Sequence record: PP359570
Source: Escherichia phage ALITA
Direction: 5' to 3' (one strand)
DNA: 64,000 nucleotides
The position numbers and the translations under genes were made by a program. Within the stretch, counting starts at the first letter, position 1, and every line of letters begins with the position of its first letter. A model generated the notes under the pieces. That model ran no database searches. It had not been told where the DNA came from and saw nothing but the letters and a program-made list of their open reading frames with translations. Positions 1 through 64,000 of the stretch are shown here, one piece after another.

Positions 1-2
1 GA

Positions 3-152
3 GCAGCAGAACACTGGTTAGAAATTCTTGAAAAAATGGAGTCCTCTTTTAAAGATTCAACTCCACCGGAAGAAGTTAATGAAAAACAACGGCAAGAGCG
101 TTTAGAAGGTCGTATTTTGTTTGCTAAGTATTTCCATAATTTGTGGAGCTAA
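3..152 (+). CDS. hypothetical protein, C-terminal fragment (5' end outside window)
   Basis: Frame open from window edge to TAA at 150-152; same strand as following genes. Confidence 0.4.
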   Translation, partial: AAEHWLEILEKMESSFKDSTPPEEVNEKQRQERLEGRILFAKYFHNLWS

Positions 153-228
153 ACATATCTGGTAAAATCACTTATATGTTCTTAGTATACTTGTGTAAAG
201 AAGTTATCGGTCTAATTAAGGGGAAGAT

Positions 229-480
229 ATGATTCAGTTTCAAAAAGGTCAAAAGATGACAGTTCACAATGCAGAGGAAATGGAATTTGCACTTAAACTT
301 CTCGAAAATGCTGGGTTTGTGTGGATCAACGGTGGAGAGAAGCCTACAGCTTGGCTTCCACATGAGAAAATAGCCAACCACACCTTTCCTGATAGTATCA
401 ATTGGCATTCTGATGGTAAGATTTGCCGTGGAAGTTACCCAACAGGTGTTGAGTGGACTATTAAATTAGGAGGGCTTTAA
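229..480 (+). CDS. hypothetical protein
   Basis: 83-aa ORF, purine-rich RBS (aaggggaag) upstream, followed 1 nt later by next gene. Confidence 0.6.
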   Translation: MIQFQKGQKMTVHNAEEMEFALKLLENAGFVWINGGEKPTAWLPHEKIANHTFPDSINWHSDGKICRGSYPTGVEWTIKLGGL

Positions 481-481
481 T

Positions 482-820
482 ATGTTTAGTAAAGAAATGA
501 GAGAAGTAATTGCCACTTTGGTAGTTGATCATGGTGTTGAAGTTGAGCGTCACGTTTGGAACGATGAACCTCCTTTCTTCGATTTGGCATCACGAGCTAA
601 AAGTCATATGCACCTGCTGGAAGACGGTAATGAGTTTGTTCTCCGTATGCGTTATGATCGAGAGTTTCGAATTCCGCTTGACACTGAACCAGATGGTGTA
701 GTAATGTGGTTGGCAGAACATTTCGCATACGATGCACTACATGGAAGAAGTTTTGGTAATGAGCGTTGGGATGCCATTTGTCGTAAGCATAATATTGAAC
801 CAGAGTACGGGAGTATGTAA
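482..820 (+). CDS. hypothetical protein
   Basis: 112-aa ORF, head-to-tail packing, stop overlaps next start (TAATG). Confidence 0.65.
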   Translation: MFSKEMREVIATLVVDHGVEVERHVWNDEPPFFDLASRAKSHMHLLEDGNEFVLRMRYDREFRIPLDTEPDGVVMWLAEHFAYDALHGRSFGNERWDAICRKHNIEPEYGSM

Positions 821-1071
821 TGTTAAGTATCAAACCTAAAATGATAACGGAAGATGAAGCAGACTTTATTTTCAAATGTGGACGTGTATGGAGAGAATTC
901 ACAAAAGGAAATGAAGTGGTTGTTGTTGTCGAACACAAGATATCTATCCAGGATCTGTTTGGACAATATGTTGATGTTATTAAATTAGGTATTGACAAGG
1001 GTTTAGTTGAGGTGTTAACATTAGATCAAGTTGAAGCAGAGCACCTCGATAAAGTAGTGGTTGAATTTTAA
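820..1071 (+). CDS. hypothetical protein
   Basis: 83-aa ORF, start overlaps previous stop. Confidence 0.65.
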   Translation: MLSIKPKMITEDEADFIFKCGRVWREFTKGNEVVVVVEHKISIQDLFGQYVDVIKLGIDKGLVEVLTLDQVEAEHLDKVVVEF

Positions 1072-1091
1072 AATACAGACGGGAGAAAGGT

Positions 1092-1265
1092 ATGAGTTTC
1101 TTTGTTACAGTATTTATGGCTATCTGGATTGTAGTCTCACTCGTTCTTTTCCTGGTGGGTTGTCTGGAAGAGATTAAGAAAGCGGTTATTTGCGGTTTCT
1201 TTGGCTTTATTATCTCTCCTGCCTGGATGTGGTTCTTCATTATGATTGGTTTCCTTAAAAGGTAA
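1092..1265 (+). CDS. small membrane protein (57 aa, hand-called)
   Basis: GGGAGAAAGG RBS then ATG; two hydrophobic segments; fills gap between annotated ORFs. Confidence 0.5.
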   Translation: MSFFVTVFMAIWIVVSLVLFLVGCLEEIKKAVICGFFGFIISPAWMWFFIMIGFLKR

Positions 1266-1279
1266 GTGAGGAATAAAGA

Positions 1280-1717
1280 ATGAGTAAAACAAACGCAATT
1301 GCAGATAAAGCAACGGATGTACTTCTGAACATGGTTAACGTCACTATTCAAACAATGAGTGATGTTGTAGAGTTTGGAAAACAACAAATTCCAGAAGTAA
1401 TCCATCAATTATTAGTGTGGAAAGCAGTATCCGCAGGTTTATGGCAACTTTTTAGTATTTGCTTTATGTTTATTACTTTTATTGCTGTGCGGAACCTCGT
1501 AAAAGCAATTAAAGATAAAGAATGCCTGTGGTCACGAGATCGCTATGGTGAAGTATCTGCTTTACCTATTGTTGGTCTTGTTGTCTGTGCTTTCTTTTTC
1601 TTTTTAGGATTTGTTATTTTCTTTTCGAATTTTGATTGGCTAAAAATCATTATTGCACCAAAAGTGTATCTGATTGAATTTGCTGCTGATTTAATTCGTT
1701 CATCTCAACAAAAATAA
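1280..1717 (+). CDS. membrane protein
   Basis: 145-aa ORF, GAGGA RBS, two long hydrophobic helices (LWQLFSICFMFITFIAV; IVGLVVCAFFFFLGFVIFF). Confidence 0.65.
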   Translation: MSKTNAIADKATDVLLNMVNVTIQTMSDVVEFGKQQIPEVIHQLLVWKAVSAGLWQLFSICFMFITFIAVRNLVKAIKDKECLWSRDRYGEVSALPIVGLVVCAFFFFLGFVIFFSNFDWLKIIIAPKVYLIEFAADLIRSSQQK

Positions 1718-1728
1718 AAGGGGTTAAA

Positions 1729-2856
1729 ATGAAATACACGATTTATGGTGATATTGTAAGTGTAAATAAAGATATGGGCGTGGAATCTAACTATCTTCCA
1801 CCTGGATTCTATACTGTTAGTCGTGATCCCCTTGGCAATTATTTTTTAAGCCGTGGTAATCTAACAGGTGTACCGGATGTTTTGTATGGTGAAACAGAAA
1901 AACGAGCAAATCACGTTATCCGTACATTCCATCGCCGGAGTGCACAAGGTAAAAACACAGGCTTGCTTCTGACAGGAACTAAGGGCAGTGGTAAAACTAT
2001 GTTAGCCAAACTCATTAGTCGTGACCTTGTAGAAGAAGGTATTCCAACTATTATGGTTACTCAAGCCTACAGCGATGCTAATTTCATTGAACTTATTAGC
2101 AAGATCACCGACAAAGCAGTGATTATTTTTGACGAGTTTGATAAAGTATATGAGAAGAAACAAGATCAAGAAGCACTTCTCACTTTGTTAGATGGTACTG
2201 GGAGTGGTAATAAACTGTTTATTCTAACTAAAAACAGTGGTTTTATCTCTGAATTCTTTTTAAATCGTCCTAGTCGTGTGTTTTATAATTTTAATTATGA
2301 TAAAATCTCACTAGAAACTATGATTGACTATTTAGATAAAAACTTGGATAACAAAGCACACTTTGATAATTTCCAAAGGCTTTGGGATGTAAGTTTAGAG
2401 TTGTCCTTTGATGTGATCCAAGGTATAGTAGAAGAACTTAATTTCTACCCTGATTTATCCTTTAAAGAATGCATCTCTATGATGGGCGTTTCTTTGGGTG
2501 GTGGTAATAAATGGGATATCAGCAGCGTTGTTATTAATGGAAAACTTCAGAAAGTTAGCTGGGTATCTAGTTGGCATAACTTCACACCTGCAATCTTCTT
2601 AGGTGGCTCGTGCACACTAGACGTGTACTTGTCATCTCCAAGTGATGCAGACTCTAAAGAAGCCCTTGCTAATAGCTCTTACGTGGTTTTTGATGATGAA
2701 GGCGATGCTCGAATTCCATTGAATGCGACAAAAATGAAAGCAGATCTTATTACAGGCGGTAAAATCGTTGTGTTTAGTGATGATCCAGAAGATTCTTTCC
2801 GTATTGTTCTGGAACCAACTATCACCAATGGTGCAACTTTGGCAAGCGTGTTTTAA
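1729..2856 (+). CDS. AAA+ family ATPase
   Basis: Walker A LLLTGTKGSGKTMLAK, Walker B VIIFDEFDK, AAA-like spacing. Confidence 0.8.
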   Translation: MKYTIYGDIVSVNKDMGVESNYLPPGFYTVSRDPLGNYFLSRGNLTGVPDVLYGETEKRANHVIRTFHRRSAQGKNTGLLLTGTKGSGKTMLAKLISRDLVEEGIPTIMVTQAYSDANFIELISKITDKAVIIFDEFDKVYEKKQDQEALLTLLDGTGSGNKLFILTKNSGFISEFFLNRPSRVFYNFNYDKISLETMIDYLDKNLDNKAHFDNFQRLWDVSLELSFDVIQGIVEELNFYPDLSFKECISMMGVSLGGGNKWDISSVVINGKLQKVSWVSSWHNFTPAIFLGGSCTLDVYLSSPSDADSKEALANSSYVVFDDEGDARIPLNATKMKADLITGGKIVVFSDDPEDSFRIVLEPTITNGATLASVF

Positions 2857-2874
2857 GTAAGCCAGCAAATAAAA

Positions 2875-2896
2875 ACCCGCTTCGGCGGGTTTTCTT
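2875..2896 (+). terminator. intrinsic terminator ACCCGC-TTCG-GCGGGT + T-run
   Basis: Perfect 6-bp GC stem, UUCG tetraloop, tttctt tail right after stop of 1729..2856. Confidence 0.7.
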
Positions 2897-2930
2897 GTAT
2901 TGATACCAGATTTAATAAGAGGAGTAATAG

Positions 2931-4337
2931 ATGCCAGCACCAAAATCATGGGAACAATATAAAGAAGAATTAACACCCCTTGCTAAAAATCACAACATTC
3001 AGATTCTGGGTTATATTGGTGAATGGAAAGGGAGCAAGACTAAACTTAAGCTATCTTGCTCTGATCATGGGGAGTGGGAAAGTACCATAATCAATAGCTT
3101 TAAAACTAAAGGCGGTAAATGTTGCCCCGATTGCAATGGTCGTAGAAAAGTAACAGAAGAAAAGGAATGTATTTCCCTTGTTGATGTTGCTAAAGAAAGA
3201 GGGTTTACTTTTATAGGTCTTGCCGAAGAGTGGCGAGGTGTGCTAACAAAAATCCGCATAGTTTGCCCTAAACATGGAGAGTGGAACACCACGACCATTA
3301 GTGGTTTTAGGAAGGGACGTGGTTGTCCGGCATGTGCAAGTAATAAGCCGTTAACATGGGAAACAGAATTACCGATCTTGGAAGAGATAGCACAGAAGAA
3401 GGGGTATCAGGTGTTAGGGTACGTGGGAGAATGGAAAGGGATTGATACAAAACTTGATTTGTTGTGTCACTGTGGTAACAGATGGGATACTACAAGTATT
3501 AACAGTTTTAAACATGATCATGGTTGTCCTTTATGTGGGTATGAGAATACAAGGAAGGCACAAACAATACCCGACGATCAACATATTGCAGATTTCTTTT
3601 CTACAGGGAAATTTAAGGAAGGCACTATCTTTACCAATACAGGGAAACGTAGTTGTAGTAAAAACAAGGACATTATCTGGATGATCGAATGTCCTGTTTG
3701 CTCTCATGATGAGTATGTGCAAGCAGGTGTATGTGATGGTAAGTTTTATATGACACGTAGCGATCTTAAGGCTGGACACTTGCCCTGCCGCTGTGCAACT
3801 AACTCTCATTATACAGAAAATCAGATTACCTACAGGGTAAAAAAGGAAGTAGAAGGGAGAGGGTATGTCTGGGTAGGTTGGATCGGTAAACCGTCTATAA
3901 GACTGGGTAATTTTAAATATCTTTGTCTTGTTCATGGGGAACAAATTGGTAGTGCTTATCGCTTACTATATCAGGATAATGGTTGTCCACAATGTGCAGG
4001 TCATAGTCAGCAGCAATTGTATGTTAATGTTGTTAAAGATAATGGTATTATAGTTGCTCTTAAGTTTGGTATATCTAAAGATAGTGCTAGGAGATTAAAC
4101 ATTCAAAATAGGCGTAATATGTTTTTTATGGAGCGTATTTGTTTATATGATTTTAGTACAGTGAAGCAGTGTAAGGCTGCTGAAAGAGCTATAAAGAAAA
4201 AATTAAAAACTGGTATCTTAACAGCAAGAGAGTTGAAAGATGGTTATACAGAAACAGTAAGTGTTTCTGATTTGGAAAATCTTCAAAAAATTATTACACA
4301 ATATGGTGGCAAATTAGTATACAGTAAGGAGGTGTAA
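2931..4337 (+). CDS. multi-Zn-ribbon protein with C-terminal T5orf172/GIY-YIG-like domain (possible homing-type nuclease)
   Basis: 4-5 tandem ~50-aa repeats (xGYxGEWKGxxTKLxLxCxxHGEWxTTxxxF...GCPxC); C-terminus LKFGIS...ERAIKKKL resembles T5orf172. Confidence 0.55.
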   Translation: MPAPKSWEQYKEELTPLAKNHNIQILGYIGEWKGSKTKLKLSCSDHGEWESTIINSFKTKGGKCCPDCNGRRKVTEEKECISLVDVAKERGFTFIGLAEEWRGVLTKIRIVCPKHGEWNTTTISGFRKGRGCPACASNKPLTWETELPILEEIAQKKGYQVLGYVGEWKGIDTKLDLLCHCGNRWDTTSINSFKHDHGCPLCGYENTRKAQTIPDDQHIADFFSTGKFKEGTIFTNTGKRSCSKNKDIIWMIECPVCSHDEYVQAGVCDGKFYMTRSDLKAGHLPCRCATNSHYTENQITYRVKKEVEGRGYVWVGWIGKPSIRLGNFKYLCLVHGEQIGSAYRLLYQDNGCPQCAGHSQQQLYVNVVKDNGIIVALKFGISKDSARRLNIQNRRNMFFMERICLYDFSTVKQCKAAERAIKKKLKTGILTARELKDGYTETVSVSDLENLQKIITQYGGKLVYSKEV

Positions 4338-4889
4338 ATGCGGATTACTGATAAGTATGTGTTCTTCTTCTCGGCAAAAGATGAATTTAGCAACTGGTAT
4401 CTATCATCTTTTATTGAACCTTTAGCTCCCAAGTATAATAATTCTATTACAAGTTCTGTTGAATTTACTTGTGTGGAACAATATATGATGTGGAGAAAAG
4501 CATGTTTGTTTTATGATTACAGTATTGCATCTTCTATTTTAACCGGAGATCTAAGATATACAGGAGAAAAAGAACAAGCATATTATAAACGACTAGGCAG
4601 ATTAGTTAAAGATTATGATGAAGATACCTGGGCTTCTTTACGGGAGAAGATTGTCAAGCGTGGTTTGTATCTTAAATACACACAAAATGAAGATCTCAAA
4701 AATAAACTTATCGCTTACGCAGATAAGGAGTTCGTAGAGGCAAGCCCCTATGATTCTATTTATGGTATCAAAATGGGGATGTGGGATCGGGACGTGGAAA
4801 ATAAGGATTGTTGGAAAGGGCAAAATCTTTTAGGAAAATGGCATACAGACCTTGCTGTTTATCTAAAATCACAATCTGATATTTCCTGA
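4338..4889 (+). CDS. NADAR (YbiA/DUF1768) family protein
   Basis: VFFFSAKDEFSNWY and EFTCVEQYMMWRKA motifs typical of NADAR domain; start abuts previous stop. Confidence 0.75.
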   Translation: MRITDKYVFFFSAKDEFSNWYLSSFIEPLAPKYNNSITSSVEFTCVEQYMMWRKACLFYDYSIASSILTGDLRYTGEKEQAYYKRLGRLVKDYDEDTWASLREKIVKRGLYLKYTQNEDLKNKLIAYADKEFVEASPYDSIYGIKMGMWDRDVENKDCWKGQNLLGKWHTDLAVYLKSQSDIS

Positions 4890-5104
4890 TATTTTGAAAA
4901 TTTTTATTTTTATAAAAAGGGGTGTGGGTTTCATGTACGGAAATCCACCCTCTGAATAATATATCCAGAGTAAGTAGTATTCTGTACTCTGTTAATAAAG
5001 TATTTAATTTGTTTGTTGGATTATGGTGGCTGATCTTTAAAAGGCATACTATCTCTTAACTACTACTTATAACAAAACAGTAAAATCCTTTTTATAAAAG
5101 TACA

Positions 5105-5305
5105 AAATTATTTAAAGTTTTTACAGATTTTCGGGTACAAATTTTGAAAATGAAAAGTTCAAGTTTGGTCAAAATTATTTAAAGTTTTTGTACGTATTTC
5201 TGTCCAGATTTTGAAAATGAAAACTTCAATTTTTTAAAAATTCCCCAGTTTATTTAAAGTTTTTTTGCCTTTTTCCGTAGAAAAATCAAAAATGAAAAGT
5301 TCAAT
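5105..5305. repeat. three imperfect direct repeats (~67-75 bp iterons)
   Basis: Blocks TTATTTAAAGTTTTT (5108, 5175, 5249) and GAAAATGAAAAGTTCAA (5144, 5210, 5287) recur in the same order. Confidence 0.6.
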
Positions 5306-5327
5306 TTCGTGTTTTTATAGGTGTGTT

Positions 5328-5439
5328 AATGAGAATCATTTTCGTTTGTAAATGAGAATCATTATCATTTAACTATGTAAGTGATAATCATTCTCAGTAA
5401 GAGAATGAGAATCATTAGCAAATGAGAATTTTTCTCATT
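5328..5439. promoter_or_regulatory. array of five Fur-box-like operators (AATGAGAATCATT)
   Basis: 13-mers at 5328, 5351, 5380, 5404 and the perfect palindrome AATGAGAA-TTT-TTCTCATT at 5421-5439; the 19-mer ending at 5364 matches GATAATGATAATCATTATC at 16/19. Confidence 0.5.
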
Positions 5440-5674
5440 TACAGAATAACGCGCAGGGGCGGTGTTTGTCTCGCGCTCCCGTGTCCCCTCGCCATACAAT
5501 AAGAATAGCATAACCAATAACAAAAGCAAGCGATTATTTTTATCTTTACATTTCTTTACAAATTTATTTTAGACGAGCTACCGGCGATCAACCTTCCAAC
5601 CAGTGCCCCCTGGTATGTTAGCCCCGCCTTTACGCCGTGGGGTGGCGTTTCCTCTTCTGTATGTAAAACAGTAT

Positions 5675-5693
5675 AAGCCCGATCCCTGGGCTT
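5675..5693 (-). terminator. intrinsic terminator AAGCCC-N7-GGGCTT
   Basis: Hairpin 7 nt after stop of 5701..5967 on minus strand, followed by atactgtttt. Confidence 0.5.
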
Positions 5694-5700
5694 GTCAAGA

Positions 5701-5967
5701 TTATTTTTTGTTTTCTTGCCAGGATAGGACACCTAACCAAAAATACATGTCGCCCCGCGCCCCTGGTGGGATCTTGCTTTCCCCGCCGCCACTGCAAGCC
5801 CATAAATAACCATCAGCGAACGGATCAAAGTGATCTATCTCTTCCACCTTATGATCGCCCAGGTTGAGAACGGTTTCAACCTTTAAGCCCGTTGCGCTTG
5901 CTACCTGGTGCACCGTGCCGCCTTGCCAGCCCAGTGAGTGCATGAGATGTAAAGAAGTATTTGTCAT
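5701..5967 (-). CDS. hypothetical protein (only minus-strand gene of the island)
   Basis: 88-aa ORF with its own promoter/hairpin/purine leader upstream and a terminator downstream. Confidence 0.6.
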   Translation of the reverse strand: MTNTSLHLMHSLGWQGGTVHQVASATGLKVETVLNLGDHKVEEIDHFDPFADGYLWACSGGGESKIPPGARGDMYFWLGVLSWQENKK

Positions 5968-5989
5968 GGTATCGCCCTTTCTTTGTTGT

Positions 5990-6043
5990 GCGCCCTGGTT
6001 GGCGCGGTAGAAAGATGATAGCCGTTTCCTTCATATATAGCAA
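5990..6043 (-). promoter_or_regulatory. promoter + leader hairpin cassette (minus strand) for 5701..5967
   Basis: TTGCTA-N17-TATCAT, then GCGCC-AACCAG-GGCGC hairpin, then acaacaaagaaaggg leader before ATG. Confidence 0.5.
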
Positions 6044-6077
6044 GCAAAAAAGAAATGAAAAAAAGATTAAAAAATGG

Positions 6078-6106
6078 TTGACGTTCCTCACCTGGTAGCG
6101 TAGTAT
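6078..6106 (+). promoter_or_regulatory. sigma70-like promoter TTGACG-N17-TAGTAT
   Basis: Consensus-like hexamers, divergent from the minus-strand promoter at 6015-6043. Confidence 0.45.
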
Positions 6107-6233
6107 TCATCTTGTCGAGGGGGGCAAGACACAACGACAATAAACAATAGGCGGGTGCAATGCAAGACGGGCAAAGGTGAGGATCTCCACAATCCACCGT
6201 CACAATAACATTACTTATAAAAGGTTGATAACG

Positions 6234-6329
6234 ATGATCAAGAAAGAAAATAGCTTGACGGTTGGAACGATTAACGCTATCATTCTTGCCGTTCCATTTT
6301 GGATTGTAGTTGCGGTTATTATTTTCTAA
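6234..6329 (+). CDS. 31-aa hydrophobic peptide (hand-called)
   Basis: ATG..TAA, sequence MIKKENSLTVGTINAIILAVPFWIVVAVIIF; lies between promoters 6078 and 6340. Confidence 0.4.
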   Translation: MIKKENSLTVGTINAIILAVPFWIVVAVIIF

Positions 6330-6339
6330 AAAAATATTC

Positions 6340-6397
6340 TTGACAACGTTTTTTAATCTGATAAGATGTATCACATAGGGCGGCAATAGTGCCGCTC
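6340..6397 (+). promoter_or_regulatory. promoter/hairpin cassette C1 (serves 6420)
   Basis: TTGACA-N16-TAAGAT (TGn extended), cacATAG, hairpin GGCGGCA-ATAG-TGCCGC, leader cataacagaagagagaaataatc. Confidence 0.7.
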
Positions 6398-6419
6398 ATA
6401 ACAGAAGAGAGAAATAATC

Positions 6420-6692
6420 ATGGCATCATATAGCGCATCAATGATTGTAAAGGGTATCACTGGTAAACCTATGCGCGGTGGCGGATCTTTCGCTAACATC
6501 AATATTGATGGACGTTTATCCCTGGACGCAGCGATCACAGTGGCACGGGAAACATTTAAAAAAGAATGTAATTTCAATAAACAAGATTATCTCGGTTTTG
6601 CTATTGAAAAAACCGCGCGCTTTGTGGATTATAAAAGCCCGAAAATGATCGACACTACACTAAAAGCGCAAGATGTAGCGTTTTTGCTTTAA
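6420..6692 (+). CDS. hypothetical protein
   Basis: 90-aa ORF directly behind cassette C1. Confidence 0.7.
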   Translation: MASYSASMIVKGITGKPMRGGGSFANINIDGRLSLDAAITVARETFKKECNFNKQDYLGFAIEKTARFVDYKSPKMIDTTLKAQDVAFLL

Positions 6693-6705
6693 GACTTGAC
6701 ACTGA

Positions 6706-6756
6706 AAAATAATTTGATAATATATACCACATAAGGCGGGGAAATGGTTTCCCGCC
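6706..6756 (+). promoter_or_regulatory. promoter/hairpin cassette C2 (serves 6779)
   Basis: TTGACA-N16-TAATAT, hairpin GGCGGGGAAA-TGG-TTTCCCGCC, leader aaatcaaagaaaggg. Confidence 0.7.
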
Positions 6757-6778
6757 AAATCAAAGAAAGGGTAATGCA

Positions 6779-7141
6779 ATGAGCAAGCAAATCAATACTA
6801 TCATGTTTAATCTGGTATCTTTCCGCGATGACGTGAAAAACCTTTCGCGTGATGCAGTGGATGCACGGATCGAAAGCTATCGCACACAGATCGCAACGTT
6901 ACCGCTGAAACGTGATCAACATGCCGCTAATATGATGCTTGATGCTATGATTAAAAAGATGATTCAATGTGATCTTACCCTGGCTTATGAATATGCTGGC
7001 GATCTCTTTGTAACATATAGCAAGCCCGTTCCAGGTATGAGCACCACGGAAGAATTGCATGCCTTAAATCTGCGACAAGATGCATGGGATAACATGCGCC
7101 GTGTTATGGTATGGGTAGAAAGCGGTAAAATTTACGAATAA
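6779..7141 (+). CDS. hypothetical protein
   Basis: 120-aa ORF behind cassette C2. Confidence 0.7.
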   Translation: MSKQINTIMFNLVSFRDDVKNLSRDAVDARIESYRTQIATLPLKRDQHAANMMLDAMIKKMIQCDLTLAYEYAGDLFVTYSKPVPGMSTTEELHALNLRQDAWDNMRRVMVWVESGKIYE

Positions 7142-7147
7142 AAACGG

Positions 7148-7200
7148 TTGACATTGCACTAAAACCTGATAAGCTATCTTAAAGCGGGAATAGTTCCCGC
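7148..7200 (+). promoter_or_regulatory. promoter/hairpin cassette C3 (serves 7220)
   Basis: TTGACA-N16-TAAGCT, hairpin GCGGGAA-TAG-TTCCCGC. Confidence 0.65.
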
Positions 7201-7219
7201 TTACATAGGATAAAACTTT

Positions 7220-7366
7220 ATGAAACAATATGTAATGAGTATTCACACCAAAAACGGCGCTACTGTTACGACTCCGGCACGGTTTGCACTTGTAAACCGT
7301 TGCAAGAGACTAAAACGAGAGCTAAAAAACAACCGTGCAACGGGCTTTAAACGCTGGGGAGGATAA
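7220..7366 (+). CDS. 48-aa basic protein (hand-called)
   Basis: ATG 20 nt after hairpin C3; ends GGAGGATAA, which supplies the RBS for the next gene. Confidence 0.5.
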   Translation: MKQYVMSIHTKNGATVTTPARFALVNRCKRLKRELKNNRATGFKRWGG

Positions 7367-7368
7367 TC

Positions 7369-7629
7369 TTGTTTTTTCTAAAAGTTTTTGATAATGTGAT
7401 CGCTTTTGAACATGCTACAACGTTCGACCTGGCGAGATACGCTATCAGGTTTAAAGATAATGTTTATCCCCGTGCTGGCGGCGGTTACACTATTTTTAAT
7501 CATCGCAACGCGCAACTAACTGATATAACTAATCCAGATCCTGGAGTGTATCGGATAGGCTGGCTACCGTCAAAAGATGCGGCAAGCATGTTTAAGGTAT
7601 GTAAACTACTAACAGAAGAGGCGAACTAA
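7369..7629 (+). CDS. hypothetical protein (TTG start)
   Basis: 86-aa ORF, GGAGG 6 nt upstream of TTG. Confidence 0.55.
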   Translation: MFFLKVFDNVIAFEHATTFDLARYAIRFKDNVYPRAGGGYTIFNHRNAQLTDITNPDPGVYRIGWLPSKDAASMFKVCKLLTEEAN

Positions 7630-7630
7630 C

Positions 7631-8185
7631 ATGGGGCGTGAATATGTGATCCAGTCCTGGGTAAAGCATGATGCTAATGATCCGCGCATAATACCAGATG
7701 ACATGATCGATCACATGGTAGGGTATAGCGGGGAGCAGATAGGAAATCGAGCGGCAAAGAGCAACGGCAACACCAGGACGCGATCCGTTCGCCCTGGATG
7801 GCTGGCAAATGGTAACGCTGACATTGCAAGCGCCGCAGATCCAAGCGATGACGCTAAAAATAATCCCTTATACAGTATTGATCCGGCTTTTAAGGTGTTG
7901 GAAGAGTATCCCGCTAAATTAGCCGCACTAGATAAAGCATACGAAGAAAAACGGGTGGCATGGACTGTATACAACACCGCTAAAATGGTGCTAGATGCAA
8001 AATTGATTAAAGCCCAGGAGAAGATCAATAAACTTGTTACCATAGCGCAAGAGGAAGACCAGGACGACCAGGAGGAAGAGGAAGAAATCATGCCTAACCT
8101 GGAAGAGGAAGAGATCCAGCCATACACGCCGACAGAAGAGGAAAAAATACAAGCCTTAAAAAATTATAAAAATTGTATTGTGTAA
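7631..8185 (+). CDS. hypothetical protein with strongly acidic C-terminus
   Basis: 184-aa ORF, 1 nt after previous stop; tail QEEDQDDQEEEEEIMPNLEEEE. Confidence 0.65.
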   Translation: MGREYVIQSWVKHDANDPRIIPDDMIDHMVGYSGEQIGNRAAKSNGNTRTRSVRPGWLANGNADIASAADPSDDAKNNPLYSIDPAFKVLEEYPAKLAALDKAYEEKRVAWTVYNTAKMVLDAKLIKAQEKINKLVTIAQEEDQDDQEEEEEIMPNLEEEEIQPYTPTEEEKIQALKNYKNCIV

Positions 8186-8188
8186 GGC

Positions 8189-8245
8189 TTGACATATGCA
8201 AACAAGCCCCGTAATATGTACCACATAGAGCGGGGCAACCCCCTC
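8189..8245 (+). promoter_or_regulatory. orphan promoter/hairpin cassette C4 (no ORF behind it)
   Basis: TTGACA-N17-TAATAT, cacATAG, GAGCGGGG-CAA-CCCCCTC hairpin, aaaggtgaaataaaaatc leader runs straight into the next promoter. Confidence 0.55.
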
Positions 8246-8265
8246 AAAGGTGAAATAAAAATCAC

Positions 8266-8293
8266 TTGACAACTGAAATCAGTAAGCTATAAT
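8266..8293 (+). promoter_or_regulatory. sigma70-like promoter TTGACA-N16-TATAAT (serves 8331)
   Basis: Perfect consensus hexamers; no GC hairpin in this leader. Confidence 0.6.
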
Positions 8294-8330
8294 GCTTATA
8301 TAAATTAAAGCGTTACTAAGGAATAAAATC

Positions 8331-8696
8331 ATGGCTAAAAATATCAATGTTTCTGCTTATGCTACCCTGGCTAACACTGCTAAAATTGAACTATCCAGCA
8401 TTGAAGCGGTACATATTAGCGCCCGTCGCTGGTTTCAAAAGTCTTATGGTAATACTTATTTCTCTTTGATGGTTGACGTTGAGATCGGCGGTAAACTGAT
8501 TGAAGTCGTTAACGTTCCGTTTCAATATGGTTATGGTGATCATTTTGATACCGTTGCCCTAGAAGAGTTTAGCAAGGTTATCAACCTGGAAGGTAAAGAC
8601 TTTTCAAATTATGCTTACCTTTCCCGTTTTTGCCGTGATAATGGGATCGCTGTATACAGTCATGCAAGCGATGTTAAACGTAAAAAAGATTTATAA
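8331..8696 (+). CDS. hypothetical protein
   Basis: 121-aa ORF, AAGGA RBS. Confidence 0.7.
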   Translation: MAKNINVSAYATLANTAKIELSSIEAVHISARRWFQKSYGNTYFSLMVDVEIGGKLIEVVNVPFQYGYGDHFDTVALEEFSKVINLEGKDFSNYAYLSRFCRDNGIAVYSHASDVKRKKDL

Positions 8697-8702
8697 AAAG
8701 TA

Positions 8703-8766
8703 TTGACAGCACGAATAAAAAGCGTAAAATGTTTTATATCAGGACGGGGGAACGGTTTCCCCTCCT
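8703..8766 (+). promoter_or_regulatory. promoter/hairpin cassette C5 (serves 8786)
   Basis: TTGACA-N16-TAAAAT, hairpin AGGACGGGGGAA-CGG-TTTCCCCTCCT, leader taacaaagagagaaataaaa. Confidence 0.65.
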
Positions 8767-8785
8767 AACAAAGAGAGAAATAAAA

Positions 8786-8968
8786 ATGGCTAAATGCACT
8801 ATCTGTAAGAAAGAAATAGTATTAGTTCCAAGCGCCCGTGAACGTGCCGCTAAGTTTGGTGGCAAACCGTCAGACTATACAAAAATGTTCACTACCCATG
8901 CAGCTTGCCAGGTAGCGAAACGTTCACAAGAAAGCGTAGAATTAATGCGTAAACTTTCCAAAAAATAA
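8786..8968 (+). CDS. hypothetical Cys-containing small protein
   Basis: Start moved to MAKCTICKK because the longer ORF (8729) would read through the promoter and hairpin. Confidence 0.6.
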   Translation: MAKCTICKKEIVLVPSARERAAKFGGKPSDYTKMFTTHAACQVAKRSQESVELMRKLSKK

Positions 8969-8970
8969 TA

Positions 8971-9029
8971 TTGACAAAGTATTTTATTACTATATAATGG
9001 TTTACATCGAGAGCGGGAATAGTTCCCGC
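8971..9029 (+). promoter_or_regulatory. promoter/hairpin cassette C6 (serves 9054)
   Basis: TTGACA-N16-TATAAT, hairpin GCGGGAA-TAG-TTCCCGC. Confidence 0.7.
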
Positions 9030-9053
9030 CTCACTGAAAAAGAGATTAACATC

Positions 9054-9293
9054 ATGGCTAAATCTAAAATGTACAACGGTCACAAAAACAAAACTCATTG
9101 GAATGTAAGCCTTTGGATCAACAACGATGAAGGTTTTTATAATCTTGCGCGTGAATTTATCGCAGCTAACACCAATAAGAATGACGCAGCGCGGGATATG
9201 ATGTTATTTCTTGAAAGTATGGATCAAGATAAAACGCCAGACGGTTACAAGTTCAGTAAAACTGCAATCCGTGCCGCTATGGTTGGAATGTAA
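9054..9293 (+). CDS. hypothetical protein (HWNVSLWINNDE motif)
   Basis: Start at MAKSKMY downstream of the hairpin; 79 aa. Confidence 0.65.
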   Translation: MAKSKMYNGHKNKTHWNVSLWINNDEGFYNLAREFIAANTNKNDAARDMMLFLESMDQDKTPDGYKFSKTAIRAAMVGM

Positions 9294-9306
9294 AGGAGAC
9301 ATAAAA

Positions 9307-9387
9307 ATGAAACATCGTTCGACCTATCTGACAAAACGTTTTAGCTTAGATCATAAATTAGGCTATTACGGAAGAAATAGAAAATAA
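9307..9387 (+). CDS. 26-aa basic peptide (hand-called, weak)
   Basis: GGAGA RBS then ATG; fills the 9294-9388 gap. Confidence 0.3.
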   Translation: MKHRSTYLTKRFSLDHKLGYYGRNRK

Positions 9388-9388
9388 T

Positions 9389-9448
9389 TTGACAACGTTT
9401 AAAATTAGTGTAAGATGTATCACATAGGGCGGGAAATGGTTTCCCGCC
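9389..9448 (+). promoter_or_regulatory. promoter/hairpin cassette C7 (serves 9471)
   Basis: TTGACA-N16-TAAGAT, cacATAG, GGCGGGAAA-TGG-TTTCCCGCC, leader aaatcaaagaaagg. Confidence 0.7.
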
Positions 9449-9470
9449 AAATCAAAGAAAGGTTATCATT

Positions 9471-9698
9471 ATGGCTATCGTTATTGTTCGCGTATCCGGT
9501 ACGGTTGGGATCTCCCAGGTAGTAGCAGTTATCACCGAGAAGAAAGGAGATGATCTTCACTCCTCCTTGAATAGCTGGGCGGTCGCTAACTTTGGGCAAT
9601 GGTCGAGCGTTGAGTACATCGAATCCTACCAGGTGCCAACGATTAGCCTAACCGATCTAAATGTTGATCGCTTGTTGTGCCTGGATCAATTAAACTAA
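9471..9698 (+). CDS. hypothetical protein
   Basis: 75-aa ORF behind cassette C7. Confidence 0.65.
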   Translation: MAIVIVRVSGTVGISQVVAVITEKKGDDLHSSLNSWAVANFGQWSSVEYIESYQVPTISLTDLNVDRLLCLDQLN

Positions 9699-9706
9699 AA
9701 ATAATA

Positions 9707-9764
9707 TTGACAAGATAACTAAAATCAGTAAAATGTAATGCATAGGGCGGCAATAGTGCCGCTC
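9707..9764 (+). promoter_or_regulatory. promoter/hairpin cassette C8 (serves 9786)
   Basis: TTGACA-N16-TAAAAT, gcATAG, GGCGGCA-ATAG-TGCCGC. Confidence 0.7.
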
Positions 9765-9785
9765 CTAGTGAGAGAGATTATCAAG

Positions 9786-10001
9786 ATGGCTAATATCCGC
9801 ACACTGTTAAAAAATGCAAGTCAAGTTTTATTTTCAGATGACGAGTATTTCAACAAAGACATTACAGGCGTGAAAAATTTAAAAGACGTGAAGGATGTTA
9901 TCGGTATCCGTGGATCTTTACGTAAAGGTGACATATACGGTAACAAGGTGCAATATAAACTGTCAAAAGATTATGATTTTACTTTGACATTTATTTCATA
10001 A
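9786..10001 (+). CDS. hypothetical protein
   Basis: Start at MANIRTLL after the hairpin; 71 aa. Confidence 0.6.
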   Translation: MANIRTLLKNASQVLFSDDEYFNKDITGVKNLKDVKDVIGIRGSLRKGDIYGNKVQYKLSKDYDFTLTFIS

Positions 10002-10007
10002 AACCGC

Positions 10008-10068
10008 TTGCAATACTGCAAAAATAAAGTAAACTGTATTCATCAAGGCGGTGGAATAGCCCACCGCC
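10008..10068 (+). promoter_or_regulatory. promoter/hairpin cassette C9 (serves 10092)
   Basis: TTGCAA-N16-TAAACT, hairpin GGCGGTGG-AATAGC-CCACCGCC, leader taacaaagagaagagg. Confidence 0.6.
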
Positions 10069-10091
10069 TAACAAAGAGAAGAGGAAACATC

Positions 10092-10262
10092 ATGATCACT
10101 TTCGCTACCCGTGAAGCCGCTCGCAACGTTGCACGTAAAGTTAACGCCGCCAACCTGGGCGCTACGCTTAAAGCCCCGGTAAAAGATGAATCAGGTAAAT
10201 GGATCTTCCCTGGTCTGCGTCACGCTGATAAGCTGGGAACGTTAACGCTAAAAAATAAATAA
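10092..10262 (+). CDS. hypothetical protein (56 aa)
   Basis: Start at MITFATRE after the hairpin. Confidence 0.55.
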   Translation: MITFATREAARNVARKVNAANLGATLKAPVKDESGKWIFPGLRHADKLGTLTLKNK

Positions 10263-10269
10263 AATCCGC

Positions 10270-10328
10270 TTGACAGTAGCATCATTTATAAGTAAAGTAA
10301 CAACAACGGCGGGAAATGGTTTCCCGCC
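10270..10328 (+). promoter_or_regulatory. promoter/hairpin cassette C10 (serves 10349)
   Basis: TTGACA-N17-TAAAGT, GGCGGGAAA-TGG-TTTCCCGCC, leader atcaataaagagataagatc. Confidence 0.7.
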
Positions 10329-10348
10329 ATCAATAAAGAGATAAGATC

Positions 10349-10708
10349 ATGAAATCAGTAAAAGCAATTAAAACTTACATTGTGTCGGCTATTTCTTTTG
10401 ATGGTACTACAACCGAAAAAGAAAAGATCACCGAACTGATGCGCCGTTTTAACTCTGAATACTGGTATCCCGATAATCAAAAACGTTACAATTATAACGT
10501 GATCAAGGCAATAGCCTCATGGTTACAAGGTTTACCGTCAGAAATCAATATTGCTTTTGATTATAACGAGATCGATCACTTGTTAATTGAATGGAAGTAC
10601 ATAAAAGAAACAAGCAAAGAAACAACCGTTACCCGTGAGCGGGAAAATTATTGGTTATATATTGCAAGCATGATCGTAATCCTGGCAAAACAGCATAACG
10701 CGGCGTAA
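10349..10708 (+). CDS. hypothetical protein
   Basis: 119-aa ORF behind cassette C10. Confidence 0.7.
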   Translation: MKSVKAIKTYIVSAISFDGTTTEKEKITELMRRFNSEYWYPDNQKRYNYNVIKAIASWLQGLPSEINIAFDYNEIDHLLIEWKYIKETSKETTVTRERENYWLYIASMIVILAKQHNAA

Positions 10709-10723
10709 TTAAGAGGAAAAAAC

Positions 10724-10861
10724 ATGAACGCATCACAGCAGATCGAAAAATTCAACCGCAGCAAGGCGCGTAAAGATTGGAACGAAGAGATCACCAAAAA
10801 AGGCGACAAGCGGAACAAAACAAAAAGAGATCGCAGCACAAAAAGATACTGGAACGAATAA
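10724..10861 (+). CDS. 45-aa lysine/arginine-rich protein (hand-called)
   Basis: AAGAGGA RBS, ATG; ends 6 nt before the terminator. Confidence 0.45.
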   Translation: MNASQQIEKFNRSKARKDWNEEITKKGDKRNKTKRDRSTKRYWNE

Positions 10862-10867
10862 CAAAAA

Positions 10868-10888
10868 GGGCGCAATAAGCGCCCTTTT
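10868..10888 (+). terminator. intrinsic terminator GGGCGC-AATAA-GCGCCC + TTTT
   Basis: Perfect stem plus T-run; same design as 14803 and 15959. Confidence 0.65.
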
Positions 10889-10978
10889 AGCTTATATAGA
10901 GGCTTGTTACCCATAGGCAATGGTAACGCCAGGGCAAGCCTATAAATCAACGTTAGACGGCTTTACAGGAGCTTTAAA

Positions 10979-11161
10979 ATGAGATTAGAAGAAATAAGCA
11001 AGGCACTAGCCCAGGGGCAAAGGTTAAACGCCCGTTATCGTGATCAATATGGCTTCATAACTAGCGGCGTGATCCTGGGGATTGAAGGCAATAAGATTTT
11101 TATTGACACGTTGAAAAACGTTGTATATAGTGACAATATAATCTCAATAAAACATATATGA
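10979..11161 (+). CDS. hypothetical protein
   Basis: 60-aa ORF with AGGAG RBS. Confidence 0.55.
   Translation: MRLEEISKALAQGQRLNARYRDQYGFITSGVILGIEGNKIFIDTLKNVVYSDNIISIKHI
11103..11131 (+). promoter_or_regulatory. sigma70-like promoter TTGACA-N17-TATAGT (inside 3' end of previous gene)
   Basis: Consensus-like hexamers ~40 nt upstream of 11170. Confidence 0.45.
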
Positions 11162-11169
11162 GGCAAGAA

Positions 11170-11571
11170 ATGAAAAAATTATTGATCGCTGGTTTAATCT
11201 CTTTTGGCATGGTTGGAACATCTAGCGCGGCGATATCCTCCACAGTAGCAGAATTAAGCGCCGTTGATGCAATGGAAAACGTCATGCTTATTAATAATGC
11301 GATCCCCGATGAAATCATGGAGGATTCACACATGATCGCTTATGGTGCTGTTACACAACTAACGGCAAAAATAGATAAATCTATTGTTAATGGCTTAAAT
11401 GAAGATGTACCATGTGAAATTATTACCAGTGTGCTCACTACTCAAAATTTTACGCCGTGGTTAAAAAGTATTCAAAAAGTACACAGTACAGCCGCAGATC
11501 GTAGCAATGAAAAACTAGTGTCAGCACTTGCAACGTATACCCTAGCAAAATGCACTGAAATAAAAGATTGA
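11170..11571 (+). CDS. secreted protein (signal peptide)
   Basis: MKKLLIAGLISFGMVGTSSA-A signal-peptide-like N-terminus; start chosen at MKKLL. Confidence 0.65.
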   Translation: MKKLLIAGLISFGMVGTSSAAISSTVAELSAVDAMENVMLINNAIPDEIMEDSHMIAYGAVTQLTAKIDKSIVNGLNEDVPCEIITSVLTTQNFTPWLKSIQKVHSTAADRSNEKLVSALATYTLAKCTEIKD

Positions 11572-11596
11572 CAGCATAGAAAGCACGTTATAAGAT
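11568..11596 (+). promoter_or_regulatory. sigma70-like promoter TTGACA-N17-TAAGAT (serves 11619)
   Basis: Consensus hexamers, no hairpin; leader acacacaacaaaggag. Confidence 0.55.
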
Positions 11597-11618
11597 ACAC
11601 ACAACAAAGGAGAACTAC

Positions 11619-11921
11619 ATGAACGGCATAGCTAAAACGTTTTTTCTTTTTTCTGGTGTAAATGATCCATCAATAAAAGTCGATAGTGTAAAAGAAAACA
11701 ATACTATCACCGCTAAATTGTTTCAAGATGAAACAAATAACGTGCTAATCATTAATCTTAAAGAAATAACTAAAGGTTATTATACTATTGCTTACCATGC
11801 GATCTATCATGCTGGTACTAGCGAGGAAGTGCAAACAAGCAACAACGAAAGCGCGGCGCTACCTGGTGATCTGGTGCTGGGTGTTATTAGTTTAATTGTC
11901 AATGATTTTTTTAAGGAGTAA
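11619..11921 (+). CDS. hypothetical protein
   Basis: 100-aa ORF with AAGGAG RBS. Confidence 0.6.
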   Translation: MNGIAKTFFLFSGVNDPSIKVDSVKENNTITAKLFQDETNNVLIINLKEITKGYYTIAYHAIYHAGTSEEVQTSNNESAALPGDLVLGVISLIVNDFFKE

Positions 11922-11925
11922 AACC

Positions 11926-12021
11926 ATGCCCTATTTACATTTATTTTTCGGGATCTTATTGTCAGGATCTTTTTTCTTCTGTATGCTTGTTTCTATTGTA
12001 AACCACGTTTTAAGACATTAA
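11926..12021 (+). CDS. 31-aa hydrophobic peptide (hand-called)
   Basis: AAGGAG RBS in the end of the previous gene; MPYLHLFFGILLSGSFFFCMLVSIV. Confidence 0.4.
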   Translation: MPYLHLFFGILLSGSFFFCMLVSIVNHVLRH

Positions 12022-12030
12022 GGAAACAGC

Positions 12031-12150
12031 ATGAAAATTATTCCCGTACAATATAGCGTAATAAATCCAGCATATGAGGAAGGAAGGAAAACAAGCATGG
12101 CTTTATGTTGTATTGTTACTATAGCCATGTTGTTATATATTGTGTTTTAA
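12031..12150 (+). CDS. 39-aa peptide with C-terminal TM segment (hand-called)
   Basis: AAGGAAACAGC then ATG; ...MALCCIVTIAMLLYIVF. Confidence 0.4.
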   Translation: MKIIPVQYSVINPAYEEGRKTSMALCCIVTIAMLLYIVF

Positions 12151-12179
12151 TAGGTTTTATAGTTGTACGCTTTAAAGGC

Positions 12180-12231
12180 TTGACAATTTTTTGTTATGCT
12201 TTAAAATATATCTTGAAAACGGCAAAGGCCG
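12180..12231 (+). promoter_or_regulatory. promoter TTGACA-N16-TAAAAT + short CGGC-AAAG-GCCG hairpin (serves 12251)
   Basis: Consensus hexamers; degenerate version of the cassette hairpin. Confidence 0.5.
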
Positions 12232-12250
12232 CAAACAAAAGGGTAAAATT

Positions 12251-12574
12251 ATGAAATCTGTGATCGGTGTTTATTTGGATAACTCTGATTTTTTCTATCA
12301 TCGCGCGCGTTTACTTGATGCTATTGAAATGATAGAATCAGGCTTTAAAGAGTATCGCCTTGCACATGATGACCTGGAAGCATTACAGGGCAATAGTGTT
12401 TTTACATTGCAAGCGAAAGCACTATGCAAAAGCCGGATCGAGATTGCAAGTAAAAAGATAGAGCGCGGCATGTCCTGGTTACGCACCGCAGAAATCAACA
12501 TGGGGCAATGGTACGGCAAAAACTTAGAAAATAAACATGCTTTTGTAAATGTAGAAAATATTGAAGATTATTGA
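12251..12574 (+). CDS. hypothetical protein
   Basis: Start at MKSVIGVY downstream of the promoter; 107 aa. Confidence 0.6.
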   Translation: MKSVIGVYLDNSDFFYHRARLLDAIEMIESGFKEYRLAHDDLEALQGNSVFTLQAKALCKSRIEIASKKIERGMSWLRTAEINMGQWYGKNLENKHAFVNVENIEDY

Positions 12575-12636
12575 TTGACAGCACACCTGATAAGGAGTAT
12601 ATTGTATCTCATAGAGCGGGGAAATGGTTTCCCCGC
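12575..12636 (+). promoter_or_regulatory. promoter/hairpin cassette C15 (serves 12657)
   Basis: TTGACA-N17-TATATT, tcATAG, GCGGGGAAA-TGG-TTTCCCCGC, leader ttaacagaagagataagat. Confidence 0.7.
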
Positions 12637-12656
12637 CTTAACAGAAGAGATAAGAT

Positions 12657-12941
12657 ATGAAGATCACAAAAGCACTTTCCAACTATGCAGCACGTCGCGG
12701 ATTATGCTTATCCGTTGAAAACTTAGGGAAAGAAGATTTTTTGTGCTTTTGGGAGCTTGAGAATGATAATGAGTGGATCTTCTCTTATTCTATCTGCAAA
12801 GATCAAAATGGTTGCTTGTTAACCTGGCGCGGTAATATCTATCTACCGGAAGAAATCAAAGAAGAATTACCAGGCACGATCATGACTGAGAAACAGCTTA
12901 AGGAAGTGATTAATTTTGTAGGGCAAAACATTAAAAAATAA
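12657..12941 (+). CDS. hypothetical protein
   Basis: 94-aa ORF behind cassette C15. Confidence 0.7.
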   Translation: MKITKALSNYAARRGLCLSVENLGKEDFLCFWELENDNEWIFSYSICKDQNGCLLTWRGNIYLPEEIKEELPGTIMTEKQLKEVINFVGQNIKK

Positions 12942-12942
12942 T

Positions 12943-13001
12943 TTGACACTAGGCAAACAACGTAGTAAAGTTTATCACATAGGGCGGCAATAGTGCCGCT
13001 C
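12943..13001 (+). promoter_or_regulatory. promoter/hairpin cassette C16 (serves 13024)
   Basis: TTGACA-N17-TAAAGT; 54 nt from tatcacatag to ATG (12973-13026) are identical to 6369-6422. Confidence 0.7.
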
Positions 13002-13023
13002 ATAACAGAAGAGAGAAATAATC

Positions 13024-13194
13024 ATGATCCCAACTATGTTTTATGTATCGCGCAAAGGTCACAATATTTTTTGGTCTGAAGATTTAAATGAAGCCATGAC
13101 GTTTGCCCGTGATCGTGTTGCTATCGGTGGCGTTAATATTACCGTAACCGATGAAAACGGCATTGAATACTACAACGGCGACGATGAAGAGTAA
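13024..13194 (+). CDS. 56-aa hypothetical protein (hand-called)
   Basis: ATG at the end of the duplicated leader; MIPTMFYVSRKGHNIFW... Confidence 0.55.
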   Translation: MIPTMFYVSRKGHNIFWSEDLNEAMTFARDRVAIGGVNITVTDENGIEYYNGDDEE

Positions 13195-13201
13195 TTAATA
13201 A

Positions 13202-13223
13202 GGCGGGGGGAGTATTCCCCGCC
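13202..13223 (+). promoter_or_regulatory. leader hairpin without promoter (C17, serves 13243)
   Basis: GGCGGGG-GGAGTATT-CCCCGCC then atcaataaagagataaatc ATG; no TTGACA upstream. Confidence 0.5.
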
Positions 13224-13242
13224 ATCAATAAAGAGATAAATC

Positions 13243-13512
13243 ATGAAAATATCATTGGACGTTGCAATCAAGGCCATCGAATCCGGTTACACCCTGGTAA
13301 AAGATGATAAGGCTAAAACCGTGCACCACGTTAACAAGGAAACAGGCGAAAGCATGATCACATATAAAGCCGCCTACTTTCTCCAATCAGTAGCAGATCC
13401 GCGCGTACAACGCCAGGTTACGGCGGCTATTGCTAAAAAATTATGTGCTTTACAGGGTACAAGTTTTAACGAGATCGCCCCGTGTTTTGACTGGTCGAGC
13501 TTGAAAAAATAG
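13243..13512 (+). CDS. hypothetical protein
   Basis: 89-aa ORF behind hairpin C17. Confidence 0.7.
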   Translation: MKISLDVAIKAIESGYTLVKDDKAKTVHHVNKETGESMITYKAAYFLQSVADPRVQRQVTAAIAKKLCALQGTSFNEIAPCFDWSSLKK

Positions 13513-13513
13513 T

Positions 13514-13575
13514 TTGACAATACGCGGTTATCTGGTAAAGTGTACGACATAGGGCGGGGCAATAAGGCAACGCCC
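13514..13575 (+). promoter_or_regulatory. promoter/hairpin cassette C18 (serves 13594)
   Basis: TTGACA-N16-TAAAGT, acATAG, GGGCG...CGCCC stem with large loop. Confidence 0.6.
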
Positions 13576-13593
13576 ATTAATGAGGGTAGAATC

Positions 13594-13698
13594 ATGTTAG
13601 AGAAAATTTTCACGGTTGTAGTAGTGGGCCTGGCGTTATCGGTTGGAGTGGTTGCAACTATGGCTAACATGATCCTATCTTCCCACGGTATTGGATAA
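13594..13698 (+). CDS. 34-aa membrane peptide (hand-called)
   Basis: GAGGG RBS; MLEKIFTVVVVGLALSVGVVATMANMIL. Confidence 0.45.
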   Translation: MLEKIFTVVVVGLALSVGVVATMANMILSSHGIG

Positions 13699-13708
13699 GG
13701 TGAATCAA

Positions 13709-13924
13709 ATGATCACGAATAAGACAGGTAAAACGGAATTCTTGCGCGGCTTGCAAATAGGTAAACCTGAGATCTGGCATTGCACTAAATCCGCGCATAA
13801 TGAAATGAAAGATTTTACCGCTACTTTACAACGTGTTAAAATATCTATCACGCAGAAAAAAGCCTTGTTAGTAGTAGAAAACGAGATACCGCAAACCATT
13901 ATTATTGTCGAGCGTACAGCATGA
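13709..13924 (+). CDS. hypothetical protein
   Basis: ORF track starts at TTG 13691; ATG 13709 has better TAAGGTG spacing. Confidence 0.55.
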   Translation: MITNKTGKTEFLRGLQIGKPEIWHCTKSAHNEMKDFTATLQRVKISITQKKALLVVENEIPQTIIIVERTA

Positions 13925-14307
13925 AAACTGAAATCATTATTGAAATCATCAACGGTTATAAAGAAGCCTTTATTTTTGCTGAATCAGCCAGGGATCATGA
14001 AGGTAATTTTATAGATGACATGACTGATCATGAGTTTTCAGATCAAGCCCATCAGCGGATCATACATGACGTGGCGGCGTTTTGTGATGCCAATGATGCC
14101 GCTATCTCTGAGGCAATGAGCGACGGCGCTACAGCAAACCAGATCGGGAATGACTTACATTTCACCCGTAATGGTCACGGCGTAGGCTTTTGGGATCGCC
14201 CTGAAATATACACTACTAACACCGCCAACCGACTAACAAATGCAGCTAAATTAATGCCATCGGTGCATGCTTACATTGGTGAAGATAATTTGATTTATAT
14301 TGAATAA
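13921..14307 (+). CDS. hypothetical protein (RNGHGVGFWD motif)
   Basis: 128-aa ORF, ATGA overlap with the previous gene. Confidence 0.7.
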   Translation: MKTEIIIEIINGYKEAFIFAESARDHEGNFIDDMTDHEFSDQAHQRIIHDVAAFCDANDAAISEAMSDGATANQIGNDLHFTRNGHGVGFWDRPEIYTTNTANRLTNAAKLMPSVHAYIGEDNLIYIE

Positions 14308-14313
14308 AAAGTA

Positions 14314-14372
14314 TTGACACCGATCCCCAATATGGTATGATTTACCACGTAGGCGGGAAATGGTTTCCCGCC
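14314..14372 (+). promoter_or_regulatory. promoter/hairpin cassette C19 (serves 14396)
   Basis: TTGACA-N16-TATGAT (TGn extended), cacGTAG, GGCGGGAAA-TGG-TTTCCCGCC. Confidence 0.7.
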
Positions 14373-14395
14373 AGGTAATCAAAAAGGTAAATACT

Positions 14396-14785
14396 ATGCG
14401 CAACCTGGTTTCTGTTTCTAACGTTGAAAAATTCCAATCTTTACAGGGTATCGTTAACAACGTAGCGCCTTTTTTAGTCAATGGCTTGATTGCAAAGATG
14501 AAAAATAAACATCATGCGGCATGGTCTGCTTACTGCTTTGATAATGATGAAAAAGCGGCTGAAATGATGTTAGATATGCTGTTAGATAGTGTAGAAACAT
14601 CTTTACCGGAAAACATCGCAGAAGAGATCACCTATCGTTATAATATGGCGATCACTTACCAGGAGGTTGCGCAATTTAATATGATGGATGATGACGAACA
14701 ACAGGATCAGGAAATGTTCTGGGAGTATGCAGATCGTCAATCGGCTTTTGATGAAAAGTTAGCGATGTATTATAACGAATATTAA
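14396..14785 (+). CDS. hypothetical acidic protein
   Basis: Start at MRNLVSV after the hairpin; 129 aa. Confidence 0.6.
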   Translation: MRNLVSVSNVEKFQSLQGIVNNVAPFLVNGLIAKMKNKHHAAWSAYCFDNDEKAAEMMLDMLLDSVETSLPENIAEEITYRYNMAITYQEVAQFNMMDDDEQQDQEMFWEYADRQSAFDEKLAMYYNEY

Positions 14786-14802
14786 TACACGGTAAAAGAA
14801 AG

Positions 14803-14826
14803 GGGCGCACTAAGCGCCCTTTTTTG
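14803..14826 (+). terminator. intrinsic terminator GGGCGC-ACTAA-GCGCCC + T6
   Basis: Perfect stem plus tttttt. Confidence 0.7.
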
Positions 14827-15170
14827 TATTCTTTTTTCACGATGGAAACAACACGTAAAGAATAGGCGTAAAGGTGGCGTAAAACAGCCTAAAACCGATT
14901 ATAACCGCTTAAACAAGGTAATAATGACTAATCACCTTGCCAGGATGAAAAAGCTGTTATAAAGCTATTTAGAGCGTTTAAAGCACATAGGAAATAATTT
15001 GCTTTTTATCTTGCCTTTTATCCTGCTTTTGATTATTATTATGGAACGGGCGGCACCTGGGGACAGGGGAAGATAATCACCGGAAGATCCCGCTATATAT
15101 TAATAGCTAATACCTATCAAACAACAAAACATCAAAGGAATAAACTATCAAATCTTTACAATCCTACCTA

Positions 15171-15231
15171 TTGACACAGGATCACCCTTATACTAATATG
15201 TATCCCGTAGGGCGGGAAATGGTTTCCCGCT
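15171..15231 (+). promoter_or_regulatory. promoter/hairpin cassette C20 (serves 15250)
   Basis: TTGACA-N17-TAATAT, ccGTAG, GGCGGGAAA-TGG-TTTCCCGC. Confidence 0.7.
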
Positions 15232-15249
15232 TGATATAGGAATCATACC

Positions 15250-15483
15250 ATGATCGAACAAATTAAAAGCACTACACCAAATGTTAACGGCAATGTTTCA
15301 CACTTTATCGGTGATAATGAAAGGGGCACACCATACGCCGCCGTAACCGTGCAACCTAATGGCGATTATTGGTTTACCGTGTACGGATCATACTCTTTCG
15401 GACGCCCGGCACATGATAAGATCTTGCAAGCGGTTAAACCTGCGGGGAAGAATATCACAGCAGAAAAATTTTATAAAAAATAG
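15250..15483 (+). CDS. hypothetical protein
   Basis: 77-aa ORF behind cassette C20. Confidence 0.7.
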   Translation: MIEQIKSTTPNVNGNVSHFIGDNERGTPYAAVTVQPNGDYWFTVYGSYSFGRPAHDKILQAVKPAGKNITAEKFYKK

Positions 15484-15484
15484 C

Positions 15485-15513
15485 TTGCTTTATTTCTTCT
15501 GTTAACTTATAGT
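15485..15513 (+). promoter_or_regulatory. promoter TTGCTT-N17-TATAGT with degenerate cassette remnant (gcGTAGGGC, no stem)
   Basis: Hexamers plus a conserved GTAGGGC word, but the palindrome is lost. Confidence 0.45.
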
Positions 15514-15558
15514 TATCGCGTAGGGCAAACAATTTTAAACGGTAAACGAGGAATCACC

Positions 15559-15942
15559 ATGAGCAATATCATCAACCTGGCAGCGACTGTAAACGGTAAA
15601 GACTTTAACGGCGCTGTAGACCGTGATCCTATGTGGTGCTTATCAGTGTTTAAAGGCGATCTGGTTGAAGTTAGAACAACCGAAGGTTATAGCGACGATT
15701 ATAAATGCGAGATTCATTTACACAACTGGTACACGGGTAAAACTTATGCGCTGAATCACGCGTTTATCGGGAAAATTGAATATCGCGAGATGATCGACGA
15801 AGAAACGGGGCAAGATTTTAGCGAGCATGTTTATATTCGTTCAGAAACATTAGCCGAACGTTTGATCGAGAAAATGAAAGCAAAAAATAAAATTAATTTA
15901 TCTCATTGGATTGATATAACAAACGATCCGGCTTATAAGTAA
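15559..15942 (+). CDS. hypothetical protein
   Basis: 127-aa ORF with GAGGA RBS. Confidence 0.7.
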   Translation: MSNIINLAATVNGKDFNGAVDRDPMWCLSVFKGDLVEVRTTEGYSDDYKCEIHLHNWYTGKTYALNHAFIGKIEYREMIDEETGQDFSEHVYIRSETLAERLIEKMKAKNKINLSHWIDITNDPAYK

Positions 15943-15958
15943 ATAACATTTCACACCA

Positions 15959-15985
15959 GGGCGCACAAAGCGCCCTTTCTTTTTA
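15959..15985 (+). terminator. intrinsic terminator GGGCGC-ACAAA-GCGCCC + T-run (end of island)
   Basis: Perfect stem plus tttcttttt. Confidence 0.7.
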
Positions 15986-16189
15986 CCTAAATAAAGATGA
16001 TAGCTTTTACCTATCAAAAACGTTCACCGAAAAAAGTGAATAGATCGCGGTATCGAACTAATCAAGCAACAGATGAACAACCATACCATGAAGGTCATAA
16101 GGCGCTTACAACGTGTTTTAGACCGCTTATTTTTAATTTCTTCATGTAACTATCTGGCAAAAACAGCCTTTTTCTTGTCTTTCCTCTTA

Positions 16190-16260
16190 AATGATAATCA
16201 TTCTTATTTATAGCTGATTATTTATGCAATTTATTGCATAATGCAATAATGATAATCATT
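16190..16260. promoter_or_regulatory. two exact Fur-core 13-mers AATGATAATCATT flanking a triple ATGCAAT/ATTGCAT palindrome
   Basis: 13-mers at 16190-16202 and 16248-16260; ATGCAAT-TT-ATTGCAT-A-ATGCAAT at 16224-16247. Confidence 0.5.
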
Positions 16261-16640
16261 CCTAACTTAAGACCATCTAACCTATAAAATAATAAGTTAT
16301 CTAACTAAATTAAAACTAATTATCTCACTTTTATTTATAACTTACTGTTACTATCTCATTGATAACCTTATATTAAACAACAATAACTAATATAAATCAT
16401 TACTAAGCTAAATATAATCTATCTAACCCTTAAAACTACAATTATAATCTATCTAATTGTTGCACAAAGTAACTATTAAATTGTTAGTAACATTACTAAA
16501 TAATTCACATCCTATCTATTTATGATCTAATCTTTACCTTTCTATCTATTACCTAAATAACCATTTCATACAGTAATTATTCCATATGGTAATCATTTCA
16601 TACAATAATTATAACAAGAAATATAATTCGCAAGCGTATC

Positions 16641-16816
16641 ATTAGCAGCCTATGCCGGACACATAGGCGGCTAATAATAACGCAACTACACACCCCACAT
16701 AATAACCATCAACGATGGTTATTATTTGTGTTTATGTAGCTTGCAACAATTGCAAGCGCAACAATATACATGGTATATTGTATTCCCTTACATTGTTGCG
16801 GTGCGTTATTATTAGC
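16641..16816. repeat. nested perfect palindromes / cruciform-capable element
   Basis: Outer arms GCTAATAATAACGCA (16670) / TGCGTTATTATTAGC (16802) enclose hairpins at 16699-16725 (12 bp), 16739-16757 (8 bp) and 16762-16780 (8 bp); a further hairpin lies at 16642-16673. Confidence 0.6.
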
Positions 16817-17119
16817 TAATGTTTAGAACATTGGCTATAATATAAGCTGCATATAATAAACTATGCAATAATAAACATGGTGAATAATGACACCGATGAT
16901 CATAATGCGCCACCCTCCAGGGGGCGCTATGTAAACACAAAGAAATCTTTCTTGTCAAGAAAATATTGCCACTATTGCGCAAAATTATTTTTATCTGAAT
17001 AGATGATTTTTCATACTATTGCCCCTATAACATACCTCATTTGTTGAGCCTACTTTCTTAAAAGCGCAATAAATCAGAATTATCTTGATTTTTAGGGCGT
17101 TTTATAGTACAGAAAGTAT

Positions 17120-17138
17120 GCAAATGATAATCATTATC
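17120..17138. promoter_or_regulatory. Fur-box-like site (17/19 to GATAATGATAATCATTATC)
   Basis: gcaAATGATAATCATTATC read directly from the sequence. Confidence 0.5.
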
Positions 17139-17305
17139 AGCTATCTTCCACGGGTAGCACTATTTCACGCCAGATCATTTCATTTGGCAAGGTGTATATA
17201 GATGTTTAGACTTGCCAAGCCATTGATTTACTTAGAATTTATCTGTTTTGTTGTGAGTAATACCTTTCTTACTCAGAAAATAATCAAAAGTCTTATAAGT
17301 CATTG

Positions 17306-17336
17306 AATGATAATACAAATGATAATTATTCTCATT
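17306..17336. promoter_or_regulatory. tandem Fur-hexamer-like repeats
   Basis: AATGATAATacaAATGATAATTATTCTCATT. Confidence 0.4.
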
Positions 17337-17695
17337 GATATTTGAGGGGGACGGTCGGCAGAAATCGGGGGGCGCTGAAAATCGCGTTAAGCACCTCTCG
17401 CAAGCGAGCAGTATTTTGCGGCAAGTTATTGATATTATTGACTTTACGCTTATGAAAAGGGGGTGTGTCGAAATAAATCGGGTATACCGGAAAATTTTTG
17501 TGGCATAGATATTTATTTGTCTATATTATGTACAAAGGGGTGTATTAAAAATAATAGGTATATATAGAATAATTGATAGGGAAATCCTATACTAATCCCT
17601 CCATTAATGATGTTTCTATGTTGCTGTTATTGTAATAGATGAAAAGACGCTGTATGATGTGTGGCATGAAACGTAAACTTATAAAGGAGTCTGAT

Positions 17696-18065
17696 ATGTG
17701 TGTCCCTCTTAGCAGTCCACTGCTGTTAGAATTTTACAAAGCATGGATGGAAGATCATTCCTCAATGCATCGTGAGAATGTTGGTTTGTGTATTTGCCTT
17801 ATGGATTATCTGGCAACCACTATGTCAAAGAAAAAAAAAACCTACGCAAGAAGATATAGAACATTTCAAGATGGTTCGTAGTAAAACGCTGGAAGAGATG
17901 AAATTGCAATTCACGTGTGCTGGGCTATCCTCCTTCCTGCCCTTTAATGATGACCTTCTGTGTTATGAAGATGAAGGTAAGAAACATTCTTGCCATACTA
18001 ACCCAGAGAGATTGCAGTGGGTGAAAGATCGTATCGAAGATGCAAATAATGTTTGCATTGGATAG
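17696..18065 (+). pseudogene. frameshifted member of paralog family A (split at A10 run 17831-17840)
   Basis: ORFs 17639..17881 and 17772..18065 together align with the full length of paralogs 19847..20215 and 20839..21423; removing one A restores the frame; AAGGAG RBS before ATG 17696. Confidence 0.6.
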
Positions 18066-18135
18066 AAATGCCTGTACACTGTGTTCCATAAGATATGCAA
18101 TATCGCGCATAACAAACTACTAATGAGAGGTGTAA

Positions 18136-18453
18136 ATGAGAACTTTATCTTTGTATATTGATCGTAACTCCATTCGAGAAATGCGAGATGTACAACAGGA
18201 TTATGAATTCTACCCGGAAATTTGTGAACGCTATGAAACTATTCTTAATTCTGTAGAAGACCCAGATACCAGTGAAACAGGTGCTTCCCACTTACTGTGG
18301 ATGTTGAATGAAATTCAGGATGGGTGTAATGATATGTCTGAAACCAAACGCCATCGTTGGCTAGGCTATATTCAGGGTGTTATGGTTATGAAAAACCTTA
18401 TTACAGTTGATGATGAACGTAACGCTACACGCCCCATCTTTAATGGAGCATAA
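18136..18453 (+). CDS. hypothetical protein
   Basis: 105-aa ORF with GAGAGG RBS. Confidence 0.65.
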   Translation: MRTLSLYIDRNSIREMRDVQQDYEFYPEICERYETILNSVEDPDTSETGASHLLWMLNEIQDGCNDMSETKRHRWLGYIQGVMVMKNLITVDDERNATRPIFNGA

Positions 18454-18454
18454 C

Positions 18455-18670
18455 ATGAAAAGCATTCAGGTGTGTATTGAAAATAATTGTGGTTATCTGG
18501 GGTTGACACATGTTGCTTTCCCTCTTATGTTAGATGCCGATATCGCTTACAGCGGAGTTGCTTATGTGTCATTCAAGACAATGAGCCAAGTACCTGGCTG
18601 GAAGTGGGAAGTAGTTGATGTTGTTGAAGGAGAAGATTATGTTTTCCTTCCACACGAATATATTGTTTAA
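18455..18670 (+). CDS. hypothetical protein
   Basis: Start at MKSIQVC with GGAG RBS, 1 nt after previous stop. Confidence 0.6.
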   Translation: MKSIQVCIENNCGYLGLTHVAFPLMLDADIAYSGVAYVSFKTMSQVPGWKWEVVDVVEGEDYVFLPHEYIV

Positions 18671-18684
18671 AAGAGGAAAAGAAG

Positions 18685-18861
18685 ATGGATAAAGAGACTA
18701 CTGTGTACTTAGTAACAAAGAATACCCCAGGCTGGAGCCAATGCAGCACTGTACCTTACAAAATCTGTGCAACATTAGAACTAGCACAACGTGCAGAAGC
18801 AGAAGTGAATGCCATGCAATACAGCTATGGTGAAATCATTCCTTTTACTCTTGAACAATAA
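18685..18861 (+). CDS. 58-aa hypothetical protein (hand-called)
   Basis: AAGAGGAAAAG RBS; fills the gap. Confidence 0.5.
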   Translation: MDKETTVYLVTKNTPGWSQCSTVPYKICATLELAQRAEAEVNAMQYSYGEIIPFTLEQ

Positions 18862-18872
18862 GGAGTTGTGTA

Positions 18873-19325
18873 ATGTTTGAAATTGGTAAAGTGTATCGTT
18901 TTAAAAACCCATCTTATATCCGTAAGTTTGCTAACGTGTCTGAGTGCAATAGCAGGATTGCTTCTTTTTTAGGTGATTCCTATTTTCGTGTATTAGATGT
19001 GGATGATTGGTATGGTGTCACTGCTTTGCAATCCTTAGCAGGAGAACAAGAAATTATCGCTCAAAATGAAGGAGACTTTCTTCAGTGTTACACGTTGCTT
19101 GCAAAAAGTGAGTTTGAATATTTTGTAGAAGTCTTAGAGGAAGCACCAAAAAGTAAACACGAAGAGAAATACCTGCTTGTAGTGGATGGAGTTCCGATCA
19201 TGGAAACCATCTCCCGTGAGGAAGTTGAAAAAGAGGCGAAACGTTACAAGCTGGATCGTACACAGAGTGTAGTTGAAATCTATTCTCTTGTTGGTGTTGC
19301 AGATATTAGTGTGAACATCGTATAA
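18873..19325 (+). CDS. hypothetical protein
   Basis: 150-aa ORF with AAGGAG RBS. Confidence 0.7.
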   Translation: MFEIGKVYRFKNPSYIRKFANVSECNSRIASFLGDSYFRVLDVDDWYGVTALQSLAGEQEIIAQNEGDFLQCYTLLAKSEFEYFVEVLEEAPKSKHEEKYLLVVDGVPIMETISREEVEKEAKRYKLDRTQSVVEIYSLVGVADISVNIV

Positions 19326-19328
19326 TAT

Positions 19329-19541
19329 ATGTGTAATGGCAGATACATTCTTCGTGTATCTGATAAGTCTCCTATGTTTGACTGGCGGGGCTGGTGGCTA
19401 CTAGCTCCGATGCAAGGTCTGACAGACGTGGAAAAGGAGGCTTATGTGTATACAAAAGAAGAGATAGAAGATAGTCTTTATTTGACAGATAACATTAAGA
19501 ATGGTATCTTTGAGTGTAAATTGAAAGGAGAGGAAGAATGA
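19329..19541 (+). CDS. hypothetical protein
   Basis: 70-aa ORF; weak RBS but tightly packed. Confidence 0.5.
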   Translation: MCNGRYILRVSDKSPMFDWRGWWLLAPMQGLTDVEKEAYVYTKEEIEDSLYLTDNIKNGIFECKLKGEEE

Positions 19542-19837
19542 CTATTACAGAAAAACTGCGCTGTATTGCGAAGCAAAGTGGAGAAGGTTTATGGTTTCCT
19601 ATTGAGGAAATTATTCAGGACTGTTATGATCAGGCTAAGACTGGCAAATACTCCAAAGCATTTAAACCATCTGTTTTCGGTTTGGATGACTATCCAAAAA
19701 ATGAGCAAGCAAAGAAACGACAAGTTGATTTGATTGATCTTGCTATGGAAGCACTACGAGAGCATGGGCTTAGTAAGGTGTATGCTTTAAACACCAAAGA
19801 GGGTTTTGTAGATTCAGTGATCGTAGACTGGTATTAA
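19538..19837 (+). CDS. hypothetical protein
   Basis: 99-aa ORF, ATGA overlap, GGAGAGGAAG RBS. Confidence 0.65.
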   Translation: MTITEKLRCIAKQSGEGLWFPIEEIIQDCYDQAKTGKYSKAFKPSVFGLDDYPKNEQAKKRQVDLIDLAMEALREHGLSKVYALNTKEGFVDSVIVDWY

Positions 19838-19846
19838 GGAGAAGCC

Positions 19847-20215
19847 ATGCAAGAGAATAGTAAAGTGTGTAACATGAAAAGCAGCCCCTATTTGCTACAA
19901 TTTTATGAGTGGTGGTTAGAACAAGAAGATACAAACTTTAGCAAAAAGCATTATGGTCTTTGCACGTGTCTTGTAGACTTCTTATACAATATTGCTTTGA
20001 TAAAAGATGTTGAGAATGTAGCAAAGCTCCAATCCTCTGTACGAGAGGAAATGAAGGAACAATTTAAGAAAGCGGGTTTGAACCATTTACATCCGTTTAA
20101 TACGGATTTCTCGCACTACTTTACGGAAACAGAACTAGGCATTGCACACCTTAATAAAGAACGTGTACAATGGGTGATTGATCGTATTCGTGATATGGAG
20201 GAATACAATGGTTAA
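19847..20215 (+). CDS. paralog family A protein
   Basis: SPYLLQFYEWW, GLCTCL, LHPFN, ERVQWVIDRI motifs shared with 17696.. and 20839.. Confidence 0.7.
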   Translation: MQENSKVCNMKSSPYLLQFYEWWLEQEDTNFSKKHYGLCTCLVDFLYNIALIKDVENVAKLQSSVREEMKEQFKKAGLNHLHPFNTDFSHYFTETELGIAHLNKERVQWVIDRIRDMEEYNG

Positions 20216-20426
20216 GTTTAAAACTTTCTGTGCAATCACTGTTTGTCTTATTCTTGCATACGTGTTATTCTCTAGTATCATTCGTTTAGGTGAGTATATG
20301 GCAAGAGAAGCTCGTGAAAGTGAAGCTAAAAAAGAACAGTGCATCGTGTTAAAGCACCAAAGGGATGCTGAAAAGTTTCTCGCACTTGATTGCAATCGTT
20401 ATGTATCTTATCAAATGTATGAGTAA
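20208..20426 (+). CDS. paralog family B membrane-anchored protein
   Basis: N-terminal TM segment + KEQCIVLKHQRDAEKFL, matching 23680..23904; GGAGG RBS before ATG 20208. Confidence 0.6.
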   Translation: MVKFKTFCAITVCLILAYVLFSSIIRLGEYMAREARESEAKKEQCIVLKHQRDAEKFLALDCNRYVSYQMYE

Positions 20427-20435
20427 GGAGGGTTT

Positions 20436-20660
20436 ATGGTAAAACGTCTGGAATGGGATGCGTGTACTGCTCACGCTTGTCACTGTGATATTGTTGAAGA
20501 TCCTAATGGAGAGATGGTGTATTATGAGGATTACGAAGCATTGCACAATGCTGTGATTGCTTTACTGGATGATATTGGCTCACGCTATCCAGGACAACAA
20601 TTCACGTGTCCACATATCCAACTATTAGCCGAACTTACGGAGTATCCAAGTGTTCCATAA
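20436..20660 (+). CDS. paralog family C protein
   Basis: CDIVEDPNGEMVYYEDYEAL matches CDIVPDPEGDYVLLADYNKL of 24565..24828; AAGGAGG RBS. Confidence 0.65.
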   Translation: MVKRLEWDACTAHACHCDIVEDPNGEMVYYEDYEALHNAVIALLDDIGSRYPGQQFTCPHIQLLAELTEYPSVP

Positions 20661-20661
20661 T

Positions 20662-20829
20662 ATGGGTGTCCCTGAACAACTGCTCTTTATTGTAGGATTA
20701 GTAGGCTTATTGGCGGCTGGCGCTAAAGCCGCTTCTCACACGCATCACATAATGTTAAGATTTCTATTCCTGCTCCCTTCTATCCTCGTACTACTAGTCA
20801 TACTGATCGATAACATTTTTCACAATTAA
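20662..20829 (+). CDS. 55-aa membrane protein (hand-called)
   Basis: Two hydrophobic stretches; fills the gap; no clear RBS. Confidence 0.4.
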   Translation: MGVPEQLLFIVGLVGLLAAGAKAASHTHHIMLRFLFLLPSILVLLVILIDNIFHN

Positions 20830-20838
20830 GGAGAGGTC

Positions 20839-21423
20839 ATGAGTAAAATTATACCAAGCAGTTATGAATTATTGCAGTTTTATGTATATTATATAGACTG
20901 GGTTAATAGATCGAATGTTAAAGACAATGCGATGTTTAGTAAAAACATCTGTTTAACAGAAAGTATCTTCCGTTACTGGCACACAGGTAGAAAGTGTACA
21001 CACAGTGAAGCTATGCGCATTGTAGGTGAATACCTGGAGCAATTGCAAAAAGCAGAGCTACCTGTCCTTCACCCATTCAATGAATCTAAAGAAGAATTAG
21101 AACAAGAGTGTAGAGAAGGTAAGTGCCATTTGAATGAAAAACGTATCGAATGGGTGAGGCAACGTTTAGCCGATGCAGGAAAGACTCCTAGTGACTCTGA
21201 CTATACGTGGTATGATGTAGAGGGTTTAGTTCAAGGTTTTGAGGCTTGTGCTATAGATAATACAAACTTTGCCAAAGTTTTATGCGAGGCTTATGACCTG
21301 GCAGATAAAATCCGAAATCACGGATGGAAACAAGAGCATAAAGAATCATATGAACGCCTTGACAAGATTTTCAAACAGATCTATTCTAACCACAAGAAGA
21401 TGTTCCAAATGGAGGATGTGTAA
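20839..21423 (+). CDS. paralog family A protein (long form)
   Basis: ELLQFYVYY..., LHPFN, KRIEWVRQRL; AAGGAGAGG RBS. Confidence 0.7.
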   Translation: MSKIIPSSYELLQFYVYYIDWVNRSNVKDNAMFSKNICLTESIFRYWHTGRKCTHSEAMRIVGEYLEQLQKAELPVLHPFNESKEELEQECREGKCHLNEKRIEWVRQRLADAGKTPSDSDYTWYDVEGLVQGFEACAIDNTNFAKVLCEAYDLADKIRNHGWKQEHKESYERLDKIFKQIYSNHKKMFQMEDV

Positions 21424-21495
21424 TGAAAGAGATTATTTTGAAGGGCATCGTTACGAAGTTCCAGAATACTGTCTTTGGATAAAACGGGAGGAATA

Positions 21496-21663
21496 ATGCA
21501 AACATTTTTTATCGACAAGTTCAATAAAAGTATGAACACGTGGATGGCAACATTCACTATGCAATTTGCGTCATTTAAAGAAGCTCAAGAATGGTGCGAT
21601 CAACACAAGGATTTTGATTTTTACTATCAAGTTAATGCAAACCTTTCTCCAGAGGAGAAATAA
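21496..21663 (+). CDS. hypothetical protein (55 aa)
   Basis: GGGAGGAATA then ATG (MQTFFIDKF). Confidence 0.55.
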   Translation: MQTFFIDKFNKSMNTWMATFTMQFASFKEAQEWCDQHKDFDFYYQVNANLSPEEK

Positions 21664-21664
21664 T

Positions 21665-22009
21665 ATGTTGGCTGATATTGAAATCCTTATGTACCGACAA
21701 GGTATGATCAAAATGTGGCTAGATTCTTTTAGCAACATATACTGTACAGTACGATCAGCAGACGAGCGTAAAACGCTTATTTTATCTGCTATTGTTGATA
21801 AACAACGTTTCTTCAAAGAAATTTTGCAAACAGGCTTCTCCGATGCAGGAGTAGAGATTGCAACGCTTAGTCTTGGAGTGCTGTCTTACTTGGAATCCGT
21901 TGTTTTATATGTCTTCTCTTTAGAGGAAGACTTGCAATTTGAAGCATTAAAACTTATCCTAGATGCTGCAATTGACATAGAACAAAATCGAATTGATTCT
22001 TTTGAATAA
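21665..22009 (+). CDS. hypothetical protein
   Basis: Start at MLADIEIL with GAGGAG RBS. Confidence 0.6.
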   Translation: MLADIEILMYRQGMIKMWLDSFSNIYCTVRSADERKTLILSAIVDKQRFFKEILQTGFSDAGVEIATLSLGVLSYLESVVLYVFSLEEDLQFEALKLILDAAIDIEQNRIDSFE

Positions 22010-22024
22010 AATAAGGAGAAAACT

Positions 22025-22483
22025 ATGAAAGAGGTTAAACATTATCCACATGGTCGTAGTTTTGTAGCTGTATGGCATGTTCCTGCTCGTAATGAACTAT
22101 TTTGTGCATCTTTTCATTACAAAGATGGACAATATTTCACCTATGACGAAACGATGGATGATTTTATCCCAGAGTGCGATCATGGGTATACACCAATGTT
22201 CTTTAAACGTATGAAAGCTCGTTTCTTCGTTACAGATGTTGATGGTGAACCTACTTGGCACATCGAAGAAGATTGGCAAGATTCTGTGGATATTAAAGAA
22301 GCCCCAGAATGGGCTACACTACTGGTACACGTCAAAACCCCTACTCTTGACGTTATGGCGTGGGTTAATCATGATGATACCCATTACCAATACATAAATG
22401 GTAGCACAGAGATTTCTGGTGAGATTATTGGTCGTTGGAAGCCTACGAATCAGGTTGCTATTGTCGGGTATAAGACAGTATAA
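22025..22483 (+). CDS. hypothetical protein
   Basis: 152-aa ORF with AAGGAG RBS. Confidence 0.7.
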   Translation: MKEVKHYPHGRSFVAVWHVPARNELFCASFHYKDGQYFTYDETMDDFIPECDHGYTPMFFKRMKARFFVTDVDGEPTWHIEEDWQDSVDIKEAPEWATLLVHVKTPTLDVMAWVNHDDTHYQYINGSTEISGEIIGRWKPTNQVAIVGYKTV

Positions 22484-22484
22484 T

Positions 22485-22679
22485 ATGAAAAATAATGTAG
22501 ATTGGGATGATTTATCCGATTTTGAAAAATGGTTCTTAGGTAGTGGTTGTTATGCAGATGGGGATCTCGAAAGAGATCCTTCTGGAAACTACACTATGCC
22601 ATTAACCCAAGGTTTTTATGAGTGCTGGTGCGCAGCACAAAACAACGTACTGATTAAGGAGACAACACAATGCAATTAA
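22485..22679 (+). CDS. hypothetical protein (64 aa)
   Basis: Start at MKNNVDWDD, 1 nt after previous stop. Confidence 0.5.
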   Translation: MKNNVDWDDLSDFEKWFLGSGCYADGDLERDPSGNYTMPLTQGFYECWCAAQNNVLIKETTQCN

Positions 22680-22909
22680 ACATCGGACAACCAATTTTTG
22701 ATGCAGATACTGGTCAATATGCAGTGATTGTTGCTCGTATGAGCGGTGATGACCTTATTGTTTCAGAACTACTCGGATCAGATCCGCAACTGCGCGTAGT
22801 ATGTGACCTATATCTTCGAGACGAAAGTGATCGCATTGCACTGAAAGAAGATGGTATGCTCTACTATACCTGGACTAGAGATCCTGGGGTAACGGAGGTA
22901 GAGGTATAA
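22670..22909 (+). CDS. hypothetical protein
   Basis: 79-aa ORF with AAGGAG RBS. Confidence 0.65.
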   Translation: MQLNIGQPIFDADTGQYAVIVARMSGDDLIVSELLGSDPQLRVVCDLYLRDESDRIALKEDGMLYYTWTRDPGVTEVEV

Positions 22910-23208
22910 TGGTAAGGAATAGGGGTTTACATAAAAGAAGACACCTTACTTACTGGCATCGTAAAGTACATGAACCTGTATCAAAGAAAGAATGGCAATA
23001 TCTGCCTTATGGGAAGGAGCGAAGAAAGTATCTGTTAGCTCACTTAAGGGTACATGGTTCTCTTCCTGTTAACAGTAAGTGGCAATTGCAAACAGCTTAT
23101 GACGAAGATATGAAATATCTGTTAAAGAGAGGCATTATTTGCCTTGTTAAGATAGGACGATGGAAATCTCGTCAATCTTATATCGTACTTAAACAGGAGA
23201 AACGATGA
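22909..23208 (+). CDS. basic protein, possible nucleic-acid binder
   Basis: 99 aa, very K/R/H-rich; GGAGGTAGAGG RBS. Confidence 0.6.
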   Translation: MVRNRGLHKRRHLTYWHRKVHEPVSKKEWQYLPYGKERRKYLLAHLRVHGSLPVNSKWQLQTAYDEDMKYLLKRGIICLVKIGRWKSRQSYIVLKQEKR

Positions 23209-23456
23209 ATATCAAAGATGTTGTAGCATACGTAGAAGATGAAGTTAAAAACCATACAAGTTTACTGAAAGTAATGGTTGTGGTTAAAGATGGTATTGGA
23301 CAAGTAAACGTACAACATGTCTTATCTGACACTGTATATAATGTGTTTGAATGTAAAGAAACACCTCATGGAGTACGTGTGGTTTATATTGATAACAATT
23401 TCAAAGAATGTGTGAGACATACCTTAGAAAATGAACTAAGGATCACAATCTTATGA
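23205..23456 (+). CDS. hypothetical protein
   Basis: 83-aa ORF, ATGA overlap. Confidence 0.65.
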   Translation: MNIKDVVAYVEDEVKNHTSLLKVMVVVKDGIGQVNVQHVLSDTVYNVFECKETPHGVRVVYIDNNFKECVRHTLENELRITIL

Positions 23457-23626
23457 GTTATTATGTTGTACCTTATGCCAATAAGTGGAGAGTAAGAGAA
23501 ACTTGTTTTCTATTCTCCTGGTGGGCTACGTTCGGAGATGGTTGTGGAAATGATACAGGAAAGCCTGTAGAGTACGACACAAAAGAAGAATGTGAACAGT
23601 GGATAAAATTAACACAAAGATGTTGA
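23453..23626 (+). CDS. 57-aa Cys-rich protein (hand-called)
   Basis: ATGA overlap with previous stop; MSYYVVPYANKWRV... Confidence 0.45.
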   Translation: MSYYVVPYANKWRVRETCFLFSWWATFGDGCGNDTGKPVEYDTKEECEQWIKLTQRC

Positions 23627-23651
23627 CACGATCTTAACTTCTTGTTAGTAT
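23623..23651 (+). promoter_or_regulatory. sigma70-like promoter TTGACA-N17-TAGTAT
   Basis: Consensus hexamers 30 nt upstream of 23680. Confidence 0.5.
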
Positions 23652-23679
23652 CAATGTGTACTAACGATAAGGAGGGTTT

Positions 23680-23904
23680 ATGAAGTCTGTAAACAAGTTG
23701 CAACAATTTTTGTTATCAACAGCAATCTTTTTGCTTTTGTTAATTGGTATTCTGTATGGTGCATCTAACTTATACAATCTACATAATGATGTAGAACAGA
23801 ATAAAGAGAAGTGCATCATTCTAAAACACAAGAAACAAGCAGAAGATTTCTTAAAGAATAAGTGTTACAACTACATTGATTATGAGGAGACAAACAATGA
23901 TTAA
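23680..23904 (+). CDS. paralog family B membrane-anchored protein
   Basis: TM segment + KEKCIILKHKKQAEDFL; AAGGAGGG RBS. Confidence 0.65.
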   Translation: MKSVNKLQQFLLSTAIFLLLLIGILYGASNLYNLHNDVEQNKEKCIILKHKKQAEDFLKNKCYNYIDYEETNND

Positions 23905-24139
23905 AGAATTAGGTATGCGAGTATACAGTGAGTGGACTCCAAGCAATGGCCCAGGAGTTGTTGCAGCTAAATGTATCAATGGTCGTATTGAGTACCTGGA
24001 AGGGTATGAAGATAATGAAGAGTTAGTAGATTATGCTAAATCTTTTATTGAAGATGATACAGACTTTATTGTATTATATGATACAGGAGAGTTAGAGTAT
24101 GGATATGATGGAGATGGGGATATCTTTGAACTTCAATAA
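23897..24139 (+). CDS. hypothetical acidic protein
   Basis: Start at MIKELGMRVY with GAGGAG RBS. Confidence 0.6.
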   Translation: MIKELGMRVYSEWTPSNGPGVVAAKCINGRIEYLEGYEDNEELVDYAKSFIEDDTDFIVLYDTGELEYGYDGDGDIFELQ

Positions 24140-24346
24140 GAGTAGTAAGTAAGGTATAAAGAGTATATAGTTAGTTATAGAGTTAGTAACATTACATATA
24201 CTCTTTCCATGTATAACATGGAATATTCTCTACCTCGCTATCGCTCGGTATATAAGATTAGGGTAGCATGTTTTTTACGAAAAGTAAAACTGTTTATACC
24301 GATTGATAGCAGGTTTTTAATAGATTCTATCTATGAGGAGTAAAAA

Positions 24347-24565
24347 GTGTACAAATTATATAAAGGAAAAGATAAGTTTACGGGTAATACATCTGGTTTC
24401 TATGTAACACCACGTGGCGTTGCCGTATTTGATTGGATTCCTGGTACTCCAGATCGTGAAATGATCTCTCTTGTAAAACTGTCGGAACAAGAGTACACTT
24501 ACGGTGACATTACAACATTCTATTCTCGTGCAGAAAATCCAAAACTGATCGCGGAGTGGGAATAA
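24347..24565 (+). CDS. hypothetical protein (GTG start)
   Basis: GAGGAG 6 nt upstream of GTG. Confidence 0.6.
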   Translation: MYKLYKGKDKFTGNTSGFYVTPRGVAVFDWIPGTPDREMISLVKLSEQEYTYGDITTFYSRAENPKLIAEWE

Positions 24566-24828
24566 TGGTTACACGATATGGCTTAGAGGTGTACAGCCAA
24601 GGTGCTGCTGGTCAATGTGATATTGTACCAGATCCAGAAGGAGACTATGTTCTTCTTGCTGATTACAACAAGCTAGAAGAAAGACTTCTGGCTGTGTATG
24701 CTAAAGAGAACAAAACAATCTGTCCTTATTGCAATGGAATGGGTTGGGTGGTTGCAGATGTTGGACAAATGTATGAATGTGTACCTTGTAAAACCACAGG
24801 CTTTATTGAAAAGGATACTGACAAATGA
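24565..24828 (+). CDS. paralog family C protein with DnaJ-type CxxCxGxG zinc finger
   Basis: CDIVPDPEGDYV...; CPYCNGMGWV...CVPCKTTGFI. Confidence 0.6.
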   Translation: MVTRYGLEVYSQGAAGQCDIVPDPEGDYVLLADYNKLEERLLAVYAKENKTICPYCNGMGWVVADVGQMYECVPCKTTGFIEKDTDK

Positions 24829-25073
24829 CTGTAGCAGATAAAATGAGAGAACTGGCAGAAAACGCAGAACTTAACAAAGCAAAAGAGAGTTTACAAAACG
24901 TCTACGCGTATATTGAAAGAGCAGCTAAAGATGGAGACAGAGAAGCTGCTATATATACGCTTTATCCAACTTTCGTAAAAGTTAGTTTGGATGCTGAAGG
25001 TTTTTCAACTTTTATTGATACAGAAACATCTCATTACGATGAAAACTTTACTCGAATAGTTATTCGATGGTAA
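24825..25073 (+). CDS. hypothetical protein
   Basis: 82-aa ORF, ATGA overlap. Confidence 0.65.
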   Translation: MTVADKMRELAENAELNKAKESLQNVYAYIERAAKDGDREAAIYTLYPTFVKVSLDAEGFSTFIDTETSHYDENFTRIVIRW

Positions 25074-25178
25074 ATTTCTGATATTTATGCGCCCTGGCTA
25101 CCTGGGCGTAATAAATTCAGCTTATATTTGATCCGCGCCTTCGGCGCTTAGGCAAAGCCACGCCACACAGGAGAGTTT

Positions 25179-25589
25179 ATGTTCAAATGGTTAAAAGAGT
25201 TTCTAACATCTTTGGCAGAACCTAAGCAAGATGTTATTAAAAGCTCTATCACAGGAAAACCGCTTGTTATAGTTACAGGCGGTTTTGGTCATGGGTTTTC
25301 TCTTAAACAAACAGATATAGGTTTACAGGGATCTTTGATTAGTTTTAGAATCACCCAACTAGGAGATAATAGACAAACAATCTTAGACCTTTTCAATGGG
25401 GAATTTGATGACTATTTATCCAAGAGTGGTAAAGAACGTCTGATCGAGCATATAAAACACCGCTATGAGCATGGTGGTTACTACTTAGATACAAAACGTA
25501 ATGCACAAGGTGATCTTGACATAGTTCGTATAGCGTGGGATAATGAATTTAAAACTAAACTTGGTAAACTTCTGGAGGAGTTATGGTAA
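25179..25589 (+). CDS. hypothetical protein
   Basis: 136-aa ORF with AGGAG RBS. Confidence 0.7.
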   Translation: MFKWLKEFLTSLAEPKQDVIKSSITGKPLVIVTGGFGHGFSLKQTDIGLQGSLISFRITQLGDNRQTILDLFNGEFDDYLSKSGKERLIEHIKHRYEHGGYYLDTKRNAQGDLDIVRIAWDNEFKTKLGKLLEELW

Positions 25590-25765
25590 ATATTAAAACA
25601 GGTGATATTGTACGTCTTGCCAGTGAAGAAATGTTAATGACTGTAATGGTATCTACTTATGATACTTGCGAAGTGGTATGGTTTGATGTTAATGAACAAC
25701 TACAGAAAGCTACATTTGATAAACGTATGCTTCGTAAAGTTGAAGAAGTGAAGGAGGAAGAATAA
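25583..25765 (+). CDS. DUF2158-like small protein
   Basis: GDIVRLASEEMLMTV...CEVVWFD pattern recalled from the YodC/DUF2158 family; GGAGGAG RBS. Confidence 0.55.
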   Translation: MVNIKTGDIVRLASEEMLMTVMVSTYDTCEVVWFDVNEQLQKATFDKRMLRKVEEVKEEE

Positions 25766-25766
25766 T

Positions 25767-25979
25767 ATGACAATGTTGCTTCGTATGTTTGTGTTTCTTA
25801 TGTTCTGGATTATCGTTGGTAACGGTATTGTATTTTTGATTTTTCCTGAAGTAATGACAGGTAATGAAAATAAGGCAGTGCCTTACATTATGCTTATCGG
25901 TTACGGTATTGGTACACTTGGATTACTGTTTGCTGACTGGTTAGTCAATACCTTGTTCTCTAAGTACAGGAACAACTAA
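25767..25979 (+). CDS. membrane protein (2 TM)
   Basis: MFVFLMFWIIVGNGIVFLIF and IMLIGYGIGTLGLLFADWLV. Confidence 0.65.
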   Translation: MTMLLRMFVFLMFWIIVGNGIVFLIFPEVMTGNENKAVPYIMLIGYGIGTLGLLFADWLVNTLFSKYRNN

Positions 25980-25980
25980 T

Positions 25981-26253
25981 ATGTCAGAAAAATTACCTAA
26001 TGTTTTCTTTTGTTTTGTAGATTGTGTTACACAAGAAATTATAGTTGACGAAGAAGGTATGTTTACTTATTTTGCATCTGAAGAAGAGGCAAAACTATCA
26101 GCTATGAAATGTATAAGCCAACTATCAGTACCTGCTGTCAACAGGTTCGGTATTGCACAGGTGTATAAAACAGTAACAGAGTTTACACCAGATCGAAAAC
26201 TAACTTTTCTTAACGTTCACTTTGTTTGTAAGTTTAGTGAACTACGACATTAA
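25981..26253 (+). CDS. hypothetical protein
   Basis: 90-aa ORF, 1 nt after previous stop. Confidence 0.6.
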   Translation: MSEKLPNVFFCFVDCVTQEIIVDEEGMFTYFASEEEAKLSAMKCISQLSVPAVNRFGIAQVYKTVTEFTPDRKLTFLNVHFVCKFSELRH

Positions 26254-26266
26254 ATCAGGAGTAAAA

Positions 26267-26866
26267 ATGAAAGAATATTGGAGTGGTGAGAAGGGCTTAC
26301 TGAAGCCAGGAATGCTTTTGCGAGTGAAGAACATGTTGATCACACAAGATTACATAATGCCTAACCCTGGAGCATTAGTAGAATTCCTTACTGCGCGAGA
26401 TCAACCTGGGGTTGGTGAAATGTGGATTGTAACGTGGATATCTCTCGATGGTAAATTGCGCGTTGCTCCTATTGACCCAAAACACCTAGAATCTCCTTAC
26501 GCCAGTATTGATCCTCGGATCATAGATTTGGCTAGAGTTTATAAAGCTCGGACTGGTGTAGAATTAAATGTGGAAATTTTAAATCAATGTATTGACTTCT
26601 TACCGGAAAAAGTGCATAATGCACAACAAGAAGGCAACGGTTTAGAAGTTGTTCTTCTTAATGATGGGATGTTCTCTGGTTTGGCATCCGTAGATTTTCC
26701 AATAACATTAAGATTGTTACCTGGAGAATATGTACTGGATGAAGATACTATTGCTATATCCTCTAAGATTTTAGAACTCATTCCAGGTGCAAGGTGTGTT
26801 GGTGATACATCTTCCTTGCTGTTTACCCTGAATGAAGAAGCCATTATAGTTAAAAAGGAGAAGTAA
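26267..26866 (+). CDS. hypothetical protein
   Basis: Start at MKEYWSGEK with AGGAG RBS; 199 aa. Confidence 0.65.
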   Translation: MKEYWSGEKGLLKPGMLLRVKNMLITQDYIMPNPGALVEFLTARDQPGVGEMWIVTWISLDGKLRVAPIDPKHLESPYASIDPRIIDLARVYKARTGVELNVEILNQCIDFLPEKVHNAQQEGNGLEVVLLNDGMFSGLASVDFPITLRLLPGEYVLDEDTIAISSKILELIPGARCVGDTSSLLFTLNEEAIIVKKEK

Positions 26867-26971
26867 ATGATGACGTTTATTGTTGGTGTTGTTGTTGGTT
26901 ATTTTGGTCACAAGTACCAAGATGTTATCATCGCTAAAGTTGACGAAGTAATCGAAAAATTTAAACACTAA
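26867..26971 (+). CDS. 34-aa peptide with N-terminal hydrophobic segment (hand-called)
   Basis: AAGGAGAAGTAAATG; abuts previous stop. Confidence 0.4.
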   Translation: MMTFIVGVVVGYFGHKYQDVIIAKVDEVIEKFKH

Positions 26972-27022
26972 TTTTTTAAAAGGCTGTACTGCTGTGCAGC
27001 CTATCTTTCAAAGGAGAGTAAA

Positions 27023-27196
27023 ATGTTCAAAGATACCAATTATAAATGTGTACATTGTGGTAAATCTTTTGGTGATCACAAAGCTAAAACATTCAATTGT
27101 CCACGAAAAGGGCGGGGTAGCTTTAAAGGTTTTAATCCATCCCACGTTTATTCTCCCAACTACGAGAAACCAGAAGAAGAAAAATTTGTAATCTGA
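27023..27196 (+). CDS. 57-aa zinc-ribbon-like protein (hand-called)
   Basis: AAGGAGAG RBS; CVHCGK...FNCPRKG; preferred over the track ORF 26994..27191 in another frame. Confidence 0.5.
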   Translation: MFKDTNYKCVHCGKSFGDHKAKTFNCPRKGRGSFKGFNPSHVYSPNYEKPEEEKFVI

Positions 27197-27205
27197 GGAG
27201 GCAAT

Positions 27206-27493
27206 ATGGAACTAGTGCAAGAAGTTTATGAAAAACTGAAAGAAGAGAATCTTGATTGGCCTGAACATGCTCTTATTGTCGTCAAAGATACTAATGGTGA
27301 AATAAAATTCTCAAGTGTAAGTGAAGATGATGTTGTTTTAAGTCCTACAGGATATTATATGAGAGGTGTTACGTGTCTATTCAACACCAAAGTGTATCCT
27401 GAAATTAAACTTAGTTACGGTGAACCTGATCATCCAGAAATCGTTACACGTAATGAATATGAAAATTATTATTTTGCTCGTGAAAGCAAATAA
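27206..27493 (+). CDS. hypothetical protein
   Basis: 95-aa ORF with GAGGAGG RBS. Confidence 0.7.
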   Translation: MELVQEVYEKLKEENLDWPEHALIVVKDTNGEIKFSSVSEDDVVLSPTGYYMRGVTCLFNTKVYPEIKLSYGEPDHPEIVTRNEYENYYFARESK

Positions 27494-27501
27494 GGAAAAC
27501 T

Positions 27502-27825
27502 ATGCAAAAAATAAACACTGGTTCTCGTCCTAAACAGAAGCAAACAAAAGCAAGGGTATCTTATGTTGACAACTCTTGTTATAATTTCAAAAATGTTAAA
27601 GAAGTTATCATTGATGAAAAAGAAGGTTTGATTCACATTTCATCTGAACGTTTGAAAGGTAGTGTTACTCTTCGTGAGAATGTATCTATACCTATGAAAG
27701 TTGTGGCTACACTCTGTGTTGATAAACCAGATGTTGTTAACTACTATGTGTTCCGTGATAGTTGTATTTCATTACATAACAAGATTTTTAAATCTTCGCA
27801 CGTTAAAACAAAACACATTGTATAA
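27502..27825 (+). CDS. hypothetical protein
   Basis: 107-aa ORF with TAAGGA RBS. Confidence 0.65.
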   Translation: MQKINTGSRPKQKQTKARVSYVDNSCYNFKNVKEVIIDEKEGLIHISSERLKGSVTLRENVSIPMKVVATLCVDKPDVVNYYVFRDSCISLHNKIFKSSHVKTKHIV

Positions 27826-27832
27826 CACATAA

Positions 27833-27854
27833 ACCCGCTTCGGCGGGTTTTCTT
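27833..27854 (+). terminator. intrinsic terminator ACCCGC-TTCG-GCGGGT + T-run
   Basis: 28-nt sequence identical to the terminator at 2873-2900. Confidence 0.7.
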
Positions 27855-27899
27855 GTATGTGTGTTTTTATTTGTCTTAGCATAAACAATAGGAGGTATT

Positions 27900-28121
27900 A
27901 TGTCTGTAGTTGTAGAAGGTAGTATTGGTTTCTTAGTAGATAACCCTCACCCTTTCGTGGTTAAGGTTCATATTCAAGAAAAGGTAAGCAACAATACGTG
28001 GTTGTGCTTGTTAGATAGTAAGATACACTCTTATACAGAGGTTTATCTTCACACTTGGCAAATTGGTACGATAACAGCAGAGGATGAATTGATAATTGAA
28101 CTATATGAACGAGATCTATAG
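27900..28121 (+). CDS. hypothetical protein
   Basis: 73-aa ORF with TAGGAGG RBS. Confidence 0.65.
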   Translation: MSVVVEGSIGFLVDNPHPFVVKVHIQEKVSNNTWLCLLDSKIHSYTEVYLHTWQIGTITAEDELIIELYERDL

Positions 28122-28196
28122 ATGACTTTATTAGAGAGTATCGTAGTGTTAATCATCTTTATCATTGTTGTCATAGGATATTTTACAGAAGACTAA
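28122..28196 (+). CDS. 24-aa hydrophobic peptide (hand-called)
   Basis: ATG abuts previous TAG; MTLLESIVVLIIFIIVVIGYF. Confidence 0.35.
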   Translation: MTLLESIVVLIIFIIVVIGYFTED

Positions 28197-28197
28197 A

Positions 28198-28233
28198 ATA
28201 AAGCCCCTAGAATCGCTTCTAGGGGGCTTTTGT
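28198..28233. terminator. bidirectional terminator at the convergence of + and - gene blocks
   Basis: AGCCCCTAGAA-TCGC-TTCTAGGGGGCT with an A-run on the left and a T-run on the right. Confidence 0.7.
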
Positions 28234-28297
28234 TTGCATTAGATAGGGAAACGTATTACTAAAATAAAAAGTGCGTTAGAATGCGTTACAGGAGGTT

Positions 28298-28555
28298 TTA
28301 AGAATGCATAAAATCTTCTTCAGGGCAGGTTGAGAGATAAGAGATGCACGTTGGGACAACAACAACATTATCTTTAAGGTTTGCAACCAAGCCTTTTGTA
28401 ATTCCAGCCACTGCCCCGTTAATATCTGCTTGACGGATACCGAAACCTTGTTGTGCGGATAGATAACAAAATCCCTCACCTTTCTGTTGATTATTATTGA
28501 AGTAATAAACGTAGTGCATCATAAAATGGTCTTTAACGATTTGTTCTGTGGTCAT
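28298..28555 (-). CDS. hypothetical protein
   Basis: 85-aa ORF with TAGGAGAA RBS; last gene of the minus block. Confidence 0.6.
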   Translation of the reverse strand: MTTEQIVKDHFMMHYVYYFNNNQQKGEGFCYLSAQQGFGIRQADINGAVAGITKGLVANLKDNVVVVPTCISYLSTCPEEDFMHS

Positions 28556-28571
28556 AATATTCTCCTATAAG

Positions 28572-28590
28572 AAAAGGGGCTTTCGCCCCC
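28572..28590 (-). terminator. hairpin GGGGC-GAAA-GCCCC + TTTT
   Basis: Just after the Sir2 stop; same hairpin recurs at 39854 and 52941. Confidence 0.55.
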
Positions 28591-28599
28591 TTGGTCAAG

Positions 28600-29412
28600 T
28601 TACTTAGTCAAATGATCTTCTATCATTTTTATGAAAGCAGGATTGCTAAAAGCCTCTGCTGCCTTTTCTCTATAAACAAAGACTCCTCTATCTTCGTAAA
28701 GAAGAGTTTCTTCGTAATTAATTCCTGGGTTAACAACAATCATTTTTGTACCCATATTAAGTGCAGGGAATAATTCCCAATTAAAATTGATAACTTGGTT
28801 TGAACATCCTACTACAACAACCAAATCTTGCATGGTCAAAGTATCAAACAAGTGAGCCATATCTGCATACAAAGGTGCAGCCTCACCAAAAAATACAACA
28901 TTAGGCTTCACCCAGTTATAATCATCTATGTTTATACTATTGTAACCAATGTCTACCAGTGTTTTGTAATCTCCAGGATGCATACGGTAAACTACTTCAG
29001 GAAGATACCCGTGCACGTGAATAACAGAATCCCTGTCCACACCTGCTCGCTCTAATAGATCATCAACGTTTGTTGTCAAGTTTACTACTTGGTTAGGATA
29101 TTCCTTAAACCACTTTGCTATTTGAATATGTGCAGCATTAGGTTGTACATCTTTAAGCTCAACACGTCTTTTGTTATAAAATTCGTGTGTTTTGGCATAC
29201 AAATCCATACCGTTCTCGTCTACACCACCGACCACTGGAAGATCTGGAGATGTTCTCACACGATAACCTGCTTGGAAAGCTCCAATATCGCAGACCTCTT
29301 CTAAATCATATTCTTCCCACAAGGCACGACCACTATCTGTGTCTGTTCGGAACGTTCGAATCCCACTGTCTGCACTTAAACCTGCGCCACTAACAAAAAT
29401 TACTCTTCGCAT
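28600..29412 (-). CDS. SIR2-family NAD-dependent deacylase / ADP-ribosyltransferase
   Basis: VSGAGLSADSGIRTFR NAD-binding motif at the N-terminus; length and VVVGCS...VN layout typical of CobB-like sirtuins. Confidence 0.85.
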   Translation of the reverse strand: MRRVIFVSGAGLSADSGIRTFRTDTDSGRALWEEYDLEEVCDIGAFQAGYRVRTSPDLPVVGGVDENGMDLYAKTHEFYNKRRVELKDVQPNAAHIQIAKWFKEYPNQVVNLTTNVDDLLERAGVDRDSVIHVHGYLPEVVYRMHPGDYKTLVDIGYNSINIDDYNWVKPNVVFFGEAAPLYADMAHLFDTLTMQDLVVVVGCSNQVINFNWELFPALNMGTKMIVVNPGINYEETLLYEDRGVFVYREKAAEAFSNPAFIKMIEDHLTK

Positions 29413-29954
29413 TCAATATCCTCTTCGTAATCATCATCCCAAGAAGATGCGTCGTAACGCTCTTCCTCTTCGAAATCCCAATTAATTTCTACTCCAAAAT
29501 CTAAAAACAATTTAACAATGTTTTCTGTAGAGTAGTATTTATCATAAGCGTTAGCTAGTTCCCAATACTTGTCACTCAATTTTTTATATTTAGGATCATT
29601 ATAATCATAATCTACTTTATAACCATAATCATACATCTCTTGTTCAGCTTTAAGCATAGCTTCTGGTGTAAGAAGATTAGGGAACGGACGATTTCTTTCT
29701 TTTAACTTAGAAACAATCCAGTTTGCAACATTTGCCACTTCACCATCTTGATTATCACCTAAACAACTTGCATAATCTCCATCTTCGTAAGTGCCTAAAT
29801 CCCCACAGACCACATGTACAATAGATGAATACGATCCACACGTTTCACAATCTGAAAAAGTGTCTACTGTTGTAATATCAATAGATAAAACTGGTAAAGC
29901 CATAGCTTCTTTCACACAAGCCTCCTCATATAATAACATATCATCAAAACCCAT
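29400..29954 (-). CDS. hypothetical acidic protein, translationally coupled to Sir2
   Basis: GGAGG RBS before ATG 29954 (MGFDDML); 13-nt overlap with the Sir2 start; C-terminus DDDYEEDIECEE. Confidence 0.6.
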   Translation of the reverse strand: MGFDDMLLYEEACVKEAMALPVLSIDITTVDTFSDCETCGSYSSIVHVVCGDLGTYEDGDYASCLGDNQDGEVANVANWIVSKLKERNRPFPNLLTPEAMLKAEQEMYDYGYKVDYDYNDPKYKKLSDKYWELANAYDKYYSTENIVKLFLDFGVEINWDFEEEERYDASSWDDDYEEDIECEE

Positions 29955-29970
29955 ATATCCTCCACACAAA

Positions 29971-29990
29971 TAAAGCCCCTGATTGGGGCT
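29971..29990 (-). terminator. hairpin AGCCCC-N5-GGGGCT (weak terminator or RNA-stability element)
   Basis: Sits in the 54-nt gap between two same-strand genes; poor T-run. Confidence 0.35.
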
Positions 29991-30008
29991 TTGGTTAAGT
30001 TTTACGGA

Positions 30009-30617
30009 TTATACCAGACTTTTAAGGTACTTGTCAAGGGCTTCTTGATCACCTTGACAAACATAGCAACGGAAGTCTTGAGCAGAAGGTTCTTTGTCCT
30101 CGTCCCAATCCCAATAAACAGTACCTTTATAACGTGAGCCTGGGAACTCGAAATATGCTGTATGAGTAATATGATGTGGGCCACCCCAAAACTGTATAAA
30201 AGTAAATTGAGGATACGCTGCTTTAACTGTATTTTCAAACCAAGTTTTACGATCTAATGCTTCGTTTATAAAATAAGCATGGCGTTCCATTTCATCCCAG
30301 TTTTTCCAAACGCATTTTTCATCCAGAGAAAAAACAAAATCCTCGCTGTTGAATTCATCTGTATCTTCCAAAATATCATAATCATGTGCACTAGGTATCC
30401 ACCATCCAGCTTCTAATAGTGCTTTCACGGGTACAAAACCTTTTTCAGCATATTGATCAAATTCTTTTACTCTACGTACAGTGCAGTATTCATCTTCACC
30501 ACCAATGTCCAGCAGACAAGCACCTTTGCGTCTTGCTGCAAGACCATGTGTATCAAAAACTACAACACTACCTTCACCATCTTCACGATCTACTTGATAT
30601 GCAACTTTTTGAGTCAT
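30009..30617 (-). CDS. hypothetical protein
   Basis: 202-aa ORF. Confidence 0.65.
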   Translation of the reverse strand: MTQKVAYQVDREDGEGSVVVFDTHGLAARRKGACLLDIGGEDEYCTVRRVKEFDQYAEKGFVPVKALLEAGWWIPSAHDYDILEDTDEFNSEDFVFSLDEKCVWKNWDEMERHAYFINEALDRKTWFENTVKAAYPQFTFIQFWGGPHHITHTAYFEFPGSRYKGTVYWDWDEDKEPSAQDFRCYVCQGDQEALDKYLKSLV

Positions 30618-30618
30618 A

Positions 30619-30741
30619 TTACCCCCAATGTATATGGGAAATTAACCAAAAGATAAATTCCCAAAAACACCAACCAAGAAAAGTTAATGGAATTATAAAA
30701 GCTATCAGAGCAGTCTTCCAGCCTTTCCACAATGTTTCCAC
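30619..30741 (-). CDS. 40-aa Trp-rich membrane peptide (hand-called, GTG start)
   Basis: GTG overlaps the methyltransferase stop (TAGTG) after GGAGGAATA; stop lies 1 nt before the next ATG. Confidence 0.4.
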   Translation of the reverse strand: METLWKGWKTALIAFIIPLTFLGWCFWEFIFWLISHIHWG

Positions 30742-31730
30742 TATTCCTCCATACATTTAAGAATATGTGCAATGACAGGTATAGTCCAACCGTTACCTAA
30801 CATCTTATATGCTTGTGTGTTACTACTCACTTTAAAGTAGTCATCTGGCACACCTTGCAAACGGCAACACTCTTTAACGGTTAACTTTCTATAATGTACG
30901 CCTTCACTCAATTTTTCAAAAGCATCTAAATATCTTCCAGGTGGAATGTAAGCTAATAGTACGTCTTTCGGCACAGTCGTGAGGCAACGAGTTTTTTCAC
31001 TGTCCTGAACTTCCAAACAATGTACCAAACGATCAGTTTTAGATGTACTACGTTTGCCATTTTCATTAATTCTACGCCCATATATTGCTGCTGGATAAAA
31101 AACCAGTTGTCTGCGACTCTTTTCAAAATACTGTTCTATATTACCACCTTTGGCATAATTTGCATCTATGCAATAAGCCTTATCTCTGTCTACAATACTA
31201 TCATCTTCAATGATATCTTGCAACACTTCATTGGTAATATCCCAGGGTTTTATTTCCCAGTTGCACCAGTATAAACGTTGTCTATTCTGTGCCGTGAAAT
31301 CTGCGGAGTTAATGAATACGGGATCAACACCTAAGTAACTTGTGATCACGTTTTCCCACTCCACTTTCATCTTAACGTTTTCAAGCATGAACTTAACATT
31401 AGGGTTAAACTTTTTAATATGTTCAAGAATCTCAACATATTCGAAGAATAGCTTAGATCGCGGATCTTGAAAGTTCAAACCCTTACCAGAAGAAGAGAAG
31501 CCTTGACACGGACTACCACCTAACAAAAGATCAATTTCTCCCCACGGGATATCCCATTCTCTCCATTTTGTAACATCACCTAACTGAATAATATCTGGAA
31601 AATTTGCTTGGCTTTCAGCTATGGCGAATTTGTCTAATTCTGAAGCATAATATGTATCTACGTCAATACCTGCACTTTTTAGCGCAAGCATTCCTCCTGA
31701 CATGCCATCAAAAAGACTTAAAACTTTCAT
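30741..31730 (-). CDS. DNA (cytosine-5)-methyltransferase
   Basis: Motif I LFDGMSGG, IV GGSPCQGFS, VI ENV, VIII QNRQR, X GNGW. Confidence 0.9.
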   Translation of the reverse strand: MKVLSLFDGMSGGMLALKSAGIDVDTYYASELDKFAIAESQANFPDIIQLGDVTKWREWDIPWGEIDLLLGGSPCQGFSSSGKGLNFQDPRSKLFFEYVEILEHIKKFNPNVKFMLENVKMKVEWENVITSYLGVDPVFINSADFTAQNRQRLYWCNWEIKPWDITNEVLQDIIEDDSIVDRDKAYCIDANYAKGGNIEQYFEKSRRQLVFYPAAIYGRRINENGKRSTSKTDRLVHCLEVQDSEKTRCLTTVPKDVLLAYIPPGRYLDAFEKLSEGVHYRKLTVKECCRLQGVPDDYFKVSSNTQAYKMLGNGWTIPVIAHILKCMEE

Positions 31731-31732
31731 TA

Positions 31733-32143
31733 TTACTTCTTCTCCTTAACACTAGCTGGTAATTCTGCCTTGAGGCAGAAGTTTAAACGGTAAGCCTCAT
31801 TCTCATTTAAAAGTACAGATTCACACGATAACCAGAACAAGAGATCCTCAATACCAGGGCTGTTAAGCCAACAGTGCAGAAGAGAATGTTGTTCTATATC
31901 AATGTAATTTAGTAACAAGGCTTGTAAGGCGTAACTAGTTCCTGTCGTTTTTGCTTTTTCAAGGATGATATTGTGTTTACTAACAACTTTCTTCCTAAGA
32001 CCAAACCATTTATTAACAACAACAGTCTCTTCTTGTAGTTGTTTTCTTATTTTCTCACATTCTTTAACTACAATCTGCATCTTATCCACTGCTGATTGAA
32101 GTTGTTCTTTTGTTGGGTTTACAAAATAATCACTATAATACAT
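31733..32143 (-). CDS. hypothetical protein
   Basis: 136-aa ORF with GAGGAG RBS. Confidence 0.65.
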   Translation of the reverse strand: MYYSDYFVNPTKEQLQSAVDKMQIVVKECEKIRKQLQEETVVVNKWFGLRKKVVSKHNIILEKAKTTGTSYALQALLLNYIDIEQHSLLHCWLNSPGIEDLLFWLSCESVLLNENEAYRLNFCLKAELPASVKEKK

Positions 32144-32169
32144 GCTAAACTCCTCTTCTGTTTTTCTGT

Positions 32170-32198
32170 AGTTTATTCGAAAAAACTGGTGTTGTCAA
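32170..32198 (-). promoter_or_regulatory. sigma70-like promoter TTGACA-N17-TAAACT (minus strand)
   Basis: Immediately downstream of terminator 32200-32220, upstream of 31733..32143. Confidence 0.5.
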
Positions 32199-32199
32199 C

Positions 32200-32220
32200 A
32201 AAAAACCCGCCGAAGCGGGT
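32200..32220 (-). terminator. intrinsic terminator ACCCGC-TTCG-GCGGGT + T5 (minus strand)
   Basis: Same hairpin as at 2875 and 27833 but on the other strand. Confidence 0.7.
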
Positions 32221-32225
32221 TTATA

Positions 32226-32483
32226 TTATTCTACAGGAACTTCTTCACCAAGAGAAACTTCTAAACGGAATGCTTTACTTTCAATACATTCACTACCTTT
32301 TAAGAAATCGAATTGCACTATAGACTGACTTAATAGAATAGATAGAATCACATCGCAATCTTCACTAGGGGCTAGATGTTTGTATTCTTCCTTCAAGGTA
32401 ACATCATAAAAACATAAGTCCCCTACTCCTAGTTCATCCCATCCTTCCCACGCATCTACAAAGTTAAACTCTAAACCTTTCAT
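32226..32483 (-). CDS. hypothetical protein
   Basis: 85-aa ORF, ATGA overlap. Confidence 0.6.
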   Translation of the reverse strand: MKGLEFNFVDAWEGWDELGVGDLCFYDVTLKEEYKHLAPSEDCDVILSILLSQSIVQFDFLKGSECIESKAFRLEVSLGEEVPVE

Positions 32484-33004
32484 ACAATCTCCTCGTAATT
32501 GTTATTGTGTTTTACTGTCTCAACATACAATAAAGATTCCATCTGTAATACATTACCAGAAATAATAAACCCATAAGCCATTTCAGATGTGTCTATATCA
32601 TATGCCCCGTCTTCCGGTTTAGCAAAGTGTAAAACTATTTCATCTGGGTTTTCTTCATCCCATAGTTTAGAAATTTTCCGAACCAGAATGTTAGCTAAAA
32701 TAGTTGACATTCGGGATAAAGCTGTATCCTCATATCTTTTAAAACCTAGCCAATAGAGGTTAAGAATTTCTACTTCTTCTTGTGTTAAGTTTTTGTCTAA
32801 AGTAATCAGATCTGTAGAGCACGGCGTTTTTGTTGAACCTACTGTTACAAAACCTGGAGTGTTATGAAAAACAATCTTAACTTTATCACGTATAAAGTTT
32901 AAACCTTGTGCCTCAACTATATATTGTATTGTAGGTACAATATCGTTTGTTACATCAATAAAACTATCTTTAATGACGCTTATATTATTTCTGGACAATA
33001 CCAT
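32480..33004 (-). CDS. hypothetical protein
   Basis: 174-aa ORF. Confidence 0.65.
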   Translation of the reverse strand: MVLSRNNISVIKDSFIDVTNDIVPTIQYIVEAQGLNFIRDKVKIVFHNTPGFVTVGSTKTPCSTDLITLDKNLTQEEVEILNLYWLGFKRYEDTALSRMSTILANILVRKISKLWDEENPDEIVLHFAKPEDGAYDIDTSEMAYGFIISGNVLQMESLLYVETVKHNNNYEEIV

Positions 33005-33566
33005 TCTCCTCTAAGATAGGCTTAATAAATTCGAAAATTTGTTTTTTACTTTTACCTCGAATATTAAAACAAGGAACATTAAACTTTTTAGCCAACATCC
33101 AAGCTGTTCTTGTACCACCTAAAGGATCTCCATTTTTATCTGTATTTGCACAAGCCAAAAGAAAACAAGATGGTTTTGGATTCTCAAGATCTCTTCCAAG
33201 AACTTGGTGGATATTTCTTTGATGTAATTTTTTAGCACCTTGAGATAATCTGTCCCAAGCTGGATGCAATTCTTTTGCATATTGCAAGGTTAAAGCATAG
33301 TTTACACTATCTGGTCTGTCAAGAACAATAACCTCTCCCTCTATTTCATTACCTTTAAACGAGAGCCAAGGGATGTATATTTCTTTCTTTGTATTGTTCC
33401 CACTATCATATACCCCGCATTCAAATGCGGAATCTGCACCTTCTGCTTTACCAGATCGCAAAATGAACCATGTAGATAGCCATTTTGCAACAGATACCAT
33501 AGTATCCCATTCTTCGTCTGTAATATCTCTGCTACCAACACCTGTGTAGAATAAATCGCTCATGGT
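32985..33566 (-). CDS. SLOG-superfamily (DprA/Smf-like) Rossmann-fold protein
   Basis: YTGVGSRD...RSGKAEGADSAFECG pattern; start set at MSDLFY with AAGGAG RBS. Confidence 0.55.
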   Translation of the reverse strand, partial: TMSDLFYTGVGSRDITDEEWDTMVSVAKWLSTWFILRSGKAEGADSAFECGVYDSGNNTKKEIYIPWLSFKGNEIEGEVIVLDRPDSVNYALTLQYAKELHPAWDRLSQGAKKLHQRNIHQVLGRDLENPKPSCFLLACANTDKNGDPLGGTRTAWMLAKKFNVPCFNIRGKSKKQIFEFIKPILEENGIVQK

Positions 33567-33573
33567 TTTCTCC

Positions 33574-33894
33574 TTAACAAGTAATATTGGGAGTAACAAT
33601 TGGATTAACAATTGGAGTGATAGGGTACGTAAACCAAGGGCTTCCAATTTCCCAAGGATTATAAGGTCTACGAGGATCAAATGGAGGAGTTACTTCAGGC
33701 TTTTTCCAAATCTCCGCTAGTTGTTTCTTCCATTTATCCCTTGCTGTCTCATTATCTTCATCCAACTGTTCATCATTATCTTTTATTTCTGGTTTTGGAA
33801 ATAAAAGCTCTTTGACTAACTCAACATCTTCCGTCTCAATAGTAGTTTCTTTCGTAAGTTCTCCTACTGTTTCTTTAATTGTGATTTTATACAT
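33574..33894 (-). CDS. hypothetical protein
   Basis: 106-aa ORF. Confidence 0.6.
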   Translation of the reverse strand: MYKITIKETVGELTKETTIETEDVELVKELLFPKPEIKDNDEQLDEDNETARDKWKKQLAEIWKKPEVTPPFDPRRPYNPWEIGSPWFTYPITPIVNPIVTPNITC

Positions 33895-34640
33895 TAGTCC
33901 TCCTCTAAAGTAGAATAAAATTGTAACGTATTTGAATCATCAAAATATGCAAAGGTTAAATTACCATTGAAGCAAGATCCTGTGTCCATATATACCCTAT
34001 TACTGCTAATCATAGGTTTAGGAACATAAGAATGCCCGTGAAATACATAATCTACTCCTGAAACCCTAGGAAGAAGAATCCCTTCAAGTGCGCAATCTAT
34101 CATATCACGATCCCACATTAAAGATTCTGTGAATCGAGAAACTTGCTCTTTATTCATATTCAAACAAAATGGCAAAACTTCTGTCACTGGTAAATGTTCC
34201 AAAACTGAAGGATACCCACCGTGAATAAAGCCTAGTTTCATATTACGATAATTGACAACAAGTACAACAGGTAAATCTTCTAGCATCAAAGCAAGAGCAG
34301 TTGCACCCTCTTCTCCACACTCGTCTAGAACTGTATGGCCTCCGTTCTGAAACCAACATTCGTAATATCGTCTATCACCTTCTAGCAACCCTTTAATCAT
34401 CATATCTTCATGGTTCCCACGAATACCATAACGATTTAGCTTTCTGGTGAATTCAACAACACAACGAAAATTCTGCTTGCCGCGATCTGTAAGATCTCCT
34501 AAAGATACAACAACATCTTGATCTCGGATACCTAAAGTATTAACACCTTTCTGGTACAAATCAAAGCAACCATGTAAATCACCAATAATAAACAGGTCTT
34601 GATCATCTTTTACACTAATTTCTTGATATACTAGCATCAA
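33894..34640 (-). CDS. Ser/Thr protein phosphatase (lambda PPase / PrpA-like metallophosphoesterase)
   Basis: GDLHGC, GDLTDRG, GNHE, HGG and HGH motifs in canonical order. Confidence 0.85.
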   Translation of the reverse strand: MMLVYQEISVKDDQDLFIIGDLHGCFDLYQKGVNTLGIRDQDVVVSLGDLTDRGKQNFRCVVEFTRKLNRYGIRGNHEDMMIKGLLEGDRRYYECWFQNGGHTVLDECGEEGATALALMLEDLPVVLVVNYRNMKLGFIHGGYPSVLEHLPVTEVLPFCLNMNKEQVSRFTESLMWDRDMIDCALEGILLPRVSGVDYVFHGHSYVPKPMISSNRVYMDTGSCFNGNLTFAYFDDSNTLQFYSTLEED

Positions 34641-34963
34641 CTCTCCTCAAAATCCATAAGTATAAAGATATTAACTTTACCTTCTATATTATGTTCTACA
34701 ACAAGATCTGCAAATTCTTTGTAGGCTTTTTCTTCTATTTGTTCAATGTGAGACGCTACATCTTTGTATATAGCGTCACCATCTACTTTAACAAGGAGGA
34801 ATAGAGATCTTACTTCAATCTCTTTATTTTTACGGGGTAGAAAATCGACGGCTTCTTGTATACGCCAGCCGAGATACCCTGGAGTCCTTTGAATATCCTC
34901 CAAATGACTTTCTAAGATTTCCCTTCCTTTGTCTATTAAAGCCTGTTCTGTCGTTATTTTCAT
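34637..34963 (-). CDS. hypothetical protein
   Basis: 108-aa ORF, 4-nt overlap. Confidence 0.65.
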   Translation of the reverse strand: MKITTEQALIDKGREILESHLEDIQRTPGYLGWRIQEAVDFLPRKNKEIEVRSLFLLVKVDGDAIYKDVASHIEQIEEKAYKEFADLVVEHNIEGKVNIFILMDFEES

Positions 34964-34973
34964 CCCCTTCTCC

Positions 34974-35546
34974 TTAATGTGTTAATGAAACTGCGTAACT
35001 AAACACAGGTTCAGATATTACATCGGCTACAGTAATAAAAACGTCTTCGTCTTGAGTTGTTTCTACACGACATACAGTTACACCATTCACCACGAATTCA
35101 ACGCAATGTGGAATATCTTCACAAACGAAGGTAGTGTAAGTAACACCCAAAGCATCATACAAAGATTTAACAGTGTTTGCAAGTGCCGCAGTTTCTTCTT
35201 TTTCTGAGACAATGAATGCTGTAACAACAAGATTGTTTGCATAGTTTAGACTGTCCTCTATAGCCAATGATTTACAAGGTAGTAATGCAAAATATTTACC
35301 TGGTTTAATCAGACCTGCTTCCCATTGATTCAAAATTGCTTGGGATGGTTTAGTAATATAAAACAGATTTTCACTTGGGTTATCAATATTACTTCTGGCG
35401 ATACAACGTGAAGGATTATTAATATCAAACACATGATCAAAATCTACACAAACTGGTAAACTGAAAGGTGTGAATTTTTTACCTAATAATCCTACTGCTG
35501 ACAATATGTTTGCTGTGCTTATCTTCCCGTTAAAAGCTAAACGCAT
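34974..35546 (-). CDS. hypothetical protein
   Basis: 190-aa ORF. Confidence 0.65.
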   Translation of the reverse strand: MRLAFNGKISTANILSAVGLLGKKFTPFSLPVCVDFDHVFDINNPSRCIARSNIDNPSENLFYITKPSQAILNQWEAGLIKPGKYFALLPCKSLAIEDSLNYANNLVVTAFIVSEKEETAALANTVKSLYDALGVTYTTFVCEDIPHCVEFVVNGVTVCRVETTQDEDVFITVADVISEPVFSYAVSLTH

Positions 35547-35557
35547 ATTTAACTCCT

Positions 35558-35761
35558 TTAACTAGCAACCGTAACTTCCGAACTTTCTTCTTTCGTACTG
35601 TCTACGATATGCCTGGTGGCAATATACGAGACTTGCCAGTTACCATCTGGTGTAGTCTCAATAAGTACCCTATCTACTTCGAGAAAATGCAAAAATTCAA
35701 CCATCGCTCGCTTCGATAGGAATTGTTTTTTAACAGTCTCCTCAAAAGATTGAACTGCCAT
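35558..35761 (-). CDS. hypothetical protein
   Basis: 67-aa ORF with GGAGGAAAC RBS. Confidence 0.6.
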   Translation of the reverse strand: MAVQSFEETVKKQFLSKRAMVEFLHFLEVDRVLIETTPDGNWQVSYIATRHIVDSTKEESSEVTVAS

Positions 35762-35770
35762 GTTTCCTCC

Positions 35771-36433
35771 TTATTTAATATTCAATTTTGCACAAAGACG
35801 TTGTACCGCTTTGGCATCGAACAAACTCCCACGAATAGTTCTCTTTCCTGATTCATTCAGATGTTTTGCAATCGTCATATATGGCGTTTTACAAGCTCTG
35901 TATGCAACTAAAGAATCTTTTAAAGAAAGCGCAAACTCTTTTGAGCGTTTTGCTTCTTCCGTTTTCGTATAATCTGTTCTTTTGTATTTAGGGTTTGCTG
36001 CACCAAGAAGCGTTCCCTTCGCTTTTGCTACTTTAAGGCTCTTCTTAACACGATCAGATATTGCACGAGCCTCTTCTTCTGCCAGAACTGCTAAAATATT
36101 TATTATCATATTTTCAGCGGAGGGCATAGTTGCTATTCGTACATTAATCATCTCTAACAAGGTTGCAACAGAAGCTGTGTTACGTCCAAGACGGTCAACC
36201 TTAGCAACAACAAGTGTAGCACCTGTTTCTTTGCAAAGATTAACAGCTTTTACAAGCTCTCTACGTTGCTTCCAATCGCCTTTACCCGAATAAAACTCTG
36301 CAAAGCTACCTACAATAGTATAATTTTCTTGTGAATCCAGGAAGCGTTGGATATCTGCTTCCTGTGATTCTATACCATACTGGTTGCCTTGTTGTTTCTT
36401 CTTAGAAAGTCGATGATACAGTACAAACTTCAT
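35771..36433 (-). CDS. small serine recombinase (resolvase/invertase type, C-terminal HTH)
   Basis: YHRLSKKKQ catalytic-Ser motif, VAKVDRLGRN, EEEARAISDRVK, C-terminal HTH IAKHLNESGKRTIRG. Confidence 0.85.
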   Translation of the reverse strand: MKFVLYHRLSKKKQQGNQYGIESQEADIQRFLDSQENYTIVGSFAEFYSGKGDWKQRRELVKAVNLCKETGATLVVAKVDRLGRNTASVATLLEMINVRIATMPSAENMIINILAVLAEEEARAISDRVKKSLKVAKAKGTLLGAANPKYKRTDYTKTEEAKRSKEFALSLKDSLVAYRACKTPYMTIAKHLNESGKRTIRGSLFDAKAVQRLCAKLNIK

Positions 36434-36490
36434 AATACCCTCCTGTTCTGTTACAGGAAGTATGCACTACCTTAACGTTAAAGTCAACAG

Positions 36491-36694
36491 TTAAGTAGTG
36501 GTAATATCATCTTCTTGAATATCAGGATCAACTTCTGCAAAGATAGCTTCTACAGGAATTTCTTCACCTGCTATTCTAGAAAGAAGCACTGAACCAATAG
36601 CTTTTGCGTGTTCTTCGGATTCCGCATAAACATTAGTCCCTGTGTCTTTTTTCTTAGTTTCGTTAAAATATACCAGATAGTAATTGTATGCCAT
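36491..36694 (-). CDS. hypothetical protein
   Basis: Start at MAYNYY overlapping the previous stop (TAATG). Confidence 0.55.
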   Translation of the reverse strand: MAYNYYLVYFNETKKKDTGTNVYAESEEHAKAIGSVLLSRIAGEEIPVEAIFAEVDPDIQEDDITTT

Positions 36695-36924
36695 TATTCT
36701 TCCCAATCGTTGTTACGAGCATTTTCAAGAACCTTGACAACTTCTGCATACTCTACAGCTAAACCAGCACACACTTCAGCTTGTTTTGCAATTGCTTGTT
36801 TAAAGAACATAGCGATTGCAACACTCTGTGTTGTGTGAATGTTATCTGCTTTAGTTGATACGTGAAGATCAAAATCTTCTTCATCAAAGGGGAGTTCCAT
36901 AGTAACAATAAATTTCTCGGTCAT
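36694..36924 (-). CDS. hypothetical protein
   Basis: Start at MTEKFIV with AAGAGGAG RBS. Confidence 0.55.
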   Translation of the reverse strand: MTEKFIVTMELPFDEEDFDLHVSTKADNIHTTQSVAIAMFFKQAIAKQAEVCAGLAVEYAEVVKVLENARNNDWEE

Positions 36925-36937
36925 AAAAATGCTCCTC

Positions 36938-37447
36938 TTAAACAAAATAGAAAGGTTGAGTTAAACCCAGCCTGTTTTTTGGGTCGTAGACGTACCAAGC
37001 ATATGCTGTCTTATCAGTACCACCTGCAACAAAAGATGGTCGTTCAGAAAGAACAATCAAATTTGTTGGTGGATTCTGTTTATGGAACTCCCTTCGTTTA
37101 ATAGACTCTAGGAACCCAAGACGCAACAAGTATATGCAAACGTCTGCTTCTTTTAAGCTCTTTTGCAAGAACTCAAGTGCAAGTTTGAATGGGGGATTTG
37201 TGATTATAATATCCGGCTTAGTATGCCATTCGTGGTTAAAATAATCTTTCCCTTCTTCTAACTCACAATATTCTGATCCTTCTGGAAAATGTTGATAAAT
37301 TGCAGCAGCAGCACCTTTACACGGTTCTGCAAAAATAAAACCTTCTTCTTTAAGGTTATTAAAATCTATTACACTAAATAATGCATTTATACATTTTTGT
37401 GGAGTAGGATAGTAATCAGTTGGTGGACGATCATACTTATTTGCCAC
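36938..37447 (-). CDS. DNA N6-adenine methyltransferase (gamma-type, NPPF)
   Basis: YYPTP (motif X), FAEPCKGAAA (motif I-like), IIITNPPF (motif IV). Confidence 0.7.
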   Translation of the reverse strand: MANKYDRPPTDYYPTPQKCINALFSVIDFNNLKEEGFIFAEPCKGAAAAIYQHFPEGSEYCELEEGKDYFNHEWHTKPDIIITNPPFKLALEFLQKSLKEADVCIYLLRLGFLESIKRREFHKQNPPTNLIVLSERPSFVAGGTDKTAYAWYVYDPKNRLGLTQPFYFV

Positions 37448-37865
37448 TACTTAAAATCTCCTCTTTTGTGATTTCAGGGTCTTCTTCAAAAACCATAATA
37501 TCTCTTAAGAACGTTAATTCTTCCATAGATACTGGTATTGTATCTTCTTCTGTTTTTCGTTTACATAAATCGTCAAGAAAGTTTTTAAAGTTTTCTGACA
37601 AATCGTAAAATTTCAACAGTTGATAATCACAGGAGGAGATCCTATCTAGTTCTAACATTCTTTCTAAGATATTTTCTGTGTTGCCATACAGCACACGAAC
37701 TTCTCCGAAAGGGTTGACTGAATATTGTGAAGTTCTGAACCATCCCTTTTTAGATACAGTGTAACGCTGTTCTGCTAAACTTTCAATAAAATTTTTAGCT
37801 CTTTTACAGTTTTGTTCTAAAGAGTAGTAGGCTTTTTCTACAAAGGTTACAGGTACTGGTAACAT
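37437..37865 (-). CDS. hypothetical protein
   Basis: 142-aa ORF with GGAGGAG RBS. Confidence 0.65.
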   Translation of the reverse strand: MLPVPVTFVEKAYYSLEQNCKRAKNFIESLAEQRYTVSKKGWFRTSQYSVNPFGEVRVLYGNTENILERMLELDRISSCDYQLLKFYDLSENFKNFLDDLCKRKTEEDTIPVSMEELTFLRDIMVFEEDPEITKEEILSSGK

Positions 37866-37875
37866 ATCTCCTCCT

Positions 37876-37896
37876 AATAAACCCCCTCAAGGGGGT
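37876..37896 (-). terminator. hairpin ACCCCC-TTGA-GGGGGT
   Basis: 10 nt after the stop of the HslV-like gene. Confidence 0.5.
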
Positions 37897-37906
37897 TTGT
37901 GTTAGA

Positions 37907-38560
37907 TTAATTATCAGAGGATACTTTATCAAGTTTTTCAGAGACTGTCAATACTTTTTCTTGTGATTCTTTCATTTCTGCTAAAATACTTTCAGCTTCA
38001 TCACTATCAGGATCACCAGTCAACAGCATACTAATTAGTTGCTCCTTGCTGAAGTTCAGAATATCTTCCGCTGTTAGCTCCAGTTGTTCTTCGATCTCTT
38101 CAACAAAAGTTTCACCCCCTGAAAAAGCATCTCGTAGTTTTGCAACTTCCATTGCTTCTTCTGGGGTTGCCCCAGCGTCTAAAGCTGCTAAAGCAAAATC
38201 TGCCCCACTACCAACAGCATAGTAATCTTCAGTTAAAGGATATGCTCGCGTTGGATTATTACCCTCGTGCATATAAATTTTACCGTCTGGGTGAACAACC
38301 AATGCCACAAACTCTTCATCTTCTTTATCAGGATCGGACTGGATCACCAAACCTGGGATTGTCTCTTGTGCTGCTTGGCATTGTAAGTTTTGTTCGAACC
38401 AAGAAAAGAAAGTCAGGATAGAAGACAGACGTCCTGCACCACCAACAAGGTAGTCCCCAATTTTACGCACTTTCTTGAAATTTAAAGTGTCTACACGACT
38501 ACCTACTGTTACTTTACCGTCAGACAGAATTTTGTTACGTGTTGCAATAATTGTTGTCAT
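37907..38560 (-). CDS. HslV/proteasome-beta-like Ntn peptidase with acidic C-terminal extension
   Basis: MTTIIATRNK (Thr2 nucleophile), KVRKIGDYLVGGAG, AVGSGADFALAA align with E. coli HslV as recalled. Confidence 0.75.
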   Translation of the reverse strand: MTTIIATRNKILSDGKVTVGSRVDTLNFKKVRKIGDYLVGGAGRLSSILTFFSWFEQNLQCQAAQETIPGLVIQSDPDKEDEEFVALVVHPDGKIYMHEGNNPTRAYPLTEDYYAVGSGADFALAALDAGATPEEAMEVAKLRDAFSGGETFVEEIEEQLELTAEDILNFSKEQLISMLLTGDPDSDEAESILAEMKESQEKVLTVSEKLDKVSSDN

Positions 38561-39051
38561 TGTACTTCCTCCTGTAGTGTTTTAAGGACTGCTTTACCAC
38601 CGCTTACATATTTACGGAGGTAATCAATAGCTCTTAGTGTTTCTTTATCCACAAGAATTTTATTAGTTCTTGTTAGTGGATGATTTAGTAAATCACTGCA
38701 ATTTCTTACTAACATAGATTTCTTGTGAAAAATACTGCTAAGAAAAAGAAGTTTAGAATCTTCTTCATCAATCAGGAGTAATTCTGAATTAGACCCAGCT
38801 ACATTTATTATACACTCAAACAAGCCTTCTTGACTATCAGATAATTCCTGGTAATATTTAGTTAGCCAATCCTCGCCTTTTAACCAACTAAAAAACATCT
38901 GAACTTTTTGTAAAGTTGTCATGTTCTCTAAACGAAGAGATATTTCTTTTTCAATCTTGTCAATATAAATCTGTCTAAACTCATTCGGCTTAACTAAGCC
39001 AGCTTGATAGCATTCATCAATACCATTGCGATCAATCTCAATTAGCGTCAT
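38557..39051 (-). CDS. hypothetical protein (4-nt overlap with HslV-like gene)
   Basis: 164-aa ORF. Confidence 0.65.
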   Translation of the reverse strand: MTLIEIDRNGIDECYQAGLVKPNEFRQIYIDKIEKEISLRLENMTTLQKVQMFFSWLKGEDWLTKYYQELSDSQEGLFECIINVAGSNSELLLIDEEDSKLLFLSSIFHKKSMLVRNCSDLLNHPLTRTNKILVDKETLRAIDYLRKYVSGGKAVLKTLQEEVQ

Positions 39052-39087
39052 TTAACCTCCATAACAGGCATCCTTGCCTTGTAATTA

Positions 39088-39840
39088 TTAGTATACTTCC
39101 GTGATGAACTGAGACAAACGGGAACGTTGGTTATCAGCAGTTGTCATTTCAACATAACCAATAAAATCCACAATAGCTTCCCTTTCTCCTTCTTCATTAA
39201 TAGGAACAACACGATCTAACAAATCACCTAACCCGTTAGCTCTTCGTTTAATTGCATATGTTTGATTAACATCGCCCATAATGACAATACGTGTATTAAG
39301 ACCTGCTCGCTCAAGGAGAAGTTTTACTGTATTTGGTGACATAAGTTGAACTTCATCAATAAGAATAATGCTGTTATCCCACGTAGCACCTAGTGCATAG
39401 TTTGGAATATTAAGTTCAATTTTGCCACTTGCAATATCGTTTTCCAATTTATTTGCAGTCATAAACTGTTGGAAAATTCTTTTAGTTGATTCGTAGTGTG
39501 CTGCTAGTTTATCAGTCTTATCTCCAGATAAGAAACCAATTTGATCATCACCTACTTCTGTCGGGTTTTTAAGGAAAATCAACTTTCTGAAGTCACCAGC
39601 TTTAAGCATTTGCAATGCTTTCCATAGTGCTGTTGTCGTTTTTCCTGTTCCTGCTGGGGCATTAACAATGGTTAAATCATTCCAAACCATGCTTCTTACA
39701 ATAGCTTCTTGATTCCCAACAGGGGTAAATTCATCAAGACGGTAATCATCATTTCCTACTGCTTTAGCCGCATAACGACTGGCACGTTTGTCATCATTGG
39801 CTGCTGATTGACGACGAGCCTTTGCGGTTTTATTTCCCAT
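39088..39840 (-). CDS. phoH: PhoH-like ATPase
   Basis: Walker A NAPAGTGKTT, Walker B ILIDEVQ, GDVNQ motif. Confidence 0.85.
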   Translation of the reverse strand: MGNKTAKARRQSAANDDKRASRYAAKAVGNDDYRLDEFTPVGNQEAIVRSMVWNDLTIVNAPAGTGKTTTALWKALQMLKAGDFRKLIFLKNPTEVGDDQIGFLSGDKTDKLAAHYESTKRIFQQFMTANKLENDIASGKIELNIPNYALGATWDNSIILIDEVQLMSPNTVKLLLERAGLNTRIVIMGDVNQTYAIKRRANGLGDLLDRVVPINEEGEREAIVDFIGYVEMTTADNQRSRLSQFITEVY

Positions 39841-39853
39841 GTTTGCACTCCTT

Positions 39854-39874
39854 ATAAAAGGGGCTTTCGCCCCT
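39854..39874 (-). terminator. hairpin AGGGGC-GAAA-GCCCCT + T-run
   Basis: Directly after the lysozyme stop. Confidence 0.6.
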
Positions 39875-39878
39875 TTGT

Positions 39879-40379
39879 TTAGTTATAAGCGTCTAATGTT
39901 CCAGTTTTAAGTACCTGAATTACACGCTCTGCGCGATTAGGCGTTTGGCGATACCATTTACTTTTACGTAAATTTATAGAGGCTTGAGTATAATATGAAT
40001 TACTCACTAAAGTCAAGCTATTTTTGAAAGATTCTGCACCTTTCAATCCCATTTGAAATACCATATTGATAATAGCCATTTTACGATTAGGACTTACTTT
40101 ATCGTAAATAGGAGATAATATGGTGCTTGAATGGATCTGTTGTATCGCTTTCTTTACGTCACTCTCAAAGATTTTTCTAGCTTCCGCTTCAGTAATAACC
40201 CCATTGGTTTTTCTACCTACTAAGTTATCAAGAATGCGTATAGCTTCTGCTTTATCTTTGCGTTTTGTCAGAAGGTGTCCAATACCAACTGTCCAATACC
40301 CTTCGGTATCAGGATACACAGTTAGCTTTAGTCCTTCATCAAAACGTAACATATCAAACACATCAACTACTTTAGCCAT
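39879..40379 (-). CDS. T4-type lysozyme (endolysin, gpe homolog)
   Basis: FDMLRFDEGLKLTVYPDTEGYWTVGIGHLLTK and WYRQTPNRAERV nearly collinear with T4 lysozyme. Confidence 0.95.
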   Translation of the reverse strand: MAKVVDVFDMLRFDEGLKLTVYPDTEGYWTVGIGHLLTKRKDKAEAIRILDNLVGRKTNGVITEAEARKIFESDVKKAIQQIHSSTILSPIYDKVSPNRKMAIINMVFQMGLKGAESFKNSLTLVSNSYYTQASINLRKSKWYRQTPNRAERVIQVLKTGTLDAYN

Positions 40380-40391
40380 GTTTTCCTTATA

Positions 40392-40535
40392 TCAGTCGCC
40401 CTCCCCATGATCTAACTCTTGAAACAGTAGGTGTTCAGGAGACATTTCACGTTTAGGCTTCGTCTTTTTAGTTTGGGACTTAAGCTCTGTTGCCAAAGCA
40501 CGAGAAAAGATCTTACGTTTCTGTTTACCTTTCAT
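40392..40535 (-). CDS. 47-aa basic protein (hand-called)
   Basis: GGAG RBS in the end of the grx gene; MKGKQKRKIFSRALATELK... Confidence 0.4.
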   Translation of the reverse strand: MKGKQKRKIFSRALATELKSQTKKTKPKREMSPEHLLFQELDHGEGD

Positions 40536-40539
40536 ATTG

Positions 40540-40800
40540 TTACTCCGCAATCTGAGCCATGAATTCACGTAGTTCAGAAAAACCTCCTACGTGGGTTAGC
40601 TGTTCACCATCTTCCACAAAAATCTGAGGAAATGTACGTGGTAGAACACCTGTTTTCTCTAAGACCAGATTCTGAATCTGATCTAAAGAATAGTCTTCAT
40701 CTAAGGTAAGGTATTTAAAATCCTGTTCACGCTGTTCTAGTAGAATCTTAGCGTTAGTGCAGAAAGGACAATTTGGTTTACCGTAGATAATAAAATTCAT
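40540..40800 (-). CDS. glutaredoxin/NrdH-like redoxin
   Basis: YGKPNCPFCTNAK active site; AAGGAG RBS favours the ATG at 40800. Confidence 0.85.
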   Translation of the reverse strand: MNFIIYGKPNCPFCTNAKILLEQREQDFKYLTLDEDYSLDQIQNLVLEKTGVLPRTFPQIFVEDGEQLTHVGGFSELREFMAQIAE

Positions 40801-40802
40801 TT

Positions 40803-41633
40803 TCACTCCTTGTTTAAAAGTATAGTTAAAGTTCTTACAATACCGCTATCAACACTTCGCGGATTTAAAGTAGGATCTGTTTTTAAATAAGATGTTGCTG
40901 GTCTGACTGCTTTGGAGTTATAGGTTGAAGCAGACACAGGATTAACTGTAACCGATAAATCTATAACAAGAAATATCTTACGTGCAAAGTCATACCAAGA
41001 AATATAATCTGCACCTGCATAGTGTACAATTTTACTATTTACACCATCTTTTACAAGTTTAAAAATTGTTTCTGCAAGATCAGGTGCATAAGTAGGACAC
41101 GACAAATGATCACATACTACATTAAATTCTTTTTGACCACCGTTGTAGCGTTCCAACATAGTTTTCAAAAAGTTATGTCCAAATTCACTATAAACAGAAG
41201 CTGTTCTGATAATAAGTGCTGTAGGACAAACTGTTTGTACTAAAGTTTCACCTAATTGTTTACTATAACCGTAGGTGTTCAAGGGGTTTGTTTTACTATC
41301 TTCTGTACCAGCAACATGCCCATCAAAAACATAGTCTGTTGAAATATGTACAAACTGTATCAGTAAATCATTACATGCTTTGGCAATGTTTGTTGCACCG
41401 TATGCATTAACATTTATACAGGTGTTAACATCTTCTTCAGCTTTATCTACTGCCGTGTAAGCCGCACAATTCACAACAACATCAGGCACATGCTGTACAA
41501 GATTATTCATAACATCTTTAAAGTTGGTAATGTCTACATCACTTGCTTCAATCAAAATAACATCTTCGGGCGCAACTTTTGCCAAAGACTGTCCTAATTG
41601 ACCTTTTGAACCAAAGATTAAAAATTTTGTCAA
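40803..41633 (-). CDS. rmlD: dTDP-4-dehydrorhamnose reductase
   Basis: FGSKGQLGQ Rossmann motif, STDYVFDG, length 276 aa. Confidence 0.9.
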   Translation of the reverse strand: MTKFLIFGSKGQLGQSLAKVAPEDVILIEASDVDITNFKDVMNNLVQHVPDVVVNCAAYTAVDKAEEDVNTCINVNAYGATNIAKACNDLLIQFVHISTDYVFDGHVAGTEDSKTNPLNTYGYSKQLGETLVQTVCPTALIIRTASVYSEFGHNFLKTMLERYNGGQKEFNVVCDHLSCPTYAPDLAETIFKLVKDGVNSKIVHYAGADYISWYDFARKIFLVIDLSVTVNPVSASTYNSKAVRPATSYLKTDPTLNPRSVDSGIVRTLTILLNKE

Positions 41634-42184
41634 AGTATGATCTCCTTTAGTGTTTTTGCTTCCTGATCTTTTTGTGACAAGATAGGTTTAAAATTAATAT
41701 CATTAAAGATTAAATCAAAACCCCAATCTATATTGATATCTGGATCATTCCACGCAAGACTACACTCTGAAGTCGGATCGTAATATTCTGTACACTTATA
41801 TTCAAAATCAGCAATATCGCTAATCACAACAAAGCCATGAGCGAAACCAGGAGGAATCCAAAATTGTGTTTTATTCTTTTCAGATAAGAGAACACCTACC
41901 CATTCTCCAAATGTTGGACTACCAACTCTAATATCTACAGCAACATCATAAACTTCACCACGAACACAACGTACTAACTTCCCTTGTGGGTTTTTCTTTT
42001 GAAAATGAAGCCCACGTAGAACTCCTCGGATAGAACGTGAATGGTTATCTTGGACAAAGTTTTGTTTACCTATGTATTGATCATATAAAGCCTGATTAAA
42101 ACTTTCTAAGAAAAAACCACGTTCATCTCCGTAAACGTCAGGTTGAATGATCAACAAATCTTCGATTTTTGTTGCTTGAATCAT
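41630..42184 (-). CDS. rmlC: dTDP-4-dehydrorhamnose 3,5-epimerase
   Basis: GDERGFFLESF, RGLHFQ, PPGFAHGF cupin motifs. Confidence 0.92.
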   Translation of the reverse strand: MIQATKIEDLLIIQPDVYGDERGFFLESFNQALYDQYIGKQNFVQDNHSRSIRGVLRGLHFQKKNPQGKLVRCVRGEVYDVAVDIRVGSPTFGEWVGVLLSEKNKTQFWIPPGFAHGFVVISDIADFEYKCTEYYDPTSECSLAWNDPDINIDWGFDLIFNDINFKPILSQKDQEAKTLKEIIL

Positions 42185-42196
42185 TTAATCTCCCCT

Positions 42197-43066
42197 TTAT
42201 TTTAATTTAAGTAAATACTTGCCGTAGTCTGTTTTACTTAAAACCTCTCCAGAACTTTTTACGGAATCTAAAGTAATCCATTCATTTTTAAAAGCAATCT
42301 CTTCTAGACATGCAACCTTCATACCTTGTTGCTTTTCTATTGCATGAACAAATTGAGATGCTTCCATAAGACTTTCATGTGTTCCTGTATCCAGCCAAGT
42401 GAAACCTCTTCCTAGCTTACAGACACGTAAAGCCTTTTCTTTCCAGTACATCTCATTTATATCTGTGATCTCTAACTCCCCTCTAGCAGAAGGCTTAACG
42501 CTTTTAGCTTTCTGTATAACAGAATTATCGTAAAAGTACAAGCCTGTAATTGCATAGTTGCTTTTTGGTGCTTTTGGTTTTTCTTCAATACTTACCACTG
42601 TACCTTCAGAATCAAACTCAACAACACCAAATCTTTCAGGATCATTTACGTGATACCCAAAAATATTAGCTCCACCATTCTTTTCAATATGTTCTCTAGC
42701 AGAATCTAAAATGCTACCAAAACTCTGACCAAAGAATAAATTATCACCTAGAACAAGTGCTACAGAATCTTCACCAATAAAGCTCTCACCAATAATAAAC
42801 GCTTCTGCTAAACCTTTTGGGCTGTCCTGTATTGCATACTGTAGGGAAACACCAAAAGAAGAACCATCACCTAGAAGATTTACAAAATTAATTTGATCTT
42901 CTGGTGTTGTAATTATTAGTATTTCCCTAATTCCAGAAAGCATTAGGACAGAGAGTGGATAATAAATCATAGGTTTATCGTAAATTGGTAATAGTTGTTT
43001 ACTAACCCCTTTAGTAACTGGGTAAAGTCTTGTTCCACTACCACCCGCTAAGATAATACCTTTCAT
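42197..43066 (-). CDS. rmlA: glucose-1-phosphate thymidylyltransferase
   Basis: [31 protein letters not shown] motifs. Confidence 0.95.
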
Positions 43067-43074
43067 ACTCCTCC

Positions 43075-44064
43075 TTAAACTTTATTTTCCCACCACTCTT
43101 TGTTATCTACATACCAATCAATGGTTGAATAAAGTTTTTCTTCAAATGTGCCTTTAGCTTTCCACCCTAATTCCTTTTCAATCTTATAAGGATTCACTTC
43201 ATATCTTAGATCATGTCCAGGTCTATCTGTAACCATCTCAATTAGGCTACAAGCATCTGTTTCAGATGGATACACCGCATCCATATAATCACAAATCATA
43301 TAGATTACATCAATATTAGTTCTAGGGTTTCTGCTCCCAATATTATATGTTTCTCCAGATTTGCCTTTAGTTACTACTAGGTGTAATGCTTCTGCGTGAT
43401 CGTCAACGTATAACCAGTCTCTTACCTGAAGACCATTGCCATAAACAGGGATTGGTTTATTCATCAAGATATTTGTTATCGTTTTAGGTATTAGTTTTTC
43501 TGGATGATGGTATGCTCCAAAATTATTTGAACAATTTGTTATAACTGTCGGAATACCATAAGTACGATGCCACGCTCTTACCAAATGATCGCTTGCTGCC
43601 TTAGATGCAGCATATGGACTACTTGGCTTATAAGGATTCTGTTCTGTAAACGGATAATCCCCTTCTTCCATATCACCATATACTTCATCTGTTGAAATAT
43701 GATGGAACATTTTAAGATTTGATTTATCTCCCATTAAACGAACAGCTTCTAGGAGATTAAATGTCCCAACAATATTTGAATTTATAAAAACACTCGGTGA
43801 TGCTATTGAATTATCTACGTGACTTTCTGCTGCAAGATGCATTATATAATCTGGATTAACATCTGCCACAATCTTAGCAGTTAACTGCGCATTTGTCAAG
43901 TCAACACGACAAAACTTTACATTGGGTGTTTCTGATAAATTTCTAGGGTCTGAAGCGTAACCCCATTTATCTATAACGTAAATATCATTTTTAGTATTTT
44001 TAGCCAGGAAACGAACTACTGCACTTCCAATAAAGCCTAAACCACCTGTTACTAAGTATTTCAT
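43075..44064 (-). CDS. rmlB: dTDP-glucose 4,6-dehydratase
   Basis: [26 protein letters not shown] (YxxxK). Confidence 0.95.
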
Positions 44065-44261
44065 TTAGTCTCCTTCCAATTATTCCCTTCAGTAAAAATA
44101 ATACCTTCATAAAACAACCATCTGGAACCTTTTTCAACAGGAACAGGAATCTCTTCTTCAGTAAAGTTATAAACTTCTCTAGCATCTTCTAAAAGTGATG
44201 CAAATGTTTTTGGACTTACTGTTACGCGAGGAGCATTGATCAGTTGATCTAGCATCATTCT
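44061..44261 (-). CDS. hypothetical protein (66 aa)
   Basis: AAGGAGG RBS before MMLDQL; the longer track ORF overlaps the upstream gene. Confidence 0.55.
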   Translation of the reverse strand, partial: RMMLDQLINAPRVTVSPKTFASLLEDAREVYNFTEEEIPVPVEKGSRWLFYEGIIFTEGNNWKETK

Positions 44262-44271
44262 ACTATCCTCC

Positions 44272-44598
44272 TTACCAAACGTGTTGAGAAATAATAGTTT
44301 CCGTTTCAATGTTATATTTTTCAAGAAGTTGTGCGTAGGCTTCTTTTGCATTCTTATTTAGTTGCTCAAGATCTACAGCTATACTTCCTTCGCCACCTTC
44401 TAAATAAATGCCATATATGCAATAAGATTCATCAGCATCATAGAAAGGAGAGATACGGCTTAAATCAAGACCTTCTTGTAAGAACCAATTAAAATCTCCA
44501 TCAAATTCTTCTTCAATTCTAGGATCTTCTCCTACAGCCCCTTCCCATTTATTAAAAGGTGCACCCTGTAACATACGCCATGCAATATCAACCCCCAC
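44272..44598 (-). CDS. hypothetical protein (GTG start)
   Basis: 108-aa ORF. Confidence 0.6.
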   Translation of the reverse strand: MGVDIAWRMLQGAPFNKWEGAVGEDPRIEEEFDGDFNWFLQEGLDLSRISPFYDADESYCIYGIYLEGGEGSIAVDLEQLNKNAKEAYAQLLEKYNIETETIISQHVW

Positions 44599-44734
44599 TA
44601 TCTTCCTCCTCTTCTTTTTCTTCTGTATGAACGAAACCTAAGCCGTTACAATTCCAACAAGGAATAAATTGTTCCATACTAACAATAAAATTCCCAGTGC
44701 CGCCGCAGATAGGACAAATACTTACATCGTCCAT
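44588..44734 (-). CDS. 48-aa DnaJ-type zinc-finger mini-protein (hand-called)
   Basis: CPICGGTG...CWNCNGLG; acidic tail; overlaps the next start by 11 nt. Confidence 0.45.
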   Translation of the reverse strand: MDDVSICPICGGTGNFIVSMEQFIPCWNCNGLGFVHTEEKEEEEDSGG

Positions 44735-44736
44735 TA

Positions 44737-44919
44737 TTAAAGCTCCTCAATCTTTTCTAACATCTGTTTTAACTCATTCTCTGTTAACAGAATTTCTGTG
44801 ATACCATCATAAGTTTCTACCATCAGAGTAAAACATTTCTCTCCATCTGAACACACAAAAGCACCACCTTCATCTTCTGTTAAGTCAGAATTAATATCTA
44901 CATCAACAAAATCAATCAT
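44737..44919 (-). CDS. hypothetical acidic protein
   Basis: AAGGAGAAAAAG RBS before ATG 44919 (track ORF starts at TTG 44943). Confidence 0.55.
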   Translation of the reverse strand: MIDFVDVDINSDLTEDEGGAFVCSDGEKCFTLMVETYDGITEILLTENELKQMLEKIEEL

Positions 44920-45130
44920 CTTTTTCTCCTTTGATAATTTCAAACTTGGCTACACCATTAACTATAATATGACCGCAAGACAGAACTCCTAGCCAATGAT
45001 CACCATTCTTTTTTAAACGTTTACCGTAAACATCACAGAAACCATTCTGTAATTCGGAAGCCTCATAAGAGGCTCCCTTTTCGAAAACGTCTTTGAAGTC
45101 AGAAATTAATCCAACACAAAGTAGTTTCAT
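44912..45130 (-). CDS. hypothetical protein
   Basis: 72-aa ORF; start overlaps the nrdB stop. Confidence 0.6.
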   Translation of the reverse strand: MKLLCVGLISDFKDVFEKGASYEASELQNGFCDVYGKRLKKNGDHWLGVLSCGHIIVNGVAKFEIIKGEKDD

Positions 45131-46215
45131 TAGAAGTCTAACTCCTCGTCATCACTTACATCTTTATTTGCTGAATTCAGTTTGTAAGCTGTAATTTGGA
45201 TCTCCTGTGCTGCTGCTTGAATTTGATCTGGGTTTAACCAAACATCCATCCAAGGCAGTGGACTTTTCTTCGGTGCACGGAATTTGTGTTTCATTTTCAG
45301 TCTGCGATAGATAGGTGCAGCATTGAAGTAAACCCAAAGTTTGAACAACTCTGCGTTACCACCAACGATAACCCTTCCTTCACTAAACAGATAGTCACAC
45401 CAATCTTCCTCTTGTCCAACTACCGTGTCAAGAATTTCTGTCAGAACGTCGATATTATCTTCGTATACTTTTCTCCAAACAGGATCTTTCAGCAGTGCAT
45501 CAATAATAGCATAATCCATTTTAACGTGCAATAGTTCATCCAACATAATTTTTTGAATGAGTTTAGCTGCACCTACAAACAATTGCTGCTCTGCTAAGGC
45601 AAATGTTGCAGCAAAAGAGGATATGAATTGAATGCCTTCCAGACCGATAAGTGCAATCATTCCTTTCAAGATCAGTAGACGAAGGTTATCATCCTTCTCA
45701 ATCAGACCTAGAGCATATTTATGTCCTGCCTCTGCCAGATCACCCATTATCTCTTCAACTATACCCATCCTCTGGAAGATTCTTTCATTCTCCATAATCT
45801 GATCGATAACTTCATTTGGATTAGGGATACACTGACGAATAATTTCAGAATATGTCAAAGCGTGTAAAACTTCCATTTCTGATTGCTTCATCATCATTGC
45901 ACATGCTTCGTTGTTGCTTAAAAATGGTGCAAACAAAGTGATGATTGATTTAGCAAGTGAATCATTTTCCCATTGGAAAGATAGGTTTTTGATCATAACA
46001 TCATAGTTGCTTTTAGAACAAGCTACGAAATCTTTTCGTGTCTGATCTAAGTTTACTTCGTTTTCATCCCAATCTTGCTGTTTTTGTAGTTTGTACAGAC
46101 GATGCATTTCTGGGTATGTTACATTAATAGAATCAAAAATACCTAACTGTTCTCCCAAAAATACAGGGTAGAAACCTTCTTTGTAAGTGTCGTTGTATAA
46201 GTTAATTGCTGCCAT
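45130..46215 (-). CDS. nrdB: ribonucleotide reductase class Ia beta subunit
   Basis: Iron-ligand helices (EVLHALTYSE, LEGIQFISSFA, DELLHV) and acidic C-terminal tail. Confidence 0.9.
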   Translation of the reverse strand: MAAINLYNDTYKEGFYPVFLGEQLGIFDSINVTYPEMHRLYKLQKQQDWDENEVNLDQTRKDFVACSKSNYDVMIKNLSFQWENDSLAKSIITLFAPFLSNNEACAMMMKQSEMEVLHALTYSEIIRQCIPNPNEVIDQIMENERIFQRMGIVEEIMGDLAEAGHKYALGLIEKDDNLRLLILKGMIALIGLEGIQFISSFAATFALAEQQLFVGAAKLIQKIMLDELLHVKMDYAIIDALLKDPVWRKVYEDNIDVLTEILDTVVGQEEDWCDYLFSEGRVIVGGNAELFKLWVYFNAAPIYRRLKMKHKFRAPKKSPLPWMDVWLNPDQIQAAAQEIQITAYKLNSANKDVSDDEELDF

Positions 46216-46537
46216 TTAAATCCTCCACAATATCACACATTGCTTTTATTGTATCAATGTGTTCTCTCTCCATACCATCATCTAGGTAAGCCTTCTCTAA
46301 TGCGTCCCATACACTCTTTGTGAGTAGTATAGTAACCTCTCCCTCATACCTTGCTCTGGTTAAAGCATACCAGGTAGCTATGGGATCATTGGAAGCCCAT
46401 ATTTCAACACTGGAAAATTGAAAACCTGCAATATAATGACAACACCAATCGAATGTAAAATCTTTACTATCTACCAGTGTATAATTTCCCCAGCGTCTTT
46501 GTGGTGTTGCTCCAGGTAATACAACTAATGTAGGCAT
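46202..46537 (-). CDS. hypothetical protein between nrdA and nrdB
   Basis: AAGGAGG RBS before MPTLVVL; 14-nt overlap with the nrdB start. Confidence 0.55.
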   Translation of the reverse strand: MPTLVVLPGATPQRRWGNYTLVDSKDFTFDWCCHYIAGFQFSSVEIWASNDPIATWYALTRARYEGEVTILLTKSVWDALEKAYLDDGMEREHIDTIKAMCDIVEDLNGSN

Positions 46538-46550
46538 ATTCCTCCTTAAG

Positions 46551-46570
46551 AAAGGGGGACAAAGCCCCCT
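46551..46570 (-). terminator. hairpin GGGGG-N6-CCCCC + TTTC
   Basis: After the nrdA stop. Confidence 0.45.
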
Positions 46571-46577
46571 AGTTTCA

Positions 46578-48839
46578 TTACATCTTACAAGCCTCACAAC
46601 CGGATTCTTCATCCTCTTGAGCGAGTGAGGTTGCCGATTTTGTTCTGCTATTTAGATAGTACAAAGATTTACCACCAAGTTTTGCAAACTGAAGAATATA
46701 TTGCATTTCTGATTTAATGGATAAACGACCACCTTCCATCTTAGAATAGTCAATCCACTTATCACATGATGCACCTTGATCTAAGAATTTAGTCAACAGC
46801 CCATATGCTTCAGCCATATCTTTATCTGGTGTATCCCAAGCCGATTGGTAAATATCTTTTAGTTTATCGTAGTCTGGCACAATAAACAGAACATTACCCT
46901 TTTGGCTTTGTTTATAAACTATAGTATCACGTACAGGATACACAGAGTTAGTCGTATTACTTACAAGACTACTGGACTCATTTGGAGCAATAGCTGCTAA
47001 TACACTATTTCGGATACCGCCCTGTGCAATGATATCTTGTCGTAAACCTTCCCAATCCATTTTAAGTTTAAAATTGCCAATATCGTCTACAGCTTTAGCG
47101 TAGGTGTCAATAGGCAACCATCCTTCAGGCCATTTGGTTTTATGCATCCATTCTGCATTACCTTTCTCTTTTGCCAAACGAAGAGAAGCTCTTGCTAACC
47201 AATAATAATGTCTTTCTGCTAATTCGTGAATTAGTTTTTTGCCGTAAGGATCTGAATAAGTAACAAAATTACTTGCCAGATAATGTGCAAGGTTTGTAAT
47301 ACCTACACCGATAGACCTACGTGCTTTAGCAGTGATTTCGTTATGTTTAAACGGATACTGCATTGTTTCAATAACATTATCAATAGTTAGAACGGTATAA
47401 TATGCAACATCTTCATATTCTTCTGGTGTAACACGACCAGCTACAATAGAAGACAGGAAGCATAATGCCAATTCTTGGTCTTCTGTATTCTCACCTGTGA
47501 AAAGATCAGTCATATTGTGAAATGCTTTCGTAGGTAAGAAAATTTCTTGGCACAAGTTTGACTGGTAAATAACATCCTTAAACGGAGTATGCTTATTAGC
47601 ATTATCCGCAAAGAACATATAAATACGTCCTGTTTCTGCTCTTTGTGTAATAATTTCTGCCAGAAGATCTCGTGCTTTTACAAACTTCTTCTTAATTCGT
47701 TTGCGACTAACTTTTTCATATACTTCTTCAAACTCTTCCTCGCTTTTATAAAGCGCCTCATAGAGTTCTGGTGCTTCGTCATAACTGACTAGCATCCAAT
47801 CTTTACCTTTTGCTGCACGTCGCAGGAAAGCATTGTTTACTACAATAGAGTAATCAAGTTTATCTACTCGTTTTTCACTAACAGTAGTTGGGTTTTTCAA
47901 ACGTACCAGATCTTCAAAATCAGGTTCTAATATTGTAAACGTTACTGTTGCACTTCCACCACGGCTTGCTTGTTTTGATGCTCCAACACTTGTCTCCATC
48001 CATTTCAGATATGGTAAAAGACCACCGTGAACGATACGGTTGTTCTTAACACCTTGTCCTGTAGCACGGGTTTGGAGGTTAACACCAATACCTGCATTAT
48101 TCAATGTATATTCATGAGCAAGATAGTTAGCAATTGCTAAAGACTCTGCTGTATCATCTGCTCTAAACAGACAACAAGAAGCACTACCTTTAATCTTAGT
48201 ACGCAAAGTTGTTAAATAAGGCGATGGTAAATTAATCTTAAGATCACTTACGTAGGTATATAGACGTTTAATGTCTTCTACTCTGCGATCTTTTGGTTGA
48301 ATTTCCATTACCTTCATTGCTACACCAATGAATAAAAACTGTGGTGATTCAAAAACAACATCATTGATCGCATCTTTCACAAGATACTTATCAACCATCT
48401 GGCGCAGTACGGAATAACCATAAGTTAGGTTTTTATCGTGATTGACAATCTTACCAATCTCAATAATTTCTTCTTCTGTATAATCCATTTTTCCCCAATA
48501 GCCTTTACTTACAGACATATTGTAGAAATCCAGGAGGGAGGGGATATTGTGATATCCCCCATGAGCCTGTTTATAAATCATACCAAGAAGTAACCGACCT
48601 GCCATATCACTATATGCCTGATCTTTCTTATCAATACATGCTGCTATCATAGCTTTATGTAAATCACGAGTAGGCACACCGTCGTAACAACGTTTAACAG
48701 CTTCGAGTTCGATTTCAGACCAATTTAATTTACCAGCAGCAAACTCTGACCATTTACGAAGTTTTTCTGGATTAAATTCTTCTTTCTTGCCGTTTGTTTT
48801 TGTTACATAACGGATAGATTTGCTTAGATACTGAGTCAC
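46578..48839 (-). CDS. nrdA: ribonucleotide reductase class Ia alpha subunit
   Basis: N-terminal ATP-cone (YVTKTNGKKEEFNPEKL), catalytic-core motifs, C-terminal CEAC redox pair. Confidence 0.95.
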   Translation of the reverse strand: MTQYLSKSIRYVTKTNGKKEEFNPEKLRKWSEFAAGKLNWSEIELEAVKRCYDGVPTRDLHKAMIAACIDKKDQAYSDMAGRLLLGMIYKQAHGGYHNIPSLLDFYNMSVSKGYWGKMDYTEEEIIEIGKIVNHDKNLTYGYSVLRQMVDKYLVKDAINDVVFESPQFLFIGVAMKVMEIQPKDRRVEDIKRLYTYVSDLKINLPSPYLTTLRTKIKGSASCCLFRADDTAESLAIANYLAHEYTLNNAGIGVNLQTRATGQGVKNNRIVHGGLLPYLKWMETSVGASKQASRGGSATVTFTILEPDFEDLVRLKNPTTVSEKRVDKLDYSIVVNNAFLRRAAKGKDWMLVSYDEAPELYEALYKSEEEFEEVYEKVSRKRIKKKFVKARDLLAEIITQRAETGRIYMFFADNANKHTPFKDVIYQSNLCQEIFLPTKAFHNMTDLFTGENTEDQELALCFLSSIVAGRVTPEEYEDVAYYTVLTIDNVIETMQYPFKHNEITAKARRSIGVGITNLAHYLASNFVTYSDPYGKKLIHELAERHYYWLARASLRLAKEKGNAEWMHKTKWPEGWLPIDTYAKAVDDIGNFKLKMDWEGLRQDIIAQGGIRNSVLAAIAPNESSSLVSNTTNSVYPVRDTIVYKQSQKGNVLFIVPDYDKLKDIYQSAWDTPDKDMAEAYGLLTKFLDQGASCDKWIDYSKMEGGRLSIKSEMQYILQFAKLGGKSLYYLNSRTKSATSLAQEDEESGCEACKM

Positions 48840-48850
48840 TTCCTCTCCTA

Positions 48851-49099
48851 TTAATTGTGCATGTTTAGAACATCTACATCATAACCGCCACGCATCTCAT
48901 TATATAAGCCATTTGCGTATAGAAAACCTTCAAAATGATCTATACCTTCAAAACCTTTTGCCTTTGCTTTGCGGTCTGCTTCTTGTCTTTTTGGAGATAA
49001 TCTTTTAGATGTATCAAGGATAACTGTTACATTGCAACCTAATGTTTCATCAAAATAGACTTCAATTTCACAGCCTTCATATTTATTACTTTCTGTCAT
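48851..49099 (-). CDS. hypothetical protein
   Basis: GAGG RBS before MTESNKY. Confidence 0.55.
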   Translation of the reverse strand: MTESNKYEGCEIEVYFDETLGCNVTVILDTSKRLSPKRQEADRKAKAKGFEGIDHFEGFLYANGLYNEMRGGYDVDVLNMHN

Positions 49100-49111
49100 T
49101 TGGCCTCTCAA

Positions 49112-49522
49112 TTAGAATTCAGAATCATCATCTCGTGATGGATCATGTTCATTTCCGAAGTCTTCCATTTTGATATGAGAGCTACCCCAACCTGTAAAAT
49201 CTTCTTCTCCAAAGTGCAAAATATCTACACCTTGATAGATTCGCTTATATTTATAGTCCTGTCGAACTGGGAAAGTATACAATGTAGTATTTGCAAACAC
49301 CACACGTCGATTGTTGTTACTACGAATATTAACACCACGTTCTACTGTATAATGTCCATCGGTAGACATACCAAGCATTACTAATGCTGCTCGCAATGTA
49401 GTGTTATGATACTCGTGAGGAATTTTTCCTCCGTGCTTTTTAGCCATTTCTTTCCAGATCGGTGTAGCCTTAATGGTAGACATACTTACGGTCGCCCAAA
49501 TGGTTGTATTAATTAGTGACAT
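49112..49522 (-). CDS. hypothetical protein
   Basis: 136-aa ORF with AAGGAGAA RBS. Confidence 0.65.
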   Translation of the reverse strand: MSLINTTIWATVSMSTIKATPIWKEMAKKHGGKIPHEYHNTTLRAALVMLGMSTDGHYTVERGVNIRSNNNRRVVFANTTLYTFPVRQDYKYKRIYQGVDILHFGEEDFTGWGSSHIKMEDFGNEHDPSRDDDSEF

Positions 49523-49543
49523 AAATTCTCCTTCTCTCTTTTA

Positions 49544-64000: not shown

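Follow-up and report, generated by a model that had tools for sequence, protein, structure and literature searches.

Escherichia phage ALITA carries a dTDP-L-rhamnose pathway within its nrd-grx module: possible partners and acceptors of the sugar

The genes for dTDP-L-rhamnose synthesis are ordered rfbBDAC in E. coli and Salmonella, and the order rmlBACD is found in some other bacteria. Among viruses, Mimivirus has a UDP-L-rhamnose pathway together with fibril glycosyltransferases (GTs), and chlorovirus PBCV-1 carries capsid glycans; we know of no tailed-phage counterpart to such a pairing of own sugar pathway and own GTs, nor are we aware that a virion glycosylation system has been reported for any phage of Gram-negative bacteria. 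As far as we know, those DNA glycosyltransferases of phages that have been characterised use UDP-sugars. In mycobacteriophages, gp110 of Che8 is essential for capsid glycosylation, according to papers that cite Freeman et al. (2023). In coliphages, annotation of rml genes goes back to phAPEC8 (2012), and the number of deposited genomes in which they are annotated now exceeds 100; Olsen et al. (2020; PMC7552041) discussed the rml genes of this phage group and proposed DNA rhamnosylation.

We analysed a stretch of 64,000 nucleotides of Escherichia phage ALITA (sequence record PP359570), here called the window. The window is 98-99% identical to the phi92-like Justusliebigvirus coliphages, for which many genomes with named rml genes have been deposited. 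Moreover, phAPEC8, phi92 and other Stephanstirmvirinae have the same rml locus, with the same order and neighbours and no substantive difference. The locus is an already known feature, and its observation as such adds nothing new. The first-pass annotation had called it unusual for a lytic phage; this applies to phages generally, with RmlC homologues in 169 of 50,697 records (54 at an identity of at least 95% and 77 at 60-80%), but not to this clade, in which about 131 genomes carry rml and the genes have been discussed in print.

The genes are laid out as first described, with rmlB, rmlA, rmlC and rmlD in that order on the minus strand, downstream of nrdA and nrdB in the same direction and directly followed by a glutaredoxin gene, grx (Table 1). 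Gaps of 8 bp (rmlB-rmlA) and 12 bp (rmlA-rmlC) separate the first three genes, and rmlC/rmlD and rmlD/grx each overlap by 4 bp. The gene model of rmlD is identical in phages alia and phAPEC8. The two largest of the small ORFs between nrdB and rmlB had no Pfam or NCBIfam match. No terminator-like site was found on the minus strand from nrdB to the lysozyme gene, and nrdB, rml and grx may well be co-transcribed. Expression of the rml block probably coincides with that of the nucleotide-metabolism genes, early or middle in infection.

Table 1. Genes of the rml block and its surroundings (coordinates in the 64-kb window)
Gene	Product	Coordinates	Strand	Remarks
nrdA	class Ia ribonucleotide reductase alpha subunit	46578..48839	-	753-aa ORF; annotated in alia, phAPEC8
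nrdB	class Ia ribonucleotide reductase beta subunit	45130..46215	-	annotated in alia, phAPEC8
4-5 small ORFs	function unassigned	44061..45130	-	between nrdB and rmlB; from ORF list
rmlB	dTDP-D-glucose 4,6-dehydratase	43075..44064	-	329 aa
rmlA	glucose-1-phosphate thymidylyltransferase	42197..43066	-	289 aa
rmlC	dTDP-4-dehydrorhamnose 3,5-epimerase	41630..42184	-	184 aa
rmlD	dTDP-4-dehydrorhamnose reductase	40803..41633	-	276 aa; TTG start
grx	glutaredoxin	40540..40806	-	88 aa; CPFC motif; Pfam PF00462, 45 bits

Families were assigned by the NCBIfam equivalog cutoff for each protein, and Pfam agreed. RmlB scored 443 bits with TIGR01181 (cutoff 365), RmlA 471 bits with TIGR01207 (cutoff 361), RmlC 260 bits with TIGR01221 (cutoff 156) and RmlD 254 bits with TIGR01214 (cutoff 224), all far beyond chance. 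The four proteins also aligned end to end with solved Rml enzymes. RmlB, 57% identical to Salmonella RmlB (1g1a), is an extended SDR in which GxxGxxG, the active-site T-D-E and YxxxK are aligned. RmlA is 66% identical to its Salmonella counterpart (1iim) over residues 2-288, that is, over its full length, and has the G-G-x-G-T-R-L nucleotide-binding loop and the catalytic Lys and Asp; the motifs aligned to 1iim comprise a 17-residue segment and WLDTGT, and a 13-residue motif is kept along with the latter. RmlC, a member of the cupin fold family, shares 62% identity with its Salmonella counterpart (1dzr); the catalytic His, Lys and Tyr align, as do the regions LRGLHFQ, GKLVRC and YK.T.YY. RmlD is 37% identical to the Bacillus anthracis enzyme (3sc6), and STDYVF and YGYSK, with the T and the YxxxK of the family, are aligned; from its family membership, its product would be rhamnose rather than 6-deoxy-L-talose, which differ in C4 stereochemistry.

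The rml genes differ from those of alia by 40 synonymous and 9 non-synonymous changes, a pN/pS of 0.06 (0.04 for rmlB and 0.07 for rmlA) that indicates purifying selection. Their GC content (0.35-0.36) lies within the range of the window (0.33-0.42). The best relative of RmlC among the GTDB bacterial species representatives is 64% identical; no bacterial relative is closer, and the rml genes have therefore long been resident in the phage. Taken together, the four intact genes almost certainly encode a dTDP-L-rhamnose pathway. By the activities established for these families, RmlA would form dTDP-glucose from glucose-1-phosphate and dTTP, RmlB would convert it to dTDP-4-keto-6-deoxyglucose, RmlC would epimerise C3 and C5, and C4 reduction by RmlD would yield dTDP-L-rhamnose.

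The bacterial rml/rfb operons, such as those of Salmonella and E. coli, comprise the same four families, with the catalytic residues kept and a similarly tight packing on one strand. In contrast to them, the phage copy resides in a virulent myovirus at phage-like GC, and its enzymes show no more than 64-66% identity to the bacterial enzymes that were examined. The block also lies outside any O-antigen or capsule locus, between nrdB and grx, and is not accompanied by Wzx, Wzy or an initiating transferase.

This position was compared with that in Vequintavirus, a genus lacking both rml and the four GTs described below. In DrSchubert, a Vequintavirus, nrdB is followed after 4 bp by the orthologous grx, and the small ORFs, present in alia and phAPEC8, are absent between the two genes; phAPEC8 has the same nrd-rml-grx architecture as the window. 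Because nrdB and grx are adjacent in Vequintavirus, the rml block and the small ORFs look as if they had been inserted into a conserved nrdA-nrdB-grx module. Between Justusliebigvirus and Phapecoctavirus, the rml-grx block is unusually diverged (54-72% identity, against 76-92% for its flanks); orf108, one of the small ORFs, is 92% identical. The linkage of rml to DNA metabolism looks positional, and grx belongs functionally with nrdAB and not with rml. The first-pass annotation had preferred a nucleotide or DNA connection because rml is linked to dNTP genes and to a ThyX that it called atypical. The apparent insertion accounts for the linkage, and the ThyX-like protein, 52% identical to its Vequintavirus counterpart and so as diverged as NrdB (51% identical to that of DrSchubert), is also encoded by these rml-less phages and is not specific to those that carry rml.

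No GT is present in the window, as the first-pass annotation had remarked; in a tblastn search with the four GTs of relatives the best match had E = 0.04. This lack is an artefact of the window, as a search of the rest of the genome in close relatives located, in each of them, a cluster of four GTs that precedes the window's start by about 26 kb. Given the 98-99% identity, ALITA itself presumably has the cluster as well. In alia the GTs are gp044-047, annotated as such, which form a soluble set of two GT-A and two GT-B enzymes with no predicted transmembrane segments; the GT-B enzymes gp044 and gp045 are paralogues by Pfam and PHROG, and three of the four proteins are acidic (pI 5.2-5.6). The cluster is next to the genes for primase/helicase and DNA polymerase, and related metagenomic myoviruses conserve the synteny GT-small ORF-primase/helicase-DNA polymerase.

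The distribution of the GTs parallels that of RmlC: gp046 has 55 records at an identity of at least 95% and 71 at 60-80%, gp044 has 53 and 74, and gp047 has 54 and 77, and no Vequintavirus was among the matches listed for any of these four proteins. The rml genes probably serve this cluster, with dTDP-rhamnose as the donor that the four soluble enzymes encoded outside the window would use. The pathway would then make the supply of sugar donor independent of the host serotype and of host gene expression.

Which acceptor would receive the sugar was considered from the relatives of the GTs in other phages. Among the matches listed, the only outside phage homologues of gp046 are GT2 domains of 478-aa proteins of Cluster F mycobacteriophages (Velveteen gp98 and MooMoo-type phages), encoded in the same right-end cassette as, and beside, an 83% orthologue of Che8 gp110. 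Those of gp047, among the matches listed, are domains within a GT of Cellulophaga siphophages whose gene sits between portal/minor capsid and protease/major capsid genes, beside a Methyltransf_24 gene; the Methyltransf_24 domain also occurs in Che8 gp108. A gp044 homologue of Streptomyces phage KimJongPhill belongs to an epimerase-methyltransferase-GT cassette just upstream of the terminase, portal and capsid genes. In Burkholderia, a homologue of gp044 is encoded directly after an adhesin of the intimin/invasin type. The Che8 gp108-110 cassette, as far as it is described in the citing papers, likewise consists of phage-encoded soluble GTs with no link to DNA-modification genes. The connection with Che8 is only indirect, through the GT2 domain of Velveteen gp98 in the same cassette; the three GTs of Che8 itself gave no significant BLASTP match with the coliphage GTs. 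Also in contrast to the coliphages, the mycobacteriophage cassettes examined have no nucleotide-sugar pathway.

We tentatively favour, from among the options first listed, a host-independent supply of dTDP-rhamnose for the glycosylation of virion proteins, while putting its probability at somewhat below even. The weakest step, and one just as tentative, is the acceptor itself: the phage would most likely build glycans on virion proteins of its own, much as Cluster F mycobacteriophages do, and DNA is the less likely acceptor. It is possible, if slightly more doubtful, that rml and the GT cluster make up an autonomous system that decorates Justusliebigvirus and Phapecoctavirus virions with rhamnose-containing glycans. 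The giant viruses with their own rhamnose pathway offer an analogy for such a system, although they infect eukaryotic hosts and make UDP-rhamnose through a different, two-enzyme route. The structural matches in this comparison reflect generic GT-A similarity. Weighing against the virion reading, GT folds do not reveal acceptors, and the identities to the GTs of other phages are low (25-35%). The cluster moreover lies in the replication module, outside the structural genes. The major capsid protein showed no clade-specific extension relative to the listed, unannotated rV5-like relatives of about 43% identity, which may themselves encode GTs.

Alternatively, the GTs could use dTDP-rhamnose on lipid-linked host glycans, changing receptors and so limiting superinfection or the loss of progeny on debris. 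Candidate substrates would be the inner-leaflet LPS core, exported by host MsbA/Lpt, and Und-PP-GlcNAc-primed intermediates of O-antigen, ECA or NGR. Assembly of the LPS core needs no phage-encoded flippase. The phi92-like phages recognise surface glycans and the LPS outer core, gp044 and gp045 are GT4-like GT-B enzymes whose family profile weakly matches MshA, TreT and PglA, and one depositor labelled a gp044 homologue RfaG. In a review, prophage dTDP-rhamnose/LPS genes are tied to superinfection exclusion. We nevertheless consider remodelling of the host envelope unlikely. A hydropathy scan of all alia ORFs of at least 80 aa revealed TerC, with 9 predicted segments, two small ORFs with 3 and nothing else; TerC is the only polytopic membrane protein, and the whole genome encodes neither Gtr-type components (GtrA, GtrB, a serotype-specific polytopic GT) nor Wzx, Wzy or WaaL. 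In addition, LPS newly made within one lytic cycle would presumably leave the receptors already on the surface unmasked, and the outside homologues of the GTs are found in phage virion modules and not in bacterial LPS loci.

Somewhat less probable still is that the acceptor is a host protein, small molecule or RNA, glycosylated, for example, in the course of host takeover or counter-defence with rml as the donor supply. The genes sit in early or middle regions with many functions that resemble counter-defence (Sir2, NADAR, Macro and NAD salvage genes), the sequence does not constrain the acceptor, and the adhesin gene beside the Burkholderia homologue of gp044 hints at protein substrates in general. 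Four GTs, however, would suit the assembly of an oligosaccharide better than a single regulatory modification, and we know of no precedent or specific candidate acceptor for glycosylation of this kind.

That rhamnose-containing glycans are placed on a modified base of phage DNA, sparsely or at specific sequences, in line with the DNA rhamnosylation already proposed in print, is not supported, and we regard it as improbable. Like the T-even alpha/beta-GT, TET-associated GT-A and arabinosyl-5-hydroxycytosine (PMC13326640) systems, this one has several GTs encoded near replication genes in a large virulent phage. In addition, rml lies among the dNTP genes, and the phage encodes a C5-cytosine methyltransferase. 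The similarity of gp046 to GT-A enzymes of DNA is weak: it gave sub-threshold hits to PF20691, a family of TET-associated GTs (24.1 bits, cutoff 27.5), and to the PHROG of the T-even beta-glucosyl-HMC alpha-glucosyltransferase, and the invariant residues of its family, R16, D64-D66 and E141-D142, resemble the R...DDD...EDY/F motif of those enzymes. Its mycobacteriophage relative, by contrast, scores as GT2 and not as TAGT, three of the four GTs are acidic, and it is a dTDP-sugar that would serve as donor here. An HMM mining study for such enzymes (bioRxiv 10.1101/2023.12.21.572611) does not list this clade among its genomes. Maffei et al. (2021) describe phi92-like BASEL phages as 'exceptionally susceptible' to restriction-modification (RM) systems despite a 'putative dTDP glycosylation machinery'. 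Two of these, EmilieFrey and PaulScherrer, share 98.2% identity with the window, and sensitivity of phages so nearly identical, as described there, excludes bulk modification of any base in the tested sites. Nor did the alia annotation or Pfam scans of about 30 candidate proteins, which covered part of the small ORFs, reveal an enzyme that would make an acceptor base, whether a ThyA-type hydroxymethylase (dCMP/dUMP) or a TET/JBP oxygenase (5mYOX); the sole thymidylate-synthase-like gene is of the ThyX type. The RM systems used against the BASEL phages reportedly included EcoRI, EcoRV, type I and type III systems. Finally, that the pathway merely drains or buffers dTTP and glucose-1-phosphate with no dedicated transferase, to which only its position among dNTP genes points, is very improbable, as a replicating phage needs dTTP and this one encodes ribonucleotide reductases, ThyX and thymidine kinase, a sink would need no more than RmlA, yet purifying selection conserves all four enzymes, and rml co-distributes with the four GTs.

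The analysis narrows the options for the acceptor and points to the GT cluster as the probable partner genes. Phages of this group have a broad host range and are often found in therapeutic cocktails. A rhamnose glycan made by the phage, if present on their virions, would bear on immune and antibody recognition, particle stability and pharmacokinetics, and would add coliphages to the mycobacteriophages as a group with virion glycosylation. Should DNA or the host envelope be the target instead, dTDP-rhamnose would represent a new donor chemistry for either process.

Four genes of dTDP-L-rhamnose synthesis and a glutaredoxin gene (grx) are tightly packed on the minus strand of the window (see table). 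All four Rml proteins scored above the curated NCBIfam equivalog cutoffs used for family assignment: RmlB with 443 bits against TIGR01181 (cutoff, 365), RmlA with 471 bits against TIGR01207 (361), RmlC with 260 bits against TIGR01221 (156) and RmlD with 254 bits against TIGR01214 (224). Their Pfam domains were as expected, and they aligned over nearly their full length with solved enzymes, with the catalytic motifs matched; RmlB, RmlA and RmlC are 57, 66 and 62% identical to the respective Salmonella enzymes, and RmlD shares 37% identity with its B. anthracis counterpart. Comparison of the four rml genes with those of alia, a close Justusliebigvirus relative, revealed 40 synonymous and 9 non-synonymous differences, for a pooled pN/pS of 0.06, which is near the value for nrdB (0.04), and their GC content is similar to that of the remaining window. 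Together, the family scores, the alignments with solved enzymes, pN/pS and GC content confirm the four rml genes called in the first-pass annotation at 40540-44064. Judged by its sequence, the dTDP-rhamnose pathway is real, intact and correctly identified, and it looks functional. For RmlD, the C4 stereochemistry of the product, which decides between rhamnose and 6-deoxytalose, we infer solely from family membership.

Features of the window, with amino acid identity to the counterpart in phAPEC8
Feature	Position	Strand	Description	Identity to phAPEC8
rmlB	44064..43075	minus	329 aa (ORF listing)	63% (block)
rmlA	43066..42197	minus	289 aa (ORF listing)	72% (block)
rmlC	42184..41630	minus	184 aa (ORF listing)	62% (block)
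rmlD	41633..40803	minus	276 aa, TTG start (ORF listing)	54% (block)
grx	40806..40540	minus	88 aa (ORF listing)	56% (block)
nrdB				84% (flank)
orf108				92% (flank)
Lysozyme gene				77% (flank)
PhoH gene				76% (flank)
ThyX-like gene	49620-50591	minus	323 aa	
NADAR-domain gene	4338-4889	plus	orthologue of alia gp103	
Sir2-family gene	28600-29412	minus	81 bits	
C5-cytosine DNA methyltransferase gene	30741-31730	minus	150 bits	
DNA methyltransferase gene	36938-37447		equivalent in alia annotation	
'DNA invertase' gene	35771-36433	minus	serine-recombinase type (alia annotation)	
HslV-family peptidase gene	37907-38560	minus	alia annotation	

Megablast placed the window in the genus Justusliebigvirus (phi92-like, Stephanstirmvirinae), with 55 phage records at 95-99% identity and 73 further records at 80-90%, many of which already carry the rmlB/A/C/D names. 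The window is colinear with positions 72,483-136,718 of alia. The order nrdA-x-nrdB-small ORFs-rmlB-A-C-D-grx-lysozyme-PhoH is the same in phAPEC8, a Phapecoctavirus relative deposited in 2012 with all four rml genes annotated. DNA rhamnosylation has been proposed for this phage group (Olsen et al., 2020; PMC7552041). Given these earlier annotations and this proposal, both the observation and the interpretation favored in the first-pass annotation were already published; the rml pathway in this clade is already known and already discussed. A recent host origin of the rml genes was rejected, with the closest bacterial RmlC at 64% identity and a phage-like GC content. Several records titled 'Campylobacter phage' with C. 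jejuni as the host (MG065639, MG065645, MG065689 and others) share 98-99% identity with these coliphages over the locus, probably through contamination or mislabelling.

The first-pass annotation had recognized no glycosyltransferase (GT) in the window, correctly, as we also found none. The search that it had proposed for the rest of the genome led, in the full alia genome, to four adjacent GT genes, gp044-gp047 (43,544-46,720), about 26 kb ahead of the start of the window and adjoining primase/helicase and DNA polymerase genes. The set comprises two GT-B paralogues, gp044 and gp045 (41% identical, with signatures of the GT1/GT4 type), and two GT-A enzymes, whose matches include Listeria RmlT, which uses dTDP-rhamnose, and dTDP-bound SpsA. 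No transmembrane segments were predicted in any of gp044-gp047. When GT profiles were compared with the sequences of solved structures, no match was found for gp046 or gp047, and just weak GT4 matches for gp044. Among 50,697 phage records, the distribution of the GTs parallels that of RmlC: matches at at least 95% identity and at 60-80% identity numbered 54 and 77 for RmlC, 55 and 71 for gp046, 53 and 74 for gp044, and 54 and 77 for gp047, and copies of the RmlC and GT genes with lower identity occur in the same related Klebsiella phages. This co-distribution, which is correlative, is the main evidence suggesting that the rml genes feed gp044-gp047.

Linkage to the dNTP genes and an atypical ThyX had been read in the first-pass annotation as pointing to a nucleotide or DNA role. 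Class Ia ribonucleotide reductase, the subunits of which are encoded by nrdA and nrdB, has glutaredoxin as its natural reductant. In DrSchubert, a Vequintavirus without rml genes, grx starts 4 bp past nrdB, and no Vequintavirus was among the listed matches of RmlC, gp044, gp046 and gp047. In the Stephanstirmvirinae, nrdB and grx are about 4.3 kb apart, with rmlBACD and four or five small ORFs in between. The simplest reading is that the ancestor of the subfamily gained rmlBACD and the small ORFs by insertion into its conserved nrdA-nrdB-grx module. Against Pfam Thy1, the ThyX-like protein of the window reached just 36.9 bits, and it possesses a long additional C-terminal region; it is 52% identical to its DrSchubert counterpart, and NrdB 51%, that is, equally diverged. 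By this comparison, the 'atypical ThyX' belongs to the wider phage group and not to the rml carriers. Thus, neither the DrSchubert nrdB-grx adjacency nor the ThyX shared with a Vequintavirus bears out the proposed pointer. A scan for minus-strand terminator-like sites between nrdB and the lysozyme gene detected none, but terminator counts and promoter-like matches were at chance level, so that the scan says little about operon structure; co-expression of the rml and nrd genes is plausible.

The rmlBACD-grx block at 40540-44064 is 54-72% identical in amino acid sequence to that of phAPEC8 (positions 2619-6157 of its extracted stretch), as against 76-92% for the flanking genes. Inside the genus, the block is under strong purifying selection. 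Marinomonas RmlC (64%) is as near to the RmlC of the window as is phAPEC8 RmlC, and in a rough, unbootstrapped NJ tree the RmlC proteins of both phages paired, with long branches. The divergence may reflect either rapid evolution or replacement of the cassette at the same site. The identities of block and flanks raise the possibility that the rml genes were acquired independently in Justusliebigvirus and Phapecoctavirus, although the tree pairs the phage RmlC proteins.

Other genes deserve mention. Gene orientation and GC skew flip at about 28 kb of the window (cumulative GC skew maximum, 26-28 kb), with many small plus-strand ORFs in 1-28000 and minus-strand metabolism and replication genes in 28000-64000. 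One window gene is orthologous to alia gp103, the product of which has a NADAR domain (126 bits). Such domains have been linked to the reversal of ADP-ribosylation, which makes the gene a candidate for counter-defence. Genes for a Sir2-family protein and a C5-cytosine DNA methyltransferase are near neighbours in this virulent phage, and the alia annotation contains more DNA methyltransferases, one with an equivalent in the window. In a strictly lytic myovirus, neither the 'DNA invertase' nor the HslV-family peptidase would be expected. Outside the window, alia carries a Ter-type cluster (1437-8068 of its 50001-100000 stretch) with TelA and TerC, to which relatives add TerD and vWA, grouped with a Macro domain protein, a ComF-like phosphoribosyltransferase and a HAD hydrolase; the cluster resembles bacterial Ter-associated gene sets for nucleoside-like metabolites.

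Beyond the clade, each GT family has very few homologues; they are informative, but with only 25-35% identity to the coliphage GTs. In 88 Mycobacterium phage records, 478-aa proteins carry an N-terminal GT2 domain that matches gp046; the phages inspected among these are Cluster F-type. In Velveteen and MooMoo, the gp046-like gene lies in a right-end cassette and adjoins an orthologue of gp110 of mycobacteriophage Che8 (83% and 50% identical, respectively). According to papers citing Freeman (2023), Che8 gp110 is essential for capsid glycosylation, and proteins of the Che8 capsid and tail tube are glycosylated. The match of gp047 is to Cellulophaga siphophages, where it covers the C-terminal domain of a 407-aa GT. 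The gene for this GT sits between the portal/minor capsid and the protease/major capsid genes and adjoins a Methyltransf_24 gene; in Che8 gp108, a Methyltransf_24 domain is fused to the GT2 domain. gp044 has a match in Streptomyces phage KimJongPhill, a GT whose nucleotide-sugar epimerase-methyltransferase-GT cassette immediately precedes the terminase, portal and capsid genes. In Burkholderia dolosa, the homologue of gp044 (35% identity; contig stretch 3025-8440) is immediately preceded by an intimin/invasin-type adhesin gene and by a 571-aa gene of no assigned function, and adhesin gene and homologue may form an adhesin-glycosylation pair. These contexts, although circumstantial, agree in pointing to virion proteins, and none points to DNA. 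By BLASTP, the GTs of the coliphages had no significant match to Che8 gp108-110, a difference from the Che8 cassette; direct homology was dropped, and the link is indirect, at the level of cassettes, via other Cluster F phages. As a further counter-point, the GT genes of the coliphages form part of the replication module, an arrangement conserved in related metagenomic myoviruses. A clade-specific C-terminal extension of the major capsid protein that could serve as a glycosylation tail was not seen, relatives of about 43% identity aligning to residue 331/333. The literature on phage rhamnose, on GTs of phi92 and the Stephanstirmvirinae, on virion glycosylation and in DNA-modification surveys yielded no experimental answer for this clade. 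Virion glycosylation is our best-supported guess for the function of the rml and GT genes.

Glycosylation of the host envelope is an unlikely alternative, yet one that keeps some weight. Flippase, polymerase and ligase genes are absent from the alia genome, as are those for Gtr-type membrane proteins, TerC being its sole polytopic membrane protein. With receptors already exposed, one lytic cycle would leave little time for their replacement. However, modification of the LPS core at the cytoplasmic face needs none of these membrane proteins, which is why we do not discount it further. Drainage of the shared dTDP-4-keto-6-deoxyglucose from ECA, so as to strip a receptor, was set aside because the phage RmlA and RmlB add flux instead of diverting it, and because later work explains the K-12 dependence by the NGR glycan, not ECA.

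Sparse or site-specific glycosylation of DNA seems more improbable still. gp046 has a sub-threshold match both to a TET-associated GT family (24.1 bits; cutoff, 27.5) and to a T-even DNA GT PHROG, and its family retains R16, DDD64-66 and ED141-142, a pattern that recalls DNA GT-A enzymes with their R...DDD...EDY/F motif; its closest outside relative, however, scores as an ordinary GT2. Three of the four GTs are acidic, neither a ThyA-type hydroxymethylase nor a TET/JBP oxygenase was found either in the alia annotation or by Pfam in about 30 candidates out of about 258 proteins, and surveys of phage DNA glycosylation do not name this clade. Moreover, phi92-like phages are 'exceptionally susceptible' to RM systems 'despite a putative dTDP glycosylation machinery' (Maffei et al., 2021), and two of the phages tested in that study show 98.2% identity to the window. 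With this RM sensitivity, no acceptor-base enzyme found and a linkage explicable by insertion, the leaning of the first-pass annotation toward DNA is unsupported.

The chemistry of the Rml pathway is established. By synthesizing its own dTDP-L-rhamnose, the phage would allow its GTs to operate in any host; the self-made donor would cover E. coli serotypes without rmlC and rmlD, and would still be available once host gene expression is shut off. The GTs would then assemble a short glycan, with virion proteins as the most likely acceptor. The host range of the group is very broad (Maffei et al., 2021), and a host-independent supply of the sugar would fit with this breadth.
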